A DNA stretch of 64,000 nucleotides, taken from the NCBI GenBank assembly GCA_023267655.1, contig JAHFMV010000002.1, positions 7,228 through 71,227 of the forward strand, read 5' to 3'. This DNA comes from Candidatus Kaiserbacteria bacterium. GTDB lineage: Bacteria; Patescibacteriota; Minisyncoccia; Phycocordibacterales; UBA2100. Positions 1 through 64,000 of the stretch are shown here, in pieces (within the stretch, counting starts at the first letter, position 1; every line of letters begins with the position of its first letter). The notes under the pieces were generated by a model, which was not told the DNA's origin, ran no database searches, and saw nothing but the letters and a program-made list of their open reading frames with translations. A program made the position numbers and the translations under genes.

Positions 1-745
1 CGGTGTTATTGTGGAAATTATTATTGGTAATCGCAAGATTCTTGTGCGCACCGGGAAGTGACGCGAGCGTCGCTTGCATGTTGATCGGATTATCCACGGT
101 GTCATTTTTGAATTCATTGTTGTTGATGGTGAGACCGGTCGTTGCGTCAGCGCTAATACTATGTGTTCCCGCGCCAGTGCCGGCTTTGTTATTTCCGTCA
201 AAAAGATTTGCCTGGATGAGACAATTCCCCCCGCACTCTGCCCATATGCCGAACGCATTTGCGGTGATGATGTTGTTTCGGATGATTGAGTCTTGGGTGC
301 CGGCCTGACTCCATATACCGGAGTCAAATCCCCCGTTCGAGCCATTTTTAATTGTAAAGCCGTCGATCGTGACATTATTGGCCGTAATGGCGAATGGTGC
401 GTCGGTATCTGTACCATCGACAATAGATTCCGCACCGCGGGCTACATTGCCGGCGACACCCACATTGGCACCGTTAATAGTCAGACTTTTGTTGACCGCC
501 ACATGCTCCGCATACGTCCCCGCCGCGACCGTGATGGTATCTCCCGCAACCGCTTTATTGACGGCTGCCTGGATTGTTTTGCAAGCGGTCCCTGCTCCCG
601 CAGCGAGACATGTGTTGGCGTCATTTCCGGCCGGATCAACAAACCACGGCCCGGCGGCTTGAGCAGGATTACTAAAGGCAAACAATGATACAAGGGCGAT
701 GCCAAGGATGGCCGCAATCGAGAATATTTTTTTAAGTGAGTACAT
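1..745 (-). CDS. Secreted parallel beta-helix (PbH1 / pectate-lyase-fold) repeat protein, N-terminal 247 codons. The C-terminus runs off the window edge.
   Basis: ATG at 745 on the minus strand. Signal peptide MYSLKKIFSIAAILGIALVSLFAFSNPAQA is followed by repeated TIxG/NNxI/NGxN beta-helix-type motifs. The frame stays open to position 1. It is absent from the ORF track because no stop occurs in the window. Confidence 0.55.
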   Translation of the reverse strand, partial: MYSLKKIFSIAAILGIALVSLFAFSNPAQAAGPWFVDPAGNDANTCLAAGAGTACKTIQAAVNKAVAGDTITVAAGTYAEHVAVNKSLTINGANVGVAGNVARGAESIVDGTDTDAPFAITANNVTIDGFTIKNGSNGGFDSGIWSQAGTQDSIIRNNIITANAFGIWAECGGNCLIQANLFDGNNKAGTGAGTHSISADATTGLTINNNEFKNDTVDNPINMQATLASLPGAHKNLAITNNNFHNNT

Positions 746-1121
746 AAGGTAAAAATAAAGATGATAATCGCGATCCCCCGACGATATGAATCGTTGTACG
801 ACAGCCGACCGATGCCTCAACGAAGCGCAAACAAAAAAGTGCCGCCTCGCGTGACGATGTGCGCCAATGCAAAACGACTCAACATTGTTCGTGAGTTACT
901 TTCCCTAGTAATATGTGCCGTCCCTAACAGCATGTGCGGAGTGTCTTCCCCGCAAGACACTGTGATGATACTCGCACACCGGACATGACGCCACTGTGAA
1001 CAGTGGACAACTTTTCCGTGGAAAACTATGCGTACAACCTGACAACAATTCGATATAACGCCTTAAAACGATTTGTGGACAGCGTGGAGATATGTTTGGG
1101 GATAAAAAACTTTTTTACCGT

Positions 1122-1170
1122 GTAAAAAATAAAAAATAATTGGGCGGCGGCTCCGTAGGAAGCCGCCGCC
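1122..1170 (-). terminator. Rho-independent terminator for the 1180..1557 gene.
   Basis: On the minus strand: GGCGGCGGCTTCC-TACG-GAGCCGCCGCC hairpin followed by CAATTATTTTTTATTTTTT. Confidence 0.6.
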
Positions 1171-1179
1171 TTTGCCAAT

Positions 1180-1557
1180 TCACGTGTTGAGCGATTGCCA
1201 ATATTTTACGGCGGCTCCCAACAAGAACGGGACGAGAACGAATGACACGAAATTTATATCACCTGAAGTTACGCCCCCGACATGGCTGACGAGTTCGCAC
1301 TGAAGCGCCGTCACGAGTACGAGTGCGAGAACCGTGAGAAATGCCGGCAACATCAGGTAACCAATCATTAGTGCCGCGACCATAGCAGGAATGCCCGCCG
1401 GCCAATGTTGCTTGAACACGATGACGCACATCTGCATAAACGTGACCTCGAGAATTTCCGTGGTCTCTTGCATGGTAGTACCCTCCGGTGCAATGAAAGC
1501 TAATGCGACACTACCATGCACCAATACAAAGAGAAAGGGCGACCGTGGGTCGCCCAA
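1180..1557 (-). CDS. Small hydrophobic membrane protein (hypothetical).
   Basis: 125-aa ORF with two or three predicted TM helices. A terminator lies immediately downstream. The internal start MQETTEILEV is also possible. Confidence 0.4.
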   Translation of the reverse strand: MGDPRSPFLFVLVHGSVALAFIAPEGTTMQETTEILEVTFMQMCVIVFKQHWPAGIPAMVAALMIGYLMLPAFLTVLALVLVTALQCELVSHVGGVTSGDINFVSFVLVPFLLGAAVKYWQSLNT

Positions 1558-1575
1558 ACTGAACGAGTGAGGTGA

Positions 1576-1806
1576 TCAACTCGTCGATACGCCGATGACA
1601 TGTTCGAGCACCGCTTCATGCACGATTCGAGGCAGCGTCTTTGAATCTCTGCTGAATTCGGCGAACCTGTCGAGCGCGACGTCCGAGGCGAGCCCCTGCA
1701 GATCGCACAAGTGAAGAAACGCGGCTCGGTTGTCGTCCAATCCAAACTGCTTTCGAGCGCGCCGCAAAAGCGTATCGGGCGTCAGGTCGATTTGTTGATG
1801 TGTCAC
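1576..1806 (-). CDS. Hypothetical protein.
   Basis: 76-aa ORF directly upstream of, and co-oriented with, the membrane protein gene. Confidence 0.3.
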   Translation of the reverse strand: MTHQQIDLTPDTLLRRARKQFGLDDNRAAFLHLCDLQGLASDVALDRFAEFSRDSKTLPRIVHEAVLEHVIGVSTS

Positions 1807-1931
1807 CTTATTACTCCTTCTCTCTGGAGGCTCCTAAAAATATAAGTATAAAGTATCGATACATGCCTTCCTTGAACATATGTGTGTATAAGAGGGGCGG
1901 CAAAGTCCCTGGGACTTTGCCGCCTGTAATC

Positions 1932-3035
1932 CTAAATGTGCGTTTGCCACCCATAAGCATCGTGGTCGCCGCTGATGGATCGCGCAACGCTGTCTTTGTC
2001 CGTCTCGTTCAATCGTTCAGCACGTGCAAGCTTGCCAAGCACATTGTCATCGTAGTATCGCAAACTTGATGCGAGAACATCGATTTCACGCGAGAGCAGG
2101 ACGTCATACGGCCGCGGCATGAACAGATCATTAATGTTGTCAGTGCCGAGGCGCACTTCGATGCCGGCAAGGATCAATTCACGCACGCGAGCCACTGAAT
2201 TGTGTATCGGTGCGGTCTTGTTGCGCATTTGCCGCATTGAAATCGCCGCGTGCGGACACACGACGACACCGATATTGGTCTCGCGCAGTCCATCGAGAAG
2301 ACGCTTGAACCGGTTTTCGTCGTACGACGACGGCGAAACCATGTGGACGGCCCAGATTTGCGGCCTATCGGCCGAAGTAAGCCGACTGTTTACCAACCAC
2401 CGCGTTGCCTGCACGAGCTTTTTTGTGCCGTCTTCTTCTGCAGTGTTGGTCTGGTCGACATGCACCTGGAGTGGAATCTTCAGCTCGATCGCAAGTTCGA
2501 TGAGAATCGCAAGGTGACCATTGAATCCCACAGTGTGATCCGACCGCTCATCGCGTTCTGGCAGTCCGACAAGAAACTGCGCGCGTGAAGCCAATTCTTT
2601 CAAATGTAGGTGTCGATCCGACCCGCGATCTTTGAAACCGAAGATTGGGTACGCACCGACATTGATCGTGATCTGCTTCTCGTATTTCTTGCGCAACTCA
2701 AGCGCCACTTCGAAAGCACGGCCCTTGATATCGGGCGAGCAGTCGACAACCGCGTTTACTACCTTCTCTCCTGCGGAGATTTTCGCCTCGAAAAGCAATG
2801 TCATCCTATCGACAAGACTCGTGCGGCCGTATGCTTTACCGCGATGCAAAATACCGGTGATGATCTGCTTGCGCGGAAGCGGAGCGTCGATGAACGCCTG
2901 CAAACCTCCCTCGTGCTCGAAGAATTCCGGCTTGAACGTCATTGCCCGATCAGCATGACAATGGAAATCGACATTCCCCTCCGACGGTGACGGCTGTTGT
3001 TCCGATGCCTGAGTATCTGCTTCTCTCTTTGCCAC
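1932..3035 (-). CDS. Amidohydrolase-superfamily metal-dependent hydrolase (cytosine-deaminase-like).
   Basis: N-terminal FHCHAD metal-binding motif. Later motifs QVHVDQ, VVCPHA and GTDNIND are typical of TIM-barrel amidohydrolases. Confidence 0.5.
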   Translation of the reverse strand: MAKREADTQASEQQPSPSEGNVDFHCHADRAMTFKPEFFEHEGGLQAFIDAPLPRKQIITGILHRGKAYGRTSLVDRMTLLFEAKISAGEKVVNAVVDCSPDIKGRAFEVALELRKKYEKQITINVGAYPIFGFKDRGSDRHLHLKELASRAQFLVGLPERDERSDHTVGFNGHLAILIELAIELKIPLQVHVDQTNTAEEDGTKKLVQATRWLVNSRLTSADRPQIWAVHMVSPSSYDENRFKRLLDGLRETNIGVVVCPHAAISMRQMRNKTAPIHNSVARVRELILAGIEVRLGTDNINDLFMPRPYDVLLSREIDVLASSLRYYDDNVLGKLARAERLNETDKDSVARSISGDHDAYGWQTHI

Positions 3036-3104
3036 GGCTCTTCTCCCTTTCTGGAGTGGAAACGAATGTACTGTGTAGCCTAAAAATACAGGGTACCAGA
3101 TCAG

Positions 3105-3148
3105 TAATAAAAAGAAAGCGGCGGTTTTCCCCGTAGGAAAACCCGCCG
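3105..3148 (-). terminator. Rho-independent terminator for the pyrD-like gene.
   Basis: Minus strand: GCGGCGGGTTTTCC-TACG-GGGAAAACCGCCGC followed by TTTCTTTTTATT. The loop sequence CGTAGG is shared with the 1122..1170 terminator. Confidence 0.6.
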
Positions 3149-3158
3149 CTGTGTGCTC

Positions 3159-4043
3159 CTAGAGCCCTTGCAAAAGCTCCCCAAAGATCTTGGGTCCGTA
3201 TTCGAGATACGCGGTCGCCACTTGAATTCCGTCTGCACCGTCGGCTAGATAATCGGCAACATCGTCCGACGTAAAGATGCCGCCGACGCCAATGATGCCG
3301 AATCCATCGCCAAATTCTTTCTTGAACCCGCGCACGACACGGAGCCCGTGTACCTTGAGCGGAGCGCCAGCAAGACCGCCGGTATCGTATTTCTTGCCGT
3401 CTTCTCCAGTGTAATTGAGCGCTGACGTTCCATCCGGCATTTGCAGTCGTTGGTTCGGGATCGTGTTGACCGCTTCGATTCCCCTTACGATCTTGTGCTT
3501 TCTGATCACTGCCGCGAGCGGCGGAATCAATGCATTGTCGACCGGCGAAAGTTTCAGCTCGATATAATTGGTACCGATGTAGTTGCCAACAATAGCAAGA
3601 ATTTCGTCGAGTTCGCCCGGATTGTATGACGGGATCGATTTGCCACCGATCGCGCGGATATTCGGACAGCCCACGTTGAGCACCACACGGTGCACACCGC
3701 ACTCATACGCGAGCGCGGCCATGCGCCCGTATTCGTGCGGCCCATTGAACGCCGCTGCGCTGAAACGAAGTTGTTTGTGCTCTCGCTCCGCAACTTCCAC
3801 CATTTTCGGTAGGACGATTTTCCACCCCTCCGCACCGTTCGCATCGGGTATGCCGAATGCGTTTGCGGATGTACGTGTATCGCCATTGAAGCCATACATC
3901 ACGCCGCTGTTGCCGTCGCGTTTGTGCTCACCTCCCGATCCAACGGTAATTGCCATAACCGCTGTTCGCGCAAGCAATTGGACTTGATCCAAACGCTTTG
4001 CCGTTCCGGCAGCGTTCCCAATTGAAAAGTCGTGCGTTTCCAC
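3159..4043 (-). CDS. pyrD: Dihydroorotate dehydrogenase (class 1, PyrD-like).
   Basis: Motifs LNVGCPN, GGLAGAPL and IIGVGGI are typical of the DHOD/DHPD FMN TIM-barrel. Confidence 0.7.
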   Translation of the reverse strand: METHDFSIGNAAGTAKRLDQVQLLARTAVMAITVGSGGEHKRDGNSGVMYGFNGDTRTSANAFGIPDANGAEGWKIVLPKMVEVAEREHKQLRFSAAAFNGPHEYGRMAALAYECGVHRVVLNVGCPNIRAIGGKSIPSYNPGELDEILAIVGNYIGTNYIELKLSPVDNALIPPLAAVIRKHKIVRGIEAVNTIPNQRLQMPDGTSALNYTGEDGKKYDTGGLAGAPLKVHGLRVVRGFKKEFGDGFGIIGVGGIFTSDDVADYLADGADGIQVATAYLEYGPKIFGELLQGL

Positions 4044-4153
4044 TGGTGTTCTCCATCGTGCTGTGCAGTCTCTCTGTTAGTCTCTCTTGTCCGTCGCGGA
4101 TAGTAGCACGTCGCGAGAACGGCTCAAATGGCGTCATTTGAGCCGATCACGTT

Positions 4154-4360
4154 TTAAAAGTTGTTAATGTCGAGGCCGTTCAATTGGGTTGTGTAGGTTG
4201 AGATGAACTGCGGAAGTGCAAAGACGAGGCCGATCGCGGGGAGGACAACAAGCAATATCGTGACGACGGCAGTCCAGAAAATATATTTGCGTGTCTTCTC
4301 GACGCTCGCATAGATGGCGTCAATTTTCTTTTCCAGTGCGTCAATTCTGTCTTCGGGCAT
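4154..4360 (-). CDS. Small single-pass membrane protein (hypothetical).
   Basis: 68-aa ORF with a central TM helix. It is the last gene of a co-directional cluster of four small genes. Confidence 0.35.
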   Translation of the reverse strand: MPEDRIDALEKKIDAIYASVEKTRKYIFWTAVVTILLVVLPAIGLVFALPQFISTYTTQLNGLDINNF

Positions 4361-4366
4361 AGGTGT

Positions 4367-4639
4367 TTATTGCGCGAGAGCGCGAGACAGCATTGGTGTA
4401 ATGAGGGAGTTCACCGTGCGCTCGAGCACGTCTTGTGTTCCCTCTTCGCGCGCCAAGACAAGAGCGCGTTCCATAAGTAACCCCTCATCGTATGCCTCCG
4501 GTCGGTCGCACGTGCGAAGTAATTGCAGCGTCCGTGCCACGCGTTGCATGCTGGCGTCATACGCGGCATCAGTCGCACGAGCCGCGCGTATGATATCGGC
4601 TCCCAAATTTCCAAAATAAAATGTTGCATTGCGGGTCAT
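4367..4639 (-). CDS. Hypothetical protein.
   Basis: 90-aa ORF. Its start overlaps the stop of the upstream gene by 4 nt, suggesting translational coupling. Confidence 0.35.
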   Translation of the reverse strand: MTRNATFYFGNLGADIIRAARATDAAYDASMQRVARTLQLLRTCDRPEAYDEGLLMERALVLAREEGTQDVLERTVNSLITPMLSRALAQ

Positions 4640-5040
4640 ACGAAAAGTTCAGGGACAAGCCTCTCCACTATCGCATGGATTTGCGCACGTGTCGCCTCAT
4701 CTTTAAGCTCCATTTCGCGATTCCCCTGCGCGGGGCGGATATTAATCAGAGAAATATACTCAATGGCCGCATCATTTCTTTGGTCGACGTATATATTAAA
4801 CCCCCACAAATCGGGCTGCTGCGAACCATGCTTCACAAGTTCGTTATTCGCATCCATGTGCCACTCCCCACCGAGCGCGATAATCTCCTGTCGCACATCA
4901 GCGACCCCCTTGACCATGTCGCGGTATAGCTCCTTAGCAATTTCGCGCACGTCGTCTAAGGCGATCGGTTCGTTGATTATCTTGATGTTCATACAGTATG
5001 GACCGTACCGGTAACGATCCGGTTGCCTTCCGCATGCCAT
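4636..5040 (-). CDS. Hypothetical protein; the likely start is the internal MNIKIINEP.
   Basis: 134-aa ORF. The N-terminal extension looks non-native. The gene is coupled to the downstream gene. Confidence 0.4.
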   Translation of the reverse strand: MACGRQPDRYRYGPYCMNIKIINEPIALDDVREIAKELYRDMVKGVADVRQEIIALGGEWHMDANNELVKHGSQQPDLWGFNIYVDQRNDAAIEYISLINIRPAQGNREMELKDEATRAQIHAIVERLVPELFV

Positions 5041-5095
5041 GCGGACGCTCTACCATTTGAGCTAACGGCCCTCGCACCCAATTTTAACAAAGTGC

Positions 5096-5575
5096 TCATT
5101 GCACTTCCAAGCGGTCAGGCACTGAAGTTTCTTGTGGAGGATTTGCAAGACAGGCTTTCAACCACGCCGTTTGTGTCCAGCCGCATTTTCCGTCGGTTTG
5201 TGGTTCGCAAACGGCTTCCTTGTAGCACCCGTATTCGGCACGATACACGCAATCGGTTATGATGGTCGTTGCTTCGTCCGCAGAAACGCAAAGCTGGGCG
5301 CTGCAGCCGGCGACGGCGCAACCGTTTGCAGACATCGCGCTCGTCGACGTTGCTTGATCGGGGATTTCCTCAACGAACAGTCGTCCGTCTTTGGTGCGAC
5401 ACTGCCGTGGATAACTCTCCATCACCGGATTCCCCGCTGCCGCGCACTCTTCGAAATTGGAAATAATCGGTGTCGTTGCAGGCTGGATATGCGGAGCGAC
5501 TTTCAAGAGAACAAGAGCGATGACGGCGAGAATGCACGCGAGTAAGAGGAGGCCAATTATCTTGAGTGCTTGCAT
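5096..5575 (-). CDS. Secreted cysteine-rich protein (hypothetical).
   Basis: Signal peptide MQALKIIGLLLLACILAVIALVLL followed by about 14 Cys residues in the mature part. Confidence 0.5.
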   Translation of the reverse strand: MQALKIIGLLLLACILAVIALVLLKVAPHIQPATTPIISNFEECAAAGNPVMESYPRQCRTKDGRLFVEEIPDQATSTSAMSANGCAVAGCSAQLCVSADEATTIITDCVYRAEYGCYKEAVCEPQTDGKCGWTQTAWLKACLANPPQETSVPDRLEVQ

Positions 5576-5605
5576 ATCGAATTATTGTATCAAATAACTT
5601 CCCTT

Positions 5606-5676
5606 TGGACTCACCGGGAATCGGACCCGGGCCTCGGCAATGCGAATGCCGCGTAATGCCACTTTACTATGAGCCC
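5606..5676 (-). tRNA. tRNA-Ala (anticodon CGC).
   Basis: Hand-folded cloverleaf: 7-bp acceptor stem with the G3:U70 Ala identity pair; anticodon loop TTCGCAT; T-loop TCCGATT. CCA is not encoded. Confidence 0.8.
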
Positions 5677-5815
5677 TAGCGAGGATCGAAAGAACATGCT
5701 CGCATGTTTTTTCTCCGAGTGACGGGCTCATACGGCTTTCGTGTATGAACCCTAGCTCTGAGCAAAATGAATATATCATATTCATTTTACCGGGGCGACA
5801 AGTTATACTTCGTCC

Positions 5816-6397
5816 ATGGAAGATCTTTTGCAGGCGCTCATCGCCGCTGTCGCGATCGCAGGAATGCTGCTCTATTTCCTCACCAACAGAATCCACGCGC
5901 CGAGCACGTGGTTCTTTCAGGACACATGGCTCGACAAATACATACCACTCGTTCCGTATTTCATCATCGCGTACGTGTGTTTGTATCCGTACATTCTCAT
6001 CACCATCGTACTCATGTGGGACACGCCGCTCTCGACGCAATTTTTCACGTGCTTTTCGATCGCGGCGTGGACGGCCGCACTCATGTGGTATGTGGCACCC
6101 GCCGGCATCGTGCGCCATCGCCGACTCGGTCCTGATTTCTTTTCACAAATGATCGTGTGGCTGTACGAACATGACCAGGAGAACAACACTATTCCGAGCT
6201 CACATGTGTTTTATTCGCTCATTTGTTCATACTTCCTAATGCTCGCGTATCCGCATGTCCAACTTCTCTTTGTCGTGGTCGGCATCCTCATTTCGATCTC
6301 GACGGTTTTCGTTAAACAACACCATCTCGCAGACATCCTCGGCGGCATCGTGTGGGCGGCCGGCTCAATCGCGATCGCAAGCTATCTCGTCGGATAA
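5816..6397 (+). CDS. PAP2-family phosphatase (membrane).
   Basis: Polytopic membrane protein with the PAP2 signature motifs PSSH and KQHHLADILGG. Confidence 0.6.
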   Translation: MEDLLQALIAAVAIAGMLLYFLTNRIHAPSTWFFQDTWLDKYIPLVPYFIIAYVCLYPYILITIVLMWDTPLSTQFFTCFSIAAWTAALMWYVAPAGIVRHRRLGPDFFSQMIVWLYEHDQENNTIPSSHVFYSLICSYFLMLAYPHVQLLFVVVGILISISTVFVKQHHLADILGGIVWAAGSIAIASYLVG

Positions 6398-6419
6398 ATC
6401 GTGCTACGCTAGCGTTCTC

Positions 6420-6491
6420 GCTCTCATAGTTTAATGGATAGAACGCAGGATTCCGGATCCTGTAATGTCAGTTCGATTCTGGCTGGGAGCA
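6420..6491 (+). tRNA. tRNA-Arg (anticodon CCG).
   Basis: Hand-folded: acceptor GCTCTCA/TGGGAGC; D-stem GTTT/GAAC; anticodon loop TTCCGGA; T-arm GTCAG-TTCGATT-CTGGC; discriminator A. Confidence 0.8.
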
Positions 6492-6532
6492 AACGTTGAA
6501 TTTTTATAATTTCAGAGTACTGTTGCTTCCAG

Positions 6533-7378
6533 TTGTTCGACCGTGCGATTGCAATCCTGCAACGCGGGTCTTTGACAATGGAGAGAATTATGACTGCTAA
6601 TAGGTCTCCCGCGGTACAAAATCAACTTCCGTCGCGTAAAGATGTGCTCACCGCCCTGCAGTGTGCGTTCGTGGCCATTACGGTGGTCACGGGTCTTTTC
6701 AAGACAAATGCGCTGCCCCTCGCGATACTTGCTGTGGGCGGACTCGTTTTCGGGATCGCACATATACTATCCGATTCCGGAAAATGGTTCAGGATCAGCG
6801 AGCAGCATCGAGCTTATTCCCCCAGTGGATACTTCCCGAATCGCGCACAATACTTCGTCGCAATCGGTTGGATGCCAATCGTGATGATCGCCGGTTGGTT
6901 GTATCTCATACCGTTTCCGTGGCCGATGCAAGTGATTGAGCGCGGCGATGGAACGCTACTGTACGAGCAGTGGCCATCCATGACACGCTTCAACACCTTT
7001 ACCGATAGCGTGTACAACTACACGACAGATCAATCGGTGGCATTTGAATCAGGCCATCCTCTGATTTGCTCGGCCACAACAAAGGATGGTTTCGGCGTCA
7101 AAGCACGAATTGGTGCGACACTGAATTTGTCTTTTGACGGCTTGCGCGCGGCGTACGCTGTTGGTGGAAACAAACGAGCCCTGGAGGCTGCTGTCCGGAA
7201 TGAGCTTTGCACTCGTTTTGCAAGCACCATTCACACCTACATGATCACCGAAGTGCCAATGCAGCTGGTCGTTGAGGCTAAGACTTCGGAAGAAAAGCGT
7301 GGCATGAATGCGCTCGGCGTGAAATACTCGGGAATCTTCCAAGTCGGTCGACTCGAGGTACATGCAACGCAACCGTAG
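6533..7378 (+). CDS. Membrane protein with an N-terminal TM segment and a possible SPFH/band-7-like C-terminal domain (hypothetical).
   Basis: 281-aa ORF. The true start is probably MERIM or MTANRSP. A strong terminator follows. Confidence 0.45.
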   Translation: MFDRAIAILQRGSLTMERIMTANRSPAVQNQLPSRKDVLTALQCAFVAITVVTGLFKTNALPLAILAVGGLVFGIAHILSDSGKWFRISEQHRAYSPSGYFPNRAQYFVAIGWMPIVMIAGWLYLIPFPWPMQVIERGDGTLLYEQWPSMTRFNTFTDSVYNYTTDQSVAFESGHPLICSATTKDGFGVKARIGATLNLSFDGLRAAYAVGGNKRALEAAVRNELCTRFASTIHTYMITEVPMQLVVEAKTSEEKRGMNALGVKYSGIFQVGRLEVHATQP

Positions 7379-7388
7379 TTGCGATGTC

Positions 7389-7426
7389 GGCGGCGCGCCC
7401 CCCAAAGGCGCGCCGCTTTCTTTTCT
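7389..7426 (+). terminator. Rho-independent terminator.
   Basis: GGCGGCGCGCC-CCCCCAAA-GGCGCGCCGC followed by TTTCTTTTCT. Confidence 0.65.
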
Positions 7427-7460
7427 ACCCCAGGCCGTTGAAAATCAGTCACTAAAGAAC

Positions 7461-7510
7461 GCGCTCGCTTCCCGAAGGTTGCGAGCGAGGTTCGATTCCT
7501 CGTCGAGGCA
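7461..7510 (+). other. tRNA-like 3' fragment: stem-loop, canonical T-arm and acceptor 3' strand, with no 5' half.
   Basis: CGAGG-TTCGATT-CCTCG T-arm followed by TCGAGGC-A. It is preceded by a CGCTCGC...GCGAGCG hairpin. No complementary 5' acceptor strand (GCCTCGA) lies upstream. Confidence 0.35.
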
Positions 7511-7604
7511 CTGCAAAGAAGAAAAATATCGCTGACCATCCTATATTGCAAATGTAAGCATAATCAGTAGAGTGATCTGTGGGTTGCAACGGTGAGGTGT
7601 ACCA

Positions 7605-8048
7605 ATGGCGAGAATACCTTTGTACTGCATAGAAAGCGTGATGCGGAAGATTTACGAGGGAATCCAACAAGGACTTGTTGCCCACACGATAGCACTGACC
7701 ATCAGCGAAAAAGAGGCTGGCAAAATCGTAACCGGGAAAGACATTACGTCATTGTGGATGCATTTTCAGGGCAAGGCAGCGTTCAAGACAGAGATGCGGA
7801 GCCGTTCGCTTACCGATAAGCCCCTTGCTGATCCGTTGCCGATTATTCGAGAAAAACTATTTTCCGAAGCCGAATTACGCGCGTTGTGTCTGCATTTGGC
7901 ACGTGGAAAAAGCTGGCCAGAGGTGCTTCGAACCATTGGACGAATTGAAGTCAATCAAGATCGAGCCCGCTCGTATATCGTGAGACGCTTCGACAGCGTC
8001 GCGGATTTCATCATCAAGTACAGACATGAATCCGCGAAACGGGCGTAG
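7605..8048 (+). CDS. Hypothetical protein with a possible C-terminal HTH.
   Basis: 147-aa ORF. A terminator lies at 8059..8086 (AGCGCCGC-ATTTCC-GCGGCGCT-TTT). Confidence 0.45.
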   Translation: MARIPLYCIESVMRKIYEGIQQGLVAHTIALTISEKEAGKIVTGKDITSLWMHFQGKAAFKTEMRSRSLTDKPLADPLPIIREKLFSEAELRALCLHLARGKSWPEVLRTIGRIEVNQDRARSYIVRRFDSVADFIIKYRHESAKRA

Positions 8049-8155
8049 TCCAAGCCAAGCGCCGCATTTCCGCGGCGCTTTTATATAACGAAAGGGCGAC
8101 GTCTGTGATACGCCGCCCTCTACATGATGTCACTGCTGCTTGTTCACTGCAGAAG

Positions 8156-8587
8156 CTAAAGATACTCCGGATGCGAGCTGTGGCACGATGAGTACCGACT
8201 ACCGGTAATTCTCACAAACTCCTGCAATGCCCTGCTTACATGCTCATTGTGCGTCGCTTCGGTCGCTGGCCAGAGATAACACAGGTTGAATTTCACCTGC
8301 ATTGTCCGATCAAACTCGCGCTCCGGATACGTATGTATCGCAGCATCGGACGACGTCAAAATTGCCGTTGCCGTGTATCCGAAATTCTTGCCGAACGGAT
8401 GACATTGCACGCGCAGTTCACCTGCCTCGTCCTTCGGAATCTCAAATCCCGATTTTTCGAGTGCTTCGATAAACATTTTTTTGATTTCTGCTTCTCCGAG
8501 TTGTGATAGCAGCATACGCAACTTGCGACATTTCTTGAAGACAAGCGTATGCGTCTGCGTGTAGGGTCGAAACGATTCCGTTTTCAT
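8156..8587 (-). CDS. speH: S-adenosylmethionine decarboxylase proenzyme (SpeH-type).
   Basis: Length about 140 aa, and an AIHTYPE-like motif resembling the pyruvoyl-enzyme signature ESHISIHTWPE. Confidence 0.5.
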   Translation of the reverse strand: MKTESFRPYTQTHTLVFKKCRKLRMLLSQLGEAEIKKMFIEALEKSGFEIPKDEAGELRVQCHPFGKNFGYTATAILTSSDAAIHTYPEREFDRTMQVKFNLCYLWPATEATHNEHVSRALQEFVRITGSRYSSCHSSHPEYL

Positions 8588-8756
8588 CGAACCTTCCTCC
8601 GGTTAAGAACTTTTCAGCAGTCTGCGCGTAGTATACAAACCATGACTCTAAGCACAAGAGTTTTTTTGAAATATGTGCATAACTTTTTTATGCTTGCGTC
8701 TCTGAAAATATTGTATATCGTGCTCTTGGGCTCCAGGACAACAGCAGGAGCAAACA

Positions 8757-8999
8757 ATGGGTGATGATCTTCTATCTGATGAAAATTTGAGATTTGCGAG
8801 GACCGTGTTTGACTTTACCGCAGAGAAAGATCTTTCTGCGCATGATATCGCGAACAAAATTAACGCATTAAAGTTCATGGATCCAGTGACGACTGCTGAT
8901 GTCGAAGAGTTTTGGGAGCGTTACGGTGGTCGTAAAAAATTCCGGCGACGTTTCCGCAATGAGCTCAAGAGCCGCAAAAAAGCCAATGCTGGCTCATAA
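8757..8999 (+). CDS. Hypothetical protein.
   Basis: 80-aa ORF. A bidirectional terminator follows at about 9008..9040 (AGGCGCCGCATTGCATGCGGCGCCTGTTTTTT). Confidence 0.35.
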   Translation: MGDDLLSDENLRFARTVFDFTAEKDLSAHDIANKINALKFMDPVTTADVEEFWERYGGRKKFRRRFRNELKSRKKANAGS

Positions 9000-9037
9000 C
9001 CGAAGAAAGGCGCCGCATTGCATGCGGCGCCTGTTTT

Positions 9038-9907
9038 TTAAATCGTCCGCGCAAGAAAGATGACACCGACAAACGCGATGATGGCGCCGAGGATCTGGTG
9101 GCGGTTCAGTTTTTCGCGGCCGAAGAAATAGCCGAGGAGTGCGGCGAGCGCGATGTAACTTTCGCTGATGGAGACGGTAAGAGAAATCGGGATCAGGCTC
9201 GTGGCGAATGCATAACCGATCCAGGCGGAATTGTCGAAGATACTCTGTGCGACAATGGGGCCGGTATGTTTTTTGAGGTCCGATGCGAGCGAGCGAAGCT
9301 CGCCGCGATACACAATGTACGCACCGCACAGAACGGCGAGCATCGAGTGCGTCGCCCAGATCACGAAGAGGGGTGACATGTGCTGTGAATACGTGCCGAC
9401 ATAAAAGTTGGTAAGGGCGGAGAGAAACGCCGCACCGAATGCCCAGATGACGCCTTTTTCGAAAATGCGTCTGTGTAGGTGTAAGTGGTCGAGTTTCGAC
9501 GCGGCGGCAAGTGCGATACCAACGAAAATTATGATGAAGAGGAGAAATTGTTTAAGCGTGAGTGTTTCGCCGCCAACAAACACACCGAGCATCACTGTAA
9601 GCGGCAATTCAAATGCGATGACCGATTCGACAACTGATAGCTTCCCTTTCTCGAACGCGTGAAAGATAACGAGCGCGTAGAAAAAGATGATCAGGCTTAA
9701 GATAACGATCGATTGATAGTCCGCGCGCGTGTACGAGGCGATCTCGTGAAAGACGAATGGAAATAAGACAACGGTCGCGCCGATGCAGATAAAAAACAGC
9801 GTCTTGTATACGCCGATAATGCGCGTCGTTTTCTGTATGAAAAAATCCCCGAATCCCCAGCCGACGAGCGCGATAAACGCAAACAAGAGCCCCAACTGCG
9901 CATGCAT
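9038..9907 (-). CDS. DMT-superfamily (EamA-like) transporter.
   Basis: 289 aa with ten predicted TM helices in two EamA-like halves. Confidence 0.6.
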   Translation of the reverse strand: MHAQLGLLFAFIALVGWGFGDFFIQKTTRIIGVYKTLFFICIGATVVLFPFVFHEIASYTRADYQSIVILSLIIFFYALVIFHAFEKGKLSVVESVIAFELPLTVMLGVFVGGETLTLKQFLLFIIIFVGIALAAASKLDHLHLHRRIFEKGVIWAFGAAFLSALTNFYVGTYSQHMSPLFVIWATHSMLAVLCGAYIVYRGELRSLASDLKKHTGPIVAQSIFDNSAWIGYAFATSLIPISLTVSISESYIALAALLGYFFGREKLNRHQILGAIIAFVGVIFLARTI

Positions 9908-9959
9908 GCGATCATTCTAACTTGAGAAATCTTAACTTTTGCGCAATACTCACAGTCAC

Positions 9960-10031
9960 GCATCTTTAGCTCAGTGGTAGAGCGTTCCGTTCACATCGGA
10001 AAGGCCGTTGGTCCGATCCCAACAAGGTGCA
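9960..10031 (+). tRNA. tRNA-Val (anticodon CAC).
   Basis: Hand-folded: acceptor GCATCTT/AAGGTGC; D-arm GCTC-AGTGGTA-GAGC; anticodon stem TTCCG/CGGAA with loop TTCACAT; T-arm GTTGG-TCCGATC-CCAAC. A terminator hairpin CATCTGCC-CTGC-GGCAGAT-TTTCT follows. Confidence 0.8.
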
Positions 10032-10269
10032 CAAAGACAGAAACATCTGCCCTGCGGCAGATTTTCTGCTCTGTGCACGGGCGGAGCGATGTTTCGCGAG
10101 CACGCGAAACCGCGAGCCGGGGTCGCGGAAATTTTCGAGCGTAGGCGAGGAAATTATCCGTGACGCACGAGCGTGTGATATAAAGACACGCTACGGGCCG
10201 TAGTATACCGGTAGTACGCACGATTCGGGTTCGTGTAGAGTGAGTTCGAGTCACGTGTCGTTTTCAGCT

Positions 10270-10335
10270 GAAATCGCACGCGACCCCGCCTCGGCGCCAA
10301 GCGCCTCCGGCCTTGCGACGGGGCCCCAACCCCGT
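10270..10335. repeat. Copy of a 62-66-bp GC-rich palindrome-containing repeat (REP/MITE-like). The second copy is at 54291..54352.
   Basis: The reverse complement is nearly identical to 54291-54352: GTGAGACGGGGKTGGGGCCCCGTCGCAAGGCCGGAGGCGC...GGCGCCGAGGCGGGG. Confidence 0.5.
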
Positions 10336-10398
10336 CTCACTCGCCGGCCCGATCAAAAAACAAGGGCGTCGCCAAACACGCTGGCGACGCCCTTCGAC

Positions 10399-10896
10399 CT
10401 ACCGAAATCTCCACGTCCATCCTTTTGAGCGCGTAGATTCGAGGTGCGTTTTACATGCATCAAGGTCGACGATAAATACCACGTTGGGTAATGTTATCCA
10501 TCGCCGATTGTCGCTAACACCAAAAGATGCAAAAAAAGAGCCGGCTCGGTGACCTGGATATTCAGCTATGGTTGGTGGACGTGGTTTGCACTTTTCCGTG
10601 GGAATCCGTACGGTGTAATTTCCCTGTGGTACATTTTCAAGGATAATCACAGCATCTGCGTAAACATCTCGTACGTACGTCGTATTGAATCGCGTCCCAT
10701 GCATCGAATCGTGCTTGATTTCAACCTCCGTCTTAGTTCCGTGCGACACTCCCCTCAAATCAACATAGAGCGTATCAATCGTATGCGAGACCTCGACAAG
10801 CACGTACATTGCGACCATCAACCCCGTTCCAAGCGCGACACACATGCAAATGAGCATTTTCATCGTCCTGTCCATCAGACATCTCCCGAAGACCAT
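10399..10896 (-). CDS. Membrane-anchored hypothetical protein.
   Basis: 165-aa ORF with an N-terminal TM helix (MKMLICMCVALGTGLMV). A minus-strand terminator lies at 10364..10394. Confidence 0.4.
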   Translation of the reverse strand: MVFGRCLMDRTMKMLICMCVALGTGLMVAMYVLVEVSHTIDTLYVDLRGVSHGTKTEVEIKHDSMHGTRFNTTYVRDVYADAVIILENVPQGNYTVRIPTEKCKPRPPTIAEYPGHRAGSFFASFGVSDNRRWITLPNVVFIVDLDACKTHLESTRSKGWTWRFR

Positions 10897-10939
10897 TGCA
10901 CTGACGCAAGCCTAACAGAATGCTCTGTCTTCGCAATCG

Positions 10940-11410
10940 TTATTTAAGCCCAACAATCTTGTACTTCTGTGCGCCTTTGGGCGTTTGAAATGCAAATGCT
11001 TCCCCTTTCTTTTTGCCCATGAGCGCACTGCCGAGCGGCGAGAGGTGTGAGATTTTGTGCTCCTGCATGTTTGCTTCTGCGCTGCCGACGACTTCGTACG
11101 TGAGTTCTCCTTTCTCGCCAACTTTCTGGATCGTTACAAATGAGCCGAGTGACACGGCATTACCTTTGTGATGCTCGATGATGCGGGCACGGGCAAGTTG
11201 CTCTTCGATCTGGCGAATTCGATCCTCGGTCGCTGCCTGCAAATTACGCGCCTCCTCGTATTCGGCGTTTTCAGAAAGGTCGCCGAGCGAGCGGGCATAT
11301 TCGAGTTGCTCTGCTATCTCGCGCCTGCGCACGGTCTTTAAATGTTCGAGCTCCTTCGTGAGCTCGTCAAATTTCTCTTGCGAGAGATACGTATTGTCGT
11401 CTTGAATCAT
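10940..11410 (-). CDS. greA: Transcription elongation factor GreA.
   Basis: An N-terminal coiled coil plus an FKBP-like C-terminal domain; the family match is clear. Confidence 0.85.
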   Translation of the reverse strand: MIQDDNTYLSQEKFDELTKELEHLKTVRRREIAEQLEYARSLGDLSENAEYEEARNLQAATEDRIRQIEEQLARARIIEHHKGNAVSLGSFVTIQKVGEKGELTYEVVGSAEANMQEHKISHLSPLGSALMGKKKGEAFAFQTPKGAQKYKIVGLK

Positions 11411-11557
11411 ATAGGTCTAGGCCAAGCGCACGTATTGTACCTTGTATGGATTTCGGTGCAAGGGTCGCGTGTAGTGCGCGATCAAGCCACTAGCCACTAG
11501 GGTTGAGCCAATTGGGAAATGCGGAAGTGCATGTTTGAATTCCCTAGTCGCAATTGG

Positions 11558-13369
11558 CTAGTGGCTAACATACTCGGGTTTCGTGTCTCGCAGCCAGTAG
11601 AAGAAATTCGTCATTGCGGGCGCGGCGCCAGAGAGCGTCCCCGCCGGGCCTTTTTCGAGGACGACCGCAAATGCGTATTTCGGATTTTCGTACGGCCAAA
11701 AGCCGATCGCCCATGAATTCATGTTTTCGTTGTGCACGCCGATCTGCGCCGTGCCAGTCTTTCCCGCGATGTCGATGCCGTCCATGTCGAGCGCGCGTTC
11801 GGTGCGATCCGTATATTGCGAATGTACCGCCATGCGCATGCCTTCACGCACGACTTGCAAATTGGCATCGGAAATACCCACGCTCTTTGATGCGCTCGGA
11901 CCATCGGCGACAATTTGTGGCGTCATCAAGCGGCCGCCATTTGCAATCGCCGCGACATAGCGCACCACCTGCAGCGGCGTTACTTGAAATCCGTACTGCC
12001 CTATCGCCGTGTGGTACGTATCCCCGATGCGCCACGGATCGCCGTTGAAAACTTTTGCTTTCCATTCCGGAGTCGGGATCGTACCGTCGGCTTCGTTTTC
12101 CACGCGAAATCCGGTCGCAGAGCCGAGGCCAAATTTGCGCGCGTACTCGTCAATCTTAGCGATGCCGAGACCTTTTTGCGCGCCAAACCCGCCGCCGACT
12201 TCGTAGAAATACACGTCAGACGAAACCGCGATCGCGTGCCGTAAATCCATGAGGCCGTGCGCTTTCCAGTCTTTAAAAATTGAGGGGTTATTCGGATCAT
12301 ACGGATTCGGCAATTCCAACTGCCCTGACGAAAAAATCTGCGTCTCCGGCGTGATGATGCCCTCTTGCAAACCTGCAGCGGCAAAAATCGGCTTCACGAT
12401 AGATCCCGGCGCGTACACACCGGCGACCGCGCGATCAAGGAGCGGCTTTGCGGGGTTCGCGTTTGCAGCCGCGATCGCGTCGCTGTCACCATTACCAAAT
12501 GCCGCGTTATCGTATTCCGGAAAACTCACGAGCGAGAGCAACTCTCCCGTGTGCACATCCATAATCACGCCCGCGCCGCCTTGGAAGCCTTGTGACTTTG
12601 CGTGATTTGCAAGCGTCTCTTCGAGCTTCGTTTGGAGCGACGCGTCGATCGAGAGCTTGAGCGTGTCGCCATTTTTGGGCGGATCAACAATGTCTTCACG
12701 CACTAATTTCCCTCGCGCGTCTGTCTCTGACATCAAGCTCCCATTTTGACCCGCGAGAATATCGTTAAAGAAATGCTCCGCTCCCGCGACGCCCGTGTAC
12801 TCTTCGCGCCACCATTCGCCGCTCGCGTCGGCTTTGGGGTAGCGGATAAAGCCGAGGAGATGTGAGAAACCTGCAGCGCCCGTGTAGCTGCGGAGCGCAA
12901 AGGGCGTCGTCGACGACGCCACATCTTCTTGCGGTTCGTTCCATGCGAGTTCCGTGCCGCTACGATCAGTGATAATGCCGCGCGTCGCAAAGAGGACCGA
13001 GCGATCGAGGCGATTGTTGCGCGAAATGTCGGCGTAGGCTTTGCCTTTCAGTATTTGCAAATTAAACGCTTGACCGGCGTACACAAGCGCCACGAACGCG
13101 AACAAAACGCCGACAAACACAATCGCAAATGTCGAAACTGGCCGCTCGATGCGCCCTTCGAGCTGCTGCGCATTGAGGCGCGCCATGTTGCTGGAATCCA
13201 AGAAAATATCCTCCGGGTCAATCTCCCGCCCGCGCAACTGATTCTTACCCCACCATGATGCCATTGCCTTAGGGTACTTTATTTGTCTCGCTCTGCAACC
13301 GCCCGCTTGCGGTACGCAGTTGTGATGTCGCCCTAATTCACTCGCGGCACCACAAGGTATTCCTCCCAC
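11558..13369 (-). CDS. mrdA: Penicillin-binding protein 2 / peptidoglycan D,D-transpeptidase. The true start is probably MASWWGKN, near 13264.
   Basis: An N-terminal TM segment, a dimerisation domain, and a transpeptidase domain with the SIVKP (SxxK) motif. Confidence 0.8.
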   Translation of the reverse strand: MGGIPCGAASELGRHHNCVPQAGGCRARQIKYPKAMASWWGKNQLRGREIDPEDIFLDSSNMARLNAQQLEGRIERPVSTFAIVFVGVLFAFVALVYAGQAFNLQILKGKAYADISRNNRLDRSVLFATRGIITDRSGTELAWNEPQEDVASSTTPFALRSYTGAAGFSHLLGFIRYPKADASGEWWREEYTGVAGAEHFFNDILAGQNGSLMSETDARGKLVREDIVDPPKNGDTLKLSIDASLQTKLEETLANHAKSQGFQGGAGVIMDVHTGELLSLVSFPEYDNAAFGNGDSDAIAAANANPAKPLLDRAVAGVYAPGSIVKPIFAAAGLQEGIITPETQIFSSGQLELPNPYDPNNPSIFKDWKAHGLMDLRHAIAVSSDVYFYEVGGGFGAQKGLGIAKIDEYARKFGLGSATGFRVENEADGTIPTPEWKAKVFNGDPWRIGDTYHTAIGQYGFQVTPLQVVRYVAAIANGGRLMTPQIVADGPSASKSVGISDANLQVVREGMRMAVHSQYTDRTERALDMDGIDIAGKTGTAQIGVHNENMNSWAIGFWPYENPKYAFAVVLEKGPAGTLSGAAPAMTNFFYWLRDTKPEYVSH

Positions 13370-13537
13370 CCGTACGCGAACTGATCAACGGATCGAACAT
13401 AACATCTACTGCTGTATGTCTCTACGCGCGGCTATTCGCTGCGCGATGTACTCTGGGAGGAACACCTTGCGTTGCCGTCTCGTTCATTTGAAGGGGCGAC
13501 ATCACAACTGCTTCCCGTCTCGCTCCGCATGAAGCCA

Positions 13538-14545
13538 AACCCGTCAAATAGCGGTATAGGGGTATCCCCATGACACCACCTGTATACAGTGGTAGCCTGA
13601 AAGACAATGAAGCACTATCCGGTGAATGTGATCGACTTCCAAGATATGTTTCCGACCGAGAAAGCATGTGAGTCGTATCTCACCGCGGTTCGCTGGCCGG
13701 AGGGATTTGTGTGTCCGCGGTGTATGCACACGGAGAACTGGGAACTTGGCTCGAGTCTTTTGCGCTGCAAGAAATGCAGACGAGATGTGTCACTCACTGC
13801 GGGAACAATTTTCCAAGACTCGCATCTGCCGCTGCGACTGTGGTTCCAAGCGCTCTGGTATGTGGTCTGCCAGAAACAAGGCGTGAGTGCACTTGCGCTC
13901 AAGAGCATCCTCGGACTCGGCAGCTACGAGACGGCATGGACACAGCTCCACAAACTCCGTCGTGCCATGGTGAGACCGGGACGAGATCGGCTTTCCGGGA
14001 TTGTTGAAGTCGACGAAATCCTCGTTGGCGGTCTGCACAAGGGCGCGAAAGGACGCGGCACCTTCAAAAAGGCTCTGGGACTCGTGGCTGTCGAAGGAAA
14101 GGAAGAAAATATCGGTCGCATCCGACTTGCCCGCATCAAAAACGGATCACATGCCCACATCGTGCATGCGCTCAAAGACATGGTTGAACCGGGCAGCAGT
14201 ATCCGCACGGACATGTGGCAAGGATATGCAGGGCTCAAGGGTGATGGGTACCGGCATATCCGCATCGAGAGAACAGGGGGCAGGGACGAAAATCTCACAC
14301 CTCTCGTACATCGTGTCGCATCGCTCCTCAAACGCTGGCTTTTAAACACTCATCAAGGCGGTGTGCAACACACGCATCTGCCGTACTATCTCGACGAGTT
14401 CGTGTTTCGCTTCAATCGACGCACCTCCCGTTCGCGCGGTCTTCTATTCTACCGACTCGTTCAAAATGCACTTGCGATTGATCCTGTACCCGCTTCTGAG
14501 TTGGTGGCGTGAAGGAGATACCCCTATACCGGTATTTGACGGGTT
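13538..14545 (+). mobile_element. IS1595-family insertion sequence.
   Basis: Terminal inverted repeats AACCCGTCAAATAGCGGTATAGGGGTATC at 13538.. and its reverse complement ending at 14545, flanking a single transposase gene. Confidence 0.65.
13607..14512 (+). CDS. IS1595-family (ISXO2-like) DDE transposase.
   Basis: An N-terminal zinc-ribbon (CPRC...CKKC) followed by a DDE domain characteristic of IS1595. Confidence 0.75.
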   Translation: MKHYPVNVIDFQDMFPTEKACESYLTAVRWPEGFVCPRCMHTENWELGSSLLRCKKCRRDVSLTAGTIFQDSHLPLRLWFQALWYVVCQKQGVSALALKSILGLGSYETAWTQLHKLRRAMVRPGRDRLSGIVEVDEILVGGLHKGAKGRGTFKKALGLVAVEGKEENIGRIRLARIKNGSHAHIVHALKDMVEPGSSIRTDMWQGYAGLKGDGYRHIRIERTGGRDENLTPLVHRVASLLKRWLLNTHQGGVQHTHLPYYLDEFVFRFNRRTSRSRGLLFYRLVQNALAIDPVPASELVA

Positions 14546-14589
14546 CGTATAAACGGTACCTGACGCTCGTTTTCTTATCCTCAATAACG

Positions 14590-14889
14590 TCATTGCTTGA
14601 GGTTAATGAGCCTGTTTAGTGGAAATTTTCGTGTAGTAAGTTCGTCTCCCGGAACCCAAACCACGCCTATTTTACTGCCGTTCGCATCCTCTTCAATTGC
14701 TCTAAGCTCATATGCAATAGCTTCTCCGGGGTCAGTCATAACGCCGTGAGAGTTAACTCCAACAACATCGCCAACTTTCAGTTCTGCCTCCTTACCTGTT
14801 TCAAACTTTTCTATCATAATAAATGACTCATTGAGTATTGAGTGCTGCCTTGTTAATGAAAACACTATAGCATGTGAGAGTCTGACCAA
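14590..14889 (-). CDS. Hypothetical protein; the likely start is the internal MIEKFETGK.
   Basis: 99-aa ORF, with no recognisable family. Confidence 0.3.
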   Translation of the reverse strand: MVRLSHAIVFSLTRQHSILNESFIMIEKFETGKEAELKVGDVVGVNSHGVMTDPGEAIAYELRAIEEDANGSKIGVVWVPGDELTTRKFPLNRLINLKQ

Positions 14890-14928
14890 ATGGAGTCGCG
14901 AGACGACGCTGAGCGGTTGGAAAACGAT

Positions 14929-15285
14929 CTACAAAATCTGTGGGCCGAGGAGAAGTTGGCGGCGGAGGGGTTCGAGACCGAAGACAAGGACGATGGCGAT
15001 GATGGTGCACAACGGGAGGGAGTGGAATGAAAGAAACGAAAACGACGCTGGCATCCAGAGAAAATCCATGAGCATCCCCGCCGCGACGACTTCCCACGCA
15101 CGCCAGCGCGCGGCGAGTGCACAGGCAAAAATGGCCGCGAGCCACGGTGGCGCAAAGATAACGCTTGCAAACAGCGCGATATCGAGCATGACGCGGAATT
15201 TATTTGATGACATACACGAATTGCAAGGTGTCGAGATTGACCGGAAGTCGAATGAAAAGTGTTTGCGTTGCGCTCGATGAGGCAC
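14929..15285 (-). CDS. mreD: Putative MreD (rod shape-determining membrane protein); the likely start is MLDIALF, near 15189.
   Basis: A small polytopic membrane protein immediately downstream of mreB-mreC in the same orientation. Confidence 0.4.
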   Translation of the reverse strand: MPHRAQRKHFSFDFRSISTPCNSCMSSNKFRVMLDIALFASVIFAPPWLAAIFACALAARWRAWEVVAAGMLMDFLWMPASFSFLSFHSLPLCTIIAIVLVFGLEPLRRQLLLGPQIL

Positions 15286-15988
15286 TTTCGATGGAGCCGA
15301 TGACGCCCGCGGGCATGCCGCCCAGCTCGTGCGCTTTCACCACATCACCGACTGCGACTTTCGCATCACGAGGGATTTCTGCGCGTGCGTTTCCTCCGCC
15401 GCGCCCGTCGGCAGCGAAGGCAACATTTTCTGCGGTGAGCTGCACCGTATTTGATGGCGCAAATAGTTCCTTCACTGTCGCGGTGTGTGCATCTGCGTCA
15501 CTCACCATACCGATGATAAATCCGCCTGGCGAAAGCACAGCATTACCGATCGCGAGTCCGTCGCTTTTCCCTGCTTGGATTACGAATGTTCCATACGGCG
15601 AGGCACGGAATGATGAGAGGACGCGAACCGTGATACCCCCTTGGTGCACATCCGCGAGATGCGCCATGTCTTGCAGTGCGGTGTTCTCGTCTTGGAGCGA
15701 TTGGAACCGAGCCGCAGCCTCATCGCGCTGTGCAATTTCAGATTTCAATGACGCGATCTCATTGGTGAGCGACCGACGCGAGCTTAAAAAACCGCCGACA
15801 TCGAGTGTCGTCACTGTTGCCGACGCTGCACGCATGGCGACCGAGGAAACCGTCCGCACATACGAGCGCACGATGCCGCCAGAGAGTGTGTCGAAGCCGA
15901 ATGCCGCTACGGAAACGAGGAGTGCAAATAAAAGGATGCCGAAAAGCGGCACGGTTGTTTGACGACGACTAGAAAATTGTCCTCTCAT
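15200..15988 (-). CDS. mreC: Rod shape-determining protein MreC.
   Basis: An N-terminal TM segment, a coiled coil, and a beta-rich C-terminal domain. It lies between mreB and mreD. Confidence 0.75.
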   Translation of the reverse strand: MRGQFSSRRQTTVPLFGILLFALLVSVAAFGFDTLSGGIVRSYVRTVSSVAMRAASATVTTLDVGGFLSSRRSLTNEIASLKSEIAQRDEAAARFQSLQDENTALQDMAHLADVHQGGITVRVLSSFRASPYGTFVIQAGKSDGLAIGNAVLSPGGFIIGMVSDADAHTATVKELFAPSNTVQLTAENVAFAADGRGGGNARAEIPRDAKVAVGDVVKAHELGGMPAGVIGSIESASSSATQTLFIRLPVNLDTLQFVYVIK

Positions 15989-16000
15989 ATCGCAGCACGC

Positions 16001-17071
16001 TCATTCCGTGGGGACCAATTCATCTTCGTTCGTGAGAAGCGTACTGCGATACGCATCCATATTATCCAAAATAATCGCCGTTCCCCGCACAACTGCCGTC
16101 ATCGGATCCGTCGCAACAAACACCGGGACGCCAAGCGCGCTCGTGAGAAATTCCGGGATGCCACGGATAAGTGCGCCACCGCCCGCAAGATGAATGCCGC
16201 GCTGCATCACGTCGGCCAAAATTTCCGGCGGTGTGGTTTCAAGAATATCTTTCGTCTGCTCGACCAAATCATCAACGCTGTGTCCGATTGCATTCCGAAT
16301 ATCTTCGTCGGTTACCACGATTTCGCGCGGAAGTCCCGAGACGAGGTCGCGGCCGCGCACCGAAACGGCAATCGGCTCCGGCCCTCGCACGACCGCAGCA
16401 GCAGCAATTTTTAAATCTTCTGCGGTCTTGTCGCCGATCAGCACTTTGTTTTCATTGCGAACATGGCTCACGATGTCTTGGTTGAATTTATCGCCCGCAA
16501 TGCGAATGTTGCGTGCGACGACAAGACCGCCGAGCGACACGATACCGATATCGGTCGTGCCACCGCCGATGTCGATGACCATGCTGCCGACAGGCTCATG
16601 CACCGGAAGCTCAATGCCGATTGCGGCTGCCATCGGCTCGTCCACAATATGTACTTCGCGCGCGCCGGCTGCGTGCGCGGCATCACGCACGGCGCGCACT
16701 TCGACCGAGGTAATCCCTGATGGAACGCCGATGACGACGCGCGGTCCCAACATTTTCGTATGCCCTGCCTGTGCTTTATTAATTAAATATCCGAGCATCT
16801 CGCTCGTAATTTCGAAATCGGAAATCACGCCGTCAATCACCGGCTGGATTGGCACGATATGCGGCGGTGTGCGCCCGAGCATGTTTTTTGCTTCCTGTCC
16901 GACAGCAACGACTTGCCCTGTCTTTTGATTCACCGCGACAATCGACGGTTCGTTGATCACGATACCGCGCCCTTTCACATACACGAGCGTGTTGGCTGTG
17001 CCCAAATCAATTCCAATATCATTCGAGAACCACCCGAGTATCGTATCCTTCCACTTCCGAATTGTATCCAT
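16001..17071 (-). CDS. mreB: Rod shape-determining protein MreB.
   Basis: Actin-fold motifs DLGTANTLVY and DIGGGTTD, plus a C-terminal amphipathic region. Confidence 0.9.
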   Translation of the reverse strand: MDTIRKWKDTILGWFSNDIGIDLGTANTLVYVKGRGIVINEPSIVAVNQKTGQVVAVGQEAKNMLGRTPPHIVPIQPVIDGVISDFEITSEMLGYLINKAQAGHTKMLGPRVVIGVPSGITSVEVRAVRDAAHAAGAREVHIVDEPMAAAIGIELPVHEPVGSMVIDIGGGTTDIGIVSLGGLVVARNIRIAGDKFNQDIVSHVRNENKVLIGDKTAEDLKIAAAAVVRGPEPIAVSVRGRDLVSGLPREIVVTDEDIRNAIGHSVDDLVEQTKDILETTPPEILADVMQRGIHLAGGGALIRGIPEFLTSALGVPVFVATDPMTAVVRGTAIILDNMDAYRSTLLTNEDELVPTE

Positions 17072-17085
17072 GGTGATCCTGGTGG

Positions 17086-18345
17086 TTATTTTTTCGCATG
17101 CAGTTTGTCGATAATGTCGCTTTCAGCGACGAGTGTTCCCTTGCCATTCGTACGCAGCGCCATCTCGACGCCACCTGCTTCGATCGTCTTTTCGGAAACT
17201 ACGAGCCGCACCGGTATGCCAATGAGGTCGCTGTCCGCAAATTTCTCGCCGGCGCGTGCATCGCGATCATCGTAGAGAACTTCGATACCGTTTTCCTGCA
17301 GCATTTCGTATGTGCGATCTGCTTCTTTTTCAATCTCGACATTCCCGCCGGTAATCGAAACGAGATGCACATCAAACGGCGCTACTTCTTTCGGCCAGAC
17401 AATGCCTTTTTTATCCGCGAGTGCTTCCACGACCGCGCCCATGAGACGACCCGGGCCGATGCCGTAGGAGCCCATGATGACCGGCATATCTTTTCCGTCT
17501 TCGTCTTTATATTTGAGGCCGAGTGAATCCGAAAAGCGCGTGCCTAATGGAAAAATGTTGCCGACTTCGATCGCTTTCTCCTCTTTGAGTTCTGATTTCT
17601 CAATGCCGAGGTCTTTCAGCACGTCATCTTTGTAGACTTCTTTGTTCACCGCGATGCGTTTCTTTTCGTGTACATAGATGACATCCTCGCCCGCATCGCA
17701 GAGCATCTGGTATTCGTCGCTGAATTTCGAAAACGAACCACCACTCGCAAAGGTGCGGTACGTGCGATCGCCAATACCGACGCGCTTGAAGATTTTCTCG
17801 TACGCTTTCGCACATTTTTCGTAGAAGTCGCGGAACTCGGCTTCGCTTTTTGAAAACGAGTACAAATCTTTCATCACGAATTCGCGCACGCGCATGATGC
17901 CGCTTTTTGCGCGAAGCTCGTTGCGGAACTTCGTCTGAAATTGGTACACATACGCAGGGAGATCTTTGTACGACGAAATATATTCCGACATGAGCGCAGT
18001 GAGCGGTTCCTCATGCGTCGGTGCGAGACCGAGTTCGCCACCGCTCTTTAAGGCGGTCTTAAACCACACATCAATTGCTGCGTCGTCCCAGCGGTTTGTT
18101 TTCTCCCATACTTTCGGATCTTGCAACGCCGAGAGCGTGATTTCTTGTCCGCCGATCGCATTCATTTCTTCGCGGATGATCTGTTCTATTTTTTTGAAGG
18201 TTCGAAGCCCGAGTGGCAAAAAAGAATACACGCCCGCCATTTCTTTGTGAATGAACCCTGCGCGGATCAACAGTTGCGCATTCAACGACACCTCGTCCTT
18301 CGGCGCGTCTTTGCGAGTTCGGGTGAATAATTGAGATTGGCGCAT
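17086..18345 (-). CDS. proS: Prolyl-tRNA synthetase, short form lacking the INS editing domain.
   Basis: 419 aa with class II aaRS motifs and a ProRS anticodon-binding domain. It is too short to include the bacterial editing insertion. Confidence 0.85.
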   Translation of the reverse strand: MRQSQLFTRTRKDAPKDEVSLNAQLLIRAGFIHKEMAGVYSFLPLGLRTFKKIEQIIREEMNAIGGQEITLSALQDPKVWEKTNRWDDAAIDVWFKTALKSGGELGLAPTHEEPLTALMSEYISSYKDLPAYVYQFQTKFRNELRAKSGIMRVREFVMKDLYSFSKSEAEFRDFYEKCAKAYEKIFKRVGIGDRTYRTFASGGSFSKFSDEYQMLCDAGEDVIYVHEKKRIAVNKEVYKDDVLKDLGIEKSELKEEKAIEVGNIFPLGTRFSDSLGLKYKDEDGKDMPVIMGSYGIGPGRLMGAVVEALADKKGIVWPKEVAPFDVHLVSITGGNVEIEKEADRTYEMLQENGIEVLYDDRDARAGEKFADSDLIGIPVRLVVSEKTIEAGGVEMALRTNGKGTLVAESDIIDKLHAKK

Positions 18346-18669
18346 ATTTCCTGCATTGTACGCGCGTTTTGCAATTCACCAAACTTGACATCTGTATCAC
18401 GTGTGATATTGTGCATTTGGACTTATCCTCCGGTTAGCAAAGGAAAATCCGTGGACAAAGCAGAGCGCAGAGAGGCAAGCGAGGCTCTTGAGGCATTGAT
18501 TGTCATCCTAGAAAAGGTCGCGGAGAAGGAGAATTCGAGTCGAATCAGTGTAACCTTGCATTGTACGACGCGCTACGATCTCGAGGTCAGCTTATCGGCT
18601 TACGAGGATCATGGGCAGCGAGGGTTCGAAGTGGTCGAGCTGAAAGTTGTATCAAGAGATGACGATTGA
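18331..18669 (+). CDS. Small hypothetical protein, possibly starting at the GTG near 18452.
   Basis: The ORF ends just before the strong terminator GGCGGCGGCAAGCAATTGCCGCCGTTTTGTGTTT at about 18690..18722. Confidence 0.3.
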   Translation: MRLAHISCIVRAFCNSPNLTSVSRVILCIWTYPPVSKGKSVDKAERREASEALEALIVILEKVAEKENSSRISVTLHCTTRYDLEVSLSAYEDHGQRGFEVVELKVVSRDDD

Positions 18670-18719
18670 CGTAATGACGGGTGGGTTGGCGGCGGCAAGC
18701 AATTGCCGCCGTTTTGTGT

Positions 18720-19808
18720 TTATACCAAAAGCCGGACGATATCGTGGTACGTCACCGTCACCATGAGCAGCACGATCAACCCAACACCAATAAAATTCAT
18801 AACTTGCACCGTAAATTTATGCGGCGGGCGGCGGATGATGGCTTCGACAATTAAGAGAAAGAGGCGACCGCCGTCGAGCGCGGGGATCGGGACGAGATTG
18901 ATGACGGCAAGGTTGATTGAAATGAACGCCGCGAGCGCGAGCACGTGACCGAGGCCGTGCTTTGATGCATTGCCGACAAAATCCACAAGGCCGACGGGCC
19001 CGACAACATTTTGTAAATTCGGTTGCCCTGCCGCCGCAGCGCGTAGGAGCGTCCAGAGACCCGCTGCGGTATCTTTGAGCGCTTGCATCGTCGACGGAAA
19101 CGCATCTTTGAGCGCCGGCCCCCATGCGAGCGACTGGTCGGTCACGAGTACAAGCCCAATGCCGATCGCCGGCCTATTGGCACTCTCTTCCACGACCGCG
19201 TGCGCAGGTGTGACGGGCACTGTCGTGACAACATCATTCCTTTTATACGTGACTTCTAGTTGCTTGCCACCGCGCGAGCCGATAAATTGCACGACCTTTG
19301 ACGGTTTTAACTCGGCAGGCTGCCCTGTCGACGCATCTTCCACGCGGATGACCTCATCCCCCGATTGGAGTCCGGCGACTGCCGCAGGAGATCCGTCGAC
19401 AACGGTATTGATGAACAATTGTATGTTCGGCGTTATCGCCTTTCCTTCGGGGATCACGCGCGGAATGCCGACATGGAGTGCTCCAGCAAACAAAAACCAT
19501 GCGACGAGCGCGTTCATCGTGACGCCGGCAACCAGGATGATTGCCTGCGCGTATTTCGGCGCGGCAGCGAAGCTGCCGCGTTGGTGCGTCTCGCCATGCT
19601 CACCCATGAGACGCACGAAGCCGCCAAACGGCAGCCAATTAATGGTGTATTCGGTGCCTCCCCACGTGCCAAAGGTAAAGCCACGCGGCGGATACCCAAT
19701 CCCAAACTCTTCGACTTTCACTCGGAAAATTTTGGATGCGATGAAATGCCCGAGCTCGTGCGCAACGATGAGAAAAACTAATATGCCGAGGACGAGAAGA
19801 ATTGTCAT
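18720..19808 (-). CDS. rseP: RseP-like site-2 protease (M50 zinc metalloprotease with a PDZ domain).
   Basis: HELGHFIAS (HExxH) motif in the first TM helix, a central PDZ domain, and a C-terminal TM region. Confidence 0.8.
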   Translation of the reverse strand: MTILLVLGILVFLIVAHELGHFIASKIFRVKVEEFGIGYPPRGFTFGTWGGTEYTINWLPFGGFVRLMGEHGETHQRGSFAAAPKYAQAIILVAGVTMNALVAWFLFAGALHVGIPRVIPEGKAITPNIQLFINTVVDGSPAAVAGLQSGDEVIRVEDASTGQPAELKPSKVVQFIGSRGGKQLEVTYKRNDVVTTVPVTPAHAVVEESANRPAIGIGLVLVTDQSLAWGPALKDAFPSTMQALKDTAAGLWTLLRAAAAGQPNLQNVVGPVGLVDFVGNASKHGLGHVLALAAFISINLAVINLVPIPALDGGRLFLLIVEAIIRRPPHKFTVQVMNFIGVGLIVLLMVTVTYHDIVRLLV

Positions 19809-19918
19809 GTAGAGATAATTTTCAATTTACAATTCTCAATTTCAAATGAATTTTCAATGATCCGATGTTTGAAAATTGATTCATTGCGATTTGATTGAAT
19901 GGTGAAATTAATAATTGA
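19809..19918. repeat. AT-rich imperfect palindrome built from TTTCAAT/ATTGAAA heptamers.
   Basis: About 8 heptamer copies in both orientations, centred near 19865, in the frr-rseP intergenic region. Confidence 0.5.
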
Positions 19919-19921
19919 AAA

Positions 19922-20473
19922 TTAACTTTTCATTTCATCTTCCTTCTTATTGAAAAGTTTTTCTAGCTCTTCATTACACGTATCCACCTTCTTCTGCATC
20001 TCGTCTTTGAGGCGGAATTTATCATCTTCTGAAATTGTTTTTTCTTTTTCCTGATCCTGGATTTCTTTCCAACATTCATCACGAGCCCCGCGCACGGTCG
20101 TGCGTGCATCTTCTAATTTTCCTTTTGCGAGCTTGATGAGTTGTTCACGTCTCTCGCCCGTCAATTCCGGAAACGTGACGCGTACGCCTGATGCGTCCGA
20201 GCCGACGCCAACGCCGAGGTCTGCGGACGCAATTCCCTTTTCGATGTCTTTAATGATCGACGGATCGAACGCCTGCACCATCAGTGAGCGCGCATCCTCA
20301 ATCCTGATCGTCCCGACTTGGTTGAGCGCCATCATCGATCCATACGCGCTCACTTTCACGCCGTCCAATATCGACGGCGTCGCACGACCGGTGCGCAAGC
20401 CTTGGTATTCACGCGAGAGCCACTCTTTGGATCCGGAAAGTTTCGTATCGAGTGGTTTAAAATCGTATGCCAT
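19922..20473 (-). CDS. frr: Ribosome recycling factor.
   Basis: 183 aa with a characteristic coiled-coil and RRF pattern. Confidence 0.9.
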   Translation of the reverse strand: MAYDFKPLDTKLSGSKEWLSREYQGLRTGRATPSILDGVKVSAYGSMMALNQVGTIRIEDARSLMVQAFDPSIIKDIEKGIASADLGVGVGSDASGVRVTFPELTGERREQLIKLAKGKLEDARTTVRGARDECWKEIQDQEKEKTISEDDKFRLKDEMQKKVDTCNEELEKLFNKKEDEMKS

Positions 20474-20474
20474 A

Positions 20475-20738
20475 TTATTTTCCGAATACTTTCTCCTCTA
20501 ATTTCGATATGCGTGACGTTAGATACTGCACGTCCAAGCGATGCATTTTATTTTCATCACGCTGGCGATACATACCAACCACTTTCATCTCCAAAGCACT
20601 GACGCGACGGTCTAAATTTTGCAACAGGGACTTGACGTCTTTAAATTCGCCACGCATCTCCTCAAATCCTTCGTGTACGGCGATCGCCAATCCTTCGATG
20701 GTCGTTATCTTCTTCCTTGTGGAATGCTTTTTAGCCAT
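20475..20738 (-). CDS. Small coiled-coil protein (hypothetical).
   Basis: 87-aa ORF located between frr and the holB-like gene. Confidence 0.4.
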   Translation of the reverse strand: MAKKHSTRKKITTIEGLAIAVHEGFEEMRGEFKDVKSLLQNLDRRVSALEMKVVGMYRQRDENKMHRLDVQYLTSRISKLEEKVFGK

Positions 20739-20750
20739 GCGTGAATTTTA

Positions 20751-21422
20751 TCACAATTTGGACGCGAGGAGCGCGACTTGCTCGAGGAGCGCTTTGAGCA
20801 GTGACCCCTTGTCGGTAGCATACTTTCGCGCGCGGTAGATAGCATGAACGCCCGCATCACGCTCCGGCGTCATCTTTTCCTTCGCAAAGCGCTCCTCGAG
20901 TGATTGCAAAAATGCGAGTACCACGCCAATGTCGCGACCTTCGTCTTCGTCGTGTTCGTACAACGGCTTGAGCAACGTCAGGCGTTTTTCAGCAGACGCG
21001 GCGAGAAAATCATCGGTATCGACAACCATGTCAAGGCGACGCCTTGACGTGTCAGTTTCCAGATTGAGCGTTTGCACCCGCGAGCGGATTGTGGGGAGCA
21101 GCGTCTCCGGCGACGGGACGATAAGAAAAAAGAGTGCGCCCGCTGAAGGCTCTTCGAGTGTTTTGAGGAGTGCATTTTGCGCCTCGGTCGTCATGGAAGG
21201 TACAAACAGCGCAAAGACACGGTGTGCTCCGGAGATGGGTTTTGAGCGTGCGCGAGAGCGGAGATCTTCTGCTTCTTCGACGCCAAACGCGCGATACGAT
21301 TTTCGGAACAGATCGGGACTGTTGCGCGCTATGACTTTTTCTTTTTCGAGCTTGTCGAGCAGCGTCTCCAGCGACTCGGTGGAACCGCGGATAAGGTAAG
21401 CTCCGACGTACTGCATGTACAT
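20751..21422 (-). CDS. holB: DNA polymerase III delta-prime-like clamp-loader subunit.
   Basis: An AAA+-like fold with the clamp-loader motif NALLKTLEEP. Confidence 0.5.
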   Translation of the reverse strand: MYMQYVGAYLIRGSTESLETLLDKLEKEKVIARNSPDLFRKSYRAFGVEEAEDLRSRARSKPISGAHRVFALFVPSMTTEAQNALLKTLEEPSAGALFFLIVPSPETLLPTIRSRVQTLNLETDTSRRRLDMVVDTDDFLAASAEKRLTLLKPLYEHDEDEGRDIGVVLAFLQSLEERFAKEKMTPERDAGVHAIYRARKYATDKGSLLKALLEQVALLASKL

Positions 21423-21436
21423 AGTATACTTGCGCT

Positions 21437-21943
21437 ATGTCAGATCCGCGAGACATCGAGAAAACCGCACTTGCTATAACAAAAGCAGTTGGATCGCCAA
21501 AATCTATCATCGTCCATACAATACTTTTTGCACTTAGTTTCTTTGCGGCGTTTTCCGGGTACATCACCTTTGACCGTATGTTGCTCATCCTCACGACCAT
21601 CGTGTCACTTGAGGCAATCTATCTTGCAATATTCATCCAAATGACGATCAACTATCAGGGTCAGGACATTGCCGAAGTGCAGGAAGATATCGACGAAATT
21701 CAAGAGGATGTCGAGGAAATTAGTGAGGATGTCGGAGAATTGCAGGAAGATCTCGAAGAAATTAGTGAAGATGTCGAGGAAATGAATGTTGAAGAAGAAA
21801 CGGAAGAAGCCGCAGAAGAGCGGCGCAAGGTTGAGCAGCGCGAAACACTCGAGGACATCCAATCAGATCTGCGGAAATTACTTGAAGATGTTGAGCGCCT
21901 GAAGTCGAATCATAAATCGGACGATATGAAGCCGCTCTTATAA
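21437..21943 (+). CDS. DUF1003-like membrane protein with an acidic repeat tail.
   Basis: Two TM helices, followed by repeats of the DIxEIQEDVEEISEDV type. Confidence 0.45.
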   Translation: MSDPRDIEKTALAITKAVGSPKSIIVHTILFALSFFAAFSGYITFDRMLLILTTIVSLEAIYLAIFIQMTINYQGQDIAEVQEDIDEIQEDVEEISEDVGELQEDLEEISEDVEEMNVEEETEEAAEERRKVEQRETLEDIQSDLRKLLEDVERLKSNHKSDDMKPLL

Positions 21944-21983
21944 AAGGTGCGAGACGGCGGGTATTTCCGGCCGTCTCGGGGTG

Positions 21984-22253
21984 TCAGAGTTTGGGATGGC
22001 ATTTTCGTTTCATCAGTGCGATGCACACCATGCACACGATTATGATGGCGAGCACCACAATGCCTGTCGCAAGTCCGTTTCCCAACCGCGCCTCAAATGT
22101 TTTCTGGTGGAACGGCTCTGTTAAGAACGGAAATGATGCCCACGCAAATGCCATAAGCACCATCGAGCACAGGTACACATCAGTCCAGGTAATCTTGAGC
22201 TTTGTCATGACTTCCTCCCAGAAGCTCTTTTCGTCCAGTATTAAAGCACACAT
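21984..22253 (-). CDS. Small membrane protein (hypothetical).
   Basis: 89-aa ORF with two TM helices. Confidence 0.3.
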   Translation of the reverse strand: MCALILDEKSFWEEVMTKLKITWTDVYLCSMVLMAFAWASFPFLTEPFHQKTFEARLGNGLATGIVVLAIIIVCMVCIALMKRKCHPKL

Positions 22254-22265
22254 ATGAGTCCGTGA

Positions 22266-23348
22266 CTACCGCTTGCTGGTGATGGCTTTTTTGTACACAT
22301 CGAGGTGTTTGAGTGCTTCTCCTGTTCCCTTTGCGACGCAAAATTGCGGGTCTTTTGCCATTTGCGCTTTCACACCCGTGCGGCGGAAAATGAGTTCCGG
22401 TAGATTGCGCAGCTGCGACGATCCGCCGGTCATAATGATGCCGTTATCGATAATATCGCTCGCGAGTTCCGGCGGCGTCTCTTGCAGCACGTCTTTGATC
22501 GCGCCTACCATCGTTCGCAATTCTTTTGCCATCGCGCGGACGATTTCGTTTGACGAAAGTTCGACGGAACGTGGCAATCCTGTCAGATAATCGCGGCCTT
22601 TGATTGTCATCGAGAGTTCGTCTTCAATCGGTACCGCAGAGCCGATGCGGATTTTGATTTGCTCTGCCATCTTGTCGCCAACCGCGAGATTGTGATTCTT
22701 TTTTACATAATCGACGATCGAGCGGTCGAGTGAATTTCCCGCACATTTGACCGATGTCGATGCGACGATGCCGCCGAGTGAAATCACCGCGACGTCGGTC
22801 GTGCCACCGCCGATGTCGACGACCATGTGTCCGCGCGCTTCGTAAATGGGAATGCCCGCGCCTATCGCCGCTAGGATCGGTTCTTTGACGACGTACGCGT
22901 GACGCGCTCCTGCTTTTGTCGCAGCTTCCACAACTGCGCGACGCTCTGTCGACGTAACTCCCGCCGGCACGCTCACCATGACTTCCGGCCGAAAGAGATT
23001 CCACTTCCCCAGTGCTTTCCTAATGTAATATCGCAACATCGCTTCGGTCACACGGTAATCGGCGATGACGCCGTCTTTCATCGGGCGATAGGCTTTGATC
23101 GCATCCGGCGTGCGGCCGACCATTTCTTTTGCTTCGTTGCCAATCGCGAGGATACGGTTGTCTTCGACGGAAATTGCGACAACCGAGGGTTCATTTAAGA
23201 CAATGCCGCGCTTGGGGACGAATACGAGGACAGTCGTGGTGCCGAGGTCGATACCGAGTTTGGGAGAAAAGAAAGACATACGAAAGGTGTCAGGTTTTAA
23301 GGACAAGGTTCTAGGGAAATACAAAGACGGCTTCGCTATTGTATGCAT
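22266..23348 (-). CDS. Second MreB/Mbl-like actin homolog; the likely start is MSFFSPKLGIDLGT, near 23279.
   Basis: Motifs DLGTTTV and DIGGGTTD. It is a paralog of the MreB at 16001..17071. A terminator lies at 23357..23390. Confidence 0.8.
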   Translation of the reverse strand: MHTIAKPSLYFPRTLSLKPDTFRMSFFSPKLGIDLGTTTVLVFVPKRGIVLNEPSVVAISVEDNRILAIGNEAKEMVGRTPDAIKAYRPMKDGVIADYRVTEAMLRYYIRKALGKWNLFRPEVMVSVPAGVTSTERRAVVEAATKAGARHAYVVKEPILAAIGAGIPIYEARGHMVVDIGGGTTDVAVISLGGIVASTSVKCAGNSLDRSIVDYVKKNHNLAVGDKMAEQIKIRIGSAVPIEDELSMTIKGRDYLTGLPRSVELSSNEIVRAMAKELRTMVGAIKDVLQETPPELASDIIDNGIIMTGGSSQLRNLPELIFRRTGVKAQMAKDPQFCVAKGTGEALKHLDVYKKAITSKR

Positions 23349-23414
23349 TTGCGGGGAAAAGAAAAGCGCCGCACAAAATGGCGGCGCTTCGATAGCTTCT
23401 CGTGTTCCGCTGCC

Positions 23415-23735
23415 CTACTTCGGTCGGCACAACATCGCTTTTGCAAGCGACGGACGATTATCCGTGCTTCGCGCCTTACGACCAATTACAACGGCTTGCC
23501 TCTCTCGCTCTGCTTTTGCATCCGCGAGACGCTGATAGTGTTCCACCTGTTCGGTGTGGTATTGAAGTGACAACTGACAATACGGCACCATCGCCGGCTT
23601 ATAGAATGGCGCGTTTGTGATTCGTGCTTGCGCCCTCGCTGCCCGGATGCGATGCCACTCGGCACGTTCAGTCAGATCGAGCTTCATCAAATCTTCTGAC
23701 TCTTGCATTCGTTCCTCCGTCTTCTTACAGAGCAC
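23415..23735 (-). CDS. Hypothetical protein.
   Basis: 106-aa ORF followed by a terminator. Confidence 0.35.
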   Translation of the reverse strand: MLCKKTEERMQESEDLMKLDLTERAEWHRIRAARAQARITNAPFYKPAMVPYCQLSLQYHTEQVEHYQRLADAKAERERQAVVIGRKARSTDNRPSLAKAMLCRPK

Positions 23736-23786
23736 CTATGTACTCCTAACGCGACACCATACCGTAAAGGGCACAAGAGCGCAATT

Positions 23787-24065
23787 TTATTTTACCACAG
23801 ATTCTTTGTGCTTGCCGGGATTTAATTCGTAAAAAAAGCGCTTGGAAAAATTCCCCGAATCGTCGCACACCCGCTTTAAATAGTACAAATCTTTGGTCGG
23901 GATTTGTTCAAGGATTTTCCCCATCCGCGGCATCGTGATTTTCGGCAATCCATCGCGCATGCGACCCGGATTGATGCGGTCGATGAAATACCGCATCAGC
24001 TCGCCCCGTTCGGTCTCACGGATCCGGGCTTTGGTTTGCTTAAGGTTGAGGGCGATGTGCTTCAT
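23787..24065 (-). CDS. Hypothetical protein.
   Basis: 92-aa ORF. Confidence 0.35.
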   Translation of the reverse strand: MKHIALNLKQTKARIRETERGELMRYFIDRINPGRMRDGLPKITMPRMGKILEQIPTKDLYYLKRVCDDSGNFSKRFFYELNPGKHKESVVK

Positions 24066-24627
24066 ACCCGGTTAGTACAATTTCGAATTGTTCGTGCCGT
24101 TGCAACATGCGATTACATCGAATGCGGCAGCGCGATTAACAAAGTTTACATTCTCGATAATAGGCCACAGTAAAGGTGATTCGAAATTGTCCTACCGGGC
24201 ATGGGGACATTGTACATTATATCGGGGTGTGTTATAAATGTACGAAGAGATTGAATATTGATTTGGAATCGGACGGGTCGGTATTGCTGCCTCCCCGCCC
24301 GTCCGGTGCTACGCAGACCGCTGCCTGCCCGAAGGAATTGCTGGCCAGCACCTTGGCGCGGAAAGCGTAGGAGGCGAGTGGAAGTGAACTACAATAGCAG
24401 TCGAAGGTATTTGATCGTCCCTTCGGCTCAACGAAGCCAACTTCGCTCGCCTCTTTTTATTCAGCGACCTGACCTCCGCGTCAGGTCGCTTTCTTCTTGA
24501 TAGAATATCTTTGGTACAAGAGACGGCGGTTTGCCGACGGGTTAAACGACAGCCGGCTCGGGCGAGTACCGTTTTACGCGGGCTCGCCCTTCCCTTTTTC
24601 TGGCTGTACTCGTATGATTCGACGATG

Positions 24628-25179
24628 CGTTCAATAGTACAGACTGGCGATCCGGTGTTGCGGGCAATCGCGAAAGAAATTCCACTCGATCAGATCGGGT
24701 CATCTCGTATTCGCAGCATTATTGCTGATATGAAATTGCTCCTCGGGAAAGAAGAATTTGGTGTTGCGATCGCCGCGCCGCAAGTGGGAGAAAGTCTGCG
24801 GATGTTTGTCGTTGCAGGTTCGGCTGCGCTCAAGCGAAAATATTCGGAGAAAAAGCGTGAGAAAGGAGAAACGGAGGACTACGAAAAGTTCGAAGGGCAT
24901 CCCACAGACGACGAAGCCTACATCAATCCCATTCTCATCAAAACATCCCGCGGAAAAAAAGACAAACACGAGGGCTGCCTCTCGGTGCGCGGCAAGTGGG
25001 GTGAAGTTCCCCGTGCGGAAAAGGCGACGGTACGTGCATATAATGAGCGCGGCGAAAAGTTTGAGCGTGGTGCCTCGGGATTCCTCGCGCATATTTTCCA
25101 ACACGAGATGGATCATCTTGACGGCATTTTATATATCGACAAAGCGACCTCTGTATATGATGATGCAGACAAAAAATAA
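24628..25179 (+). CDS. def: Peptide deformylase.
   Basis: Motifs GCLSV and QHEMDHLDG. The ORF-track start at 24511 is too far upstream because it would cover terminator-like hairpins; MRSIVQTGDPVLR is the likely start. Confidence 0.8.
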   Translation, partial: RSIVQTGDPVLRAIAKEIPLDQIGSSRIRSIIADMKLLLGKEEFGVAIAAPQVGESLRMFVVAGSAALKRKYSEKKREKGETEDYEKFEGHPTDDEAYINPILIKTSRGKKDKHEGCLSVRGKWGEVPRAEKATVRAYNERGEKFERGASGFLAHIFQHEMDHLDGILYIDKATSVYDDADKK

Positions 25180-25195
25180 GGATGAGGGACAAGGG

Positions 25196-26059
25196 ATGAG
25201 AGATAAGAGGAATGCATTTGCATTCTTTGGAACTCCGGAGCTTGCTGTCGAAATCCTCGATGAACTTGAGGGAGCCGGTTACGTGCCTTCGCTTGTCGTC
25301 ACGATGCCCGATCGAGCGCGTGGGCGCGGTATGGCATTGCGAGAAACGCCTGTGGGTGCGTGGGCGAAAAAGCGAGGTATCGAAGCTCTCAAGCCCGAGA
25401 AATTGGACGATGCGTTTGTCGCAGAGGTTGCCAAGCGCGATCTCCAGTTCGCGATCGTTGTAGCGTATGGGAAAATCATGCCGAAATCGCTGCTCGAGAT
25501 CCTAGTTATGTACAACATTCATTATTCTCTCCTGCCACGATGGCGTGGTGCGACGCCGGTAGAAGCCGCTATCCTCGCAGGAGATGTGGAAACCGGCGTC
25601 GTGATACAGAAAATCGTGCACGAACTCGACGCGGGGCCTATCGTTGCGGTTGAGAAAACTGAAATTGGTGCGGATGAGACCGGCGTTGCGTTGCGTAGCC
25701 GTTTAAACTATATTGCAAAAAAATTACTCGTTCGCATTCTGCCGGAAATACTCGCGGGCAACATGAAACTTGTCGAACAAGACAAAACACGCGCAACGTT
25801 TTGCGGAAAGATTTCAAAAGAGGATGGACTCTTGGATTTTTCCGACGGAGGTGAATTAAATTATCGGAAATTCCGCGCATATTTCGGCTGGCCGGGCGTC
25901 TGCACTTTTTTTGAACGAAGCGGAAAACGGATCCGTACGATCATCGTGAAAGCGCACAAGGACGGCGCACAATTCGTCATCGACATAGTAAAACCCGAAG
26001 GCAAAGGCGAGATGCCGTATGAGGATTTTGTACGTTCTGGAGCAAAAGTTGCACGTTAA
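25196..26059 (+). CDS. fmt: Methionyl-tRNA formyltransferase.
   Basis: A formyltransferase N-terminal domain (HYSLLPRWRGATP) and C-terminal domain. It lies immediately downstream of def. Confidence 0.8.
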   Translation: MRDKRNAFAFFGTPELAVEILDELEGAGYVPSLVVTMPDRARGRGMALRETPVGAWAKKRGIEALKPEKLDDAFVAEVAKRDLQFAIVVAYGKIMPKSLLEILVMYNIHYSLLPRWRGATPVEAAILAGDVETGVVIQKIVHELDAGPIVAVEKTEIGADETGVALRSRLNYIAKKLLVRILPEILAGNMKLVEQDKTRATFCGKISKEDGLLDFSDGGELNYRKFRAYFGWPGVCTFFERSGKRIRTIIVKAHKDGAQFVIDIVKPEGKGEMPYEDFVRSGAKVAR

Positions 26060-26184
26060 CGAATTGTACGTTATCGTTGCCGAGGAATGCAAAGTCCGGG
26101 AAGACACCCCGTATTCCCGACGGGACACCAACTCTCCCGGCAAAATCCCAAGGCGTTGCCTCTCGCGCGCCTTGGGGTTCTTTT

Positions 26185-26553
26185 TTAATAACTCCGTATA
26201 TCGCCACGCCGCGCCCATCGTTTGAGACGAGCACCGAGTCGCCGCGCAATTGACGTATGTTTACCTTTATCTTTCCGCAACTGCTGCAGCATTTCATCTT
26301 TGGCGATATCTATCGCTGCATTCACGCTTTCTTCCTGCGCAACAGCATATAGGCGCTCGCCGAAATTCGTGATCACGATTTCTGCTTTCCACACGTCGCC
26401 CTGCTGCGAATGCCCGACCGCGCGGCCGATCTCCACTTCGCAGCGCGCGGCGCTATCGTGCACCAGCCGCTCGAGCGTCGCGATTTTCTCGTCGAGGTAG
26501 GCGGCGGTTTCCGGCGTCATCTCGTAATCACTCGCTTTGATGCGGATTTCCAT
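26185..26553 (-). CDS. hpf: Ribosome hibernation promoting factor (HPF/RaiA family).
   Basis: About 120 aa with a sigma-54-modulation/YfiA-like pattern. Confidence 0.6.
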   Translation of the reverse strand: MEIRIKASDYEMTPETAAYLDEKIATLERLVHDSAARCEVEIGRAVGHSQQGDVWKAEIVITNFGERLYAVAQEESVNAAIDIAKDEMLQQLRKDKGKHTSIARRLGARLKRWARRGDIRSY

Positions 26554-26557
26554 GGTG

Positions 26558-26872
26558 TCATTGTACCACCTCGAACAGTTTTGTCCGCGCGCGCATGCCG
26601 GTGAGAAATTTCACCGATGTCACAGGCACATTGAAATGCTGTGCCACGAGCACCTGCACACGGTCGTTTGCTTCGCTCCTTTCGGCCCGCTCCTTCACCG
26701 CCGCGGTGAATTGGTTTTCGCCCGTCTTCTCAAACCTCTCCTTCTTTGCCTTCGGCGTCACGCGCACTTTGATCCGCATTGCTCCAGTATACAGAATTTC
26801 ATTAAACTGCGCTGAAATATTGACCCCGTTAGAAAACCTCACGATCGACGGTCTGAAGTAAAGTTCGTGCAC
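26558..26872 (-). CDS. DUF167 (YggU-like) protein; the likely start is MRIKVRVTPKAKK.
   Basis: KVRVTPKAKK...GKANxAL-like pattern. Confidence 0.5.
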   Translation of the reverse strand: MHELYFRPSIVRFSNGVNISAQFNEILYTGAMRIKVRVTPKAKKERFEKTGENQFTAAVKERAERSEANDRVQVLVAQHFNVPVTSVKFLTGMRARTKLFEVVQ

Positions 26873-26952
26873 TTATAGGGTCTTACTCCGGCAAAAAAGT
26901 GGCTTCTTTTTCTAACGGGGTTGACACGAGTTATTTTTAATTCGCGGTATTT

Positions 26953-29900
26953 TTGCTCTTGCACGGGTGGTGGATACGAGGTATAGATGTGGGCGTTCCC
27001 GGTTTTCTATCGAAGATTCTTGCTCCTGTAGCAAGAATTTTTTGTTTTAGATCTTTTCGTGCATGGTCTTTATTAGAACATTATTCAGTCCATAGCGCAA
27101 ATCATATGCACAACGTATCGCGCGTGCTCTCAGGTACTTTAAATAAAAGTCGCGTCATTCTCATAACATTCTCGCTCTTCGCGATGCTCTCCCTCGGCAT
27201 TCCGGCAGGGACAGTATTCGCATCGCTCTCCGGCGTCACCATTTCCGGCCAGTCGCCGAATCCGGTTACCCAGGCCAGCACCGCCACTTTTACGGCAAAC
27301 GTCACGAACAGTAGCGGCTCAACCGGCCGCGCCGTATCGATTACCGCTGCAACGAGCCTTCCGACAGGTGCTGCCCTCGCGTCGTCACAATGTATTGTCG
27401 TTCCGGGTGATGGCGTCGCACACGCGGTCACGTTCACCGTGAGTACGACCGGCTCGACGCCGGTGGGTTCCGACACGTTTACCGTAACGGCGACTCGATG
27501 GAATAATACGACTGCAAATTGTAGCGGCGGCGTGAGCGATACCGAGACAAGTCCAAACGGGACTATTGTCGTCTCGTCCGCAAAAGTAAATAGCACAACT
27601 TCTATCACCTCCGATACGCCGGACCCGTCCACGATCGACCAAGCATACGCGGTCGGCGTCAGCGTCACCCGTGCATCCGGCAGCAACACTCCAAGCGGAA
27701 CCGTCACGGTGTCAGATGGAACTGATAGTTGCGTGGACTCCACCGCATCGGGTAGCGGCGCGACGGTAACCTATTCCTGTAATCTCACGTCAACAACGAG
27801 CGGCGCAAAAACGCTGACGGCCACCTACGCCGGCGATTCAAATTTCAACGGAAGCAATGGCACGACCGCGCACACAGTGCTTGCAAACCAGACGATCACG
27901 GTAAATACACACGCACCGGCATCAGCAACATACGGAAATACGTTCGCTGTCGCCGCGACGGCAAGCTCGGGACTCACCGTTGCGATCACGACAACCGGCG
28001 GCTGCTCGATTGCGGGCGGTACGGTCACGATGACATCGGGCACCAGTAATTGTGTCGTGCACTACAACCAGTCAGGCAACGCTTCGTATAACGCCGCAGC
28101 AGAAGTCACGGAAACGGCAACCGCCGCAAAGCGCGCGATTACCGCAACAGCAGATAACAAATCGAAAACCTACGGCGCGGCTGATCCTGCGCTCACGTAC
28201 CAACTCACATCAGGCACGCTTGTCGGCGCTGATACACTTTCCGGTTCGATCGCGCGCGTCGCGGGAGAAAATGTCGGCAGCTACGCAATCAATCAAGGAA
28301 CTCTCGCAGCGAGCTCTAACTACACGCTTTCGTTTGTTGCAGGTACGTTCTCGATCGGTAAAGCAAACGCAACGGTAAACGTAAATGGTTTCAGTGGTAC
28401 CTACGACGGTGCACAGCATGGAGCAAGTGGCACCGCAACGGGAGTGAATGCAGAGAATCTAAGTGCAAACCTTTCGCTCGGCTCGACCTACACCGATGTC
28501 CCTGGCGGCACTGCGCACTGGACCTTCACCGGCGGCACCAATTACAACGATGCGTCCGGCGATGTCGCGATCGATATTACGGCAGCCTCGGCGAATATTT
28601 CGCTCTCCGATCTCACGCATACGTACAATGGTACGGCACAATCGGCAGTGGTCACTGCGAATTATTCGTACGACGTCACCTACAACGGCTCGGCAACTGC
28701 ACCGACAAACGCGGGTGGCTATCCAGTCGTCGCAACCATCAATGACGGCAACCACACCGGTACCGCATCTGACACACTCTCGATTAGCAAAGCGCCACTT
28801 ACGGTGACCGTACCAAGCCAGACGATTCCGTTTGGCACTGCACCCGCGGCATTCATTGCGACGATCGACGGATATGTTAACGGCGAGAGTGCAGACGTAC
28901 TCGACACCGGACCGACATGCGCCATTGATGGCGAACACGCGGCGGTCGGTACCTACGAAATTGTTTGTGCGGACGGAGCGGACAATAACTACGATTTCAA
29001 TTACACGAGCGGCACGCTGACCATCACCGATTCCGCGCCAATTATTGGTGAACATGGCAACGTCACCGCGGAAGCAACGTCTGGCGGTGGTGCAGTCGTC
29101 TCCTACGATCTTCCTTCAGTCACCGATGACATCGACATACTGACTGCCGTTTGCCTCCCTGCTTCCGGTTCGACATTCGCGATCGGCGACACGACCGTGA
29201 CTTGCAGCGCAGGTCCGGATACGGGCGGCAACGACGCAGCGCCAACATCATTTACGGTCACCGTCAAAGACACAACAAACCCGACAATTACTGTCACGGG
29301 CACCGATAGTGATGCCGCATATGGTTCGGATTACACCGATCTCGGCGCAACCGCAAGCGATACCGTGAGTGGCGACCTCACGAACAGCATTGTAACGACG
29401 GGACTTCCTGTTGATACGACGGTACTTGGCGCACATACGGTGAGCTATGATGTTGCGGATGCCGCGGGAAATTCTGCACACGCATCTCGTACGGTAACAG
29501 TCGTTCCTGCGTCAGGCGAAATTTCGCTTTCTGATCTCGACTACGCATACGATGGGACTGCGAAATCGGCGACGGTTATCTCTGCGTACAGCTACGATGT
29601 GACCTACGACGGCTCGAATACGGCGCCGACGAATGCCGGATCATATGACGTTGTCGCGACAATTACCGATCCTAATCACACGGGGTCCGCTTCAGGCACC
29701 CTAGTGATCCACAAAGTACCGCTTGCAGTCACTGCACAAAGCCAGTCGATCGCGTTTGGTGGATCACCCTCAGAATTCGCGGCCAACTTTGACGGCTATG
29801 TAAACGGCGAAGATGCATCCGTGCTCGATGCACCGATCCTCTGCGATGTCTCCGGCGCCCATACGGCGATCGGCTCGTACCCAATCAGCTGCTCGGGAGG

Positions 29901-31548
29901 TACGGACAACAACTACGACGTGTCGTTTACTGATGGCACACTCTCGATTTCGAGCAATCCTGACAACGTGACACCGACAGCCGCTGATCAAAGCGTAACG
30001 GTCAATCAGAATTCGACAAACAACTCGATCACCCTCGGTGCAACCGATCCGGAAGCAGCACCACTCACATGGACGGTGGGCTCGCCCTCGCACGGATCGC
30101 TCGTAGGTGACGCACCAAATCTCTCGTACACGCCGACTGCAGGTTACTTCGGCGCGGATTCATTTACCTTTTCGGCGAATGACGGCAACAGCGATAGCAA
30201 CACCGCAAGCGTATCCATCACCGTAAATCTTCTCGCGACATGTGAGGCGGGTACGCTTGTCGAAGGACAGTGTGTACACGCGCCAGTTTCGGCGTGCCCC
30301 GCTGGATTCGCGTACGACAGCGAAAGCCATATGTGCAAACCACAAACACAAGCACCATCATGCACAGAAGGCACTCTCAATCTCGCGACGGGACAGTGTG
30401 AATTTGCCGAAACTCCGGTCGGTGACCCGTCGTGCCCTGACGGTGGTGTCTACGTTGCAGACGCCAATAAGTGCATGATCATTAATCCTCCGCCGACAGA
30501 TACGCCGGTTGTTTTCTACACACCAACGTGCGACGCCGGAACCTTAAATACGGTTACGGATACATGTGAGACAGTTCCACCCCCAGTTTCTGCATGTCCC
30601 GCAAATTTCACCTACAACTCTGATTCGCAAAAATGCGTCTCGACAGCATCTGATGTCGCGCCAAGCTGCGAGGCAGGGACTCTCGACGGCGGGGAGTGCA
30701 CGCCAAATCCGACGTCGCCAACGTGCCCTGCCGGATATGCGGTGAGCGGAAATATCTGTCTCCCGGTCACCACGTTCTCGCTCAATGTAACGGCATCAGG
30801 ACCGGGGACGGTGTCGTGTGATCCGGGTGCCTGTGTTTCGACGCCGGCGACAGGAACTCTCGTTACGATTACTGCACATCCTGCAACGAATGCATCGCTC
30901 AGCGCGTGGTCCCATGACGGTTGTACCGGCAACACCTGCGCGGTCACGGTAAATGCGGATACTTCTGTCACCGCAACATTCGCATGCAATAGCGGCTTCC
31001 ATCTTGATTCAAACACCTGCGTTGCAGATTCGACAGGAGGTGGTGGCGGATCTTCAGGCGGAGGTTCTTCTGGTGGTGGCGGCTCGAGCGGTGGTGGGGG
31101 TGGAGGCGGTGGTAACTCCGGCGGTGGAGGTGGTGGCGGAGGTTCAGGTGGCACAAACGGCGGCACTACGCCTCCACAAGGCCAAGTCCTCGGTGCATCA
31201 ACTGGCGGTAGTGGCGCGGGATGCTATCTCTTTACGCGCAATCTCTCGATCGGCATGACCGGCGCGGATGTCAAAGAATTGCAGAAAATCCTGATCGGCA
31301 AAGGCTTTCTCAAAGTCGCAGCGCCGACGACATACTTTGGCCAGGCAACGAAGGCAGCCGTCAAAGCATTCCAAAAAGCAAACGGTCTCGCCCAAATCGG
31401 CATCGTCGGTCCGCAGACACGCGCGCTCCTCAATTCCTGCGGCACGTCACCACAAAGCGACAAGGACGCAAAAATCAAGGCGCTCCAAGATCAACTCGCA
31501 GCGCTTCTCGAACAAATCAAGAAACTTCTCGCCGCGCAGGGACATTAA
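26953..31548 (+). CDS. Giant secreted multidomain surface / adhesin-like protein; the likely start is the Met at 27106.
   Basis: The protein has a signal peptide. Repeated Ig-like/MBG-type modules contain YSYDVTYNGS...APTNAG. Other modules are HYR-like and cadherin-like. Five cysteine-rich CEAGTL...C repeats follow. A poly-Gly/Ser linker leads to a C-terminal peptidoglycan-binding-like domain and a coiled coil. Confidence 0.8.
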   Translation: MLLHGWWIRGIDVGVPGFLSKILAPVARIFCFRSFRAWSLLEHYSVHSANHMHNVSRVLSGTLNKSRVILITFSLFAMLSLGIPAGTVFASLSGVTISGQSPNPVTQASTATFTANVTNSSGSTGRAVSITAATSLPTGAALASSQCIVVPGDGVAHAVTFTVSTTGSTPVGSDTFTVTATRWNNTTANCSGGVSDTETSPNGTIVVSSAKVNSTTSITSDTPDPSTIDQAYAVGVSVTRASGSNTPSGTVTVSDGTDSCVDSTASGSGATVTYSCNLTSTTSGAKTLTATYAGDSNFNGSNGTTAHTVLANQTITVNTHAPASATYGNTFAVAATASSGLTVAITTTGGCSIAGGTVTMTSGTSNCVVHYNQSGNASYNAAAEVTETATAAKRAITATADNKSKTYGAADPALTYQLTSGTLVGADTLSGSIARVAGENVGSYAINQGTLAASSNYTLSFVAGTFSIGKANATVNVNGFSGTYDGAQHGASGTATGVNAENLSANLSLGSTYTDVPGGTAHWTFTGGTNYNDASGDVAIDITAASANISLSDLTHTYNGTAQSAVVTANYSYDVTYNGSATAPTNAGGYPVVATINDGNHTGTASDTLSISKAPLTVTVPSQTIPFGTAPAAFIATIDGYVNGESADVLDTGPTCAIDGEHAAVGTYEIVCADGADNNYDFNYTSGTLTITDSAPIIGEHGNVTAEATSGGGAVVSYDLPSVTDDIDILTAVCLPASGSTFAIGDTTVTCSAGPDTGGNDAAPTSFTVTVKDTTNPTITVTGTDSDAAYGSDYTDLGATASDTVSGDLTNSIVTTGLPVDTTVLGAHTVSYDVADAAGNSAHASRTVTVVPASGEISLSDLDYAYDGTAKSATVISAYSYDVTYDGSNTAPTNAGSYDVVATITDPNHTGSASGTLVIHKVPLAVTAQSQSIAFGGSPSEFAANFDGYVNGEDASVLDAPILCDVSGAHTAIGSYPISCSGGTDNNYDVSFTDGTLSISSNPDNVTPTAADQSVTVNQNSTNNSITLGATDPEAAPLTWTVGSPSHGSLVGDAPNLSYTPTAGYFGADSFTFSANDGNSDSNTASVSITVNLLATCEAGTLVEGQCVHAPVSACPAGFAYDSESHMCKPQTQAPSCTEGTLNLATGQCEFAETPVGDPSCPDGGVYVADANKCMIINPPPTDTPVVFYTPTCDAGTLNTVTDTCETVPPPVSACPANFTYNSDSQKCVSTASDVAPSCEAGTLDGGECTPNPTSPTCPAGYAVSGNICLPVTTFSLNVTASGPGTVSCDPGACVSTPATGTLVTITAHPATNASLSAWSHDGCTGNTCAVTVNADTSVTATFACNSGFHLDSNTCVADSTGGGGGSSGGGSSGGGGSSGGGGGGGGNSGGGGGGGGSGGTNGGTTPPQGQVLGASTGGSGAGCYLFTRNLSIGMTGADVKELQKILIGKGFLKVAAPTTYFGQATKAAVKAFQKANGLAQIGIVGPQTRALLNSCGTSPQSDKDAKIKALQDQLAALLEQIKKLLAAQGH

Positions 31549-31567
31549 TTTTTCTCGCGAGTTACAC

Positions 31568-31605
31568 AGCACGAAAAATTCGCCTTGAGGCGGATTTTTC
31601 GTGCT
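31568..31605. terminator. Bidirectional terminator between convergent genes.
   Basis: 17-bp stem AGCACGAAAAATTCGCC-TTGA-GGCGGATTTTTCGTGCT. Confidence 0.55.
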
Positions 31606-32282
31606 TATGCTCTCCTTTTCAAAACACTTTTCGCCACCACAATTCCTGCCGTGGTGCCGATGATGGCGCCAGCGATAAAATCGGAAAACCAATGGATGGT
31701 GACCGAGACGCCGATGCCGATGTAGAGCGCGTAAATACATGCGGCAATGATGAGCGCGCGTCGCTTTGGAAACAGTGTTGCGAGTACTGCGGCGCCGGCA
31801 AAGGCGACGGTGGTGTGCGATGACGGCCAGCCCCAGAAAACGCCCTTCTCTAAAAGTCCGAAATGAAATTCCCTGCTGATATCGGTAAACGGACCGTTGT
31901 TGAAAAGCACCGGATGCGCACGACCGCTCACCGCTTTGTAAATAAAACTCACCAGCACGCCGACAATTTCCGCTTGTGCGAGCGCAAAAGCCGCCCTTCT
32001 CCAATCCGGATGCCGATGCAGATACCCCATCACGTACAAACCAACCGGCACCAAAACCGGCACAAGAAAACCAAAAAGTGCCGCGGGAAATAAAAATGCG
32101 ATCAAAGCGGAAGACCGTGTCGCCTCGAAATAATGCCAGTCAAATCCGGAAACAACGAGCACGTAGGTGAGAAGAATCGCCGCCGCCTGCGCAAAAAAAG
32201 CATACCCCAAAAAGCAATCGGCGATGTTGCGCAGAATACTCAAGAACATTTTCCCTATCATCCGCAAACTATAACAGATCAA
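31605..32282 (-). CDS. PAP2-family phosphatase (membrane).
   Basis: Motifs KAVSGRAHP, PSSHT and TIHWFSD, corresponding to the three PAP2 signature motifs. Confidence 0.6.
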   Translation of the reverse strand: MICYSLRMIGKMFLSILRNIADCFLGYAFFAQAAAILLTYVLVVSGFDWHYFEATRSSALIAFLFPAALFGFLVPVLVPVGLYVMGYLHRHPDWRRAAFALAQAEIVGVLVSFIYKAVSGRAHPVLFNNGPFTDISREFHFGLLEKGVFWGWPSSHTTVAFAGAAVLATLFPKRRALIIAACIYALYIGIGVSVTIHWFSDFIAGAIIGTTAGIVVAKSVLKRRA

Positions 32283-32350
32283 GGCTATCTGATTGCAATC
32301 GCTCTATTTCGCGCTAGAATGGCGCCAGCCTTCAATTTTTGAAGGTATAT

Positions 32351-32658
32351 TCCGCGGTGGCGCAACGGTAGCGCAGCTCGCTGTCGAAGGCAGCTTCTTA
32401 GAGGAATCTAAGAATGCAAACGAGGAGAATTGCTGGAAGCCCGAACTTGAAATAGTGGGTAATCAGCAGCCGAGCTCACGAAAGTGAGAAGGTTCAGAGA
32501 CTATCCGAAAGGAGTAGTCCCATGAGATAGGCACAGCCGCCATCTCACGGGACGAAGCACCTCGCACCCAGAACGGGTGATGATATAGTCCACCCCCTTT
32601 GGAAACATTGGGACAAAGTGTAACGAGTTGGTTGTAGGTTCGAATCCTACCCGCGGAG
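32351..32658 (+). tRNA. tRNA-Asn (anticodon GUU) interrupted by a group I intron in the anticodon loop.
   Basis: 5' exon 32351-32384: TCCGCGG acceptor, D-arm GCGC-AACGGTA-GCGC, anticodon stem GCTCG, loop CTGT. 3' exon 32621-32658: TAA, CGAGT, variable TGGTT, T-arm GTAGG-TTCGAAT-CCTAC, acceptor CCGCGGA, discriminator G. The spliced anticodon loop is CTGTTAA. Confidence 0.7.
32385..32620 (+). ncRNA. Group I self-splicing intron within tRNA-Asn.
   Basis: P-like AATTGCTGGAA, Q-like AATCAGCAGCC, R-like GGTTCAGAGACTA and S-like GATATAGTCC elements are present. The IGS GCAGC sits 6 nt into the intron and can pair with the exon end GCUGU. The intron ends in G. Confidence 0.7.
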
Positions 32659-34245
32659 CTCGGTTGGATGATGTGCGAATGCAAGTACCGTGTCAAACGG
32701 TTTTCGCAGCGTAAACTCTAGCGTTTTTTCGTTTACGGTCGGGTTCTGAAGTAAATACCCCAAAATTGTCCTTTTCTCATCAGGTTCAGAACTTTCGAAG
32801 ATTTCACCCATGCGGCGGGACAAGTCGAGGACAGTGCCAACGTGGGTGTGATACTGATGATCCGCCTTTGTGTATGCTTCTAATTCCGCGTTCAAACGGT
32901 ACTGTTCTTCCTTCAATTCCTGCAACTTATTGTCGTAGTCTTCCTGTGTAATACCCATGTCGAGACGCATATCAAGCAGTGCGTTGACCTTGCGCTGCGC
33001 TCTATCGTATTCGCCACGAATGCGTGCTATTTGCCGCTCATGGTACACAGCTTCGTGCTCATTGAGCTCACGAAGTTCTGCCACCAGCCTTTCCTGCACC
33101 TCATGCGGAATCATCTTGAAAGCATCAAATACGGCGTGTACTGGTTCCAAAAGCTTTTTCTCTGGGACATAGTCTCGCTTGCATATCCCTTTCGCATTTG
33201 TACAGGAATAATAAATGAATTTACCTTTCTTTATTTCGGGACTCAGCATGCAACCGCAGTTGTTGCAGCGCAAAAGACCTTTCAACACATATGGCTTTGA
33301 AAGAAGCTTTGAGCGACGGGTGCTTCTACCGCGAAGCACGTCCCGACATTCTTGGAACAAATCAGGTGTAATGAGCTTCGGGTACTTGTGAGGATATTCG
33401 CCATATTTTTTTGATACCGCCATGCCGCACAAAAACGTGTCTTTAAGCATCAGCTCTATATTGCTTCGTGATAACTTTTGCCCCTTAAGACCGCGTAAAC
33501 CCATGCGATCAGCCTCTTTCCACAACGTTGTTATGGAATAGCCACCTGTAGCGTACATTTCAAACAATTTACGTATGATAGGAGCGCGTACCTCATCGAG
33601 AATAATATCGGTTTCGATTACCTCGCCCTTCTCGTTTCGCCGCTGCTTTCGGACGTAGCCGATGCGGGGGTTTCCTGTCCACTCACCAACTCGCCGCTTC
33701 TGCTCGAATGCTCGTTTTACATTATCGCTGATCGCGTTCGAATAATACTCAGCAAGGTTCAGACTGATGCCGAATTGGAATTTACTATTTGCGGTTCCAT
33801 CGCCGTTTATAACTTGATTGTCCGAGGCGAAATGTAATTCGATTTTCCCACTTCTCGCCAATTCGCACAGTAACGCCACCCGTTTATCGAAGACGTTGCG
33901 TGAAAAACGATCTACCTTATCGAAGCACACAGCGACCTTTTCGAACTTCGCCCTTGCCTGTATATACAGCAAAGCTTCGTCGAACACGTCTCTCTTTTCC
34001 TTGTACGCACTTTCGTCAAAACTAAACACTTTCTCGACCTCAAACCCCTTACGTCGACAGTGATTTTTCATTCGCTCGATCTGTGCCGGCAAAGAATTAC
34101 CTGCTTCCTGCTGCTCTGCCGTGGACACTCTGGCGATATTGATTGATTTCATTGTGTTTTCTTTAATTTTACCCCATATCCGCGACGCGAAGTCACGTAA
34201 AATGGCTGATAACTTTTCAAGGATGCTGTCATTTTTTTGAACCAC
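32647..34245 (-). CDS. Large serine recombinase (integrase); the likely start is MKSINIARVST, near 34152.
   Basis: An N-terminal resolvase domain with catalytic Ser (ARVST) and DRFSRN, followed by a recombinase domain, a zinc ribbon (CNNCGC...CTNAKGIC) and a coiled coil. The last codons and stop overlap the tRNA-Asn 3' end. Confidence 0.85.
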   Translation of the reverse strand: MVQKNDSILEKLSAILRDFASRIWGKIKENTMKSINIARVSTAEQQEAGNSLPAQIERMKNHCRRKGFEVEKVFSFDESAYKEKRDVFDEALLYIQARAKFEKVAVCFDKVDRFSRNVFDKRVALLCELARSGKIELHFASDNQVINGDGTANSKFQFGISLNLAEYYSNAISDNVKRAFEQKRRVGEWTGNPRIGYVRKQRRNEKGEVIETDIILDEVRAPIIRKLFEMYATGGYSITTLWKEADRMGLRGLKGQKLSRSNIELMLKDTFLCGMAVSKKYGEYPHKYPKLITPDLFQECRDVLRGRSTRRSKLLSKPYVLKGLLRCNNCGCMLSPEIKKGKFIYYSCTNAKGICKRDYVPEKKLLEPVHAVFDAFKMIPHEVQERLVAELRELNEHEAVYHERQIARIRGEYDRAQRKVNALLDMRLDMGITQEDYDNKLQELKEEQYRLNAELEAYTKADHQYHTHVGTVLDLSRRMGEIFESSEPDEKRTILGYLLQNPTVNEKTLEFTLRKPFDTVLAFAHHPTELRG

Positions 34246-35291
34246 TCATCTGCTCTCATGCCTCTTAAGCGCGGCGCTGTCGTATTGAATTTACGTGCAA
34301 AGCGAGACCACGTTCGCGCGTTCACGAAGGCATCAAGCACGATGCGGAGCTCACGCATACCACCGCAATTACGCGCAAGCATGATGAGACCAACGAGCTC
34401 TATAGCTTCTGCCGCTTTTGCTGGATGCGTCGCCAGTACTTTATACAGCACGTGCTTTGCAGATCTTTTAGGTCCGAATATGACGCCGCGCCAGTTTAAT
34501 GTCGCCGCATCCCAGTAATCGCGAAGGATCGTTTGGCTCTTTTGCGATGAAAAGACATCGGAAAACGCGGGATTCATCCCGAAACCGTGCCGCGCGAATA
34601 CAGCGTTTAACTTTACCCTAGCCGTGAGTTGTACCTCAAAGCGAAGGATATTTTGCCCGCGCAATCTGGCGGCAAGTCTTGTCTGTGCCTGTTGCCACTT
34701 TTTGCCTCTGCCCGTTTTTTTTGATAGTTCAGCCACCTTGTCATAGAACGTGAACGAATGCTGACTCGCCGTCGCCTTGAGACCCTGACCACCATTGCGA
34801 TAGTGCGTGTATGACACATCAACACCTCGGCGGACCATCAGCTTTTCCAGCTCTTTCATGACCCCCGTAATGGGTGCGCGTTTCCCAAGCAAGACATTTT
34901 TGGAATAATCTACCCGCATGATCTTCGCATTTCGAATCTCTTTTGCCGTGAGGTCGATCCCCATCATGCTTAGCCGAGATTGCAGAACCGAAAGAACCAC
35001 GTCGAAATCCGCATCAACCACTTCGTCCACATTATTGCCGTAAAGCAGCTTCGGAACAGAGAACTGGATCTTAATCCTTGATGTCACCCCATGCTTCTTA
35101 CTCATGTTGTTTACCCCTGTAATTTGCGGGAAATAGTGCTCGCTTCCACGCTCTTCCTTGGAGGGATCACGATAAAAGGTCTCATATCCTTTCCCTCGCG
35201 TACCGCCATCCCACATCGGTCTGCCTTTGGTGTCCACATCGCGTGCCGTTAAATTTCCTTGCGACACCGCGAGAATAACAGTGTCGATCAT
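34149..35291 (-). CDS. Putative rolling-circle replication initiator (Rep_trans / phage gene II-like).
   Basis: RVDYSKN and FTFYDKVAE motifs resemble the Rep_trans RxD..D and YDK signatures. It is adjacent to iteron-like repeats. Confidence 0.4.
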   Translation of the reverse strand: MIDTVILAVSQGNLTARDVDTKGRPMWDGGTRGKGYETFYRDPSKEERGSEHYFPQITGVNNMSKKHGVTSRIKIQFSVPKLLYGNNVDEVVDADFDVVLSVLQSRLSMMGIDLTAKEIRNAKIMRVDYSKNVLLGKRAPITGVMKELEKLMVRRGVDVSYTHYRNGGQGLKATASQHSFTFYDKVAELSKKTGRGKKWQQAQTRLAARLRGQNILRFEVQLTARVKLNAVFARHGFGMNPAFSDVFSSQKSQTILRDYWDAATLNWRGVIFGPKRSAKHVLYKVLATHPAKAAEAIELVGLIMLARNCGGMRELRIVLDAFVNARTWSRFARKFNTTAPRLRGMRADEWFKKMTASLKSYQPFYVTSRRGYGVKLKKTQ

Positions 35292-35482
35292 ACGGGCTGT
35301 CGCTCTGTATACAGATGCGAATTAACCCGCCTATCAATTCGGAGAAGCAGATCGTAGAGGCGTACAAGATTTCTCTCGCCGCTAAAATCATCTAATAACG
35401 CAGCAATGGCTGCACTTTTCTCGATTCCGCGCGGCTGCGGATCGCGGGACGCATTGTGCATCCCGATTTCTTTCTCGCTCAT
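35288..35482 (-). CDS. Small hypothetical protein upstream of rep.
   Basis: 64-aa ORF overlapping the rep start by 4 nt. Confidence 0.25.
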   Translation of the reverse strand: MSEKEIGMHNASRDPQPRGIEKSAAIAALLDDFSGERNLVRLYDLLLRIDRRVNSHLYTERQPV

Positions 35483-35600
35483 AGTGAGCTCTGTCGTTTA
35501 CACCCACAGGATCGCGTAAAACGCGCCCTACAGGTTGCGAGATAGGAAGTGGCGGGTCGGACTAGACCCCATCACGCCAAATAATGGCTTTAGACATCAT

Positions 35601-35701
35601 TTGACTACGTTGTGCCGCTTATTCGTACACCACTTCGGTACGAAATACATATTGAAACGCTTTGTTGCGGGATTTTCCCCGCCTTTGTGCCGCTTTATTC
35701 A
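35601..35701. repeat. Iteron-like direct repeats TTGTGCCGCTT(T)ATTC, followed by an AT-rich stretch; candidate origin.
   Basis: Two copies 85 bp apart (35601.. and 35686..), then the AT-rich run caatttatttttatttacttattcc at about 35780. Confidence 0.35.
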
Positions 35702-36015
35702 AACTTATACAGCGTAAACCACTTAACTTACCGAGAAGTATATTCGAGATTAACGAAAAGTCAATACCATTTTGTGTCGCAATTTATTTTTATTTACTTA
35801 TTCCATGCCGCGAGGGCATTTTTTCTCTGAAATCGGAGTGTATGTCCTCGGACTTACTACAAACTCTTGAAATGGCTCAAGAGAGCCGTTTCTATTTTTG
35901 TCGCGACCACGTGCGTGTGTCTCTTTGAATCTTCGCCGCAATTGCCAACATCCATATCGAAACACTGCATACACCCCTCACGACTTGGAAAGGGTTATTA
36001 ATAACTATTTGCACC

Positions 36016-36207
36016 ATGAAAATGTATATTGAGCCGCTGTACCGCCTCGTGTGGGACGAGGCGCAGGGCGCGTACGTCGAGACGGGGGAGCTTCTGGGCT
36101 ACAAAGCTGTGGATTGGCTCGGGCAGATCATCGCATTCGGCGAGAGCCGCGAGGCGGCGTACGAGAATGCGCTGGACGCGGCAGCAGACGTCCTCGGGGG
36201 TGTGTAG
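36016..36207 (+). CDS. HicB-like (UPF0150) small protein.
   Basis: 63 aa. YVETGELLGY...GESREAAYENALDA resembles the HicB_lk antitoxin fold. Confidence 0.4.
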   Translation: MKMYIEPLYRLVWDEAQGAYVETGELLGYKAVDWLGQIIAFGESREAAYENALDAAADVLGGV

Positions 36208-36212
36208 CTGAC

Positions 36213-37352
36213 CTATTCTTTGTGTTCGACGATAAATTTTGCTCGCTGATACAGCTCGTCAAAAGTGAGAATGTCGATGCCATGAATCGACTTGCGAAAT
36301 CGTTGAAAAGTCTCCCGCTTGCTCCGGCTGTCGAGCTGCGAGAGCGAGCCAACCACGATGATTCCTTTCGGCTGAACCGTATAAACGCCTCTACCTTCCA
36401 GCTCGTCTCTGTTGTCCGGCTGCTCTGACCCCGACTTGTCCCACGTCGCCATGTTAGCTTCGATTTGGGACACCGCATCAGTTAACTCTTTCGACAAGCT
36501 CCATGCCCCCGCTCTGATTTCCACGCTACCCTGCAACAGCGGGGTTGCCGGCGTCTTTATTTCAACGAGGACTGTGAAATCTATGTCGCCCGTCGTGGAG
36601 GTAAGGTAATCGCCCTTCTGTCCTCCTTTACCATCCACGCGCGTGCCACCATAATGAGGCTGCGCCTGTTCCTGTTTGAGGATTTGGTAGTTAAGACCAT
36701 AGCCAAAAATCCATTTGTTTTTCTCAAAAAAGCCCTGCCACTCACTCTCCGCGCGGGGAAGCGTTTCGAGCGCTTTTTCAAATCGCTCAAGCACGTCGCG
36801 CCGTTTGAGAAGCTGGTTTATATCCTCATCCGACAACTTTACCTCCGCTGCAGACGAGAGTTTCTTGATGATGCTCACCACGCTCTCCGTATCGCGACCA
36901 CGCAAAGCGGCGACAATCTCCGCTTCGCCCTGCGATATGAGCGAAAAAGCGCCCTGCGGTATCTCTATATCGCGCAAGGATTGCAGGAATGAAATGAGTT
37001 GCCAAAAATTCTCGTGGCATTCCTCCAAACTAACGTTCGCTTTGAGCACGTAAGTGTTTTCCTCGATAGCCCCGCTTTCTTCGAAGATCTTTTGACTTTT
37101 GTCTCGTATGGAGAACGCGAGGCGCGGGGTGAATTTTTCGCCCTTCTTGATGAGGGACACTTTGCAGACGTAGCTCACGCGCGGGCGTTCGTGCAGCACA
37201 AACTGCGTAATCAGCCGTCTTTGCTGGGTGTGGTAGAAGTAGTAAAAGTTATCGACTGCCGGCGCAGAGTTGATCTGGAGGTGGGCAAAGTCATGTTTAC
37301 CAATGACGAAATCCTCGCCATCGCTCCACCCAATAAGCTCGCTGAATTTCAT
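36213..37352 (-). CDS. Shedu-like DUF4263 PD-(D/E)xK nuclease-domain protein.
   Basis: C-terminal GDIDFTVLVEIKTP (D...EIK PD-ExK motif) and GIIVVGS. The size of about 380 aa matches SduA. Confidence 0.5.
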   Translation of the reverse strand: MKFSELIGWSDGEDFVIGKHDFAHLQINSAPAVDNFYYFYHTQQRRLITQFVLHERPRVSYVCKVSLIKKGEKFTPRLAFSIRDKSQKIFEESGAIEENTYVLKANVSLEECHENFWQLISFLQSLRDIEIPQGAFSLISQGEAEIVAALRGRDTESVVSIIKKLSSAAEVKLSDEDINQLLKRRDVLERFEKALETLPRAESEWQGFFEKNKWIFGYGLNYQILKQEQAQPHYGGTRVDGKGGQKGDYLTSTTGDIDFTVLVEIKTPATPLLQGSVEIRAGAWSLSKELTDAVSQIEANMATWDKSGSEQPDNRDELEGRGVYTVQPKGIIVVGSLSQLDSRSKRETFQRFRKSIHGIDILTFDELYQRAKFIVEHKE

Positions 37353-37354
37353 AC

Positions 37355-37885
37355 GTGAGGGCTTTCAACATAGCACTTCCCGCCCTTGCAATAAAGCAAG
37401 GAGACAGAGGGCTCCCGTGCTATATTGTGCGGCATATGAAGACGACGGGCGTCGTGCTGGCAGGCCTATTCTCGATTTTGCTCGTCTTGATTATCCTCAA
37501 ATTGATGGGCTACAGCTTCAATAAAGACTACTTCAGCTTTGATAAGCAGCAGTGCATCGCGAGCGAGGATGAGACCCGCGCAGGCCATTCAGGTATACAG
37601 GGGTGCATATTTTGGATGAGAAACGATTACTTGGAAAAAACGCAGTCGTGGAAAGACGAGTTTGCAAAAGACACAGACTACTGCAATGAAAAATACGGAG
37701 GAGATACCACAAAGGCCGCAAGCTATGCGGGGTTCAAATCACTGAGCGACCCAAGATGCAACTATGGTCCATTTACGAACCAAAAACGGCAAGAAAACTG
37801 GGCATACCTCGTTTCAAAAGAACAAGACGGATTTTACGCATATTGTGTCGAACAAATCTGTCCCGACCAACGCCTTTTCAAATAA
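37355..37885 (+). CDS. Membrane-anchored cysteine-containing hypothetical protein; the likely start is MKTTGVVLAG.
   Basis: An N-terminal TM helix, then a Cys-containing extracytoplasmic domain. Confidence 0.4.
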   Translation: MRAFNIALPALAIKQGDRGLPCYIVRHMKTTGVVLAGLFSILLVLIILKLMGYSFNKDYFSFDKQQCIASEDETRAGHSGIQGCIFWMRNDYLEKTQSWKDEFAKDTDYCNEKYGGDTTKAASYAGFKSLSDPRCNYGPFTNQKRQENWAYLVSKEQDGFYAYCVEQICPDQRLFK

Positions 37886-37943
37886 AGGGAATGCCGCAGT
37901 TGCCACGAATAGCCAGTAAACTGCCGAGTGCTATGATAATGGT

Positions 37944-38288
37944 ATGAAATTAGAAACATTTTTTGGATTGCAGAAAGAAGTACAAGAGTGCGTGGAAAAG
38001 TTTAATTTCAACTGGACTAACTATGTGCAATACATCCACCTTGTTGAAGAGGTAGCGGAATTGGGGGAAGCGCTCACAGTGCATCAGGGAGACAGAAAAG
38101 CTGGTTCTGGTGAAAATGCATTAGCCGACCACCACGACACAAGGGAAGAATTGGGGGATGTTTTATTTAATGTGATACAGATAGCAAATCAGTTAAATCT
38201 CAATCTTGATGAGGTAATGGAGGAAACTTTTGCACGATACGAGGAAAAGTTAAAAAGGCTTAAGAATCAGGCTGAGACGTCCGCATAA
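37944..38288 (+). CDS. MazG-like nucleotide pyrophosphohydrolase.
   Basis: EEVAELGEA and EELGDVLFNV, the all-alpha NTP-PPase motifs. Confidence 0.65.
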   Translation: MKLETFFGLQKEVQECVEKFNFNWTNYVQYIHLVEEVAELGEALTVHQGDRKAGSGENALADHHDTREELGDVLFNVIQIANQLNLNLDEVMEETFARYEEKLKRLKNQAETSA

Positions 38289-39931
38289 AGCACAGACGCG
38301 GGGAGTACGTGGACGAAGGTGCGATAATCCCCTATACAATCAGCACAGTCATGAAGGAGGATAGTGCCGGAATGTAAGCCAGCTCCTTCACCGCTGCTGC
38401 CCACGCTTGAGTTCTGAACTCGTCCAGCCTGGGGAGCCCAGACTTGGATTGACTTGAATTCGCCGGTTATCGAATCGGGATTTTGGCGCGCGGCGCGAAG
38501 CGCCGCGTAGAGAGGATGCGCCGTGCCGGAGATTTTTTGATTGTAGAGTTGCAGGTTCGAGCCGAAGATTTTTTGAATTGCGGATTTTTTGGCGGGGAGA
38601 GAGGGGTTGCTTGGGATTTCAGCAAGGTTTTCTGCCTCCTTTATCCACTCACGCATGGGTTCGAGCCACGCGCTGCCGTCCCGCTCCAAACGCACAATTT
38701 GTTCCAATAACGTCCGCTTGTGGGACAACAGTGCGCGACGCTTCGCCAAGTATGCGTCGCGCTCAATTTCCTGCGCAATATAGAGATCCAAAACGCGGTC
38801 GAGTTTGCGGTCTATTTCGTTCATTTCGTCCCGTAAGCCAGAAATTGTCTGCGCGCTTGTGCGCTCCGCATCGCGTTCATCCACTTGCGTTCTGCGCCCG
38901 AAGTCGTGCGCCCATTCGGGCGGCAGGACAAAGAGCGAAAGCAGATTCGAAATATCAGTAACGAGATTTTCTTCACGCACGTAGGATTGCGTGCAGTGAA
39001 TCGACTTTTTTGTGCAGCGATAGTAAACATATCGGTGAAAATTGCCGTTCTTTTGGTGTTTCTCACGCACCTCGGCCGTGATAGCCATGCCACATTCACC
39101 ACACGACATGAGACCGCAAAATACTTGCGGCTGTGTCGTCGCGGCTTGCGGATGCCCTCGTTCGACAACTACTTTTTGTACTTTATCGAACAGCCGCTTG
39201 TCCACGATTGGCGTATGACGTCCCTCATATAGTTCGCCCATGTAGAGAAAAAGACCGCAATAAAACGGATTGGTGAGAATGAATTTCACGCGGTCGTCGT
39301 GGATACGATTACCGTATAAACTGCGCACTCCATTGTCGTAAAGAAACTTACCAATGTCTTCTACTCGCGAATTGCCTTTAGAATATTTCTCAAACGCGGC
39401 CTGAATTATTTTCGATTTCTTCTTATCAAGCATGATTGTTTTAGTGCGCGGATCGTTTCGATACCCCACCGGCGCAGTACCCGGGAAATCACCGCGCCGC
39501 GCTTTCGCGCGAAGCCCTCGCGCAGTGTTCGCGCTCAATTGTCGGATATATTCATTTGCCATGCCGAATTCAACCGACATGATGAGCACATTGTCCTGCG
39601 GCAAATACGTCCGATCGTGGGTTCGTATTTGCTGGATGATTCCCTGTTGCAATAGCCAGCTAATTTGTCCACTGTCCACGGGATTGCGCGAAAGTCGATC
39701 TATCTTCCAACACAAAATGCCCTGCGCCTCGCCCTTTTGGAGTCGCGCCATCATCTCGCTGAACACGGGGCGGCCGGGCATCTTCGCCGAGCGCTTTTCT
39801 ACAAACTGCTCGACTATTTCTAGCCCCTCCCGCAGCGCGAGCGCGTACAACTCTGACAACTGCGCCTCGATAGATAGGACTTGCTTGTCCTCGACATCAG
39901 TGCTTTTGCGGGCGTAGAGGAAATATTTCAT
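38267..39931 (-). CDS. Large serine recombinase (second copy, with a different sequence).
   Basis: YARKSTD...DRLSRN resolvase domain, a recombinase domain, a zinc ribbon and a coiled coil. Its C-terminal coding region (38444-38616) is one arm of a 173-bp inverted repeat. Confidence 0.85.
   Translation of the reverse strand: MKYFLYARKSTDVEDKQVLSIEAQLSELYALALREGLEIVEQFVEKRSAKMPGRPVFSEMMARLQKGEAQGILCWKIDRLSRNPVDSGQISWLLQQGIIQQIRTHDRTYLPQDNVLIMSVEFGMANEYIRQLSANTARGLRAKARRGDFPGTAPVGYRNDPRTKTIMLDKKKSKIIQAAFEKYSKGNSRVEDIGKFLYDNGVRSLYGNRIHDDRVKFILTNPFYCGLFLYMGELYEGRHTPIVDKRLFDKVQKVVVERGHPQAATTQPQVFCGLMSCGECGMAITAEVREKHQKNGNFHRYVYYRCTKKSIHCTQSYVREENLVTDISNLLSLFVLPPEWAHDFGRRTQVDERDAERTSAQTISGLRDEMNEIDRKLDRVLDLYIAQEIERDAYLAKRRALLSHKRTLLEQIVRLERDGSAWLEPMREWIKEAENLAEIPSNPSLPAKKSAIQKIFGSNLQLYNQKISGTAHPLYAALRAARQNPDSITGEFKSIQVWAPQAGRVQNSSVGSSGEGAGLHSGTILLHDCADCIGDYRTFVHVLPASVLYADVSA
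38444..38616. repeat. Inverted repeat IR1, copy 1, inside the recombinase 3' coding region.
   Basis: Near-identical to the reverse complement of 40929-41113. The two copies are confirmed by shared peptides PSLPAKKSAIQKIFGSNLQLYNQK... on opposite strands. Confidence 0.7.
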
Positions 39932-40080
39932 CGTTATTTGAAGGTTACCCTAGAATTTTGTTATCCACATTCATTTGAAATTCACCTGTTGACATGCTAA
40001 TATGATGCTAATCCATTCATTTGGAGGTGGATAGTCCGAATGGGCTAGCGTGAGGGAGTCCCGCAAGGGGCTTTTTCATT

Positions 40081-40884
40081 TTAAGTGAGAAATATCTTTC
40101 CATATCCATCAATTCTCCCGTTATAGAGGTGGCGATTATATTTTTCCGCTACGGCCTTGCAAAGTTGTTGACCATAACTACCCCCCGGACTATCGACTTT
40201 TCCTTTTGCGTGTAGAAGTTCCATGCGGCATGGATAAGCAAGAATGTCGGCAATTTGTAATCCCGTAACATTCGCACTTTTCGGCTGGATCTTTATTTCT
40301 TTCGTAGTTAGAGAATTTTGAAAGAATTCCGGCTTACGAAAATTTGTACCGCTCTCCCACACGTTTTGGTATGCTTCTTTGAGCTGCATATCTTCACGAC
40401 CGCCGCGACTTTCCGCCATCACATCACCCTTAGCATTGTAATAATTGAGAAATCCGCAGTAGCGCTCGAGTAGTGCAACAACGCAATAGTGATATGGATG
40501 TAAGGCTATATTGCCGTACCTTTTCACATGAGCATTTTTATCAATTACAACCGTCAACAGCTTAAAGTCGTACTTTTTCAGAGTGACTAAAAAATCGTCG
40601 TTAAAAGCTCTTTCTTTTGCCGGATCTAGTAGTCGCCAAAACGGGCCTTTTTTATTGATGAGCTCTTTACGATGAAGAATGACGGGTTCGTCCGGATTAT
40701 GCGGAAAATGTCGCTCTTTAAATTCTGTGAAGTCAGGATGGATGACTTTTTTATAGTAGTCGTTTTCAACAATAACACCTGTGATGCCCAAATACCGACT
40801 TACCACGTTATCTTCATTGCGCGAATACACGTGATCTCCGGCCTCATCGAGATAAAGTCGATAGCGTTTTACATCCATGGGCAA
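40081..40884 (-). CDS. DUF3800-family protein.
   Basis: N-terminal YRLYLDEAGD (DEAG/DESG-type motif) and a length of about 270 aa. Confidence 0.5.
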   Translation of the reverse strand: MPMDVKRYRLYLDEAGDHVYSRNEDNVVSRYLGITGVIVENDYYKKVIHPDFTEFKERHFPHNPDEPVILHRKELINKKGPFWRLLDPAKERAFNDDFLVTLKKYDFKLLTVVIDKNAHVKRYGNIALHPYHYCVVALLERYCGFLNYYNAKGDVMAESRGGREDMQLKEAYQNVWESGTNFRKPEFFQNSLTTKEIKIQPKSANVTGLQIADILAYPCRMELLHAKGKVDSPGGSYGQQLCKAVAEKYNRHLYNGRIDGYGKIFLT

Positions 40885-40928
40885 ATAATACCAAATTATG
40901 AGGGACTAAGTGACTCTCGTGGCCGCGC

Positions 40929-41113
40929 GCATGGATTCCGTATCCCCTCTCTCCCCGCCAAAAAATCTGCAATTCAAAAAATCTTCGGCTCGAACCTGCA
41001 ACTCTACAATCAAAAAGTCTCCGGCACGGCGCATCCTCTCTACGCGGCGCTTCGCGCCGCGCTCCAAAATCCCGATTCGATAACCGGCGAATTCAAATCA
41101 ATCCAAGTCTGGG
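40929..41113. repeat. Inverted repeat IR1, copy 2.
   Basis: Reverse complement of 38444-38616 with a few mismatches. Read on the plus strand it continues into IR2 and would give an alternative recombinase C-terminus, ...QVWAQLYQIARTYFSKHDE*. Confidence 0.7.
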
Positions 41114-41382
41114 CTCAACTATACCAAATAGCTCGAACCTATTTTAGCAAACATGATGAGTGATCGGACACGCGCCGCGTGAGTGGTGACGTGTCCCAAC
41201 AAGGTACGCTCCGCGTCCGTGCCAACTCTGACGCCGCCCGCCGCAGCAAAGCTGCGGCAACCCCGAAAGAAACCGCTTCCCATGCATCTCTGTTCGGCGG
41301 GGGTGGGATGCGTATTGAAATGGAATGGGCGGTTTCTTTCGGGGTTCTGCCCTGTGGGCAGGGGGCGACAAACCCCTCAATC
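41113..41382. repeat. Inverted repeat IR2, copy A (about 250 bp), followed by a 14-bp-stem palindromic hairpin at 41383-41415.
   Basis: Identical 80-aa translations on opposite strands (41139..41384 minus and 44817..45059 plus) show this is a DNA inverted repeat. The hairpin is AAACCCCTCAATCA-CCCAG-TGATTGAGGGGTTT. Confidence 0.7.
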
Positions 41383-41467
41383 ACCCAGTGATTGAGGGGT
41401 TTGAATTACTGCGAGTTAGCTAGAGCGCGTATTTGTAAAAAGTCTCGAACGTTGTTAGATTAGGGAA

Positions 41468-42025
41468 ATGTCTCCAAATATGAATACTCGCTTAGGTATT
41501 CTCAACATTGTCCCGATAAAAGAGCGCCCGGAATTGCTCGCGGAGCCAGTGGCCAAAGCCATTTCAAACTTGTCGGACGCTGACACAATTGGAGTAACAG
41601 AAATCGATCCACGGTTATCTGATACCACCGCATTTTGTGCGCAATATCAAGTTGATATGAATCGAACCGTTAATTGCGTCGTACTTGAGGCAAAACGAGG
41701 CGATCGCACATGGTTTGCGACGGCCGTTATTTTCGGTGACACTCGTGCTGACGTGAATGGTCTTGCACGGCGCACTCTTGAAGCTCGCAAGGTATCATTT
41801 GCGCCCATGGATCAAGCTGTGGCACAAACAGGAATGGAGTACGGAGGAATTAGTCCTATCGGCATTCCAGCTGACTGGCCTATTCTCATTGATAAGGCAG
41901 TTGCTGATTCGGAATATGTGATTGTTGGCAGCGGTATACGGAAATCCAAGCTCGTGATTCCAGGTAAGATTCTTGCTGCTTTACCAAATGCGAAAGTACT
42001 GGAAAGCCTCGGTCAGAAAAAATAA
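41468..42025 (+). CDS. YbaK/ProX-family aminoacyl-tRNA deacylase (free-standing editing domain).
   Basis: EYGGISPIGIP matches the YbaK GGxSPxG motif. About 185 aa. Confidence 0.55.
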   Translation: MSPNMNTRLGILNIVPIKERPELLAEPVAKAISNLSDADTIGVTEIDPRLSDTTAFCAQYQVDMNRTVNCVVLEAKRGDRTWFATAVIFGDTRADVNGLARRTLEARKVSFAPMDQAVAQTGMEYGGISPIGIPADWPILIDKAVADSEYVIVGSGIRKSKLVIPGKILAALPNAKVLESLGQKK

Positions 42026-42066
42026 GGGCCAGCGAAGTGTTCGCCAGCCCTTCTGCACGCGACCGA

Positions 42067-42855
42067 TCATCGTGTCAAGAGATTCTCCGATTCTACACTG
42101 AGTCTCTTCGCCGCACTTTCGCCGTTCACCACTAACTCCAGCCAACGATGAGTGCCGAAACCAGAACTTCCGACAACCCAACTTAGATTTTTGGGAGTGA
42201 CGTCCGCGAGTTGCTCGGAAAAATCGAGATCTGCGAAACGTGTCAGATTTCTTTCTCCTTTCAAGACAGTCGTCTTGCAGTTGCCGAAAGGATCGTCGAC
42301 ATACCAGACGGCAAGTGGTGCATCGGGCACGACATCTCGTACCTGCATCTTTTGCCCAGGCACTTTCCATCGTGCCGCAATCCACAGAGCAACGCGAGGC
42401 AAGAATTCATAACTCCTAAACTGCGTTGTAGTTACATTCTCTGCTTCAGAGGAAGAAATAAGACGTTTCTTCACCGCCCACTTCATCACCGTCGGAATAT
42501 CGAGAACATGCATTGTCTCTGCGAGTTGAAGTTTTTTTACAAGCGAGAGCGTTTGGCCAGCGACGGTTGACACGAGGAGTGTCTTACCGATGTAGATATA
42601 ACAAAACGGCGTGCCGTTCGGCCATTTTTCTCGCAAGCCATTACGAGGCGCCACGTTCGCAAGCAAAATTCCTTCGCCACCATTACAACGCGCTGCGTCA
42701 AGTGCGTCGACGATATGTCCCGCAGCTTCGAGGTCGTTACGCGCCCCAATGACTTGCGGCAAGAGACCGCAAAGAGACTGAACGCGAAGCGACTGTCGCC
42801 CTGCGGCGTTTCGGCAATCACAATCTGTCACAATGCCAAAGAACTGTATCTTCAT
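42067..42855 (-). CDS. DUF62 / SAM hydroxide adenosyltransferase-like protein (SAM hydrolase family), divergent N-terminus.
   Basis: C-terminal VWYVDDPFGNCKTTV matches the IDxFGNxxTN motif, and GSSGFGTHRWLELVVNGESAAKRL matches the DUF62 C-terminal domain. N-terminal motifs are weak. Confidence 0.45.
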   Translation of the reverse strand: MKIQFFGIVTDCDCRNAAGRQSLRVQSLCGLLPQVIGARNDLEAAGHIVDALDAARCNGGEGILLANVAPRNGLREKWPNGTPFCYIYIGKTLLVSTVAGQTLSLVKKLQLAETMHVLDIPTVMKWAVKKRLISSSEAENVTTTQFRSYEFLPRVALWIAARWKVPGQKMQVRDVVPDAPLAVWYVDDPFGNCKTTVLKGERNLTRFADLDFSEQLADVTPKNLSWVVGSSGFGTHRWLELVVNGESAAKRLSVESENLLTR

Positions 42856-42922
42856 GACCTATCCTTTCGGGCCACTTGCTGCCGAGGACCATTCCTCGAC
42901 AGGATAACGACCCCAAAAAAGA

Positions 42923-42950
42923 AAACCCTCCGCGTTTGCGGAGGGTTTTC
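42923..42950. terminator. Strong bidirectional rho-independent terminator AAAACCCTCCGC-GTTT-GCGGAGGGTTTT.
   Basis: A perfect 12-bp stem flanked by A- and T-tracts. It lies between the Met-rich leader ORF and the DUF62 gene start. Confidence 0.65.
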
Positions 42951-42976
42951 GTGAGATTCTTTTTTTCAAAATTACA

Positions 42977-43048
42977 TCATACGAAATGTTCCTCCGCGCG
43001 AAGGGTCATCATGGCCATCATCATTGCTGCGCGAAGATGCGTATGCAT
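42977..43048 (-). CDS. Candidate Met-codon-rich leader peptide MHTHLRAAMMMAMMTLRAEEHFV.
   Basis: 23 codons with 6 ATG codons clustered at positions 9-14, followed 27 nt later by the terminator. Codons 18-20 (GCGGAGG) duplicate the terminator 3' arm and could form an antiterminator. Confidence 0.35.
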   Translation of the reverse strand: MHTHLRAAMMMAMMTLRAEEHFV

Positions 43049-43165
43049 ATGTCGATGATATCGAGATTTGGAGAGCTGTCAATAGCGGGAGGGCGAACAA
43101 GGACTCTGCATGTTGAATAATGCTACCCTTATGGGTGTGGCGGGAACGTTGTACTATGAGCAGTC

Positions 43166-43678
43166 ATGATTAGAACGGCTAAAATAAGTGACATCGCTCG
43201 GCTTGTTGATATTGATTCTGCAGCCTATGGTTCGTACGGAGCTGACAGGGGCTACTTCGAAGAAAAGTTTGCTTCCGATAATGTGGGCATTCTTGTCGTC
43301 GAAGAAGCTGGGGATGTTAGCGGTTTTTGCGTTTTTGAGATTCTGAGATCGAATCAAATTCCGCCTGATTTTTGCGATTTGAAATTGAGAAAACCACTGG
43401 AAGATACGTGGACACATATTATTGCGTTTACAACGTCAACCAACTATATCGACCTTGAGTCGGATGGTCAGCTGGTTCGAGCCGTAGAAGAAAAAGCGAA
43501 AATCATGGGATCTGATATCTTTTGTGTCCCATTAAGTGTAGAACATCCTTTTGAAAAAAATGACGTCTTCGGCTTTTGGAAGAAGAATGGCTATGAGCGT
43601 GCGGGAACTATCAAGTGGAAAGCCAGTTCGAATGAACTCATTGAGTGTTATTTTTATTGCAAACTCGGCGCTAGATGA
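43166..43678 (+). CDS. GNAT-family N-acetyltransferase.
   Basis: About 170 aa with an acetyl-CoA binding-like core (VVEEAGDVSGFCVFE). Confidence 0.55.
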   Translation: MIRTAKISDIARLVDIDSAAYGSYGADRGYFEEKFASDNVGILVVEEAGDVSGFCVFEILRSNQIPPDFCDLKLRKPLEDTWTHIIAFTTSTNYIDLESDGQLVRAVEEKAKIMGSDIFCVPLSVEHPFEKNDVFGFWKKNGYERAGTIKWKASSNELIECYFYCKLGAR

Positions 43679-43717
43679 TCGAAAACATATCGCCCATAGA
43701 TAGGCTAAAATACGGTA

Positions 43718-44227
43718 ATGGCAGATGACCCAGTCCCACAACCCGTTGAAAGCCCTCAAACACCGGTATCTGACGGGTTAGCGAATGTGCTGATTCCAGA
43801 GCCAGTTTCGGAGCCGACGTCGGAAGCGTCGGCGAGCGCTCCGAGCGAACCGGCGCAGCCGGTGAGCGATGCTGCGGAGGTCGCGGCGGAGCCGCAGAGT
43901 GAACCACCAACGCCAGAAGCAAAACCACAAACGCAATCAGCGACGTCAGCCGCGTCTGCGCCAAGCCTGATTTCCGATAAGACACCCGAGCACGACCGTG
44001 AACTCCTGAAAATCGCGAGAGCGAAAATTCAGACAAAGAAGAGCGAGAAACTGGAGAAAATCATGATGCTGTTTGAGAAGAAAAAGGAAGTCACGAATGA
44101 TGACGTTGAGAAATTGTTGCGTTGCTCCGACGCGACAGCGCGGAGGTATTTGAACGAACTCGTGAAGCAAGGAAAACTCAAGCGCGTTGGTGAGACTGGT
44201 GCAGGCGTCGCGTATATCAAAGCGTGA
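43718..44227 (+). CDS. Acidic/Pro-rich protein with a C-terminal winged-helix HTH.
   Basis: C-terminal DDVEKLLRCSDATARRYLNELVKQGKLKRVG. Confidence 0.4.
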   Translation: MADDPVPQPVESPQTPVSDGLANVLIPEPVSEPTSEASASAPSEPAQPVSDAAEVAAEPQSEPPTPEAKPQTQSATSAASAPSLISDKTPEHDRELLKIARAKIQTKKSEKLEKIMMLFEKKKEVTNDDVEKLLRCSDATARRYLNELVKQGKLKRVGETGAGVAYIKA

Positions 44228-44334
44228 GCTTTGAAATTGAATTTGCATCTAGAGAGTGCCGCGAGCATGTGCAACTTGCTCGCGGCGAGATATGTGCGCG
44301 CATGGGGGGGGGTTGGGGCAAGCACGGGGATTCG

Positions 44335-44704
44335 GGCCTCGGGCATTTCCGCTAGGGCAAGGCCCTTCGGTGAGCGCCGCCGAAATCTTGGAATGGAGAA
44401 GTGTTAGAAGCGGAAGCGACACCACGAAAGCAATCTTGGAAACGAGGAGAGGGGTTGTGCGATGGGCGGACTCCGAAGGCCCGTTAATGCGAGCCATACA
44501 AGTCTGTATCACCATGACCAGAGGACACAACGATAGTGGTTGTGTTACAGCTGCGAGGAGGAGACCGAGCTGGGGAGAGGATTCCTTCCTCTCCCCAATC
44601 AGAAACGGCGCCCGAGCCAGAGAGCCCGCAGGCGATACTGGCGAGGAGAAGCGCCGTACCGAGGCATCTAGGCGCGAGCAGCCCTAGCGGAAATGCCCGA
44701 GGCC
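44335..44704. mobile_element. MITE-like non-autonomous element with 24-bp perfect terminal inverted repeats.
   Basis: TIR GGCCTCGGGCATTTCCGCTAGGGC at 44335-44358 and its reverse complement at 44681-44704. The 322-bp interior is structured and non-coding, for example the GGGGAGAGGA-TTCC-TTCCTCTCCCC hairpin. Confidence 0.45.
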
Positions 44705-44799
44705 GGATGGCCGAGTGGTGCACCCCGTTGGACTTTGCCCTAACCGATAGCGATGACTGAGGCTCAATATGCATTTGCATTCCGTATTTGCATTGAACC

Positions 44800-45076
44800 A
44801 ATCAAATACCGGGTAAATGATTGGTTCCCGCCGCCCCCTGCCCTTGGGCAGAACCCCGAAAGAAACCGCCCATTCCATTTCAATACGCATCCCACCCCCG
44901 CCGAACAGAGATGCATGGGAAGCGGTTTCTTTCGGGGTTGCCGCAGCTTTGCTGCGGCGGGCGGCGTCAGAGTTGGCACGGACGCGGAGCGTACCTTGTT
45001 GGGACACGTCACCACTCACGCGGCGCGTGTCCGATCACTCATCATGTTTGCTAAAATAGGTTCGAGCTATTTGGTA
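44800..45076. repeat. Inverted repeat IR2, copy B, with an inner-side 10-bp-stem palindrome at 44794-44824.
   Basis: Reverse complement of 41113-41382. The hairpin is GAACCAATCA-TTTACCCGGTATT-TGATTGGTTC. Confidence 0.7.
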
Positions 45077-45152
45077 TAGTTGAGCAGATTTCTTAGCTTT
45101 ATCTTGCAAGGCATTTTTAGGTCCCCTTGTTGGACGCTCGAACCTAAATTTG

Positions 45153-45190
45153 ACATTCTATATATTTTGTGTATTATACTTTTGGCAAAG
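45153..45190 (+). promoter_or_regulatory. Sigma70-like promoter (TTGACA, 17 nt, TATTAT) for the small ORF at 45228.
   Basis: A consensus -35 and near-consensus -10, followed by the RBS AAGAGGAA 8 nt before the ATG. Confidence 0.4.
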
Positions 45191-45227
45191 TTGAGCCAAG
45201 TTACATTCGAAAAAGAGGAACTTCTCA

Positions 45228-45416
45228 ATGATTAGCAGCGGACGGTATCTCTACCACCTTCAGGACATCGCCGAAATCAAGGCAATGCCTCAGCCCGTGA
45301 ACTCGATTCAGCAGATGCGTCTCCGCAATATGGAGAGCGAAGTTGCCGAGTTCGAGAAGGCAAACCCCGAAGAAGCGACGCGCCTCCAGGCCCGTGCCAA
45401 GGAACTCGCTTCCTGA
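45228..45416 (+). CDS. Small hypothetical protein.
   Basis: 62-aa ORF with a good promoter and RBS. Confidence 0.4.
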   Translation: MISSGRYLYHLQDIAEIKAMPQPVNSIQQMRLRNMESEVAEFEKANPEEATRLQARAKELAS

Positions 45417-45540
45417 TTCAGCTCACCAGCGGAAAGTCCGCTTCGGTGGGCTTTCTGTTTTAGTAACTCGGAATGTGTAGGTATGGATTATTCTGGAAAT
45501 AGGTTCTAACGTCGTCCACGACGCGGACTTGAATTAGCAC

Positions 45541-46543
45541 CCTAATTGCAACCGGTGCGCCTTCGCCAAAACACACGCCTCGGACTCACAAAGCCGAGGC
45601 GCTTTCTTTGTCGATCGTTGAGACGACGAACAATGTGTGCGAGTTCTGCTGGGGTGATCAGATTGAAGTCGAGTGTCTTCGGAAAGTACTGTCGGAGAAG
45701 TCCATTCGTATTCTCGTTGGTACCGCGCTCCCACGCATGGTACGGGTAGGCGAAGTACACGGTCATGCCGGTCTTCTTCTCAAGGCGCTCCCAATCGCTG
45801 AATTCGATGCCGTTGTCGAGTGTGAAGATCCTGCGTTTCTTCTTTGGAATATGTCGGAAGTGTTCTAGTGCGAGTGAGGTGAGAAGTCGCGACCTCATTT
45901 TGGGAAGCACGAACGCAATGAGGTATCCGCTCCTTCGGTCGACGAAAGAAACGATACGCACGCGCTTGTCTCTTCCCATTAAGGTATCTCCTTCCCAGTC
46001 TCCGATCCTTCCGCGTTTTTGGACGATCGCTGGACGTTCGTCAATGCGTCGTTTCTTCCCTTGTTCTCGGGCTTTTTCACGTATCTTCGTACCGCGCTTT
46101 CTGCGGTATTTGCCCTTTGATGATCGGAGGTACTGCTTCAGGTGTGGTGCACGTTCTTTGAGGTAGCGGTATATCGTACTTGCAACAAGTGACCCACCAC
46201 GCTTTCTCAGAACACCAGCAATCTGCTCGGGCGACTTGTGGAGCTTCAATTCTTTCGTCATGAACCGCAGCAGGGAGCCACGGATCACACGAATGCCCTG
46301 CATTGCATCGACACGCTTCATGTGCTTCCTTCGTCGCACCTCTCGCACGTCGTATCCGTTTCTTCCTCCGTAATCCTTCACGTGCCTCCCCAGTGAACTT
46401 TTGTCTTTGCCGATGGTCCGGGCAATCTCGCTCAGCGAATGACCAGCTCGCAGCATCCGTGCAATGCACGACCAATCCTCCTTCCCAATGTGTGTATGTG
46501 CCATCTTGGCACTGTGAATGCCTCGCGGGGGGTTGCAATTAGC
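45541..46543 (-). mobile_element. IS30-family insertion sequence.
   Basis: Terminal inverted repeats CCTAATTGCAACC (45541-45553) and GGTTGCAATTAGC (46531-46543), flanking a single IS30 transposase gene. Confidence 0.65.
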
Positions 46544-46549
46544 CTGCAA
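45542..46549 (-). CDS. IS30-family DDE transposase; the likely start is MAHTHIGKEDW, near 46504.
   Basis: An N-terminal HTH, plus the catalytic motifs DNGxEF and NTNGLLRQYFPK. Confidence 0.8.
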   Translation of the reverse strand: MQANCNPPRGIHSAKMAHTHIGKEDWSCIARMLRAGHSLSEIARTIGKDKSSLGRHVKDYGGRNGYDVREVRRRKHMKRVDAMQGIRVIRGSLLRFMTKELKLHKSPEQIAGVLRKRGGSLVASTIYRYLKERAPHLKQYLRSSKGKYRRKRGTKIREKAREQGKKRRIDERPAIVQKRGRIGDWEGDTLMGRDKRVRIVSFVDRRSGYLIAFVLPKMRSRLLTSLALEHFRHIPKKKRRIFTLDNGIEFSDWERLEKKTGMTVYFAYPYHAWERGTNENTNGLLRQYFPKTLDFNLITPAELAHIVRRLNDRQRKRLGFVSPRRVFWRRRTGCN

Positions 46550-46677
46550 ACTTCGGTGCAGTTAGCGTGCGAATTCACCGGAGAAAGTTTGACTATTTAC
46601 CGCAGATATGTTATATACATTCCTAGAAGCAGATTTCTAGCTTCTGATGTTTTTCTGTTGACCCAGGAGATCACACG

Positions 46678-47067
46678 ATGAACAGCAAGTCTGGTGTATA
46701 TGTACCACATGAAGATAAGGCTCAGGCCGACAAGGCTTCCGATAAGCCCAACTTTTCGGGTGCGTCACCCCGTTTCATCTTGCAGCAAGAGGCTGGCGCA
46801 CAGCGTGCTGTTGCCGAAAGCGAGAAGTGGCTGATTGCTCGAAAAACGAATCCTCGAGGCGACAGTCGACAAGCATTGGAGAAGCTCGGCTTTACGGTCA
46901 AGGGCGAACACGACGACCTCTTCTACGAGGTTGAACCGCCCGCAGGATGGACAAAGTCGACAAGCGGTTACTGGACAACTGTCTGCGATGAGACCAGCGT
47001 CGAACGCTTCAATCAGTTCTTCAAAGGCGCGTTCTACGACCGCGACGCATTCGCCAATATTGGATGA
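46678..47067 (+). CDS. Hypothetical protein.
   Basis: 129-aa ORF. Confidence 0.4.
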   Translation: MNSKSGVYVPHEDKAQADKASDKPNFSGASPRFILQQEAGAQRAVAESEKWLIARKTNPRGDSRQALEKLGFTVKGEHDDLFYEVEPPAGWTKSTSGYWTTVCDETSVERFNQFFKGAFYDRDAFANIG

Positions 47068-47245
47068 CACGACCAAATGGTCATATAGGAGCCGCTCTTG
47101 TTCAGGGTGGCTCCTTCTATATAAGAATTGTTCCAATTTCGTCCAAAGCTGCGAGCCATCAGAATCACGTTTGGTTGTATGGGTATTTTAGACACCCGCG
47201 TTGGACATCAGAACTGTTTGCTATATTTTCATATAAAAAGTAATC

Positions 47246-48028
47246 TTGTACTGGGGGGAAAAGGTTCAACATCAGCACGAAAGGACGAAGACGATGCACC
47301 CCATCACCGCTTTGGCTAAGAAGAACTTCTCTAATCTTGGAACCAATCCGTATCCTGGCAGAGGTATTGTCGCTGGCCTCGACCAGAGCGGCGAATACTT
47401 GGTCCAGATCTACTGGATCATGGGTCGAAGCGGAAACAGCAGAAATCGCGTCTTCAGGGCCGATGACGACACGGGCCGACTCTATACCGAAGCGGCAGAT
47501 GCATCGAAAGTGCGCGATCCGTCGCTCATCATCTACAACGCGATGCTTGAAAGGACACCGCATTTTATCGTCAGCAACGGCAACCAGACGGACATAGTTG
47601 CTGAGGCTTCCGCTCCGCTTCTTCTGAATGTCGCCCTAGGCGGGGCTGCATACGAACCAGACGAACCGAACTTTACTCAGCGAATCACTGCTGTAAGTTC
47701 GCTCAGCAAGGGCCGACCGTATATTCAAATGTCGATTCTGCGAAAATCTATGCTTGATGACGTATACGATCGGGCTCTGTTTATGTACGTGCCGTATCCC
47801 GGTTTTGGGCGTTGTATCACAACGTACGCAGGTGATGGCGATCCCCTGCCGCCGTTCTATGGTGACCCGCTGCTTATGCCGCTTAGCGGTGGAATGAAAG
47901 AGATTGCACACGCCTATTGGGCCGCGCTAAACGAAGAAAATCGAGTGTCGCTTGCCGTGAAGTTCATCGAGACCGGCAACGGACGATCGGATGTTTACGT
48001 GATCAACAAGTATGCGCAGATTGGATAG
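47246..48028 (+). CDS. PurO-like (archaeal-type IMP cyclohydrolase family) protein; the likely start is MHPITALAK at 47294.
   Basis: NPYPGRGIVAGLDQSGEYLVQIYWIMGRS resembles the N-terminus of PurO (IMP_cyclohyd). Confidence 0.45.
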   Translation: MYWGEKVQHQHERTKTMHPITALAKKNFSNLGTNPYPGRGIVAGLDQSGEYLVQIYWIMGRSGNSRNRVFRADDDTGRLYTEAADASKVRDPSLIIYNAMLERTPHFIVSNGNQTDIVAEASAPLLLNVALGGAAYEPDEPNFTQRITAVSSLSKGRPYIQMSILRKSMLDDVYDRALFMYVPYPGFGRCITTYAGDGDPLPPFYGDPLLMPLSGGMKEIAHAYWAALNEENRVSLAVKFIETGNGRSDVYVINKYAQIG

Positions 48029-48190
48029 AAGATCTTTGACAATGTCTTCGAGGCCGCATGGTTCGTCCAGCGGCCTCTTTTTATGCGAGAGCAAAATAGT
48101 ACCTTACCCGAAAGAATTAAAAGACTGGTTGTTGTCTCAATAAAATAATGGTATAAGTCTGGCAGTCCGTCTCACGGCGACTGTTCAGTA

Positions 48191-48559
48191 ATGACAGAGG
48201 AAGAGGAGATACACGTGGCTACGGAAGAGAAGGCTACCCTGTATTGCTCGTTCTGCGCAAGGTCGCAGCACGAGGTAAAGAAACTCATCGCAGGACCGAC
48301 GGGGTCCATCTGCGGTGAGTGCACGATCCTATGTCTCGACATCCTGGTCGAGGAAAACTTCCACGACAGAAAGGACATTTCAAGAGAGCAACAGGTGCTC
48401 ATGCGCGAGAAGCGTGTAAATGAGTTGATAACGCTACTCGAAGCTATTATTGCAACAGAGGAAGCACGGAGCCGCCCGTACCTTGCGCTTAAAAAGAAAA
48501 TGTACGAGTTCAAACTCTTGCACGGGCCACTAGAAAAGCAAAAACCTGCTCAACAATGA
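48191..48559 (+). CDS. Stand-alone ClpX-type C4 zinc-finger domain protein.
   Basis: [36 protein letters not shown] matches the ClpX N-terminal zinc-binding domain. No AAA+ module follows. Confidence 0.55.
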
Positions 48560-48641
48560 GCGTTCGCCATCCGACCGCCGCGGTCTTCCCCAGACCCGGC
48601 GGTTCTTTTATTGCAACCGGCGGGTCTGCTAAAATACCAGC

Positions 48642-48887
48642 ATGACTGCCATAGCATCTGGCACCGTCCACAAACTCCCGGACGATTTTCGGAAGGCAAT
48701 TACAGGGACGCCGAAGGTGCTCGCACTCTGGCAGGACATCACACCGCTTGCGCGCAATGAATGGATCTGCTGGGTCACGAGCGGCGTCAAGGCAGAAACG
48801 CGCGGAATCCGCATCGGGAAAGCCATCTCAAAAATGAAAGGCGGCATGCGCCGGCCGTGCTGCTGGGCGGGGTGCGCACACAGATAA
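48642..48887 (+). CDS. YdeI/OmpD-associated family protein.
   Basis: P.DFRKAI...LALW..ITPLARNEWICWVTSGVKAETRGIRI matches the YdeI pattern. Confidence 0.45.
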   Translation: MTAIASGTVHKLPDDFRKAITGTPKVLALWQDITPLARNEWICWVTSGVKAETRGIRIGKAISKMKGGMRRPCCWAGCAHR

Positions 48888-48928
48888 GAAGCGCCCGGAC
48901 CATGCGGTCCGGGCGTCATGCTTTCAGT

Positions 48929-50101
48929 TCATTTTGCGGCTTTCTGACCCCGCTGCATTAGCGCAAGCACTTCGGCTGACGTCCTGTGCTTCTTGTCGCG
49001 AATGGCACCGAGTGTTCGCAGGATGCTGAGAAACACGTCGCCTCCTGCTTTTATCTCTTTCATTGCGGCATCAACTTCTTCATGAGTAGAATTCGCGTAT
49101 AACCTTTCGAGCTCTTGTGACGGCCATAATGCGACTTGCGACTCAACAACCTGTCGAACAAATGTCGAGAGAATATCCTTTCGTCTGGCGGGTTGGTGCT
49201 TCTCTGCACTTTCCGAGTCGTGCCTCGATGCGCCCCTTTTCTTCACGACAAAGATGAGTGACTTCGTGCGGAAAAACTCCGCTGCACACACCGCATTCAA
49301 TCGCTTCTTTCGCATTACAGCGACGAGCAATTTTTGTTCAGCAAACCGGCGTTCATCATCATTCAGTGCATCGTACGACTCGTGACCCGTTGCACCGATA
49401 GGATCGACTATCGACACAAACTTCGAAGATAATTCATCGAGCTCCTGCGCTGTTGGCACCTTTAACCCACCAAGGATTCCCCCAGCGGTTATCGAAAGAA
49501 CGCGCTTTTCGGCCTTATCCTTGATAAGCAATCTGTGGAGATCGGGATGGAGACGTGTTAGGTGTATACGACCGTGAACCTGTTGCTCGTTAATTCCCCA
49601 TGCACTTCTAATTTGACGATACGTAGCGCCAGTGCTCCGAAGACGTACAAACTCGAAACCCTGCTCGAGCTCGTTCAGATCATCCCGTCCTGCATTGAGG
49701 AGTCCAGCTTCGGTTCGATACGCATTTTCGTTTGGATAGATTGCAATCCGCACCGGTACTGCACCAAGCTTCGCGCGGAGTGCATTGCGTCTGCGACGAT
49801 GTCCGCTGACGACCAGATGAAAGAGCCCTTCGTGCTCTTTTGCAACACGTGCCCAGGGAGCGAGCGTGCGAGGCGTAATAACAAGATAATCCAGAACGCC
49901 TTTCTCTGAAATACTTTGAAAATTTACATCAAGCTTGCCCGGATCCATGTCTTTGCGCGGTTGGTCCAGGTCGGGCGCCAGAAGCGCTGGATCAAGATAG
50001 CCAGTCGCACCGTGCACGGTCCACCATGACTCTTCTGTGTCACAAACAGTAACCCTCTTGTCATCAGGAAGCACGACAGTTCGCTTGATGAGCTTCAGCA
50101 T
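48929..50101 (-). CDS. ParB/sulfiredoxin-fold (ParB-like nuclease domain) protein.
   Basis: HLVVSGHRRRRNAL resembles the ParB box GERRxRA. The C-terminal half is helical. Confidence 0.5.
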   Translation of the reverse strand: MLKLIKRTVVLPDDKRVTVCDTEESWWTVHGATGYLDPALLAPDLDQPRKDMDPGKLDVNFQSISEKGVLDYLVITPRTLAPWARVAKEHEGLFHLVVSGHRRRRNALRAKLGAVPVRIAIYPNENAYRTEAGLLNAGRDDLNELEQGFEFVRLRSTGATYRQIRSAWGINEQQVHGRIHLTRLHPDLHRLLIKDKAEKRVLSITAGGILGGLKVPTAQELDELSSKFVSIVDPIGATGHESYDALNDDERRFAEQKLLVAVMRKKRLNAVCAAEFFRTKSLIFVVKKRGASRHDSESAEKHQPARRKDILSTFVRQVVESQVALWPSQELERLYANSTHEEVDAAMKEIKAGGDVFLSILRTLGAIRDKKHRTSAEVLALMQRGQKAAK

Positions 50102-50289
50102 GGTTCTCTCTCCTTCTCTATGGCTACAAGAAACCTGTTAAGAACAGGGCTGCACACAGCATATCGTGAAAATAGACAAAATCCATCTTGAAAGAAAGCG
50201 CTGGAACATTCACCGTGACATGCGGTCCATGCTGCTGGGTCGGCTGTATACATCGATGAAAACGACTGGCTATGGTATACTGAAAATCC

Positions 50290-50520
50290 ATGTCCAACAT
50301 CACTTCAGATAACGCAATACGCTTCGGCACGCCTTGCATCGCGGGAACGCGCATTAGTGTCGCCGACGTCTTGGGATATATTTCGGCTGGCGATTCGCTC
50401 GAGACGATTATCGCCAATTTCCCGGAATTGACCGAGGAAAAAATTCGCGCGGCGCTCAAATATGCTTCGGACGTTTTGGGCTCGACGTCCAGCGCCGTGC
50501 ATGAAATTCCTGCTCGATAA
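50290..50520 (+). CDS. DUF433-family protein (antitoxin-like).
   Basis: GTPCIAGTRISVADVLGYISAGDSLETIIANFPELTEEKIRAALKYA matches the DUF433 consensus. Confidence 0.55.
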   Translation: MSNITSDNAIRFGTPCIAGTRISVADVLGYISAGDSLETIIANFPELTEEKIRAALKYASDVLGSTSSAVHEIPAR

Positions 50521-50821
50521 CCATATCCCGCGGCGGGTGACGGAAGTGCTGGCTGATTCCGCTACTGTGCGCGACGTCCTCTCCGCCGATGCATCCGACA
50601 CGCGTATTTACGAATGGTGCCGTGAGAGCAAAGTCGCGGTTTTTGTTACGAAAGACAAGCAATTCGCCTGGAGAATCGCAGCCGATGGAACTAATCTCAA
50701 GTGCATTTTGTGCATGTATGGCAACATATCTCTGCAAGAAACCGTCGATCTTTTCGCCGCCAACAAATCGCGGATCGAGTATTTCGCGAAATCTCCGCTG
50801 AAAGTCCTCGAGTTGTTGTAA
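50462..50821 (+). CDS. DUF5615-family PIN-like protein (toxin-like); the likely start is MKFLLDNHIP at 50501, overlapping the DUF433 stop.
   Basis: MKFLLDxxLP N-terminus. The two genes are arranged as an overlapping pair. Confidence 0.5.
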   Translation: MLRTFWARRPAPCMKFLLDNHIPRRVTEVLADSATVRDVLSADASDTRIYEWCRESKVAVFVTKDKQFAWRIAADGTNLKCILCMYGNISLQETVDLFAANKSRIEYFAKSPLKVLELL

Positions 50822-50853
50822 CTGCTGCTGTGAACGCAGCAGGACGAGGGGCA

Positions 50854-51063
50854 TCATCCGGTGAGCATCCTTCGCGCAGCAACAAATTCCCGCAACGCGT
50901 CAGCAAGATTTTCTTTTGCCTCGGCTTTTGTTGTTCCTTGGGTATTCACACCCGGGATTTCCTCAACCCACGCAACATACCCAGAGCGTACCTTTTTGTA
51001 TACGGCCGTTAACATATGCGGACAGCATAGCATACGTGATACAATCTCCGCATGATCGCACAC
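50854..51063 (-). CDS. HicB-family antitoxin-like protein; the likely start is MLTAVYKK.
   Basis: YVAWVEEIPGVNTQGTTKAEAKENLADAL matches the UPF0150/HicB core. No HicA partner was seen. Confidence 0.5.
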   Translation of the reverse strand: MCDHAEIVSRMLCCPHMLTAVYKKVRSGYVAWVEEIPGVNTQGTTKAEAKENLADALREFVAARRMLTG

Positions 51064-51447
51064 ACAGGACTTAATGTGACTCGGTACGCGCGTTCGAAGA
51101 AATTTTATGCGCAGTCGCTCAAGCCGCTCGGTTATAGCGTGCGGATGGATTTGCCGAAATGGAAAGCAGCCGGATTTTCAGACGGGAAAAATCTCGATTT
51201 TTGGATCGGAGAAAAGAAACGTGTTACTCCCATTCACGTTGCGTTTGAAGCGAAGAGTAAGAAACTGGTAGATGCGTGGTACAAAGCAGCACTTAAAGCC
51301 GGCGCGAAAGACAATGGCGCTCCCGGATATCGCGCCGATTATTGGGCAGGATATTATGCGGCGTTTGTCTATGATTTCGACGGCAACAATATCGAAGCGG
51401 TGTACTGGAATTACGCGAAAGCAGGAGAAAAGAAACCTAGGAGTTAG
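51052..51447 (+). CDS. VOC (glyoxalase/bleomycin-resistance) family protein.
   Basis: A single VOC-like domain of about 130 aa. Confidence 0.5.
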   Translation: MIAHTGLNVTRYARSKKFYAQSLKPLGYSVRMDLPKWKAAGFSDGKNLDFWIGEKKRVTPIHVAFEAKSKKLVDAWYKAALKAGAKDNGAPGYRADYWAGYYAAFVYDFDGNNIEAVYWNYAKAGEKKPRS

Positions 51448-51548
51448 GTGAAAATCGCGACGGCACATCTTTGTTCGTCGTGGGTTGACAAGAGCTATTT
51501 CAATGCTAAAGTACGTACGGTGCAACGCTAACAACGTTAGAGGTTCTG

Positions 51549-51836
51549 ATGCATGTTTCCCAAGATCAGCTCGCTGCCCTTTTCGCACTCAGCAATGGTT
51601 TTATGGTCGTCGCATTCTGGTATTTGCGAGCGAAGAACTTGGCCGAGACAGTGCGTATTGTCCTCGGCTGCTTGATGTTCGGTTCGATCCTCGCGGCGAC
51701 GACGCTGCTTGGCAAACCGGATTTTTCCCAGATGCAAATCGCTGAGATCATCACGACTGCAAAGTGGTGGACGAGCTTCAGCGAGTTTCTAATCGCCATC
51801 ACTGGCCTTTACGCGTGGACGTTCCCGAAGACGTAG
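51549..51836 (+). CDS. Small membrane protein (hypothetical).
   Basis: 95 aa with three TM helices. An upstream promoter-like element TTGACA-N17-TAAAGT is present. Confidence 0.35.
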   Translation: MHVSQDQLAALFALSNGFMVVAFWYLRAKNLAETVRIVLGCLMFGSILAATTLLGKPDFSQMQIAEIITTAKWWTSFSEFLIAITGLYAWTFPKT

Positions 51837-51902
51837 ACCGCAACTCGGTGTGTACATGTGCCGCCCTTCCAAAAGGCGGCTTTTCTTTTTTGCATTCGCG
51901 TT

Positions 51903-52532
51903 TTACAAATCCTTCAGCGGAAGCTCGCCAGTGTAATCCGACTTGCCGAGTTGGACGCCGTTTTTGCGCAGAATCGCGTAGGCCGTGGTGACGTGGAAGT
52001 AGAAGTTTGGGATAAGGTAGTTCGTCACATACTCGAAGCCTGTCATGGATTTACCACCCCAGTACGTGAGCGTAATCTTCACGCCTTCCTTGCCGATCAC
52101 TTGTTCCGGCTTGATTGTATCGAGAAACGCGACTGTTTTGTCGATGCGGGCTTTCAATTCGGCGACTGTTTTTTCGTTGTCTTCGTATTTCGGCATTTCA
52201 ACTTCCGCGAGACGTGCTGCAGCCCCTTTTGCGTTATCGCAGGCAACCTGAACTTGGCGCACAAACGGAAACTGGTCGGAAATAAGACGGCTCTGCAGAA
52301 GCGCATCTTCCTGCATTCCAGCGGGATGCCAATCGAGCTGCTTCCCTTTTGCGTGCGATGCGAGCTTGTCGAGAATCCCCGAGAGCGCCACGAGTGTCTT
52401 TTTCATCGGCGGAATAGTAACGGTGTACAAATTTGTTTCGTTCATACGATGTTGATGAGTAATTGGTAATGAGATGGATAGTGTACCGCAATTATCCACA
52501 GATGTCGCGCCCAGCCGTCTCGTATGGAGCAT
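51903..52532 (-). CDS. DUF1993-family protein; the likely start is MNETNLYTVTIPP, near 52448.
   Basis: The NLYTVTIPP N-terminus is typical of DUF1993. Confidence 0.45.
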   Translation of the reverse strand: MLHTRRLGATSVDNCGTLSISLPITHQHRMNETNLYTVTIPPMKKTLVALSGILDKLASHAKGKQLDWHPAGMQEDALLQSRLISDQFPFVRQVQVACDNAKGAAARLAEVEMPKYEDNEKTVAELKARIDKTVAFLDTIKPEQVIGKEGVKITLTYWGGKSMTGFEYVTNYLIPNFYFHVTTAYAILRKNGVQLGKSDYTGELPLKDL

Positions 52533-52551
52533 TTAATGCGATGATGTCGGT

Positions 52552-52929
52552 GTGAACAAGAATGCTTTGACAGTTCTTCGCATCGGCCTCGCCGCAGTCT
52601 TTTTGGCGAATGGCCTCACGGCTTTTTTCATGCCGGAAGAGTTTTCTGATCTTTTGTCGGGATCTTTCGTATCGTTACTCATCCCCCTTCCGATTGCAAC
52701 AATGGTGTTTCTCATTGGAGTTCACGATACGTTGATGTGCATTTTGATGCTGTGCAATGTCGCCAAAAAGTACGTGTTCGGCTGGGCAATTATCTGGCTC
52801 ATCGGCGTTATGATCGTCATTGCAGAACCTCTCGATATCTTGGAACACGTAGGATTCCTGACCATGGCGATCGCTCTCTGGATAAATGCGGTTCCGAATT
52901 TCAGAGGAATTGCCTCATTGATGCGATAG
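52552..52929 (+). CDS. DoxX-like small membrane protein.
   Basis: LRIGLAAVFLANGL and four TM helices. Confidence 0.4.
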   Translation: MNKNALTVLRIGLAAVFLANGLTAFFMPEEFSDLLSGSFVSLLIPLPIATMVFLIGVHDTLMCILMLCNVAKKYVFGWAIIWLIGVMIVIAEPLDILEHVGFLTMAIALWINAVPNFRGIASLMR

Positions 52930-53254
52930 TCGAGAATAGTTACCGGCACTAGAAGTGGAAATACCAAACCGGGAACATGCCGGCGAGGACGAGGAATATT
53001 TGAACGGCGAGGATGAAAGATGCTTCTTTCGGCATGCGCGGAAGCCAGGTGAGCGCGAAAATGGGATCAGCAACGCTTCGATGACGAGCCATACTGGAAC
53101 AAATGCGCCGCGACGCCTTCGTCGTGTGCTGGCTCGGATGGAGCGTCAGTAAATATGAGGAAACCCGCGAGCATCGCGATAATGCCGAGTGAGAGCACAA
53201 AAGGAATCCATGCGCTGGGGCGTTTTATGAGAGTAATCATGATCCAACTATACT

Positions 53255-54103
53255 ATGAAATACCCGCGCGCGTTGCACCCTCAAAGCACCACAATGGTCA
53301 AATCGTACGTATCTGCTAGCATGTGGCCTATGCTTGGAACGTCCGTAGCCCGCCAAATGTTGAACAAAGTACCCGAAGTCACGGTCTTCTTTTGGATCAT
53401 CAAAGTCCTCTGCACGACCGTCGGTGAGACTGCCGCGGATTTCTTAAATACGACACTGAACCTCGGCCTCACGGGCACCAGTGTCGTCATCGGCATGCTT
53501 CTCATCGCGGCACTGGTGTACCAATTTTGGACGCGAAAATATGTCCCGTGGATCTATTGGCTTTCAGTGGTCCTCATCAGCATCGTTGGGACGCTCATCA
53601 CCGACAATCTCACGGATAATTTTGGCGTCTCGCTCGAAGCGACCACGATCGTCTTTGCGATTATCCTCGCGATTGTCTTTGCCGTGTGGTACAAAGCCGA
53701 GAAGACGCTCTCGATTCACAGCATTGTAACGACACGGCGCGAAAGCTTTTATTGGCTCGCGATCCTCTTTACCTTTGCACTTGGCACGGCGGCGGGCGAC
53801 CTTGCCTCAGAAAGCCTCAACCTCGGATTCTTTATTTCGGCGCTTATTTTTGCCGGCTGCATCGCGGCAATTACCCTCTCGTATTATCGTTTCGGGCTGA
53901 ATGCAGTGCTTGCCTTCTGGCTCGCCTATATTCTCACACGCCCGCTCGGCGCTTCGATTGGCGATTTGCTTTCGCAATCGCGAGATGACGGTGGCCTCGG
54001 ATTTGGAGCAACCTTCACCAGTATTCTTTTTCTCGCTGCCATTCTTGCGACGGTCATATACCTGACGAGAACCAAAAAGGACGTCGTGGAATTAGAACAG
54101 TGA
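53255..54103 (+). CDS. Polytopic membrane protein with an internal duplication (COG4705-like).
   Basis: Two homologous halves: VFFWIIKVLCTTVGETAADFL and SFYWLAILFTFALGTAAGDLA. Confidence 0.45.
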   Translation: MKYPRALHPQSTTMVKSYVSASMWPMLGTSVARQMLNKVPEVTVFFWIIKVLCTTVGETAADFLNTTLNLGLTGTSVVIGMLLIAALVYQFWTRKYVPWIYWLSVVLISIVGTLITDNLTDNFGVSLEATTIVFAIILAIVFAVWYKAEKTLSIHSIVTTRRESFYWLAILFTFALGTAAGDLASESLNLGFFISALIFAGCIAAITLSYYRFGLNAVLAFWLAYILTRPLGASIGDLLSQSRDDGGLGFGATFTSILFLAAILATVIYLTRTKKDVVELEQ

Positions 54104-54176
54104 TGCGAACCGAGAAATGCTATACTGCCCGTATTATCCCTATTGGCTAGTGGCTAATCACTAGTGGCTATATTAT

Positions 54177-54665
54177 ATGAATCCCGTCGTACATTTTGAA
54201 ATGCCGTTTGAAGACCGCGACCGCGCGGCGAAATTTTATTCGACTGCCTTTGGCTGGAAGCCGCAGATGATGGGACCCGAAATGGGTGAGACGGGGGTGG
54301 GGCCCCGTCGCAAGGCCGGAGGCGCGTCCGGCGCCGAGGCGGGGCCGAGCACTTCGCCAGCAGGCGAAGATGCGTGGCAATATCTCGTCATGCAGACCTC
54401 CGAGACCGATGACAAGGGCATGATCAAGGAAATTGGCCACATTAACGGCGGCATGTTTAAGAAAACGACGGACAATCCTCATCCATCGATCGTGATCTCG
54501 GTGCCCGATATCAAGGCCGCGATGGAAAAAGTGAAAGCTGCGGGCGGAACTGTTTCCTTTACCGAAAACGGCGAACCGATGAATATCCCCGGCATCGGCC
54601 TCTATGTCGGCATTACGGACACCGAAGGCAACCGCGTCTCGATGCTCCAGCCGATGGGGATGTAA
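54177..54665 (+). CDS. VOC/glyoxalase-family protein carrying an in-frame low-complexity insertion encoded by the GC-rich repeat.
   Basis: MNPVVHFEMPFEDRDRAAKFY... is a VOC fold. The insertion GETGVGPRRKAGGASGAEAGPSTSPAGED is encoded by repeat 54291-54352. Confidence 0.55.
   Translation: MNPVVHFEMPFEDRDRAAKFYSTAFGWKPQMMGPEMGETGVGPRRKAGGASGAEAGPSTSPAGEDAWQYLVMQTSETDDKGMIKEIGHINGGMFKKTTDNPHPSIVISVPDIKAAMEKVKAAGGTVSFTENGEPMNIPGIGLYVGITDTEGNRVSMLQPMGM
54291..54352. repeat. Second copy of the 62-bp GC-rich repeat (REP/MITE-like), located inside a CDS.
   Basis: Near-identical to the reverse complement of 10270-10335. Confidence 0.5.
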
Positions 54666-54697
54666 GCTTTCATGAACGATGTCATATCGTATGCTCT

Positions 54698-55369
54698 ATG
54701 ATTGATAAAGATTTTAAGACAGAAACCGGGGAAGCGTTCATGCCGGAACTCGATTCGAAACTCCTCGAACGCGCAGGACTTAGCGCAGCAGAAGTGGCAA
54801 ATATACTAGGCGTCTCGAGACAAGCGATCTACCAAGGATTGTCGAGCGGAAAGCGGTATTTCGGCCTTAGCGAATTAGTTGCAATAGTCAACACAACAAT
54901 TGCGTCAGATTCGCCGCGCATCGATTCGCTCCTTGCTTTCATTGAGGCTAATTATCCTTCACGTGAGTGCAACCTCCTTTTACCTGATCGTGTTTCGCTT
55001 GAGCAACTGACACGCGCCACCGAAGATTGCGAACGTGTGATATTTGGATTCAACGGAAATATTGAGCACATCTCACAAGCCTCATTATTTGTGCGTGCAT
55101 TCACGAAAATGTATACTGAGCATCTTTCAAAAGTATGTATTGTCACCCGACAAACATGGCTGCAAGAATGTCTTACACAACAGTATGGGTTGAGCGAAAA
55201 ATATCCCTGCGTCGTCAGCCAAGAATATCAGAATCCGCTCTCGTTTGTTATTGTTAAAAGCAGTACAAAACCTTCACGAGTGTTTTACTTTGGGCAACGC
55301 GCTCTTGCAGAGGCCGATACGTTCAACGCACATTTATTATCGCTCCAAATCGAACGATTGGTAAAATAG
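54698..55369 (+). CDS. HTH-containing hypothetical regulator.
   Basis: LSAAEVANILGVSRQAIYQ helix-turn-helix near the N-terminus. Confidence 0.4.
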   Translation: MIDKDFKTETGEAFMPELDSKLLERAGLSAAEVANILGVSRQAIYQGLSSGKRYFGLSELVAIVNTTIASDSPRIDSLLAFIEANYPSRECNLLLPDRVSLEQLTRATEDCERVIFGFNGNIEHISQASLFVRAFTKMYTEHLSKVCIVTRQTWLQECLTQQYGLSEKYPCVVSQEYQNPLSFVIVKSSTKPSRVFYFGQRALAEADTFNAHLLSLQIERLVK

Positions 55370-55473
55370 CTACGGTGCCAAGTACGCCTTCCAAATATCT
55401 CCTTTCCAGTGCCACGACATACCCATCGCGCCGAAAACTTTAATGACGATTTCTCTGCGGTATACTTCCCCAC

Positions 55474-56244
55474 ATGCATATTTTTGACGCCGCACTACTT
55501 GGCATTGTTGAAGGCATCACAGAATTCCTTCCTATTTCCTCGACCGGCCACATGATCCTGGCCAGTCAGCTCCTTCACGTGACGCAAAACGAACTCTTAA
55601 AAAACTTTGAGATCATCATCCAGCTCGGCGCGATTTGCGCCGTCGTTGTTTTGTATTGGCGCTCATTTCTTAACATCGAAATCCTCAAGCGCCTCATCGT
55701 CGGCTTTATCCCAACCGGCATCATCGGCCTCGCGCTTTACAAAATCGTGAAGACCTATTTCCTCGGCAACGATTATCTTGTCCTTACGATGCTCGTCCTC
55801 GGCGGCATCGCGCTCATCGCCTTTGAATATTTCCATCGCGAACAGGACACCGCGACGCGGGAAAGCGAAAACATCACCTATCGACAAGCACTCGGCATTG
55901 GTCTCTTCCAGTCGCTCGCCGTTGTCCCCGGTATCTCACGCTCGGCAGCGACAATCATCGGCGGCATGCTCCTTGGCCTCTCGCGCCCAGCTATCGTCGA
56001 GTTCTCATTCCTGCTTGCAGTACCCACGCTTGGCGCGGCAACCGCGCTCGATCTTCTTAAAAGCTACTCGACATTTTCTGCAAACGATATCCGCGTCCTC
56101 GCCGTCGGCTTCATCGCGGCATTCCTCTCGGCGCTCTTTGTGATTCGCCTTTTGTTGCAGTATGTCCGCACACGCACCTTTATTCCCTTCGGCATCTACC
56201 GCATCGTCGCAGCCATTTTGTTCTGGCTGATCATTCTCCGCTAA
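55474..56244 (+). CDS. uppP: Undecaprenyl-diphosphatase.
   Basis: VEGITEFLPISSTGH motif and an eight-TM profile. Confidence 0.85.
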   Translation: MHIFDAALLGIVEGITEFLPISSTGHMILASQLLHVTQNELLKNFEIIIQLGAICAVVVLYWRSFLNIEILKRLIVGFIPTGIIGLALYKIVKTYFLGNDYLVLTMLVLGGIALIAFEYFHREQDTATRESENITYRQALGIGLFQSLAVVPGISRSAATIIGGMLLGLSRPAIVEFSFLLAVPTLGAATALDLLKSYSTFSANDIRVLAVGFIAAFLSALFVIRLLLQYVRTRTFIPFGIYRIVAAILFWLIILR

Positions 56245-56424
56245 GTAGCATTTCCGCTAAACACGCGCTATACTGCATCCTATGAGTATTGGACGAATCC
56301 CACCGATTTCCCCGCGCAAATCACATTCGCGCAAGACAAAAAAGCGTCTCGCCATCAAAGCCGCGATGCTTGCAAGCCGTGCAGCGAAGAGAAGCAAGAG
56401 AAGTTAAGGTCTACCCCTGAATAT

Positions 56425-56964
56425 CTAGAGTGAATACTCGGTGAATGTTCCACCCGGTCGCCCCTGTGCGTCGTAGCGACGATATCGTGCGCGGTGAGGG
56501 ACAAGTTTAATATACACATACGCCCCTTTTTCCAACTGACCGACAGGTGGTATCCGCAACCGCTCGCCGATCTTTGATGCATCCCCCACGGGACCTGATT
56601 CCACTCGATTGGCCATTTCCTTCCCTGTGATACTGCGCAGTGACGCTCTGATATCCTGTATATCTGTGGCATCTGATACGACCGAGGCCAATGCTTGCAT
56701 TTGCACCGTTTCGAGAGTCGCCTGGTTAAAAAAGGTTACTGCGACAGCCGGGTGCTCCGTGAGGTCGCGCGCCTTTTGTGTATCATCACGGGTCTCAAAA
56801 TAACACGTGAGATCAGTCCGCATACTGACGTAAATAACAGCGCCCGAGGGGACCTTGCCGGAAATAGTACTAAGAACAGCGACAGGGTTATGCACTACAA
56901 AATCGAAAATCGCGCTGCGTGCGTTTCCCTCATCCGGAGAATCCATGCGCGTAGTATATCGCAC
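56425..56964 (-). CDS. PNPOx-like FMN-binding split-barrel family protein.
   Basis: The AVLSTISGKVPSGAVIYVSMRTDLTCYFET pattern is typical of the pyridoxamine 5'-phosphate oxidase-like fold. Confidence 0.45.
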   Translation of the reverse strand: MRYTTRMDSPDEGNARSAIFDFVVHNPVAVLSTISGKVPSGAVIYVSMRTDLTCYFETRDDTQKARDLTEHPAVAVTFFNQATLETVQMQALASVVSDATDIQDIRASLRSITGKEMANRVESGPVGDASKIGERLRIPPVGQLEKGAYVYIKLVPHRARYRRYDAQGRPGGTFTEYSL

Positions 56965-57155
56965 TGCGTACCAAAGAAGAGACGGTAATCGCCTCGCCTA
57001 GGTTCGTACTCATTGCATGGTGAGCCAGAATGTGCTTATATTCAGCCATTATTTGGTTATTTGATTCGTCATGAATCCCGTTAGAAATAGCGGACTCGGT
57101 TCATATATATTCAAAATGACAAATAATGCCATTTATAAAAGTAGCAAAATAGGGT

Positions 57156-57953
57156 GTGCTGACACAGCGTCCGCGTCCTATTTCTAACGGGATGAATGCA
57201 AAAATTCTAGTTTCCGCGATCGTCGTCTTGGTGGTAGCAGTTGGCGCGTGGTTCCTTTTGAAAAATTATCAGGCACCGGTTTCTGACGCACCATCGGACG
57301 CGTCACAGGACATGGGCTCGTATGCGTACAGCTGCGACAACGGTTCAGAGTTTACGATGGCGCCGGCAAATGACGTCTCGTCGGTTACGATCTCGGCGGG
57401 CTCGCAAGGTATGTTTACCGGCACCGTGACACTGACGGGCGACAACACCGGCACACACTTTGAAGGCACACTCGGTACACAGAAAATAACGTTTGATGGC
57501 GCAGGCGAAGAAGTACGTCTCATGGTTGGTAGCAATGCAACAATCTGTTCACCGGTTGCAAATGCCGACGCAGCACCGTGGAATTGGGGCGATGCGGGCG
57601 AAGGCGCCGGTAGTGTAAAGCAAGACGCATCGCTCATCGTGAGCGAGAGCATCGTCGGCAAATGGCAGAGCGCGGATGACGCAAAATATGTCCGCGAATT
57701 CCAAACGGGCGGCAAAGTGCAAGATTGGTACGACGGCAAAGTCGTCTCGAGCGGCACGTTTACGGCATTTACGAGCGTGAACCCGATTAAGGTTTCGTTC
57801 CCACTCCAAGCGGGTACCGTCTATCTGCAGTTGAAAATGTCGGGCTCACAAGCAGACACGTTGAACTTCAAACTCAACACGCTCTCACCCGAAGCGCTCG
57901 AACTTACGTATATGGATCGCGGTGGTGTGCTGAAGTTTACGGCGGTGAAATAA
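57156..57953 (+). CDS. Membrane-anchored or secreted hypothetical protein; the likely start is MNAKILVSAIVVL at 57189.
   Basis: An N-terminal TM/signal anchor, then a Gly/Thr-rich beta-rich domain. Confidence 0.45.
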   Translation: MLTQRPRPISNGMNAKILVSAIVVLVVAVGAWFLLKNYQAPVSDAPSDASQDMGSYAYSCDNGSEFTMAPANDVSSVTISAGSQGMFTGTVTLTGDNTGTHFEGTLGTQKITFDGAGEEVRLMVGSNATICSPVANADAAPWNWGDAGEGAGSVKQDASLIVSESIVGKWQSADDAKYVREFQTGGKVQDWYDGKVVSSGTFTAFTSVNPIKVSFPLQAGTVYLQLKMSGSQADTLNFKLNTLSPEALELTYMDRGGVLKFTAVK

Positions 57954-58031
57954 TTTCACTGCACGATTGAAAACAGCCGCGGGCGCCATAGGCGCCCGCG
58001 GCTGTTTTCACGCTCGCTCCACCTCCCTTTC

Positions 58032-58817
58032 TTGTATACTAACGGGATGCGATCCGTCGTCGGGTTTGCGATTTTTTCTGCAATCCTTATTCTCGGTTTC
58101 ATTTTTATCAGGTATTCTTCATCGCAAGAAAGTCATATGTCTACCCAACAACAATCCGGAATCCACGTAACACCGATCAGCCACGCGTCCGGGATCCTCT
58201 CTTGGGGCGGGACCACTATCTATTTTGATCCGGTCGGTGACCAGTCAGTTTTTGCTGGAAAACCAACAGCCGACATCGTACTCATAACACACGAGCACGG
58301 TGACCATTTCTCAACATCAACGCTAGAAAATGTCGTCACCCCGCAAACGACACTCATCGTCACACAAACTGCACGCGACCTGCTTCCGGCCGATCTCGCC
58401 GCACGTGCAAAAATAATGGCAAACGGCGACACACTGCGGGAACGTGGTATTACAATTACCGCGATCCCGGCGTACAACCTTCCCGGCGTGAGCGAGAAAT
58501 ATCACCCGAAAGGCGTCGGGAACGGCTACGTTCTTGACAAGGATGGCACACGCGTCTACATCGCCGGTGACTCGGCGGGCACACCGGAGATGCGCGCGCT
58601 CGTCGGCATCGACATCGCCTTTGTCCCCATGAATCTTCCCTACACGATGTCGGTCGAGGAAGCAGCTGACGCGGTCCTCGCCTTCAAGCCAAAGACTATA
58701 TATCCGTACCACTATCGCGGACCTGACGGTCTCAGCGATGTCGCGAAATTCAAACAGCTCATAAACGCTGGCGACCCTTCAATTAATGTCGTCCTTCTGA
58801 ACTGGTATCCAAAATAG
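58032..58817 (+). CDS. MBL-fold metallo-hydrolase.
   Basis: LITHEHGDH (HxHxDH) motif, and an N-terminal TM/signal. Confidence 0.6.
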   Translation: MYTNGMRSVVGFAIFSAILILGFIFIRYSSSQESHMSTQQQSGIHVTPISHASGILSWGGTTIYFDPVGDQSVFAGKPTADIVLITHEHGDHFSTSTLENVVTPQTTLIVTQTARDLLPADLAARAKIMANGDTLRERGITITAIPAYNLPGVSEKYHPKGVGNGYVLDKDGTRVYIAGDSAGTPEMRALVGIDIAFVPMNLPYTMSVEEAADAVLAFKPKTIYPYHYRGPDGLSDVAKFKQLINAGDPSINVVLLNWYPK

Positions 58818-58884
58818 GATTGATGACCAAACGGCGCGGGCGCTCCCAAGGGAGCGCCCGCACGCACGAAGGCGATACTATCAA

Positions 58885-60039
58885 TTAGTCATCACGCCCG
58901 TTTCTCCCATTTTCGCCGTGGTTCCCATCTTTTCCATTCTCACCGTTTTTTCCGTTCTTGCCATTCTCGCCGTGATTTCCCATCATCAGAGGAGTTGATG
59001 TCGCGTTCGGATTAAACGGAAACGCATCTTGCGCGTCCGGCGTACCGTCGTTATCGTCGTCGTAGTCCTGCGCGTTTGGAATGCCGTCGTGGTCGTTATC
59101 TCCGTTTCCACACATCGCGGCAAAATGCGCGCGCGAACGAGGGCCGAAGAATCCCGTGCCACTCACATCGATGCCAAAGCGTCTCTGTAACATCTTAAGC
59201 GCAGCCTCGGTCTTCGGGCCAAAGAACCCCGAAATCAAACCCGGCGGGAAAAGCGTCGGATCGTTGTGCGCGAGCTCTTGCTGCAATTCCTTCACATCAT
59301 CTCCCTGGTCGCCATGCTTCAAGTCTCTCCCGAAGTTAAAGCAGCCCGGTGTCGATGTTGCTGTTCCTCCACTGCCGCCGCTACCACTGCCGACTTGTCC
59401 CGCAATCAACTGCACAATCTGCGCCTGCAGCGCTTTGATCTGTGCAAGGAGCGCCTGGATTTGTGCAGAAACGCCCGATCCGGAGCCCGTTGATGTTGCC
59501 GTCACGGTGACCATGGCATTCGCCGTTGTGATGCCGCCTGGATTCACTGCCGTGAGCGTGTACAGCGTCGTTGCCGTCGGCGAGACCGTTGCCGATGTGC
59601 CTGAAACGGTTCCGACGCCATTATTGATGCTCGTCGAGCTGGCGTTCGAGACGACCCACGAGAGGACCGCGCTCTGCCCGGTCGTGATTGACGTCGGCAG
59701 TGCCGTAAACGATGTAATTGTCGGCGCCGCTTGATTCACCGTCGCGCTACAGGTCGTCGTCGCCACCGTCGATGATGCGTCAGTCGCCTGCAGCGTCATT
59801 GCATAGGTGCCCGGCGACACAACAACTGTTTGCGACGACGTCGTCGCACCGTTGCCCCACAAGAGCAGAACCGGATCAACGCCTCCAGCTGTGGATGCCG
59901 TCCACGTAATGTTCGTGGCAGATGGCGCCCCGACACATGTCGCGGTAAGCGCCGACGCCGCGCCGGTGAACGAAAACAAAACAAAAAAGGCAGCCACAAG
60001 CGCGGCAGCCCCGAATGATAAAGACTTATTCTGAGTCAT
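58885..60039 (-). CDS. Secreted protein with a peptidoglycan-binding-like domain and a collagen-like G-x-N-G tail.
   Basis: The protein has a signal peptide and a Thr/Ser-rich region. A coiled coil IQALLAQIKALQAQIVQLIA is followed by the PG_binding_1-like segment GDDVKELQQELAH...FGPKTEAALKMLQ. It ends in GKNGKNGENGKDGNHGENG repeats. Confidence 0.5.
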   Translation of the reverse strand: MTQNKSLSFGAAALVAAFFVLFSFTGAASALTATCVGAPSATNITWTASTAGGVDPVLLLWGNGATTSSQTVVVSPGTYAMTLQATDASSTVATTTCSATVNQAAPTITSFTALPTSITTGQSAVLSWVVSNASSTSINNGVGTVSGTSATVSPTATTLYTLTAVNPGGITTANAMVTVTATSTGSGSGVSAQIQALLAQIKALQAQIVQLIAGQVGSGSGGSGGTATSTPGCFNFGRDLKHGDQGDDVKELQQELAHNDPTLFPPGLISGFFGPKTEAALKMLQRRFGIDVSGTGFFGPRSRAHFAAMCGNGDNDHDGIPNAQDYDDDNDGTPDAQDAFPFNPNATSTPLMMGNHGENGKNGKNGENGKDGNHGENGRNGRDD

Positions 60040-60210
60040 AGGTACATTTTTTAATTCCTAATAATGCGAGTGTCAGTATACCAAACCCGCAACTGCCCCC
60101 GGCAGCTCTGTATGTAGACGCCCCGCGATCCTCGACATTACCTAGACATGCAACGATGGTTGTGTCCTTTTAAAAAGTGTACCCCGCAGACCAAATCTGC
60201 GGGGTGCATC

Positions 60211-60525
60211 TCAATCGCTAACGGTAAAATACCCGATTTTTCTAACGTGGCTAAACTCGATGCGACACGGCCGCGGTCCGTAGATGGTAAATGCCGTGCC
60301 CTTCAGCGAAATCCACCCCGTGAGAGCTTCCGATACGACGGTCACATGCGCGTCGAAACCGTCGTCGAGTCGGCGGCTTTTCGGCGCATGATCGCCAGAA
60401 TAGCGTGGTACCGTGAACGATACATAATTGAGCGGTTCGCACGCTTCAGCTGCGCACCGCTGTATGGCCGCAAGATCGGGCCCATCATTGATACACAAGG
60501 TGAACCATGCCATTTCTCTCTCCAC
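60211..60525 (-). CDS. Hypothetical protein.
   Basis: 104-aa ORF; the start may be the internal MAWFTL. Confidence 0.3.
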   Translation of the reverse strand: MEREMAWFTLCINDGPDLAAIQRCAAEACEPLNYVSFTVPRYSGDHAPKSRRLDDGFDAHVTVVSEALTGWISLKGTAFTIYGPRPCRIEFSHVRKIGYFTVSD

Positions 60526-60582
60526 TCGTTGCGGATCCTGCCTGCAGGATGCAAAAAAACCTCTGCACTGTCAATGGTTATA

Positions 60583-60918
60583 TTACCCCCGATAGACTTT
60601 GTTATGTACCGTCGCAAACGCGTAACCCACTCCATACCCAATACATGACGCGACGATGATGAGCGTTATTGCGGCGGTCATATTGAACGACGCAAGGGTG
60701 ACCGGTGCGGTCTTGAGCATGTGTGCCCACGATGAAAAATTAACCAACCCCTGCGCCCAGCCTAATAACACAAACACCGACCAGAGCACGTGCACACCCC
60801 CGAGCATCGTTGCCCCCACAACCCCCGACTTATGCGTATTTATTTTCATACGATGAAAAAAGAACGAGTAAGCCGTTAGTGTACCAGCCACAGAGAAGGT
60901 AACGCGACTTATGCACAC
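60583..60918 (-). CDS. Membrane protein (hypothetical).
   Basis: 111 aa with three TM helices. Confidence 0.35.
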   Translation of the reverse strand: MCISRVTFSVAGTLTAYSFFFHRMKINTHKSGVVGATMLGGVHVLWSVFVLLGWAQGLVNFSSWAHMLKTAPVTLASFNMTAAITLIIVASCIGYGVGYAFATVHNKVYRG

Positions 60919-60957
60919 CGACTTTGAGTCGATGGTATTCGCAAGCGCGGACTTCTT

Positions 60958-61611
60958 TTACGGCGTCACGACGAGCGAGCGACGGATTTTGTCGAACGCC
61001 GCAAAGAGCGCGGTTCGGTCATATGCTGTCACCGTACCCGGCGGATAGTTTGCAATCTGCGTCGAGTGGATGAAATACCTCACCGCGGTGCACGGCGAGC
61101 TGCCATCGAGCGCGAAGACCGCTTCTTCGTACAAGTTCCCCGCTCCCGCATCGCTGGAGGTCGCGACAGAATACGTAACAGTGCCGTCGGTAATTTTCTG
61201 CGGCTTTACATTCGCGGCGAGGTAAATATCGCCAGTACATGCCTTGGCGCGTGGAAGTTGTTCCACCGAGATTCCGCTATCTTGCGAAAGATTTGTCCCC
61301 GTCGCCATCGTGAGCGGGATAGTCAATTTCACGCCAAGGATCGGCTTGTTCGGGTTGACCGACGTATTCGTATACGATGCGTTGAGCGTAAAATCCTTCG
61401 GATACGTAAGTGAGATCTTCATCGTCGAGGATGCGTACGTCAATGGCTCATCGACCGGCGGCATTTGCGTGACCGGCGGCGTCTCCGGAGTGGGGGTGCT
61501 CGTAAAATTCTTAAAGAGGTAAAAGCCGCCAACTATGATAAGGGCTACAACTATGACGCCGGCAGCGAGCGTCATGCTCGGTCGCTTACGATTCGGATTT
61601 TGTTCGGGCAT
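60958..61611 (-). CDS. Membrane-anchored extracytoplasmic protein (hypothetical).
   Basis: An N-terminal TM anchor (MTLAAGVIVVALIIVGGFYLF), followed by a Pro/Thr-rich linker. Confidence 0.45.
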   Translation of the reverse strand: MPEQNPNRKRPSMTLAAGVIVVALIIVGGFYLFKNFTSTPTPETPPVTQMPPVDEPLTYASSTMKISLTYPKDFTLNASYTNTSVNPNKPILGVKLTIPLTMATGTNLSQDSGISVEQLPRAKACTGDIYLAANVKPQKITDGTVTYSVATSSDAGAGNLYEEAVFALDGSSPCTAVRYFIHSTQIANYPPGTVTAYDRTALFAAFDKIRRSLVVTP

Positions 61612-61712
61612 ACCGAAAGTATCTCAATAATTACATATGATGCAAATGAAGACTGTGGTAGAAAAAATGCGGCGCCGGAGGACCGGCGCCGCGCATTCCA
61701 CCCTCTATGACC

Positions 61713-62333
61713 TTACGAACTCGTCTGCCTTGTCACATATACGGCGACATCGCGAACCAGATCGTCCGCCCACTGTTGGCCTTTGTACAATACGAAGATC
61801 GGATTTTTCTCAAGTTCGTCGAGCCATTTCTCGACGTCATGCCGGACGCCGTCGTCCTTGAGAGCGTACTGGATACGGAAGACATAGCAATTCATCAGCA
61901 CGCGCATCGTGCGCCCATGATCCTCGTCGCTTTGTGTTGTCGTGACGAGTTCTTTTGCCTTCACGCACAACATTTCAATCATGTGAATCCCCTCTTGCGG
62001 CCGTCCCATCGCCGGGAAAAGATGCCCTGCGATATTCATCGTGGCGAAAAGCGCACCAACAGGATCTTTTCCGCGATTCGCTTCACGTACCGATTGGTGT
62101 GCAAGTGTCAGCGACTCGCTCACATCTCCCTGCTGCCAGGCCGCCATATGGCGCTCGTACGAAACCTTGCTACGCCACCGCCACGCTTGCTCAGAGATAT
62201 CGTCGTCGAGTCTTGCCAAGAGCGAATTACACTCGCTCTCCATGTCCTTATAGAGCTTTTGCCGCCGAGCAGTTTCAATGCTGCGCAGCACGGTACGCAC
62301 GTGAGCAGGTTCCATCATTGGCCAGTCCTCCAA
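61713..62333 (-). CDS. Hypothetical protein.
   Basis: 206-aa ORF with no recognisable family. Confidence 0.4.
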   Translation of the reverse strand: MEDWPMMEPAHVRTVLRSIETARRQKLYKDMESECNSLLARLDDDISEQAWRWRSKVSYERHMAAWQQGDVSESLTLAHQSVREANRGKDPVGALFATMNIAGHLFPAMGRPQEGIHMIEMLCVKAKELVTTTQSDEDHGRTMRVLMNCYVFRIQYALKDDGVRHDVEKWLDELEKNPIFVLYKGQQWADDLVRDVAVYVTRQTSS

Positions 62334-62492
62334 AGGTTGACGTCCGCAAGCATACTGCCAGAAATGCCGCCATTTGACAAGGAAAGCAGGGCATGCTATC
62401 CTCTCGCTATCACTTCAGGGCTGATCCAGAGTCTAGGGATCGACCTTACCTCCAGCGCACTGCAGTTGATTTAACCACTTCTTCCAATTGCT

Positions 62493-62693
62493 ATGCAAAC
62501 AGGAACAATCGCCCGTCTCACTGACAAAGGTTTCGGGTTCATCAAAGTTGAAGGCCGCGAAAAAGACCTCTTTTTCCACTCCAACGAGCTCATCGGAGTT
62601 TCCTTCGATTCGCTCCGCGAAGGCGACACGTTGAGCTTTGAAATCGCCGAAAGCCCGAAAGGCCCGAACGCGATCAAGGTCTCGAAGGTCTAA
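62493..62693 (+). CDS. cspA: Cold-shock protein (CspA family).
   Basis: GTIARLTDKGFGFIKVEG...DLFFH with the RNP1/RNP2 motifs. Confidence 0.85.
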   Translation: MQTGTIARLTDKGFGFIKVEGREKDLFFHSNELIGVSFDSLREGDTLSFEIAESPKGPNAIKVSKV

Positions 62694-62752
62694 CCGACGC
62701 TTCAGCAAAAAAGCCTCCACTCTGGAGGCTTTTTTGTTGGTACGAAATGTCT

Positions 62753-63946
62753 TTAGTGAATCAGGTCAAGGAGTTTTCGGAGGCCTCCTTCGAGTGCCAC
62801 TAGGACACTGGCGAGTTGTGCGCTCTTGTCGCCGCTCGATGCACCCGAGCAACCGCCGGCTCCACAATACGATCCTTGGCTGTAATAGCTTGCCTGCGCG
62901 TAGTACGCGCCCTGTCCATAATAGGTCGCTTGCGAATAGTACGTTCCTTGGCTGTAGTAGCTGCCCTGTGCATACCCTGGAGGAAGGCCGCTGCCTCCTC
63001 CGCCATCGTATGACCCTTGGCTGTAATAAGTGCCCTGCCCGTAGTAGCTGGCCTGCGAATAGTAACTGGCTTGGGCATAATAGCTTCCCTGCGCGTATCC
63101 CGCGCCACTTGCGTTGGTGATGTAGCACGTTGCCGTCTGGTTTGCGACGACCGCCACACTCGTGCACGTATTTGAGGTCATTGTGTAGCCGGACGGCGCT
63201 GTTTCAGAAACCGAGTAATTTCCCGGCGCGAGATTAATCATTTTGTTCCCGAATCCGCCCGATGTCGTTATAGAGAATGAACCAGCAGAACCGGTAAAGT
63301 TAAATGTCGTGTCAGCTGCCCCGCTCACGATTTTCACTATTTGCAGGGTTCCGGTTACTAGCGATGGCGCACACGTTTTGTTCCAGATAATGACGGACTT
63401 GTCGTTCGCGAGAGAACCGAGAAGCGTGATGCCTGTTGCAGGTGCCTGTCCCTGCGCATCGGCGAGTGTGTTGCCGCTCGAGTACCCAAGGGCCGCGAAA
63501 GGCTTCCCTGCATTGCAATCCGCGCCGACCACCGTGTCGCCGGTGAATTCAAGCCCCGCAAAAAGGCCTCCGATCGGGATTGCTTGCGATGTGGCTTGGT
63601 ATGGCGCTGGTGAAGACGATGGACCAAGCGTAAAGACGGTTCCGGTAAGCGGTGGCGAAATACTCGACATGACCGCGATAATATTGAATGCAGAGTTATT
63701 CGCGCTCGCGGCAGTTGCGAGCACACCATCGATAAACTTGAAGAGGTGCACAAAGACATTCGTGATCGGCGGCGTCGGATCGAAGTCGAAGGTCGTTACC
63801 GTAGAAGCGGTGCCAAACACGAATTTGTCGAGATTTTCGGTGTAGCCATCAGCATACGGTTCACCCACGCGCATGCCGAGCCATGAATCAGTAACGCGGA
63901 TGCGGACGTTTGGATAATCAGCAAGGATTTGGTTCCAGGTGCGCAA
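62753..63946 (-). CDS. Secreted protein with a C-terminal Tyr-rich (Q/S-x-Y-Y) repeat region; the N-terminus may extend beyond the window.
   Basis: Repeats YAQGSYYAQASYYSQASYYGQGTYYSQGSY, with a beta-rich N-terminal region. Confidence 0.5.
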   Translation of the reverse strand: MRTWNQILADYPNVRIRVTDSWLGMRVGEPYADGYTENLDKFVFGTASTVTTFDFDPTPPITNVFVHLFKFIDGVLATAASANNSAFNIIAVMSSISPPLTGTVFTLGPSSSPAPYQATSQAIPIGGLFAGLEFTGDTVVGADCNAGKPFAALGYSSGNTLADAQGQAPATGITLLGSLANDKSVIIWNKTCAPSLVTGTLQIVKIVSGAADTTFNFTGSAGSFSITTSGGFGNKMINLAPGNYSVSETAPSGYTMTSNTCTSVAVVANQTATCYITNASGAGYAQGSYYAQASYYSQASYYGQGTYYSQGSYDGGGGSGLPPGYAQGSYYSQGTYYSQATYYGQGAYYAQASYYSQGSYCGAGGCSGASSGDKSAQLASVLVALEGGLRKLLDLIH

Positions 63947-64000
63947 GGTCGTGCCCGATACGCCGGAGAGGCCAGCATCAGGACCGGTCGAGGTAACCGG

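What the first reader, a model, noticed from the sequence alone, without database searches (positions are those of the whole stretch)
54291..54352. A 62-bp GC-rich palindromic repeat is inserted in frame inside a VOC-family gene and also in an intergenic spacer.
The same sequence, GTGAGACGGGG-TGGGGCCCCGTC-GCAAGGCCGGAGGCGC..GGCGCCGAGGCGGGG, occurs at 54291-54352 and, reverse-complemented, at 10270-10335. The first copy lies within the glyoxalase/VOC ORF and encodes the low-complexity segment GETGVGPRRKAGGASGAEAGPSTSPAGED. The second lies in the structured spacer after tRNA-Val. The repeat has an internal 7-bp-stem hairpin. It looks like a small REP/MITE-like mobile repeat able to land in coding sequence without breaking the frame.
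Basis: seen in the sequence. Interest (0 to 1): 0.5.

Follow-up and report, generated by a model that had tools for sequence, protein, structure and literature searches.

The report
Mobile three-hairpin repeat in CPR bacteria
The 62-base repeat is the front part of a 91-base, three-hairpin selfish element that has inserted into a VOC enzyme gene (read through as 30 extra amino acids) and into a proline tRNA gene; it belongs to a large family in candidate-phyla-radiation bacteria, not found in Rfam or in the papers searched, whose other members sit at the 3' ends of tRNA genes.

Summary
The repeat is real, but the description needs correcting. The unit is 91 nt (93 in the VOC copy), not 62, and folds into three different hairpins. 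Copy A (54286-54378, +) is a true insertion. About 133-aa VOC orthologues and two empty-site DNAs lack it; the net gain is 90 nt, or 30 codons, read in frame. Copy B (10250-10340, -) does not lie in a plain spacer. It splits a tRNA-Pro(CGG) gene in its T-loop: deleting 88 nt restores a perfect cloverleaf, and a syntenic relative has the intact gene. A third, diverged copy (10052-10164, +) follows tRNA-Val. Pattern scans and a covariance model found more than 90 relatives in Patescibacteria/CPR genomes and metagenomes. All helices covary and one G.U pair is nearly invariant, so the fold belongs to one strand. About 40% of relatives are joined to tRNA T-loops or 3' ends, often with a direct and an inverted copy of the tRNA 3' end. 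Other copies are read through inside an MFS/spermidine-synthase gene (both orientations) and a VirD4-like gene. There are no terminal inverted repeats, no target duplication and no Rfam match. Best reading: a non-autonomous mobile element that behaves like Rickettsia RPEs. Its mobilising enzyme and its intermediate are unknown.

The parts
54286..54378 (+). Copy A of the 91-nt element (93 nt here). P1 hairpin is 54290-54309, P2 (GCC-GGA-GGCGC-loop-GCGCC-GA-GGC) is 54315-54340, and P3 long hairpin is 54344-54378.
   Evidence: Covariance-model hit of 94 bits, E 2e-16. Aligned with 13 other copies. It has 2 extra nt in the P2 loop (GTCCG against TTG).
54289..54378 (+). Net inserted DNA in the VOC gene: 90 nt, or 30 codons. 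An equivalent placement is 54290-54379. The GTG at 54286-54288 is also present in the empty sites.
   Evidence: DNA alignment with the orthologous empty sites L012 and L013 (...GAAATGGGCG|AATATG......GAAATGGGTG|ATTACG...). Protein alignment of 16 orthologues.
54177..54665 (+). Host gene: VOC/glyoxalase-family protein, 162 aa. Orthologues are about 133 aa.
   Evidence: Pfam Ble-like_N and Glyoxalase. 4553 homologues, with the nearest 124-137 aa long. The insert lies between predicted strands 30-32 and 70-73 and has pLDDT of about 30, in a low-confidence model.
10250..10340 (-). Copy B of the element (91 nt, canonical), antisense inside tRNA-Pro(CGG).
   Evidence: Covariance-model hit of 110.8 bits, E 1e-19.
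10194..10352 (+). tRNA-Pro(CGG) gene split in its T-loop by copy B. The 5' part is 10194-10251 and the 3' part is 10340-10352.
   Evidence: Partial Rfam tRNA hit at 10201-10256. ARAGORN finds no tRNA in the intact sequence, but finds a perfect tRNA-Pro(CGG) after deleting 10252-10339 (88 nt). The syntenic locus L137 has the intact gene ...GTGAG TTCGATT CTCGC CGGCCCG A.
10052..10164 (+). Third, diverged family member (variant core GGCGGAGCG...CGCGAGCCGGGGTC, expanded P2, large P3 loop), directly downstream of tRNA-Val.
   Evidence: Covariance-model hits of 32.3 and 28.7 bits, E 4e-4 to 8e-4. An orthologous copy sits at the same place in L137 (2744-2817), with different P2/P3 sequences but the same hairpins.
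9960..10032 (+). tRNA-Val(CAC), the tRNA to which the diverged copy is attached.
   Evidence: ARAGORN and Rfam.

Best explanation
The repeat is part of a 91-nt non-autonomous mobile element. From 5' to 3' the element reads GUGAG, then hairpin P1, then GCAAG, then hairpin P2 (which has a GGA/GA internal loop), then GGG, then a 15-16-bp hairpin P3 ending in GUGAC.

Shown:
- It was inserted as a discrete unit into a VOC gene, into a tRNA-Pro gene, and elsewhere into other genes.
- It makes no target duplication and has no inverted termini.
- At the four reconstructable sites, the 91-nt unit replaces 3 target bases, a net gain of 88.
- The VOC copy stays in frame because it carries 2 extra bases in the P2 loop. 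It is read through as a 30-residue insertion between two predicted beta-strands.
- Its fold is kept by compensatory changes, and a nearly invariant G.U pair restricts the fold to one strand.
- Its relatives are concentrated at tRNA T-loops and 3' ends.

Inferred:
- The element moves as a folded single strand, either ssDNA or RNA.
- An enzyme encoded elsewhere recognises this folded strand.
- tRNA T-loop regions are the ancestral, tolerated target.
- The window's 'type 1' form carries its own P1 hairpin and therefore lands more widely.
- Selection keeps only in-frame or harmless insertions.

The stated confidence is for the whole package. That it is an inserted mobile repeat I hold at about 0.9, and the single-strand mechanism at about 0.45.
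For: Insertion:
- VOC orthologues and two empty-site DNAs lack the segment.
- Deleting 88 nt restores tRNA-Pro(CGG), and the syntenic L137 has the intact gene.
- The MFS/spermidine-synthase gene has empty sites L140 and L141, against L001 with a net gain of 84 nt. An independent antisense copy sits in the same linker in L142.

Multi-copy and spread:
- 12 exact-core copies occur in 5 CPR MAGs, and at least 8 in one Minisyncoccia MAG.
- More than 120 metagenome stretches were found, giving 94 covariance-model hits.

Fold:
- In the 14-sequence alignment, 11 of 16 P3 pairs show compensatory changes and 98% of cells pair.
- Across 92 distinct sequences, 24 of 30 pairs covary. 98.1% of cells pair, against 31-48% when the partners are slid. 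G.U is present in 90 of 92 at the fourth P3 pair.

No TSD or TIR: junctions were read directly.

tRNA link:
- 51 of 144 cores have a same-strand tRNA 16-115 nt upstream; I estimate under 1 by chance.
- The 3' flank repeats the tRNA from C56 to C74/75, and the 5' arm is its reverse complement.
- 6 type-1-like copies lie antisense in T-loops.

Frame: only copy A has the 5-nt P2 loop.
Against: - No mobilising enzyme was identified. The window's transposases (IS1595, IS30-like), serine recombinases and G2P-like Rep are not linked to the element by any test.
- The very strong conservation of the unpaired junction bases (GCCGGAGGC, CGAGGCGGGGUC) looks as much like a functional RNA as like a parasite.
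- So does the retention of a folded copy at the same place after tRNA-Val in two genomes whose EamA proteins are 78% identical.
- The 3-base replacement rule rests on four sites, and three of those were reconstructed by inference. It fails in L001a, where the net gain is 84.
- Insertion into hairpin loops is not general: only 2 of 39 dispersed copies have flanking stems of 10 bp or more.
- The large alignment was fitted to the model, which inflates the pairing counts.
- All sequences are from MAGs and metagenomes, so copy number per genome is uncertain.
Confidence: 0.6

Rival explanations
1. The family is primarily a host-functional structured RNA. It would be a three-way junction transcribed with, or just after, tRNA genes, for example acting in tRNA 3'-end processing, protection or regulation through its arm complementary to tRNA positions 54-73. 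The dispersed type-1 copies, including the two in this window, would be occasional by-products of its duplication.
For: - All helices covary and a G.U pair is nearly invariant.
- The single-stranded junction bases are highly conserved.
- 51 of 144 cores lie directly downstream of a tRNA on the same strand.
- The 5' arm is an exact reverse complement of the neighbouring tRNA's 3' part, and it stays so in 6 loci where the downstream duplicate has decayed.
- A copy is kept at the same place after tRNA-Val in the window and in L137, with changed sequence but the same hairpins.
Against: - The window's two canonical copies are insertions that damage a tRNA gene and lengthen an enzyme.
- Copies occur in both orientations inside ORFs.
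- Most tRNAs in this window have none.
- Terminator-like hairpins lie between the tRNA and the element.
- Tandem arrays and decayed copies exist.
- There is no Rfam family.
Confidence: 0.2
2. It is a miniature integrative element moved as double-stranded DNA by a tyrosine or serine recombinase that recombines at tRNA T-loops. This would be like a genomic island stripped of all its genes (CIME-like).
For: - The tRNA-linked relatives are flanked by a 19-20-nt direct repeat running from T-loop C56 to the tRNA end. This is the classical footprint of integrase-mediated insertion at tRNA genes.
- In L066, L058, L107 and L098, the distal repeat keeps a true CCA while the copy attached to the tRNA does not, as expected if the element supplies a replacement 3' end.
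- The window holds two large serine recombinases next to another tRNA.
Against: - The repeat and the inverted arm match whichever tRNA is next door, and more than 12 different tRNA identities are involved. A fixed attP cannot explain that.
- The window copies have no flanking repeat at all and replace 3 bases.
- Strand-specific G.U conservation and stem covariation are not expected for double-stranded protein-binding sites.
- No recombinase lies within or beside the elements.
Confidence: 0.12
3. The segment is an ancestral low-complexity linker of the VOC protein, a chance similarity, or an assembly chimera.
For: Only one contig carries this exact VOC protein. The sequence is GC-rich and of low complexity.
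Against: - None of the 15 aligned orthologues has the segment, and the listed nearest homologues are about 124-137 aa, against 162.
- The nucleotide alignment shows a clean 90-nt gap.
- The same 91-nt unit occurs in more than 20 near-identical copies in other genomes.
- Zero chance matches are expected.
- The gene halves on both sides are in frame.
Confidence: 0.01

Closest known systems
Rickettsia palindromic elements (RPEs; Ogata et al. 2000, as summarised in PMC10969869)
   Same: Both are small (about 100-150 bp) structured repeats with no known transposase, found in a small-genome bacterial lineage. Both are inserted in frame into unrelated protein-coding genes and read through as extra peptide. 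Both are also found in RNA genes and between genes.
   Different: The phylum is different, and no sequence relation was tested or is expected. This element is 91 nt, GC-rich, and has three distinct covarying hairpins. Its canonical net length (88) is not a multiple of three. Its relatives are tied to tRNA T-loops and 3' ends, with direct and inverted copies of the tRNA end.
MITEs (Correia, ERIC, QMITE and others)
   Same: Both are short, non-autonomous, multi-copy and able to fold. Both are sometimes intragenic, producing in-frame fusions.
   Different: The defining terminal inverted repeats and target-site duplications are absent. The termini are GTGAGAC... and ...GCGTGAC, and the target loses 3 bases instead of gaining a duplication.
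REP/BIME elements with RAYT transposases, and IS200/IS605-derived palindrome-associated elements (own knowledge; REP classes in PMC3733652)
   Same: Both rely on hairpins rather than inverted termini and make no target duplication. Both are presumed to act as a folded single strand. The P1 hairpin ends in CGTC.
   Different: REPs are single 20-40-nt palindromes lying outside genes. IS200/IS605 ends carry two similar hairpins and insert 3' of a fixed 4-5-nt word. Here the hairpins are unrelated to each other, and only a G-rich 5' flank bias is seen. No Y1/HUH gene was linked to the element.
Genomic islands and prophages integrated at tRNA genes (own knowledge)
   Same: The tRNA-linked relatives show a direct repeat of the tRNA 3' part starting in the T-loop, and the tRNA is restored by the proximal copy.
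   Different: The whole insert is only about 150-200 nt with no integrase. The repeats match many different tRNAs. An inverted copy of the tRNA 3' end is also present.
Folded single-strand recombination sites: integron attC and the CTX-phage attP(+) hairpin (own knowledge)
   Same: In these sites structure is conserved more than sequence, the action is strand-specific, and an inverted pair of target-like arms is separated by about 90 nt and lies next to the target.
   Different: No IntI or Xer dependence is shown. The target is a tRNA gene, not attI or dif. This is an analogy only.
GC clusters of yeast mitochondrial DNA (own knowledge; PMC4478555 listed, not read)
   Same: Both are short GC-rich hairpin-forming mobile repeats in a lower-GC genome, and both can sit inside coding sequence in frame.
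   Different: GC clusters are eukaryotic-organelle elements with a different structure (30-40 bp). They show no tRNA T-loop association of this kind.

Membership tests
MITE | Terminal inverted repeats | tested here: not met
   The 5' end is GTGAGACG and the reverse complement of the 3' end is GTCACGCA; only 3 of 8 bases agree (consensus).
MITE | Target-site duplication flanking each copy | tested here: not met
   Empty against filled sites for VOC and tRNA-Pro show no duplication. The 91-nt unit replaces 3 bases.
MITE | Short, non-coding, multi-copy, non-autonomous | tested here: met
   The unit is 91 nt. There are at least 8 copies in one MAG and more than 90 family members.
MITE | A parent insertion sequence with the same ends | not tested
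   Only 8-kb loci were available. The IS1595 and IS30-like genes in the window were not compared end to end.
REP/BIME (RAYT-associated) | Single 20-40-nt imperfect palindrome, extragenic | tested here: not met
   The unit is 91 nt with three different hairpins. Copies lie inside ORFs and a tRNA gene.
REP/BIME (RAYT-associated) | Cognate RAYT (Y1 HUH) gene in the genome | not tested
   None was found among the 20 window ORFs scanned. The whole genome was not available.
Rickettsia palindromic elements | In-frame insertion into unrelated protein genes, read through as peptide | tested here: met
   Seen in VOC, in MFS/spermidine synthase in sense and antisense orientation, and in a VirD4-like tail.
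Rickettsia palindromic elements | Sequence homology to one of the RPE families; Rickettsiales host | not tested
   No RPE sequence was compared. The hosts here are Patescibacteria, so membership is not claimed.
IS200/IS605-type hairpin elements | Insertion 3' of a fixed 4-5-nt target word; similar hairpins at both ends | tested here: inconclusive
   The 5' flank is G-rich: G at -1 in 26 of 38 copies and at -2 in 25 of 38, but there is no fixed word. P1 and P3 are unrelated in sequence.
Any Rfam 15 RNA family (including group I/II introns and self-cleaving ribozymes) | Covariance-model match | tested here: not met
   There was no hit on the element at gathering score. There was also none at E<=10 or E<=1 on the window copies, on L010 and on 20 further loci.
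Group II intron (mini-derivative) | 5' GUGYG, 3' AY, domain V, bulged branch A in domain VI, precise excision restoring the exon | tested here: not met
   The element has GUGAG...AC and often an A bulge in P3. However, the bulge is U in L005 and absent in L002, and there is no domain V. Excision at the element's ends would delete the invariant Gly37.
tRNA-gene integrative island | Direct repeat of the tRNA 3' part flanking the insert, and an integrase gene inside | tested here: not met
   The repeat is present in tRNA-linked relatives but absent from both canonical window copies. No ORF lies within the inserts.

The most novel reading that the evidence does not exclude
The conserved three-way junction is an active RNA (or RNA-templated) device that inserts at tRNA T-loops. 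Each insertion would create both a direct and an inverted copy of the tRNA 3' end, for instance by target-primed synthesis with snap-back. That would be a new class of tRNA-targeting mobile element. Alternatively, it is a previously unknown tRNA-linked regulatory or processing RNA of CPR bacteria that has secondarily become mobile.
Probability: 0.22. Interest if true: 0.85.

Novelty: new variant of a known kind. Interest (0 to 1): 0.62.

Why it matters
CPR/Patescibacteria have tiny, gene-dense genomes, and little is known about their small mobile DNA. I found no description of this element in Rfam 15 or in the papers searched.

It shows that these bacteria carry an RPE-like parasite that remodels proteins (a 30-residue loop in a VOC enzyme, and linkers in a membrane spermidine-synthase fusion) and knocks out tRNA genes.

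The family's conserved fold and its unusual tRNA-end architecture (a direct plus an inverted copy of tRNA positions 54-74) point to an unexplored insertion mechanism or a new tRNA-linked RNA. Either would be directly testable with metatranscriptomes and with the few cultivated CPR strains.

It also matters for annotation. Such copies split tRNA genes so that tRNA finders miss them, and they inflate protein lengths.

Tried and rejected
- **Mini group II intron or spliced element.** The ends GUGAG...AC and a bulged A near the 3' end suggested this. Rejected because the bulge is not conserved, there is no domain V and no Rfam hit, and excision at those ends would delete invariant Gly37.
- **Target-site duplication, or GTGA as a repeated core.** The junctions do not fit. 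Instead 3 target bases are replaced at four sites, and the rule fails in L001a, where the net gain is 84.
- **General insertion into hairpin loops.** Only 2 of 39 dispersed copies have flanking stems of 10 bp or more; T-loops are the main such case.
- **The 5' arm as a guide kept complementary to the live tRNA rather than to the downstream duplicate.** The count is 6:0 in favour, but this is explained equally well by decay of the duplicate. Inconclusive.
- **Kink-turn or box C/D-like reading of the GGA/GA loop and of the GUGA ends.** The geometry does not fit.
- **Alternative pairing of CCCCGUC with the downstream GGCGGGG (seen in the MFE fold).** Uncompensated changes in L001b, L002 and L008 argue against it.
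- **Known families.** Rfam scans, the viral-contig scan, and phage and plasmid BLAST all returned nothing.
- **Literature.** Searches found no description.
- **Source record.** An exact look-up of the window's own contig failed, so the organism is inferred only from relatives (Minisyncoccia / Parcubacteria-like).
- **AlphaFold model of the VOC protein.** The model was poor (pLDDT 55) and is used only as weak support.
- **Pfam survey of genes next to the elements.** Prepared but dropped, because many regex hits in GC-rich ORFs were not family members.

Full report
**1. Observation**

A 27-mer from the repeat occurs exactly twice in the window, at 54299-54325 (+) and 10301-10327 (-). None is expected in dinucleotide shuffles, and the two regions align unambiguously. 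Copy A lies in a 162-aa ORF (54177-54665) that Pfam assigns to the glyoxalase/VOC superfamily. The 7-bp stem GACGGGG/CCCCGTC is there. The window is about 52% GC, while the element is 69-77% GC.

**2. True extent of the unit**

An exact scan of one genome per species, using a 23-nt core of the repeat as the pattern, found 12 more copies. They lie in 11 loci from five Patescibacteria/CPR MAGs: two 'Patescibacteria group' bins, a Saccharibacteria bin, a Kaiserbacteria bin, and six contigs of one Minisyncoccia bin.

Aligned, all copies share one unit of 91 nt: GTGAGACGGGGnTGGGGCCCCGTCGCAAGGCCGGAGGCGCTTGGCGCCGAGGCGGGGTCGCGCAAnTTTTCAGCAGAAAAnTATGCGTGAC. In the window this unit is 54286-54378 (93 nt) and 10250-10340 (91 nt, minus strand).

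**3. Fold**

The unit has three different hairpins.
- P1 is 7 bp.
- P2 reads GCC-GGA-GGCGC-loop-GCGCC-GA-GGC.
- P3 is 15-16 bp and often carries a one-base bulge.

Evidence from the 14 copies:
- 98% of cells pair, and 11 of 16 P3 pairs show changes on both sides.
- The covariation score is 0.29, against 0.02-0.06 when partners are slid.

Evidence from 92 distinct family members aligned with a covariance model built from these copies:
- 24 of 30 pairs have compensatory changes.
- 98.1% of cells pair, against 31-48% when slid.
- The fourth P3 pair is G.U in 90 of 92 sequences.

That alignment is fitted to the model, so the counts lean towards it. The 14-copy MAFFT alignment gives the same picture.

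A conserved G.U pair would be a C.A mismatch on the other strand. The fold therefore belongs to the strand written above, as RNA or as single-stranded DNA.

No Rfam 15 family matches, either at gathering score or at permissive E-values.

**4. Copy A is an insertion that is read through**

Of 4553 VOC homologues, the nearest are 124-137 aa. In an alignment of 16, the window protein alone has 30 extra residues (TGVGPRRKAGGASGAEAGPSTSPAGEDAWQ) between the invariant ...EMG(E/D/N) and Y.

Two orthologous genes fetched as DNA, 88-89% identical as protein in the alignment, have the empty site ...GAAATGGG(T/C)G|A(A/T)TA.... The window has 90 extra bases there, at 54289-54378.

So the first three bases of the 91-nt unit (GTG) coincide with target bases. 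The canonical unit would add 88 bases and break the frame. Copy A is the only one of the 14 aligned copies with a 5-nt P2 loop (GTCCG instead of TTG or CTG). That brings the gain to 90 bases, or 30 codons. I read this as selection for an in-frame variant; it is an inference.

An AlphaFold model from the shallow alignment is poor (mean pLDDT 55). It does place the insert (residues about 38-68, pLDDT about 30) between two strands of the first beta-alpha-beta-beta-beta module.

**5. Copy B splits a tRNA gene**

On the plus strand, the sequence around copy B reads as a tRNA-Pro(CGG) up to its T-loop. The reverse complement of the element follows, and then the rest of the T stem and the acceptor stem.
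- Rfam's tRNA model matches 10201-10256 only partially.
- ARAGORN finds nothing in the intact sequence.
- ARAGORN calls a perfect tRNA-Pro(CGG) once 10252-10339 (88 nt) is removed, and none when 91 nt are removed.

A syntenic relative, locus L137, has the gene order PBP2-GreA-tRNAs-EamA, and its EamA is 78% identical. It carries the intact gene ...GTGAG TTCGATT CTCGC CGGCCCG A at the same place.

Compared with it, the 91-nt unit replaces three bases (G-A-A on the element strand). The closest relative (EamA 94% identical) has only 373 nt between GreA and EamA, against 1033 nt here, but its DNA could not be fetched.

**6. A third copy**

The covariance model finds a diverged member at 10052-10164 (+), 20 nt after tRNA-Val. 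Its core is GGCGGAGCG...CGCGAGCCGGGGTC, which swaps the outer P2 pairs. L137 has a copy at the same position whose P2 and P3 sequences differ but still form hairpins. With filters off, the window holds no further copy. The other tRNAs in the window have none.

**7. The wider family and tRNA genes**

A gapped pattern taken from the conserved junctions hit more than 120 metagenome stretches. The model confirmed 94 members over all loci.

Of 144 pattern cores, 51 have a tRNA gene 16-115 nt upstream on the same strand, involving more than a dozen tRNA identities. From a density of about 45 tRNAs per Mb, I estimate under one by chance.

In these 'sense' members the element lacks its own P1. Instead:
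- The bases after ...GTGAC repeat the neighbouring tRNA from T-loop C56 to C74/75.
- The bases before AAR-GCCGGAGG are the exact reverse complement of tRNA positions 54 to about 70. The two together form P1.
- A terminator-like hairpin lies between the tRNA and the arm.
- In four loci the distal repeat keeps a true CCA while the copy attached to the tRNA does not. This suggests that the distal one is the original 3' end.
- Some loci carry tandem arrays of the whole unit.

Sorting the 94 hits by their 3' flank gives 29 of this sense type, 6 lying antisense in a T-loop (including window copy B), 6 at the very 3' end of a tRNA, and 52 dispersed.

Dispersed type-1-like copies have a G-rich 5' flank: G at -1 in 26 of 38, and never C. 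They are not generally flanked by stems.

**8. Other coding insertions**

- In L001 a copy lies sense inside a 718-aa fused MFS/spermidine-synthase gene. The ORF stays open, reading ...GAEAGPRASAAAEDAWQ. Two orthologues with 84-85% identity lack it, and the net gain is 84 nt.
- A 56%-identical homologue carries an independent, complete 91-nt copy in the opposite orientation in the same linker (L142 944-1034). It is read as ...RDPASAPSASGLATGPQPRLT....
- In L003 a copy lies antisense in the C-terminal tail of a VirD4/TraG-like protein.

The behaviour is that described for Rickettsia palindromic elements (PMC10969869).

**9. What it is not**

- There are no terminal inverted repeats and no target duplication, so it is not a MITE by definition.
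- It is too long and too complex for a REP, and it lies inside genes.
- No integrase or other ORF lies within it.
- It is absent from the viral, phage and plasmid collections searched.
- No paper in the searchable library describes it.
- A mini-intron reading was considered and rejected (see the list of rejected ideas).

**10. Mechanism**

*Shown.*
- The unit is inserted as a discrete piece.
- A few target bases are lost and none are gained.
- The fold is strand-specific and under selection.
- The element is strongly associated with tRNA T-loops and 3' ends.
- Some copies persist in frame inside genes.

*Inferred.*
- The element is recognised and moved as a folded single strand by an enzyme encoded elsewhere.
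- tRNA T-loop regions are the preferred and best-tolerated sites.
- The window's form has internalised P1.
- Selection filters insertions in these dense genomes.

I cannot tell whether the intermediate is ssDNA or RNA. The constant small target deletion and the target-derived inverted arm would fit target-primed synthesis with snap-back. Quasi-palindrome correction after insertion could also produce the arm.

The main rival is that the tRNA-linked members are a functional RNA. This remains open at about 0.2.

**11. Verdict**

The thing is larger and more structured than described, and it belongs to a widespread, apparently undescribed CPR family with an unusual link to tRNA genes. I rate it a new variant of a known kind (RPE-like small mobile repeats), with interest about 0.6.

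Noticed in passing
window 32352-32665 (+): A tRNA gene (acceptor TCCGCGG.../...CCGCGGA, T arm GTAGG TTCGAAT CCTAC) carries a group I intron in its anticodon loop (Rfam Intron_gpI, 32374-32612, 62 bits). Its 3' end abuts the end of a large serine recombinase gene (32647-34245, minus strand).
   Followed up: partly
window 32647-41000: A lower-GC block (47-50% GC) looks like an integrated element. It holds two large serine recombinases (32647-34245, 38267-39931), a filamentous-phage G2P-like rolling-circle replication protein (34149-35291), a Shedu SduA defence nuclease (36213-37352) and a DUF3800 protein (40081-40884).
   Followed up: partly
window 13607-14512 (+) and 45542-46549 (-): An IS1595-family transposase and an IS30-like (rve + HTH_38) transposase. 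Neither was linked to the 91-nt element.
   Followed up: no
L043, L026, L061, L064 (about 180-nt period); L091, L049, L044: The tRNA-linked units occur as tandem arrays. Each period holds the tRNA 3' part, a terminator hairpin, the inverted arm and the core, and the last unit is often truncated.
   Followed up: partly
L066, L058, L107, L098: The distal duplicate of the tRNA 3' end keeps a genuine CCA. The copy attached to the functional tRNA instead reads CCT, CAA, CAA or CAT after the discriminator.
   Followed up: partly
L107, L101, L044, L079 (spacer between tRNA and arm): A second conserved module, a roughly 48-nt long hairpin (AATGATT(T/C)GCA...CATCATTGCG), precedes the arm in elements attached to four different tRNAs. 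The inserted unit may therefore be larger than the three-way junction.
   Followed up: no
L142 944-1034 (-) against L001 4172-4262 (+): Two homologous MFS/spermidine-synthase genes carry independent copies of the element in the same linker but in opposite orientations. Both are read through.
   Followed up: yes
L006 6276-6490 and L030 7870-8190: An intact tRNA (Leu, Ser) is followed within about 25-80 nt by a partial second copy of its T arm and 3' end, and that second copy holds an antisense type-1-like element. How the partial duplicate arose is unexplained.
   Followed up: partly
L076 1900-2140 (minus strand): The 3' flank of an antisense copy reads as the reverse complement of GTGAGACGGGAGTTCAA, a tRNA-Pro-like variable-loop and T-arm fragment. 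It begins with the same GTGAGACGGG as the 5' end of the window's element, hinting that the type-1 P1 hairpin derives from a tRNA T arm.
   Followed up: no
window 26953-31548 (+); 16001-17071 and 22266-23348 (-): A 1531-aa surface protein with MBG, Ig-like and peptidoglycan-binding domains, and two MreB paralogues. This is ordinary CPR content, noted only for context.
   Followed up: no
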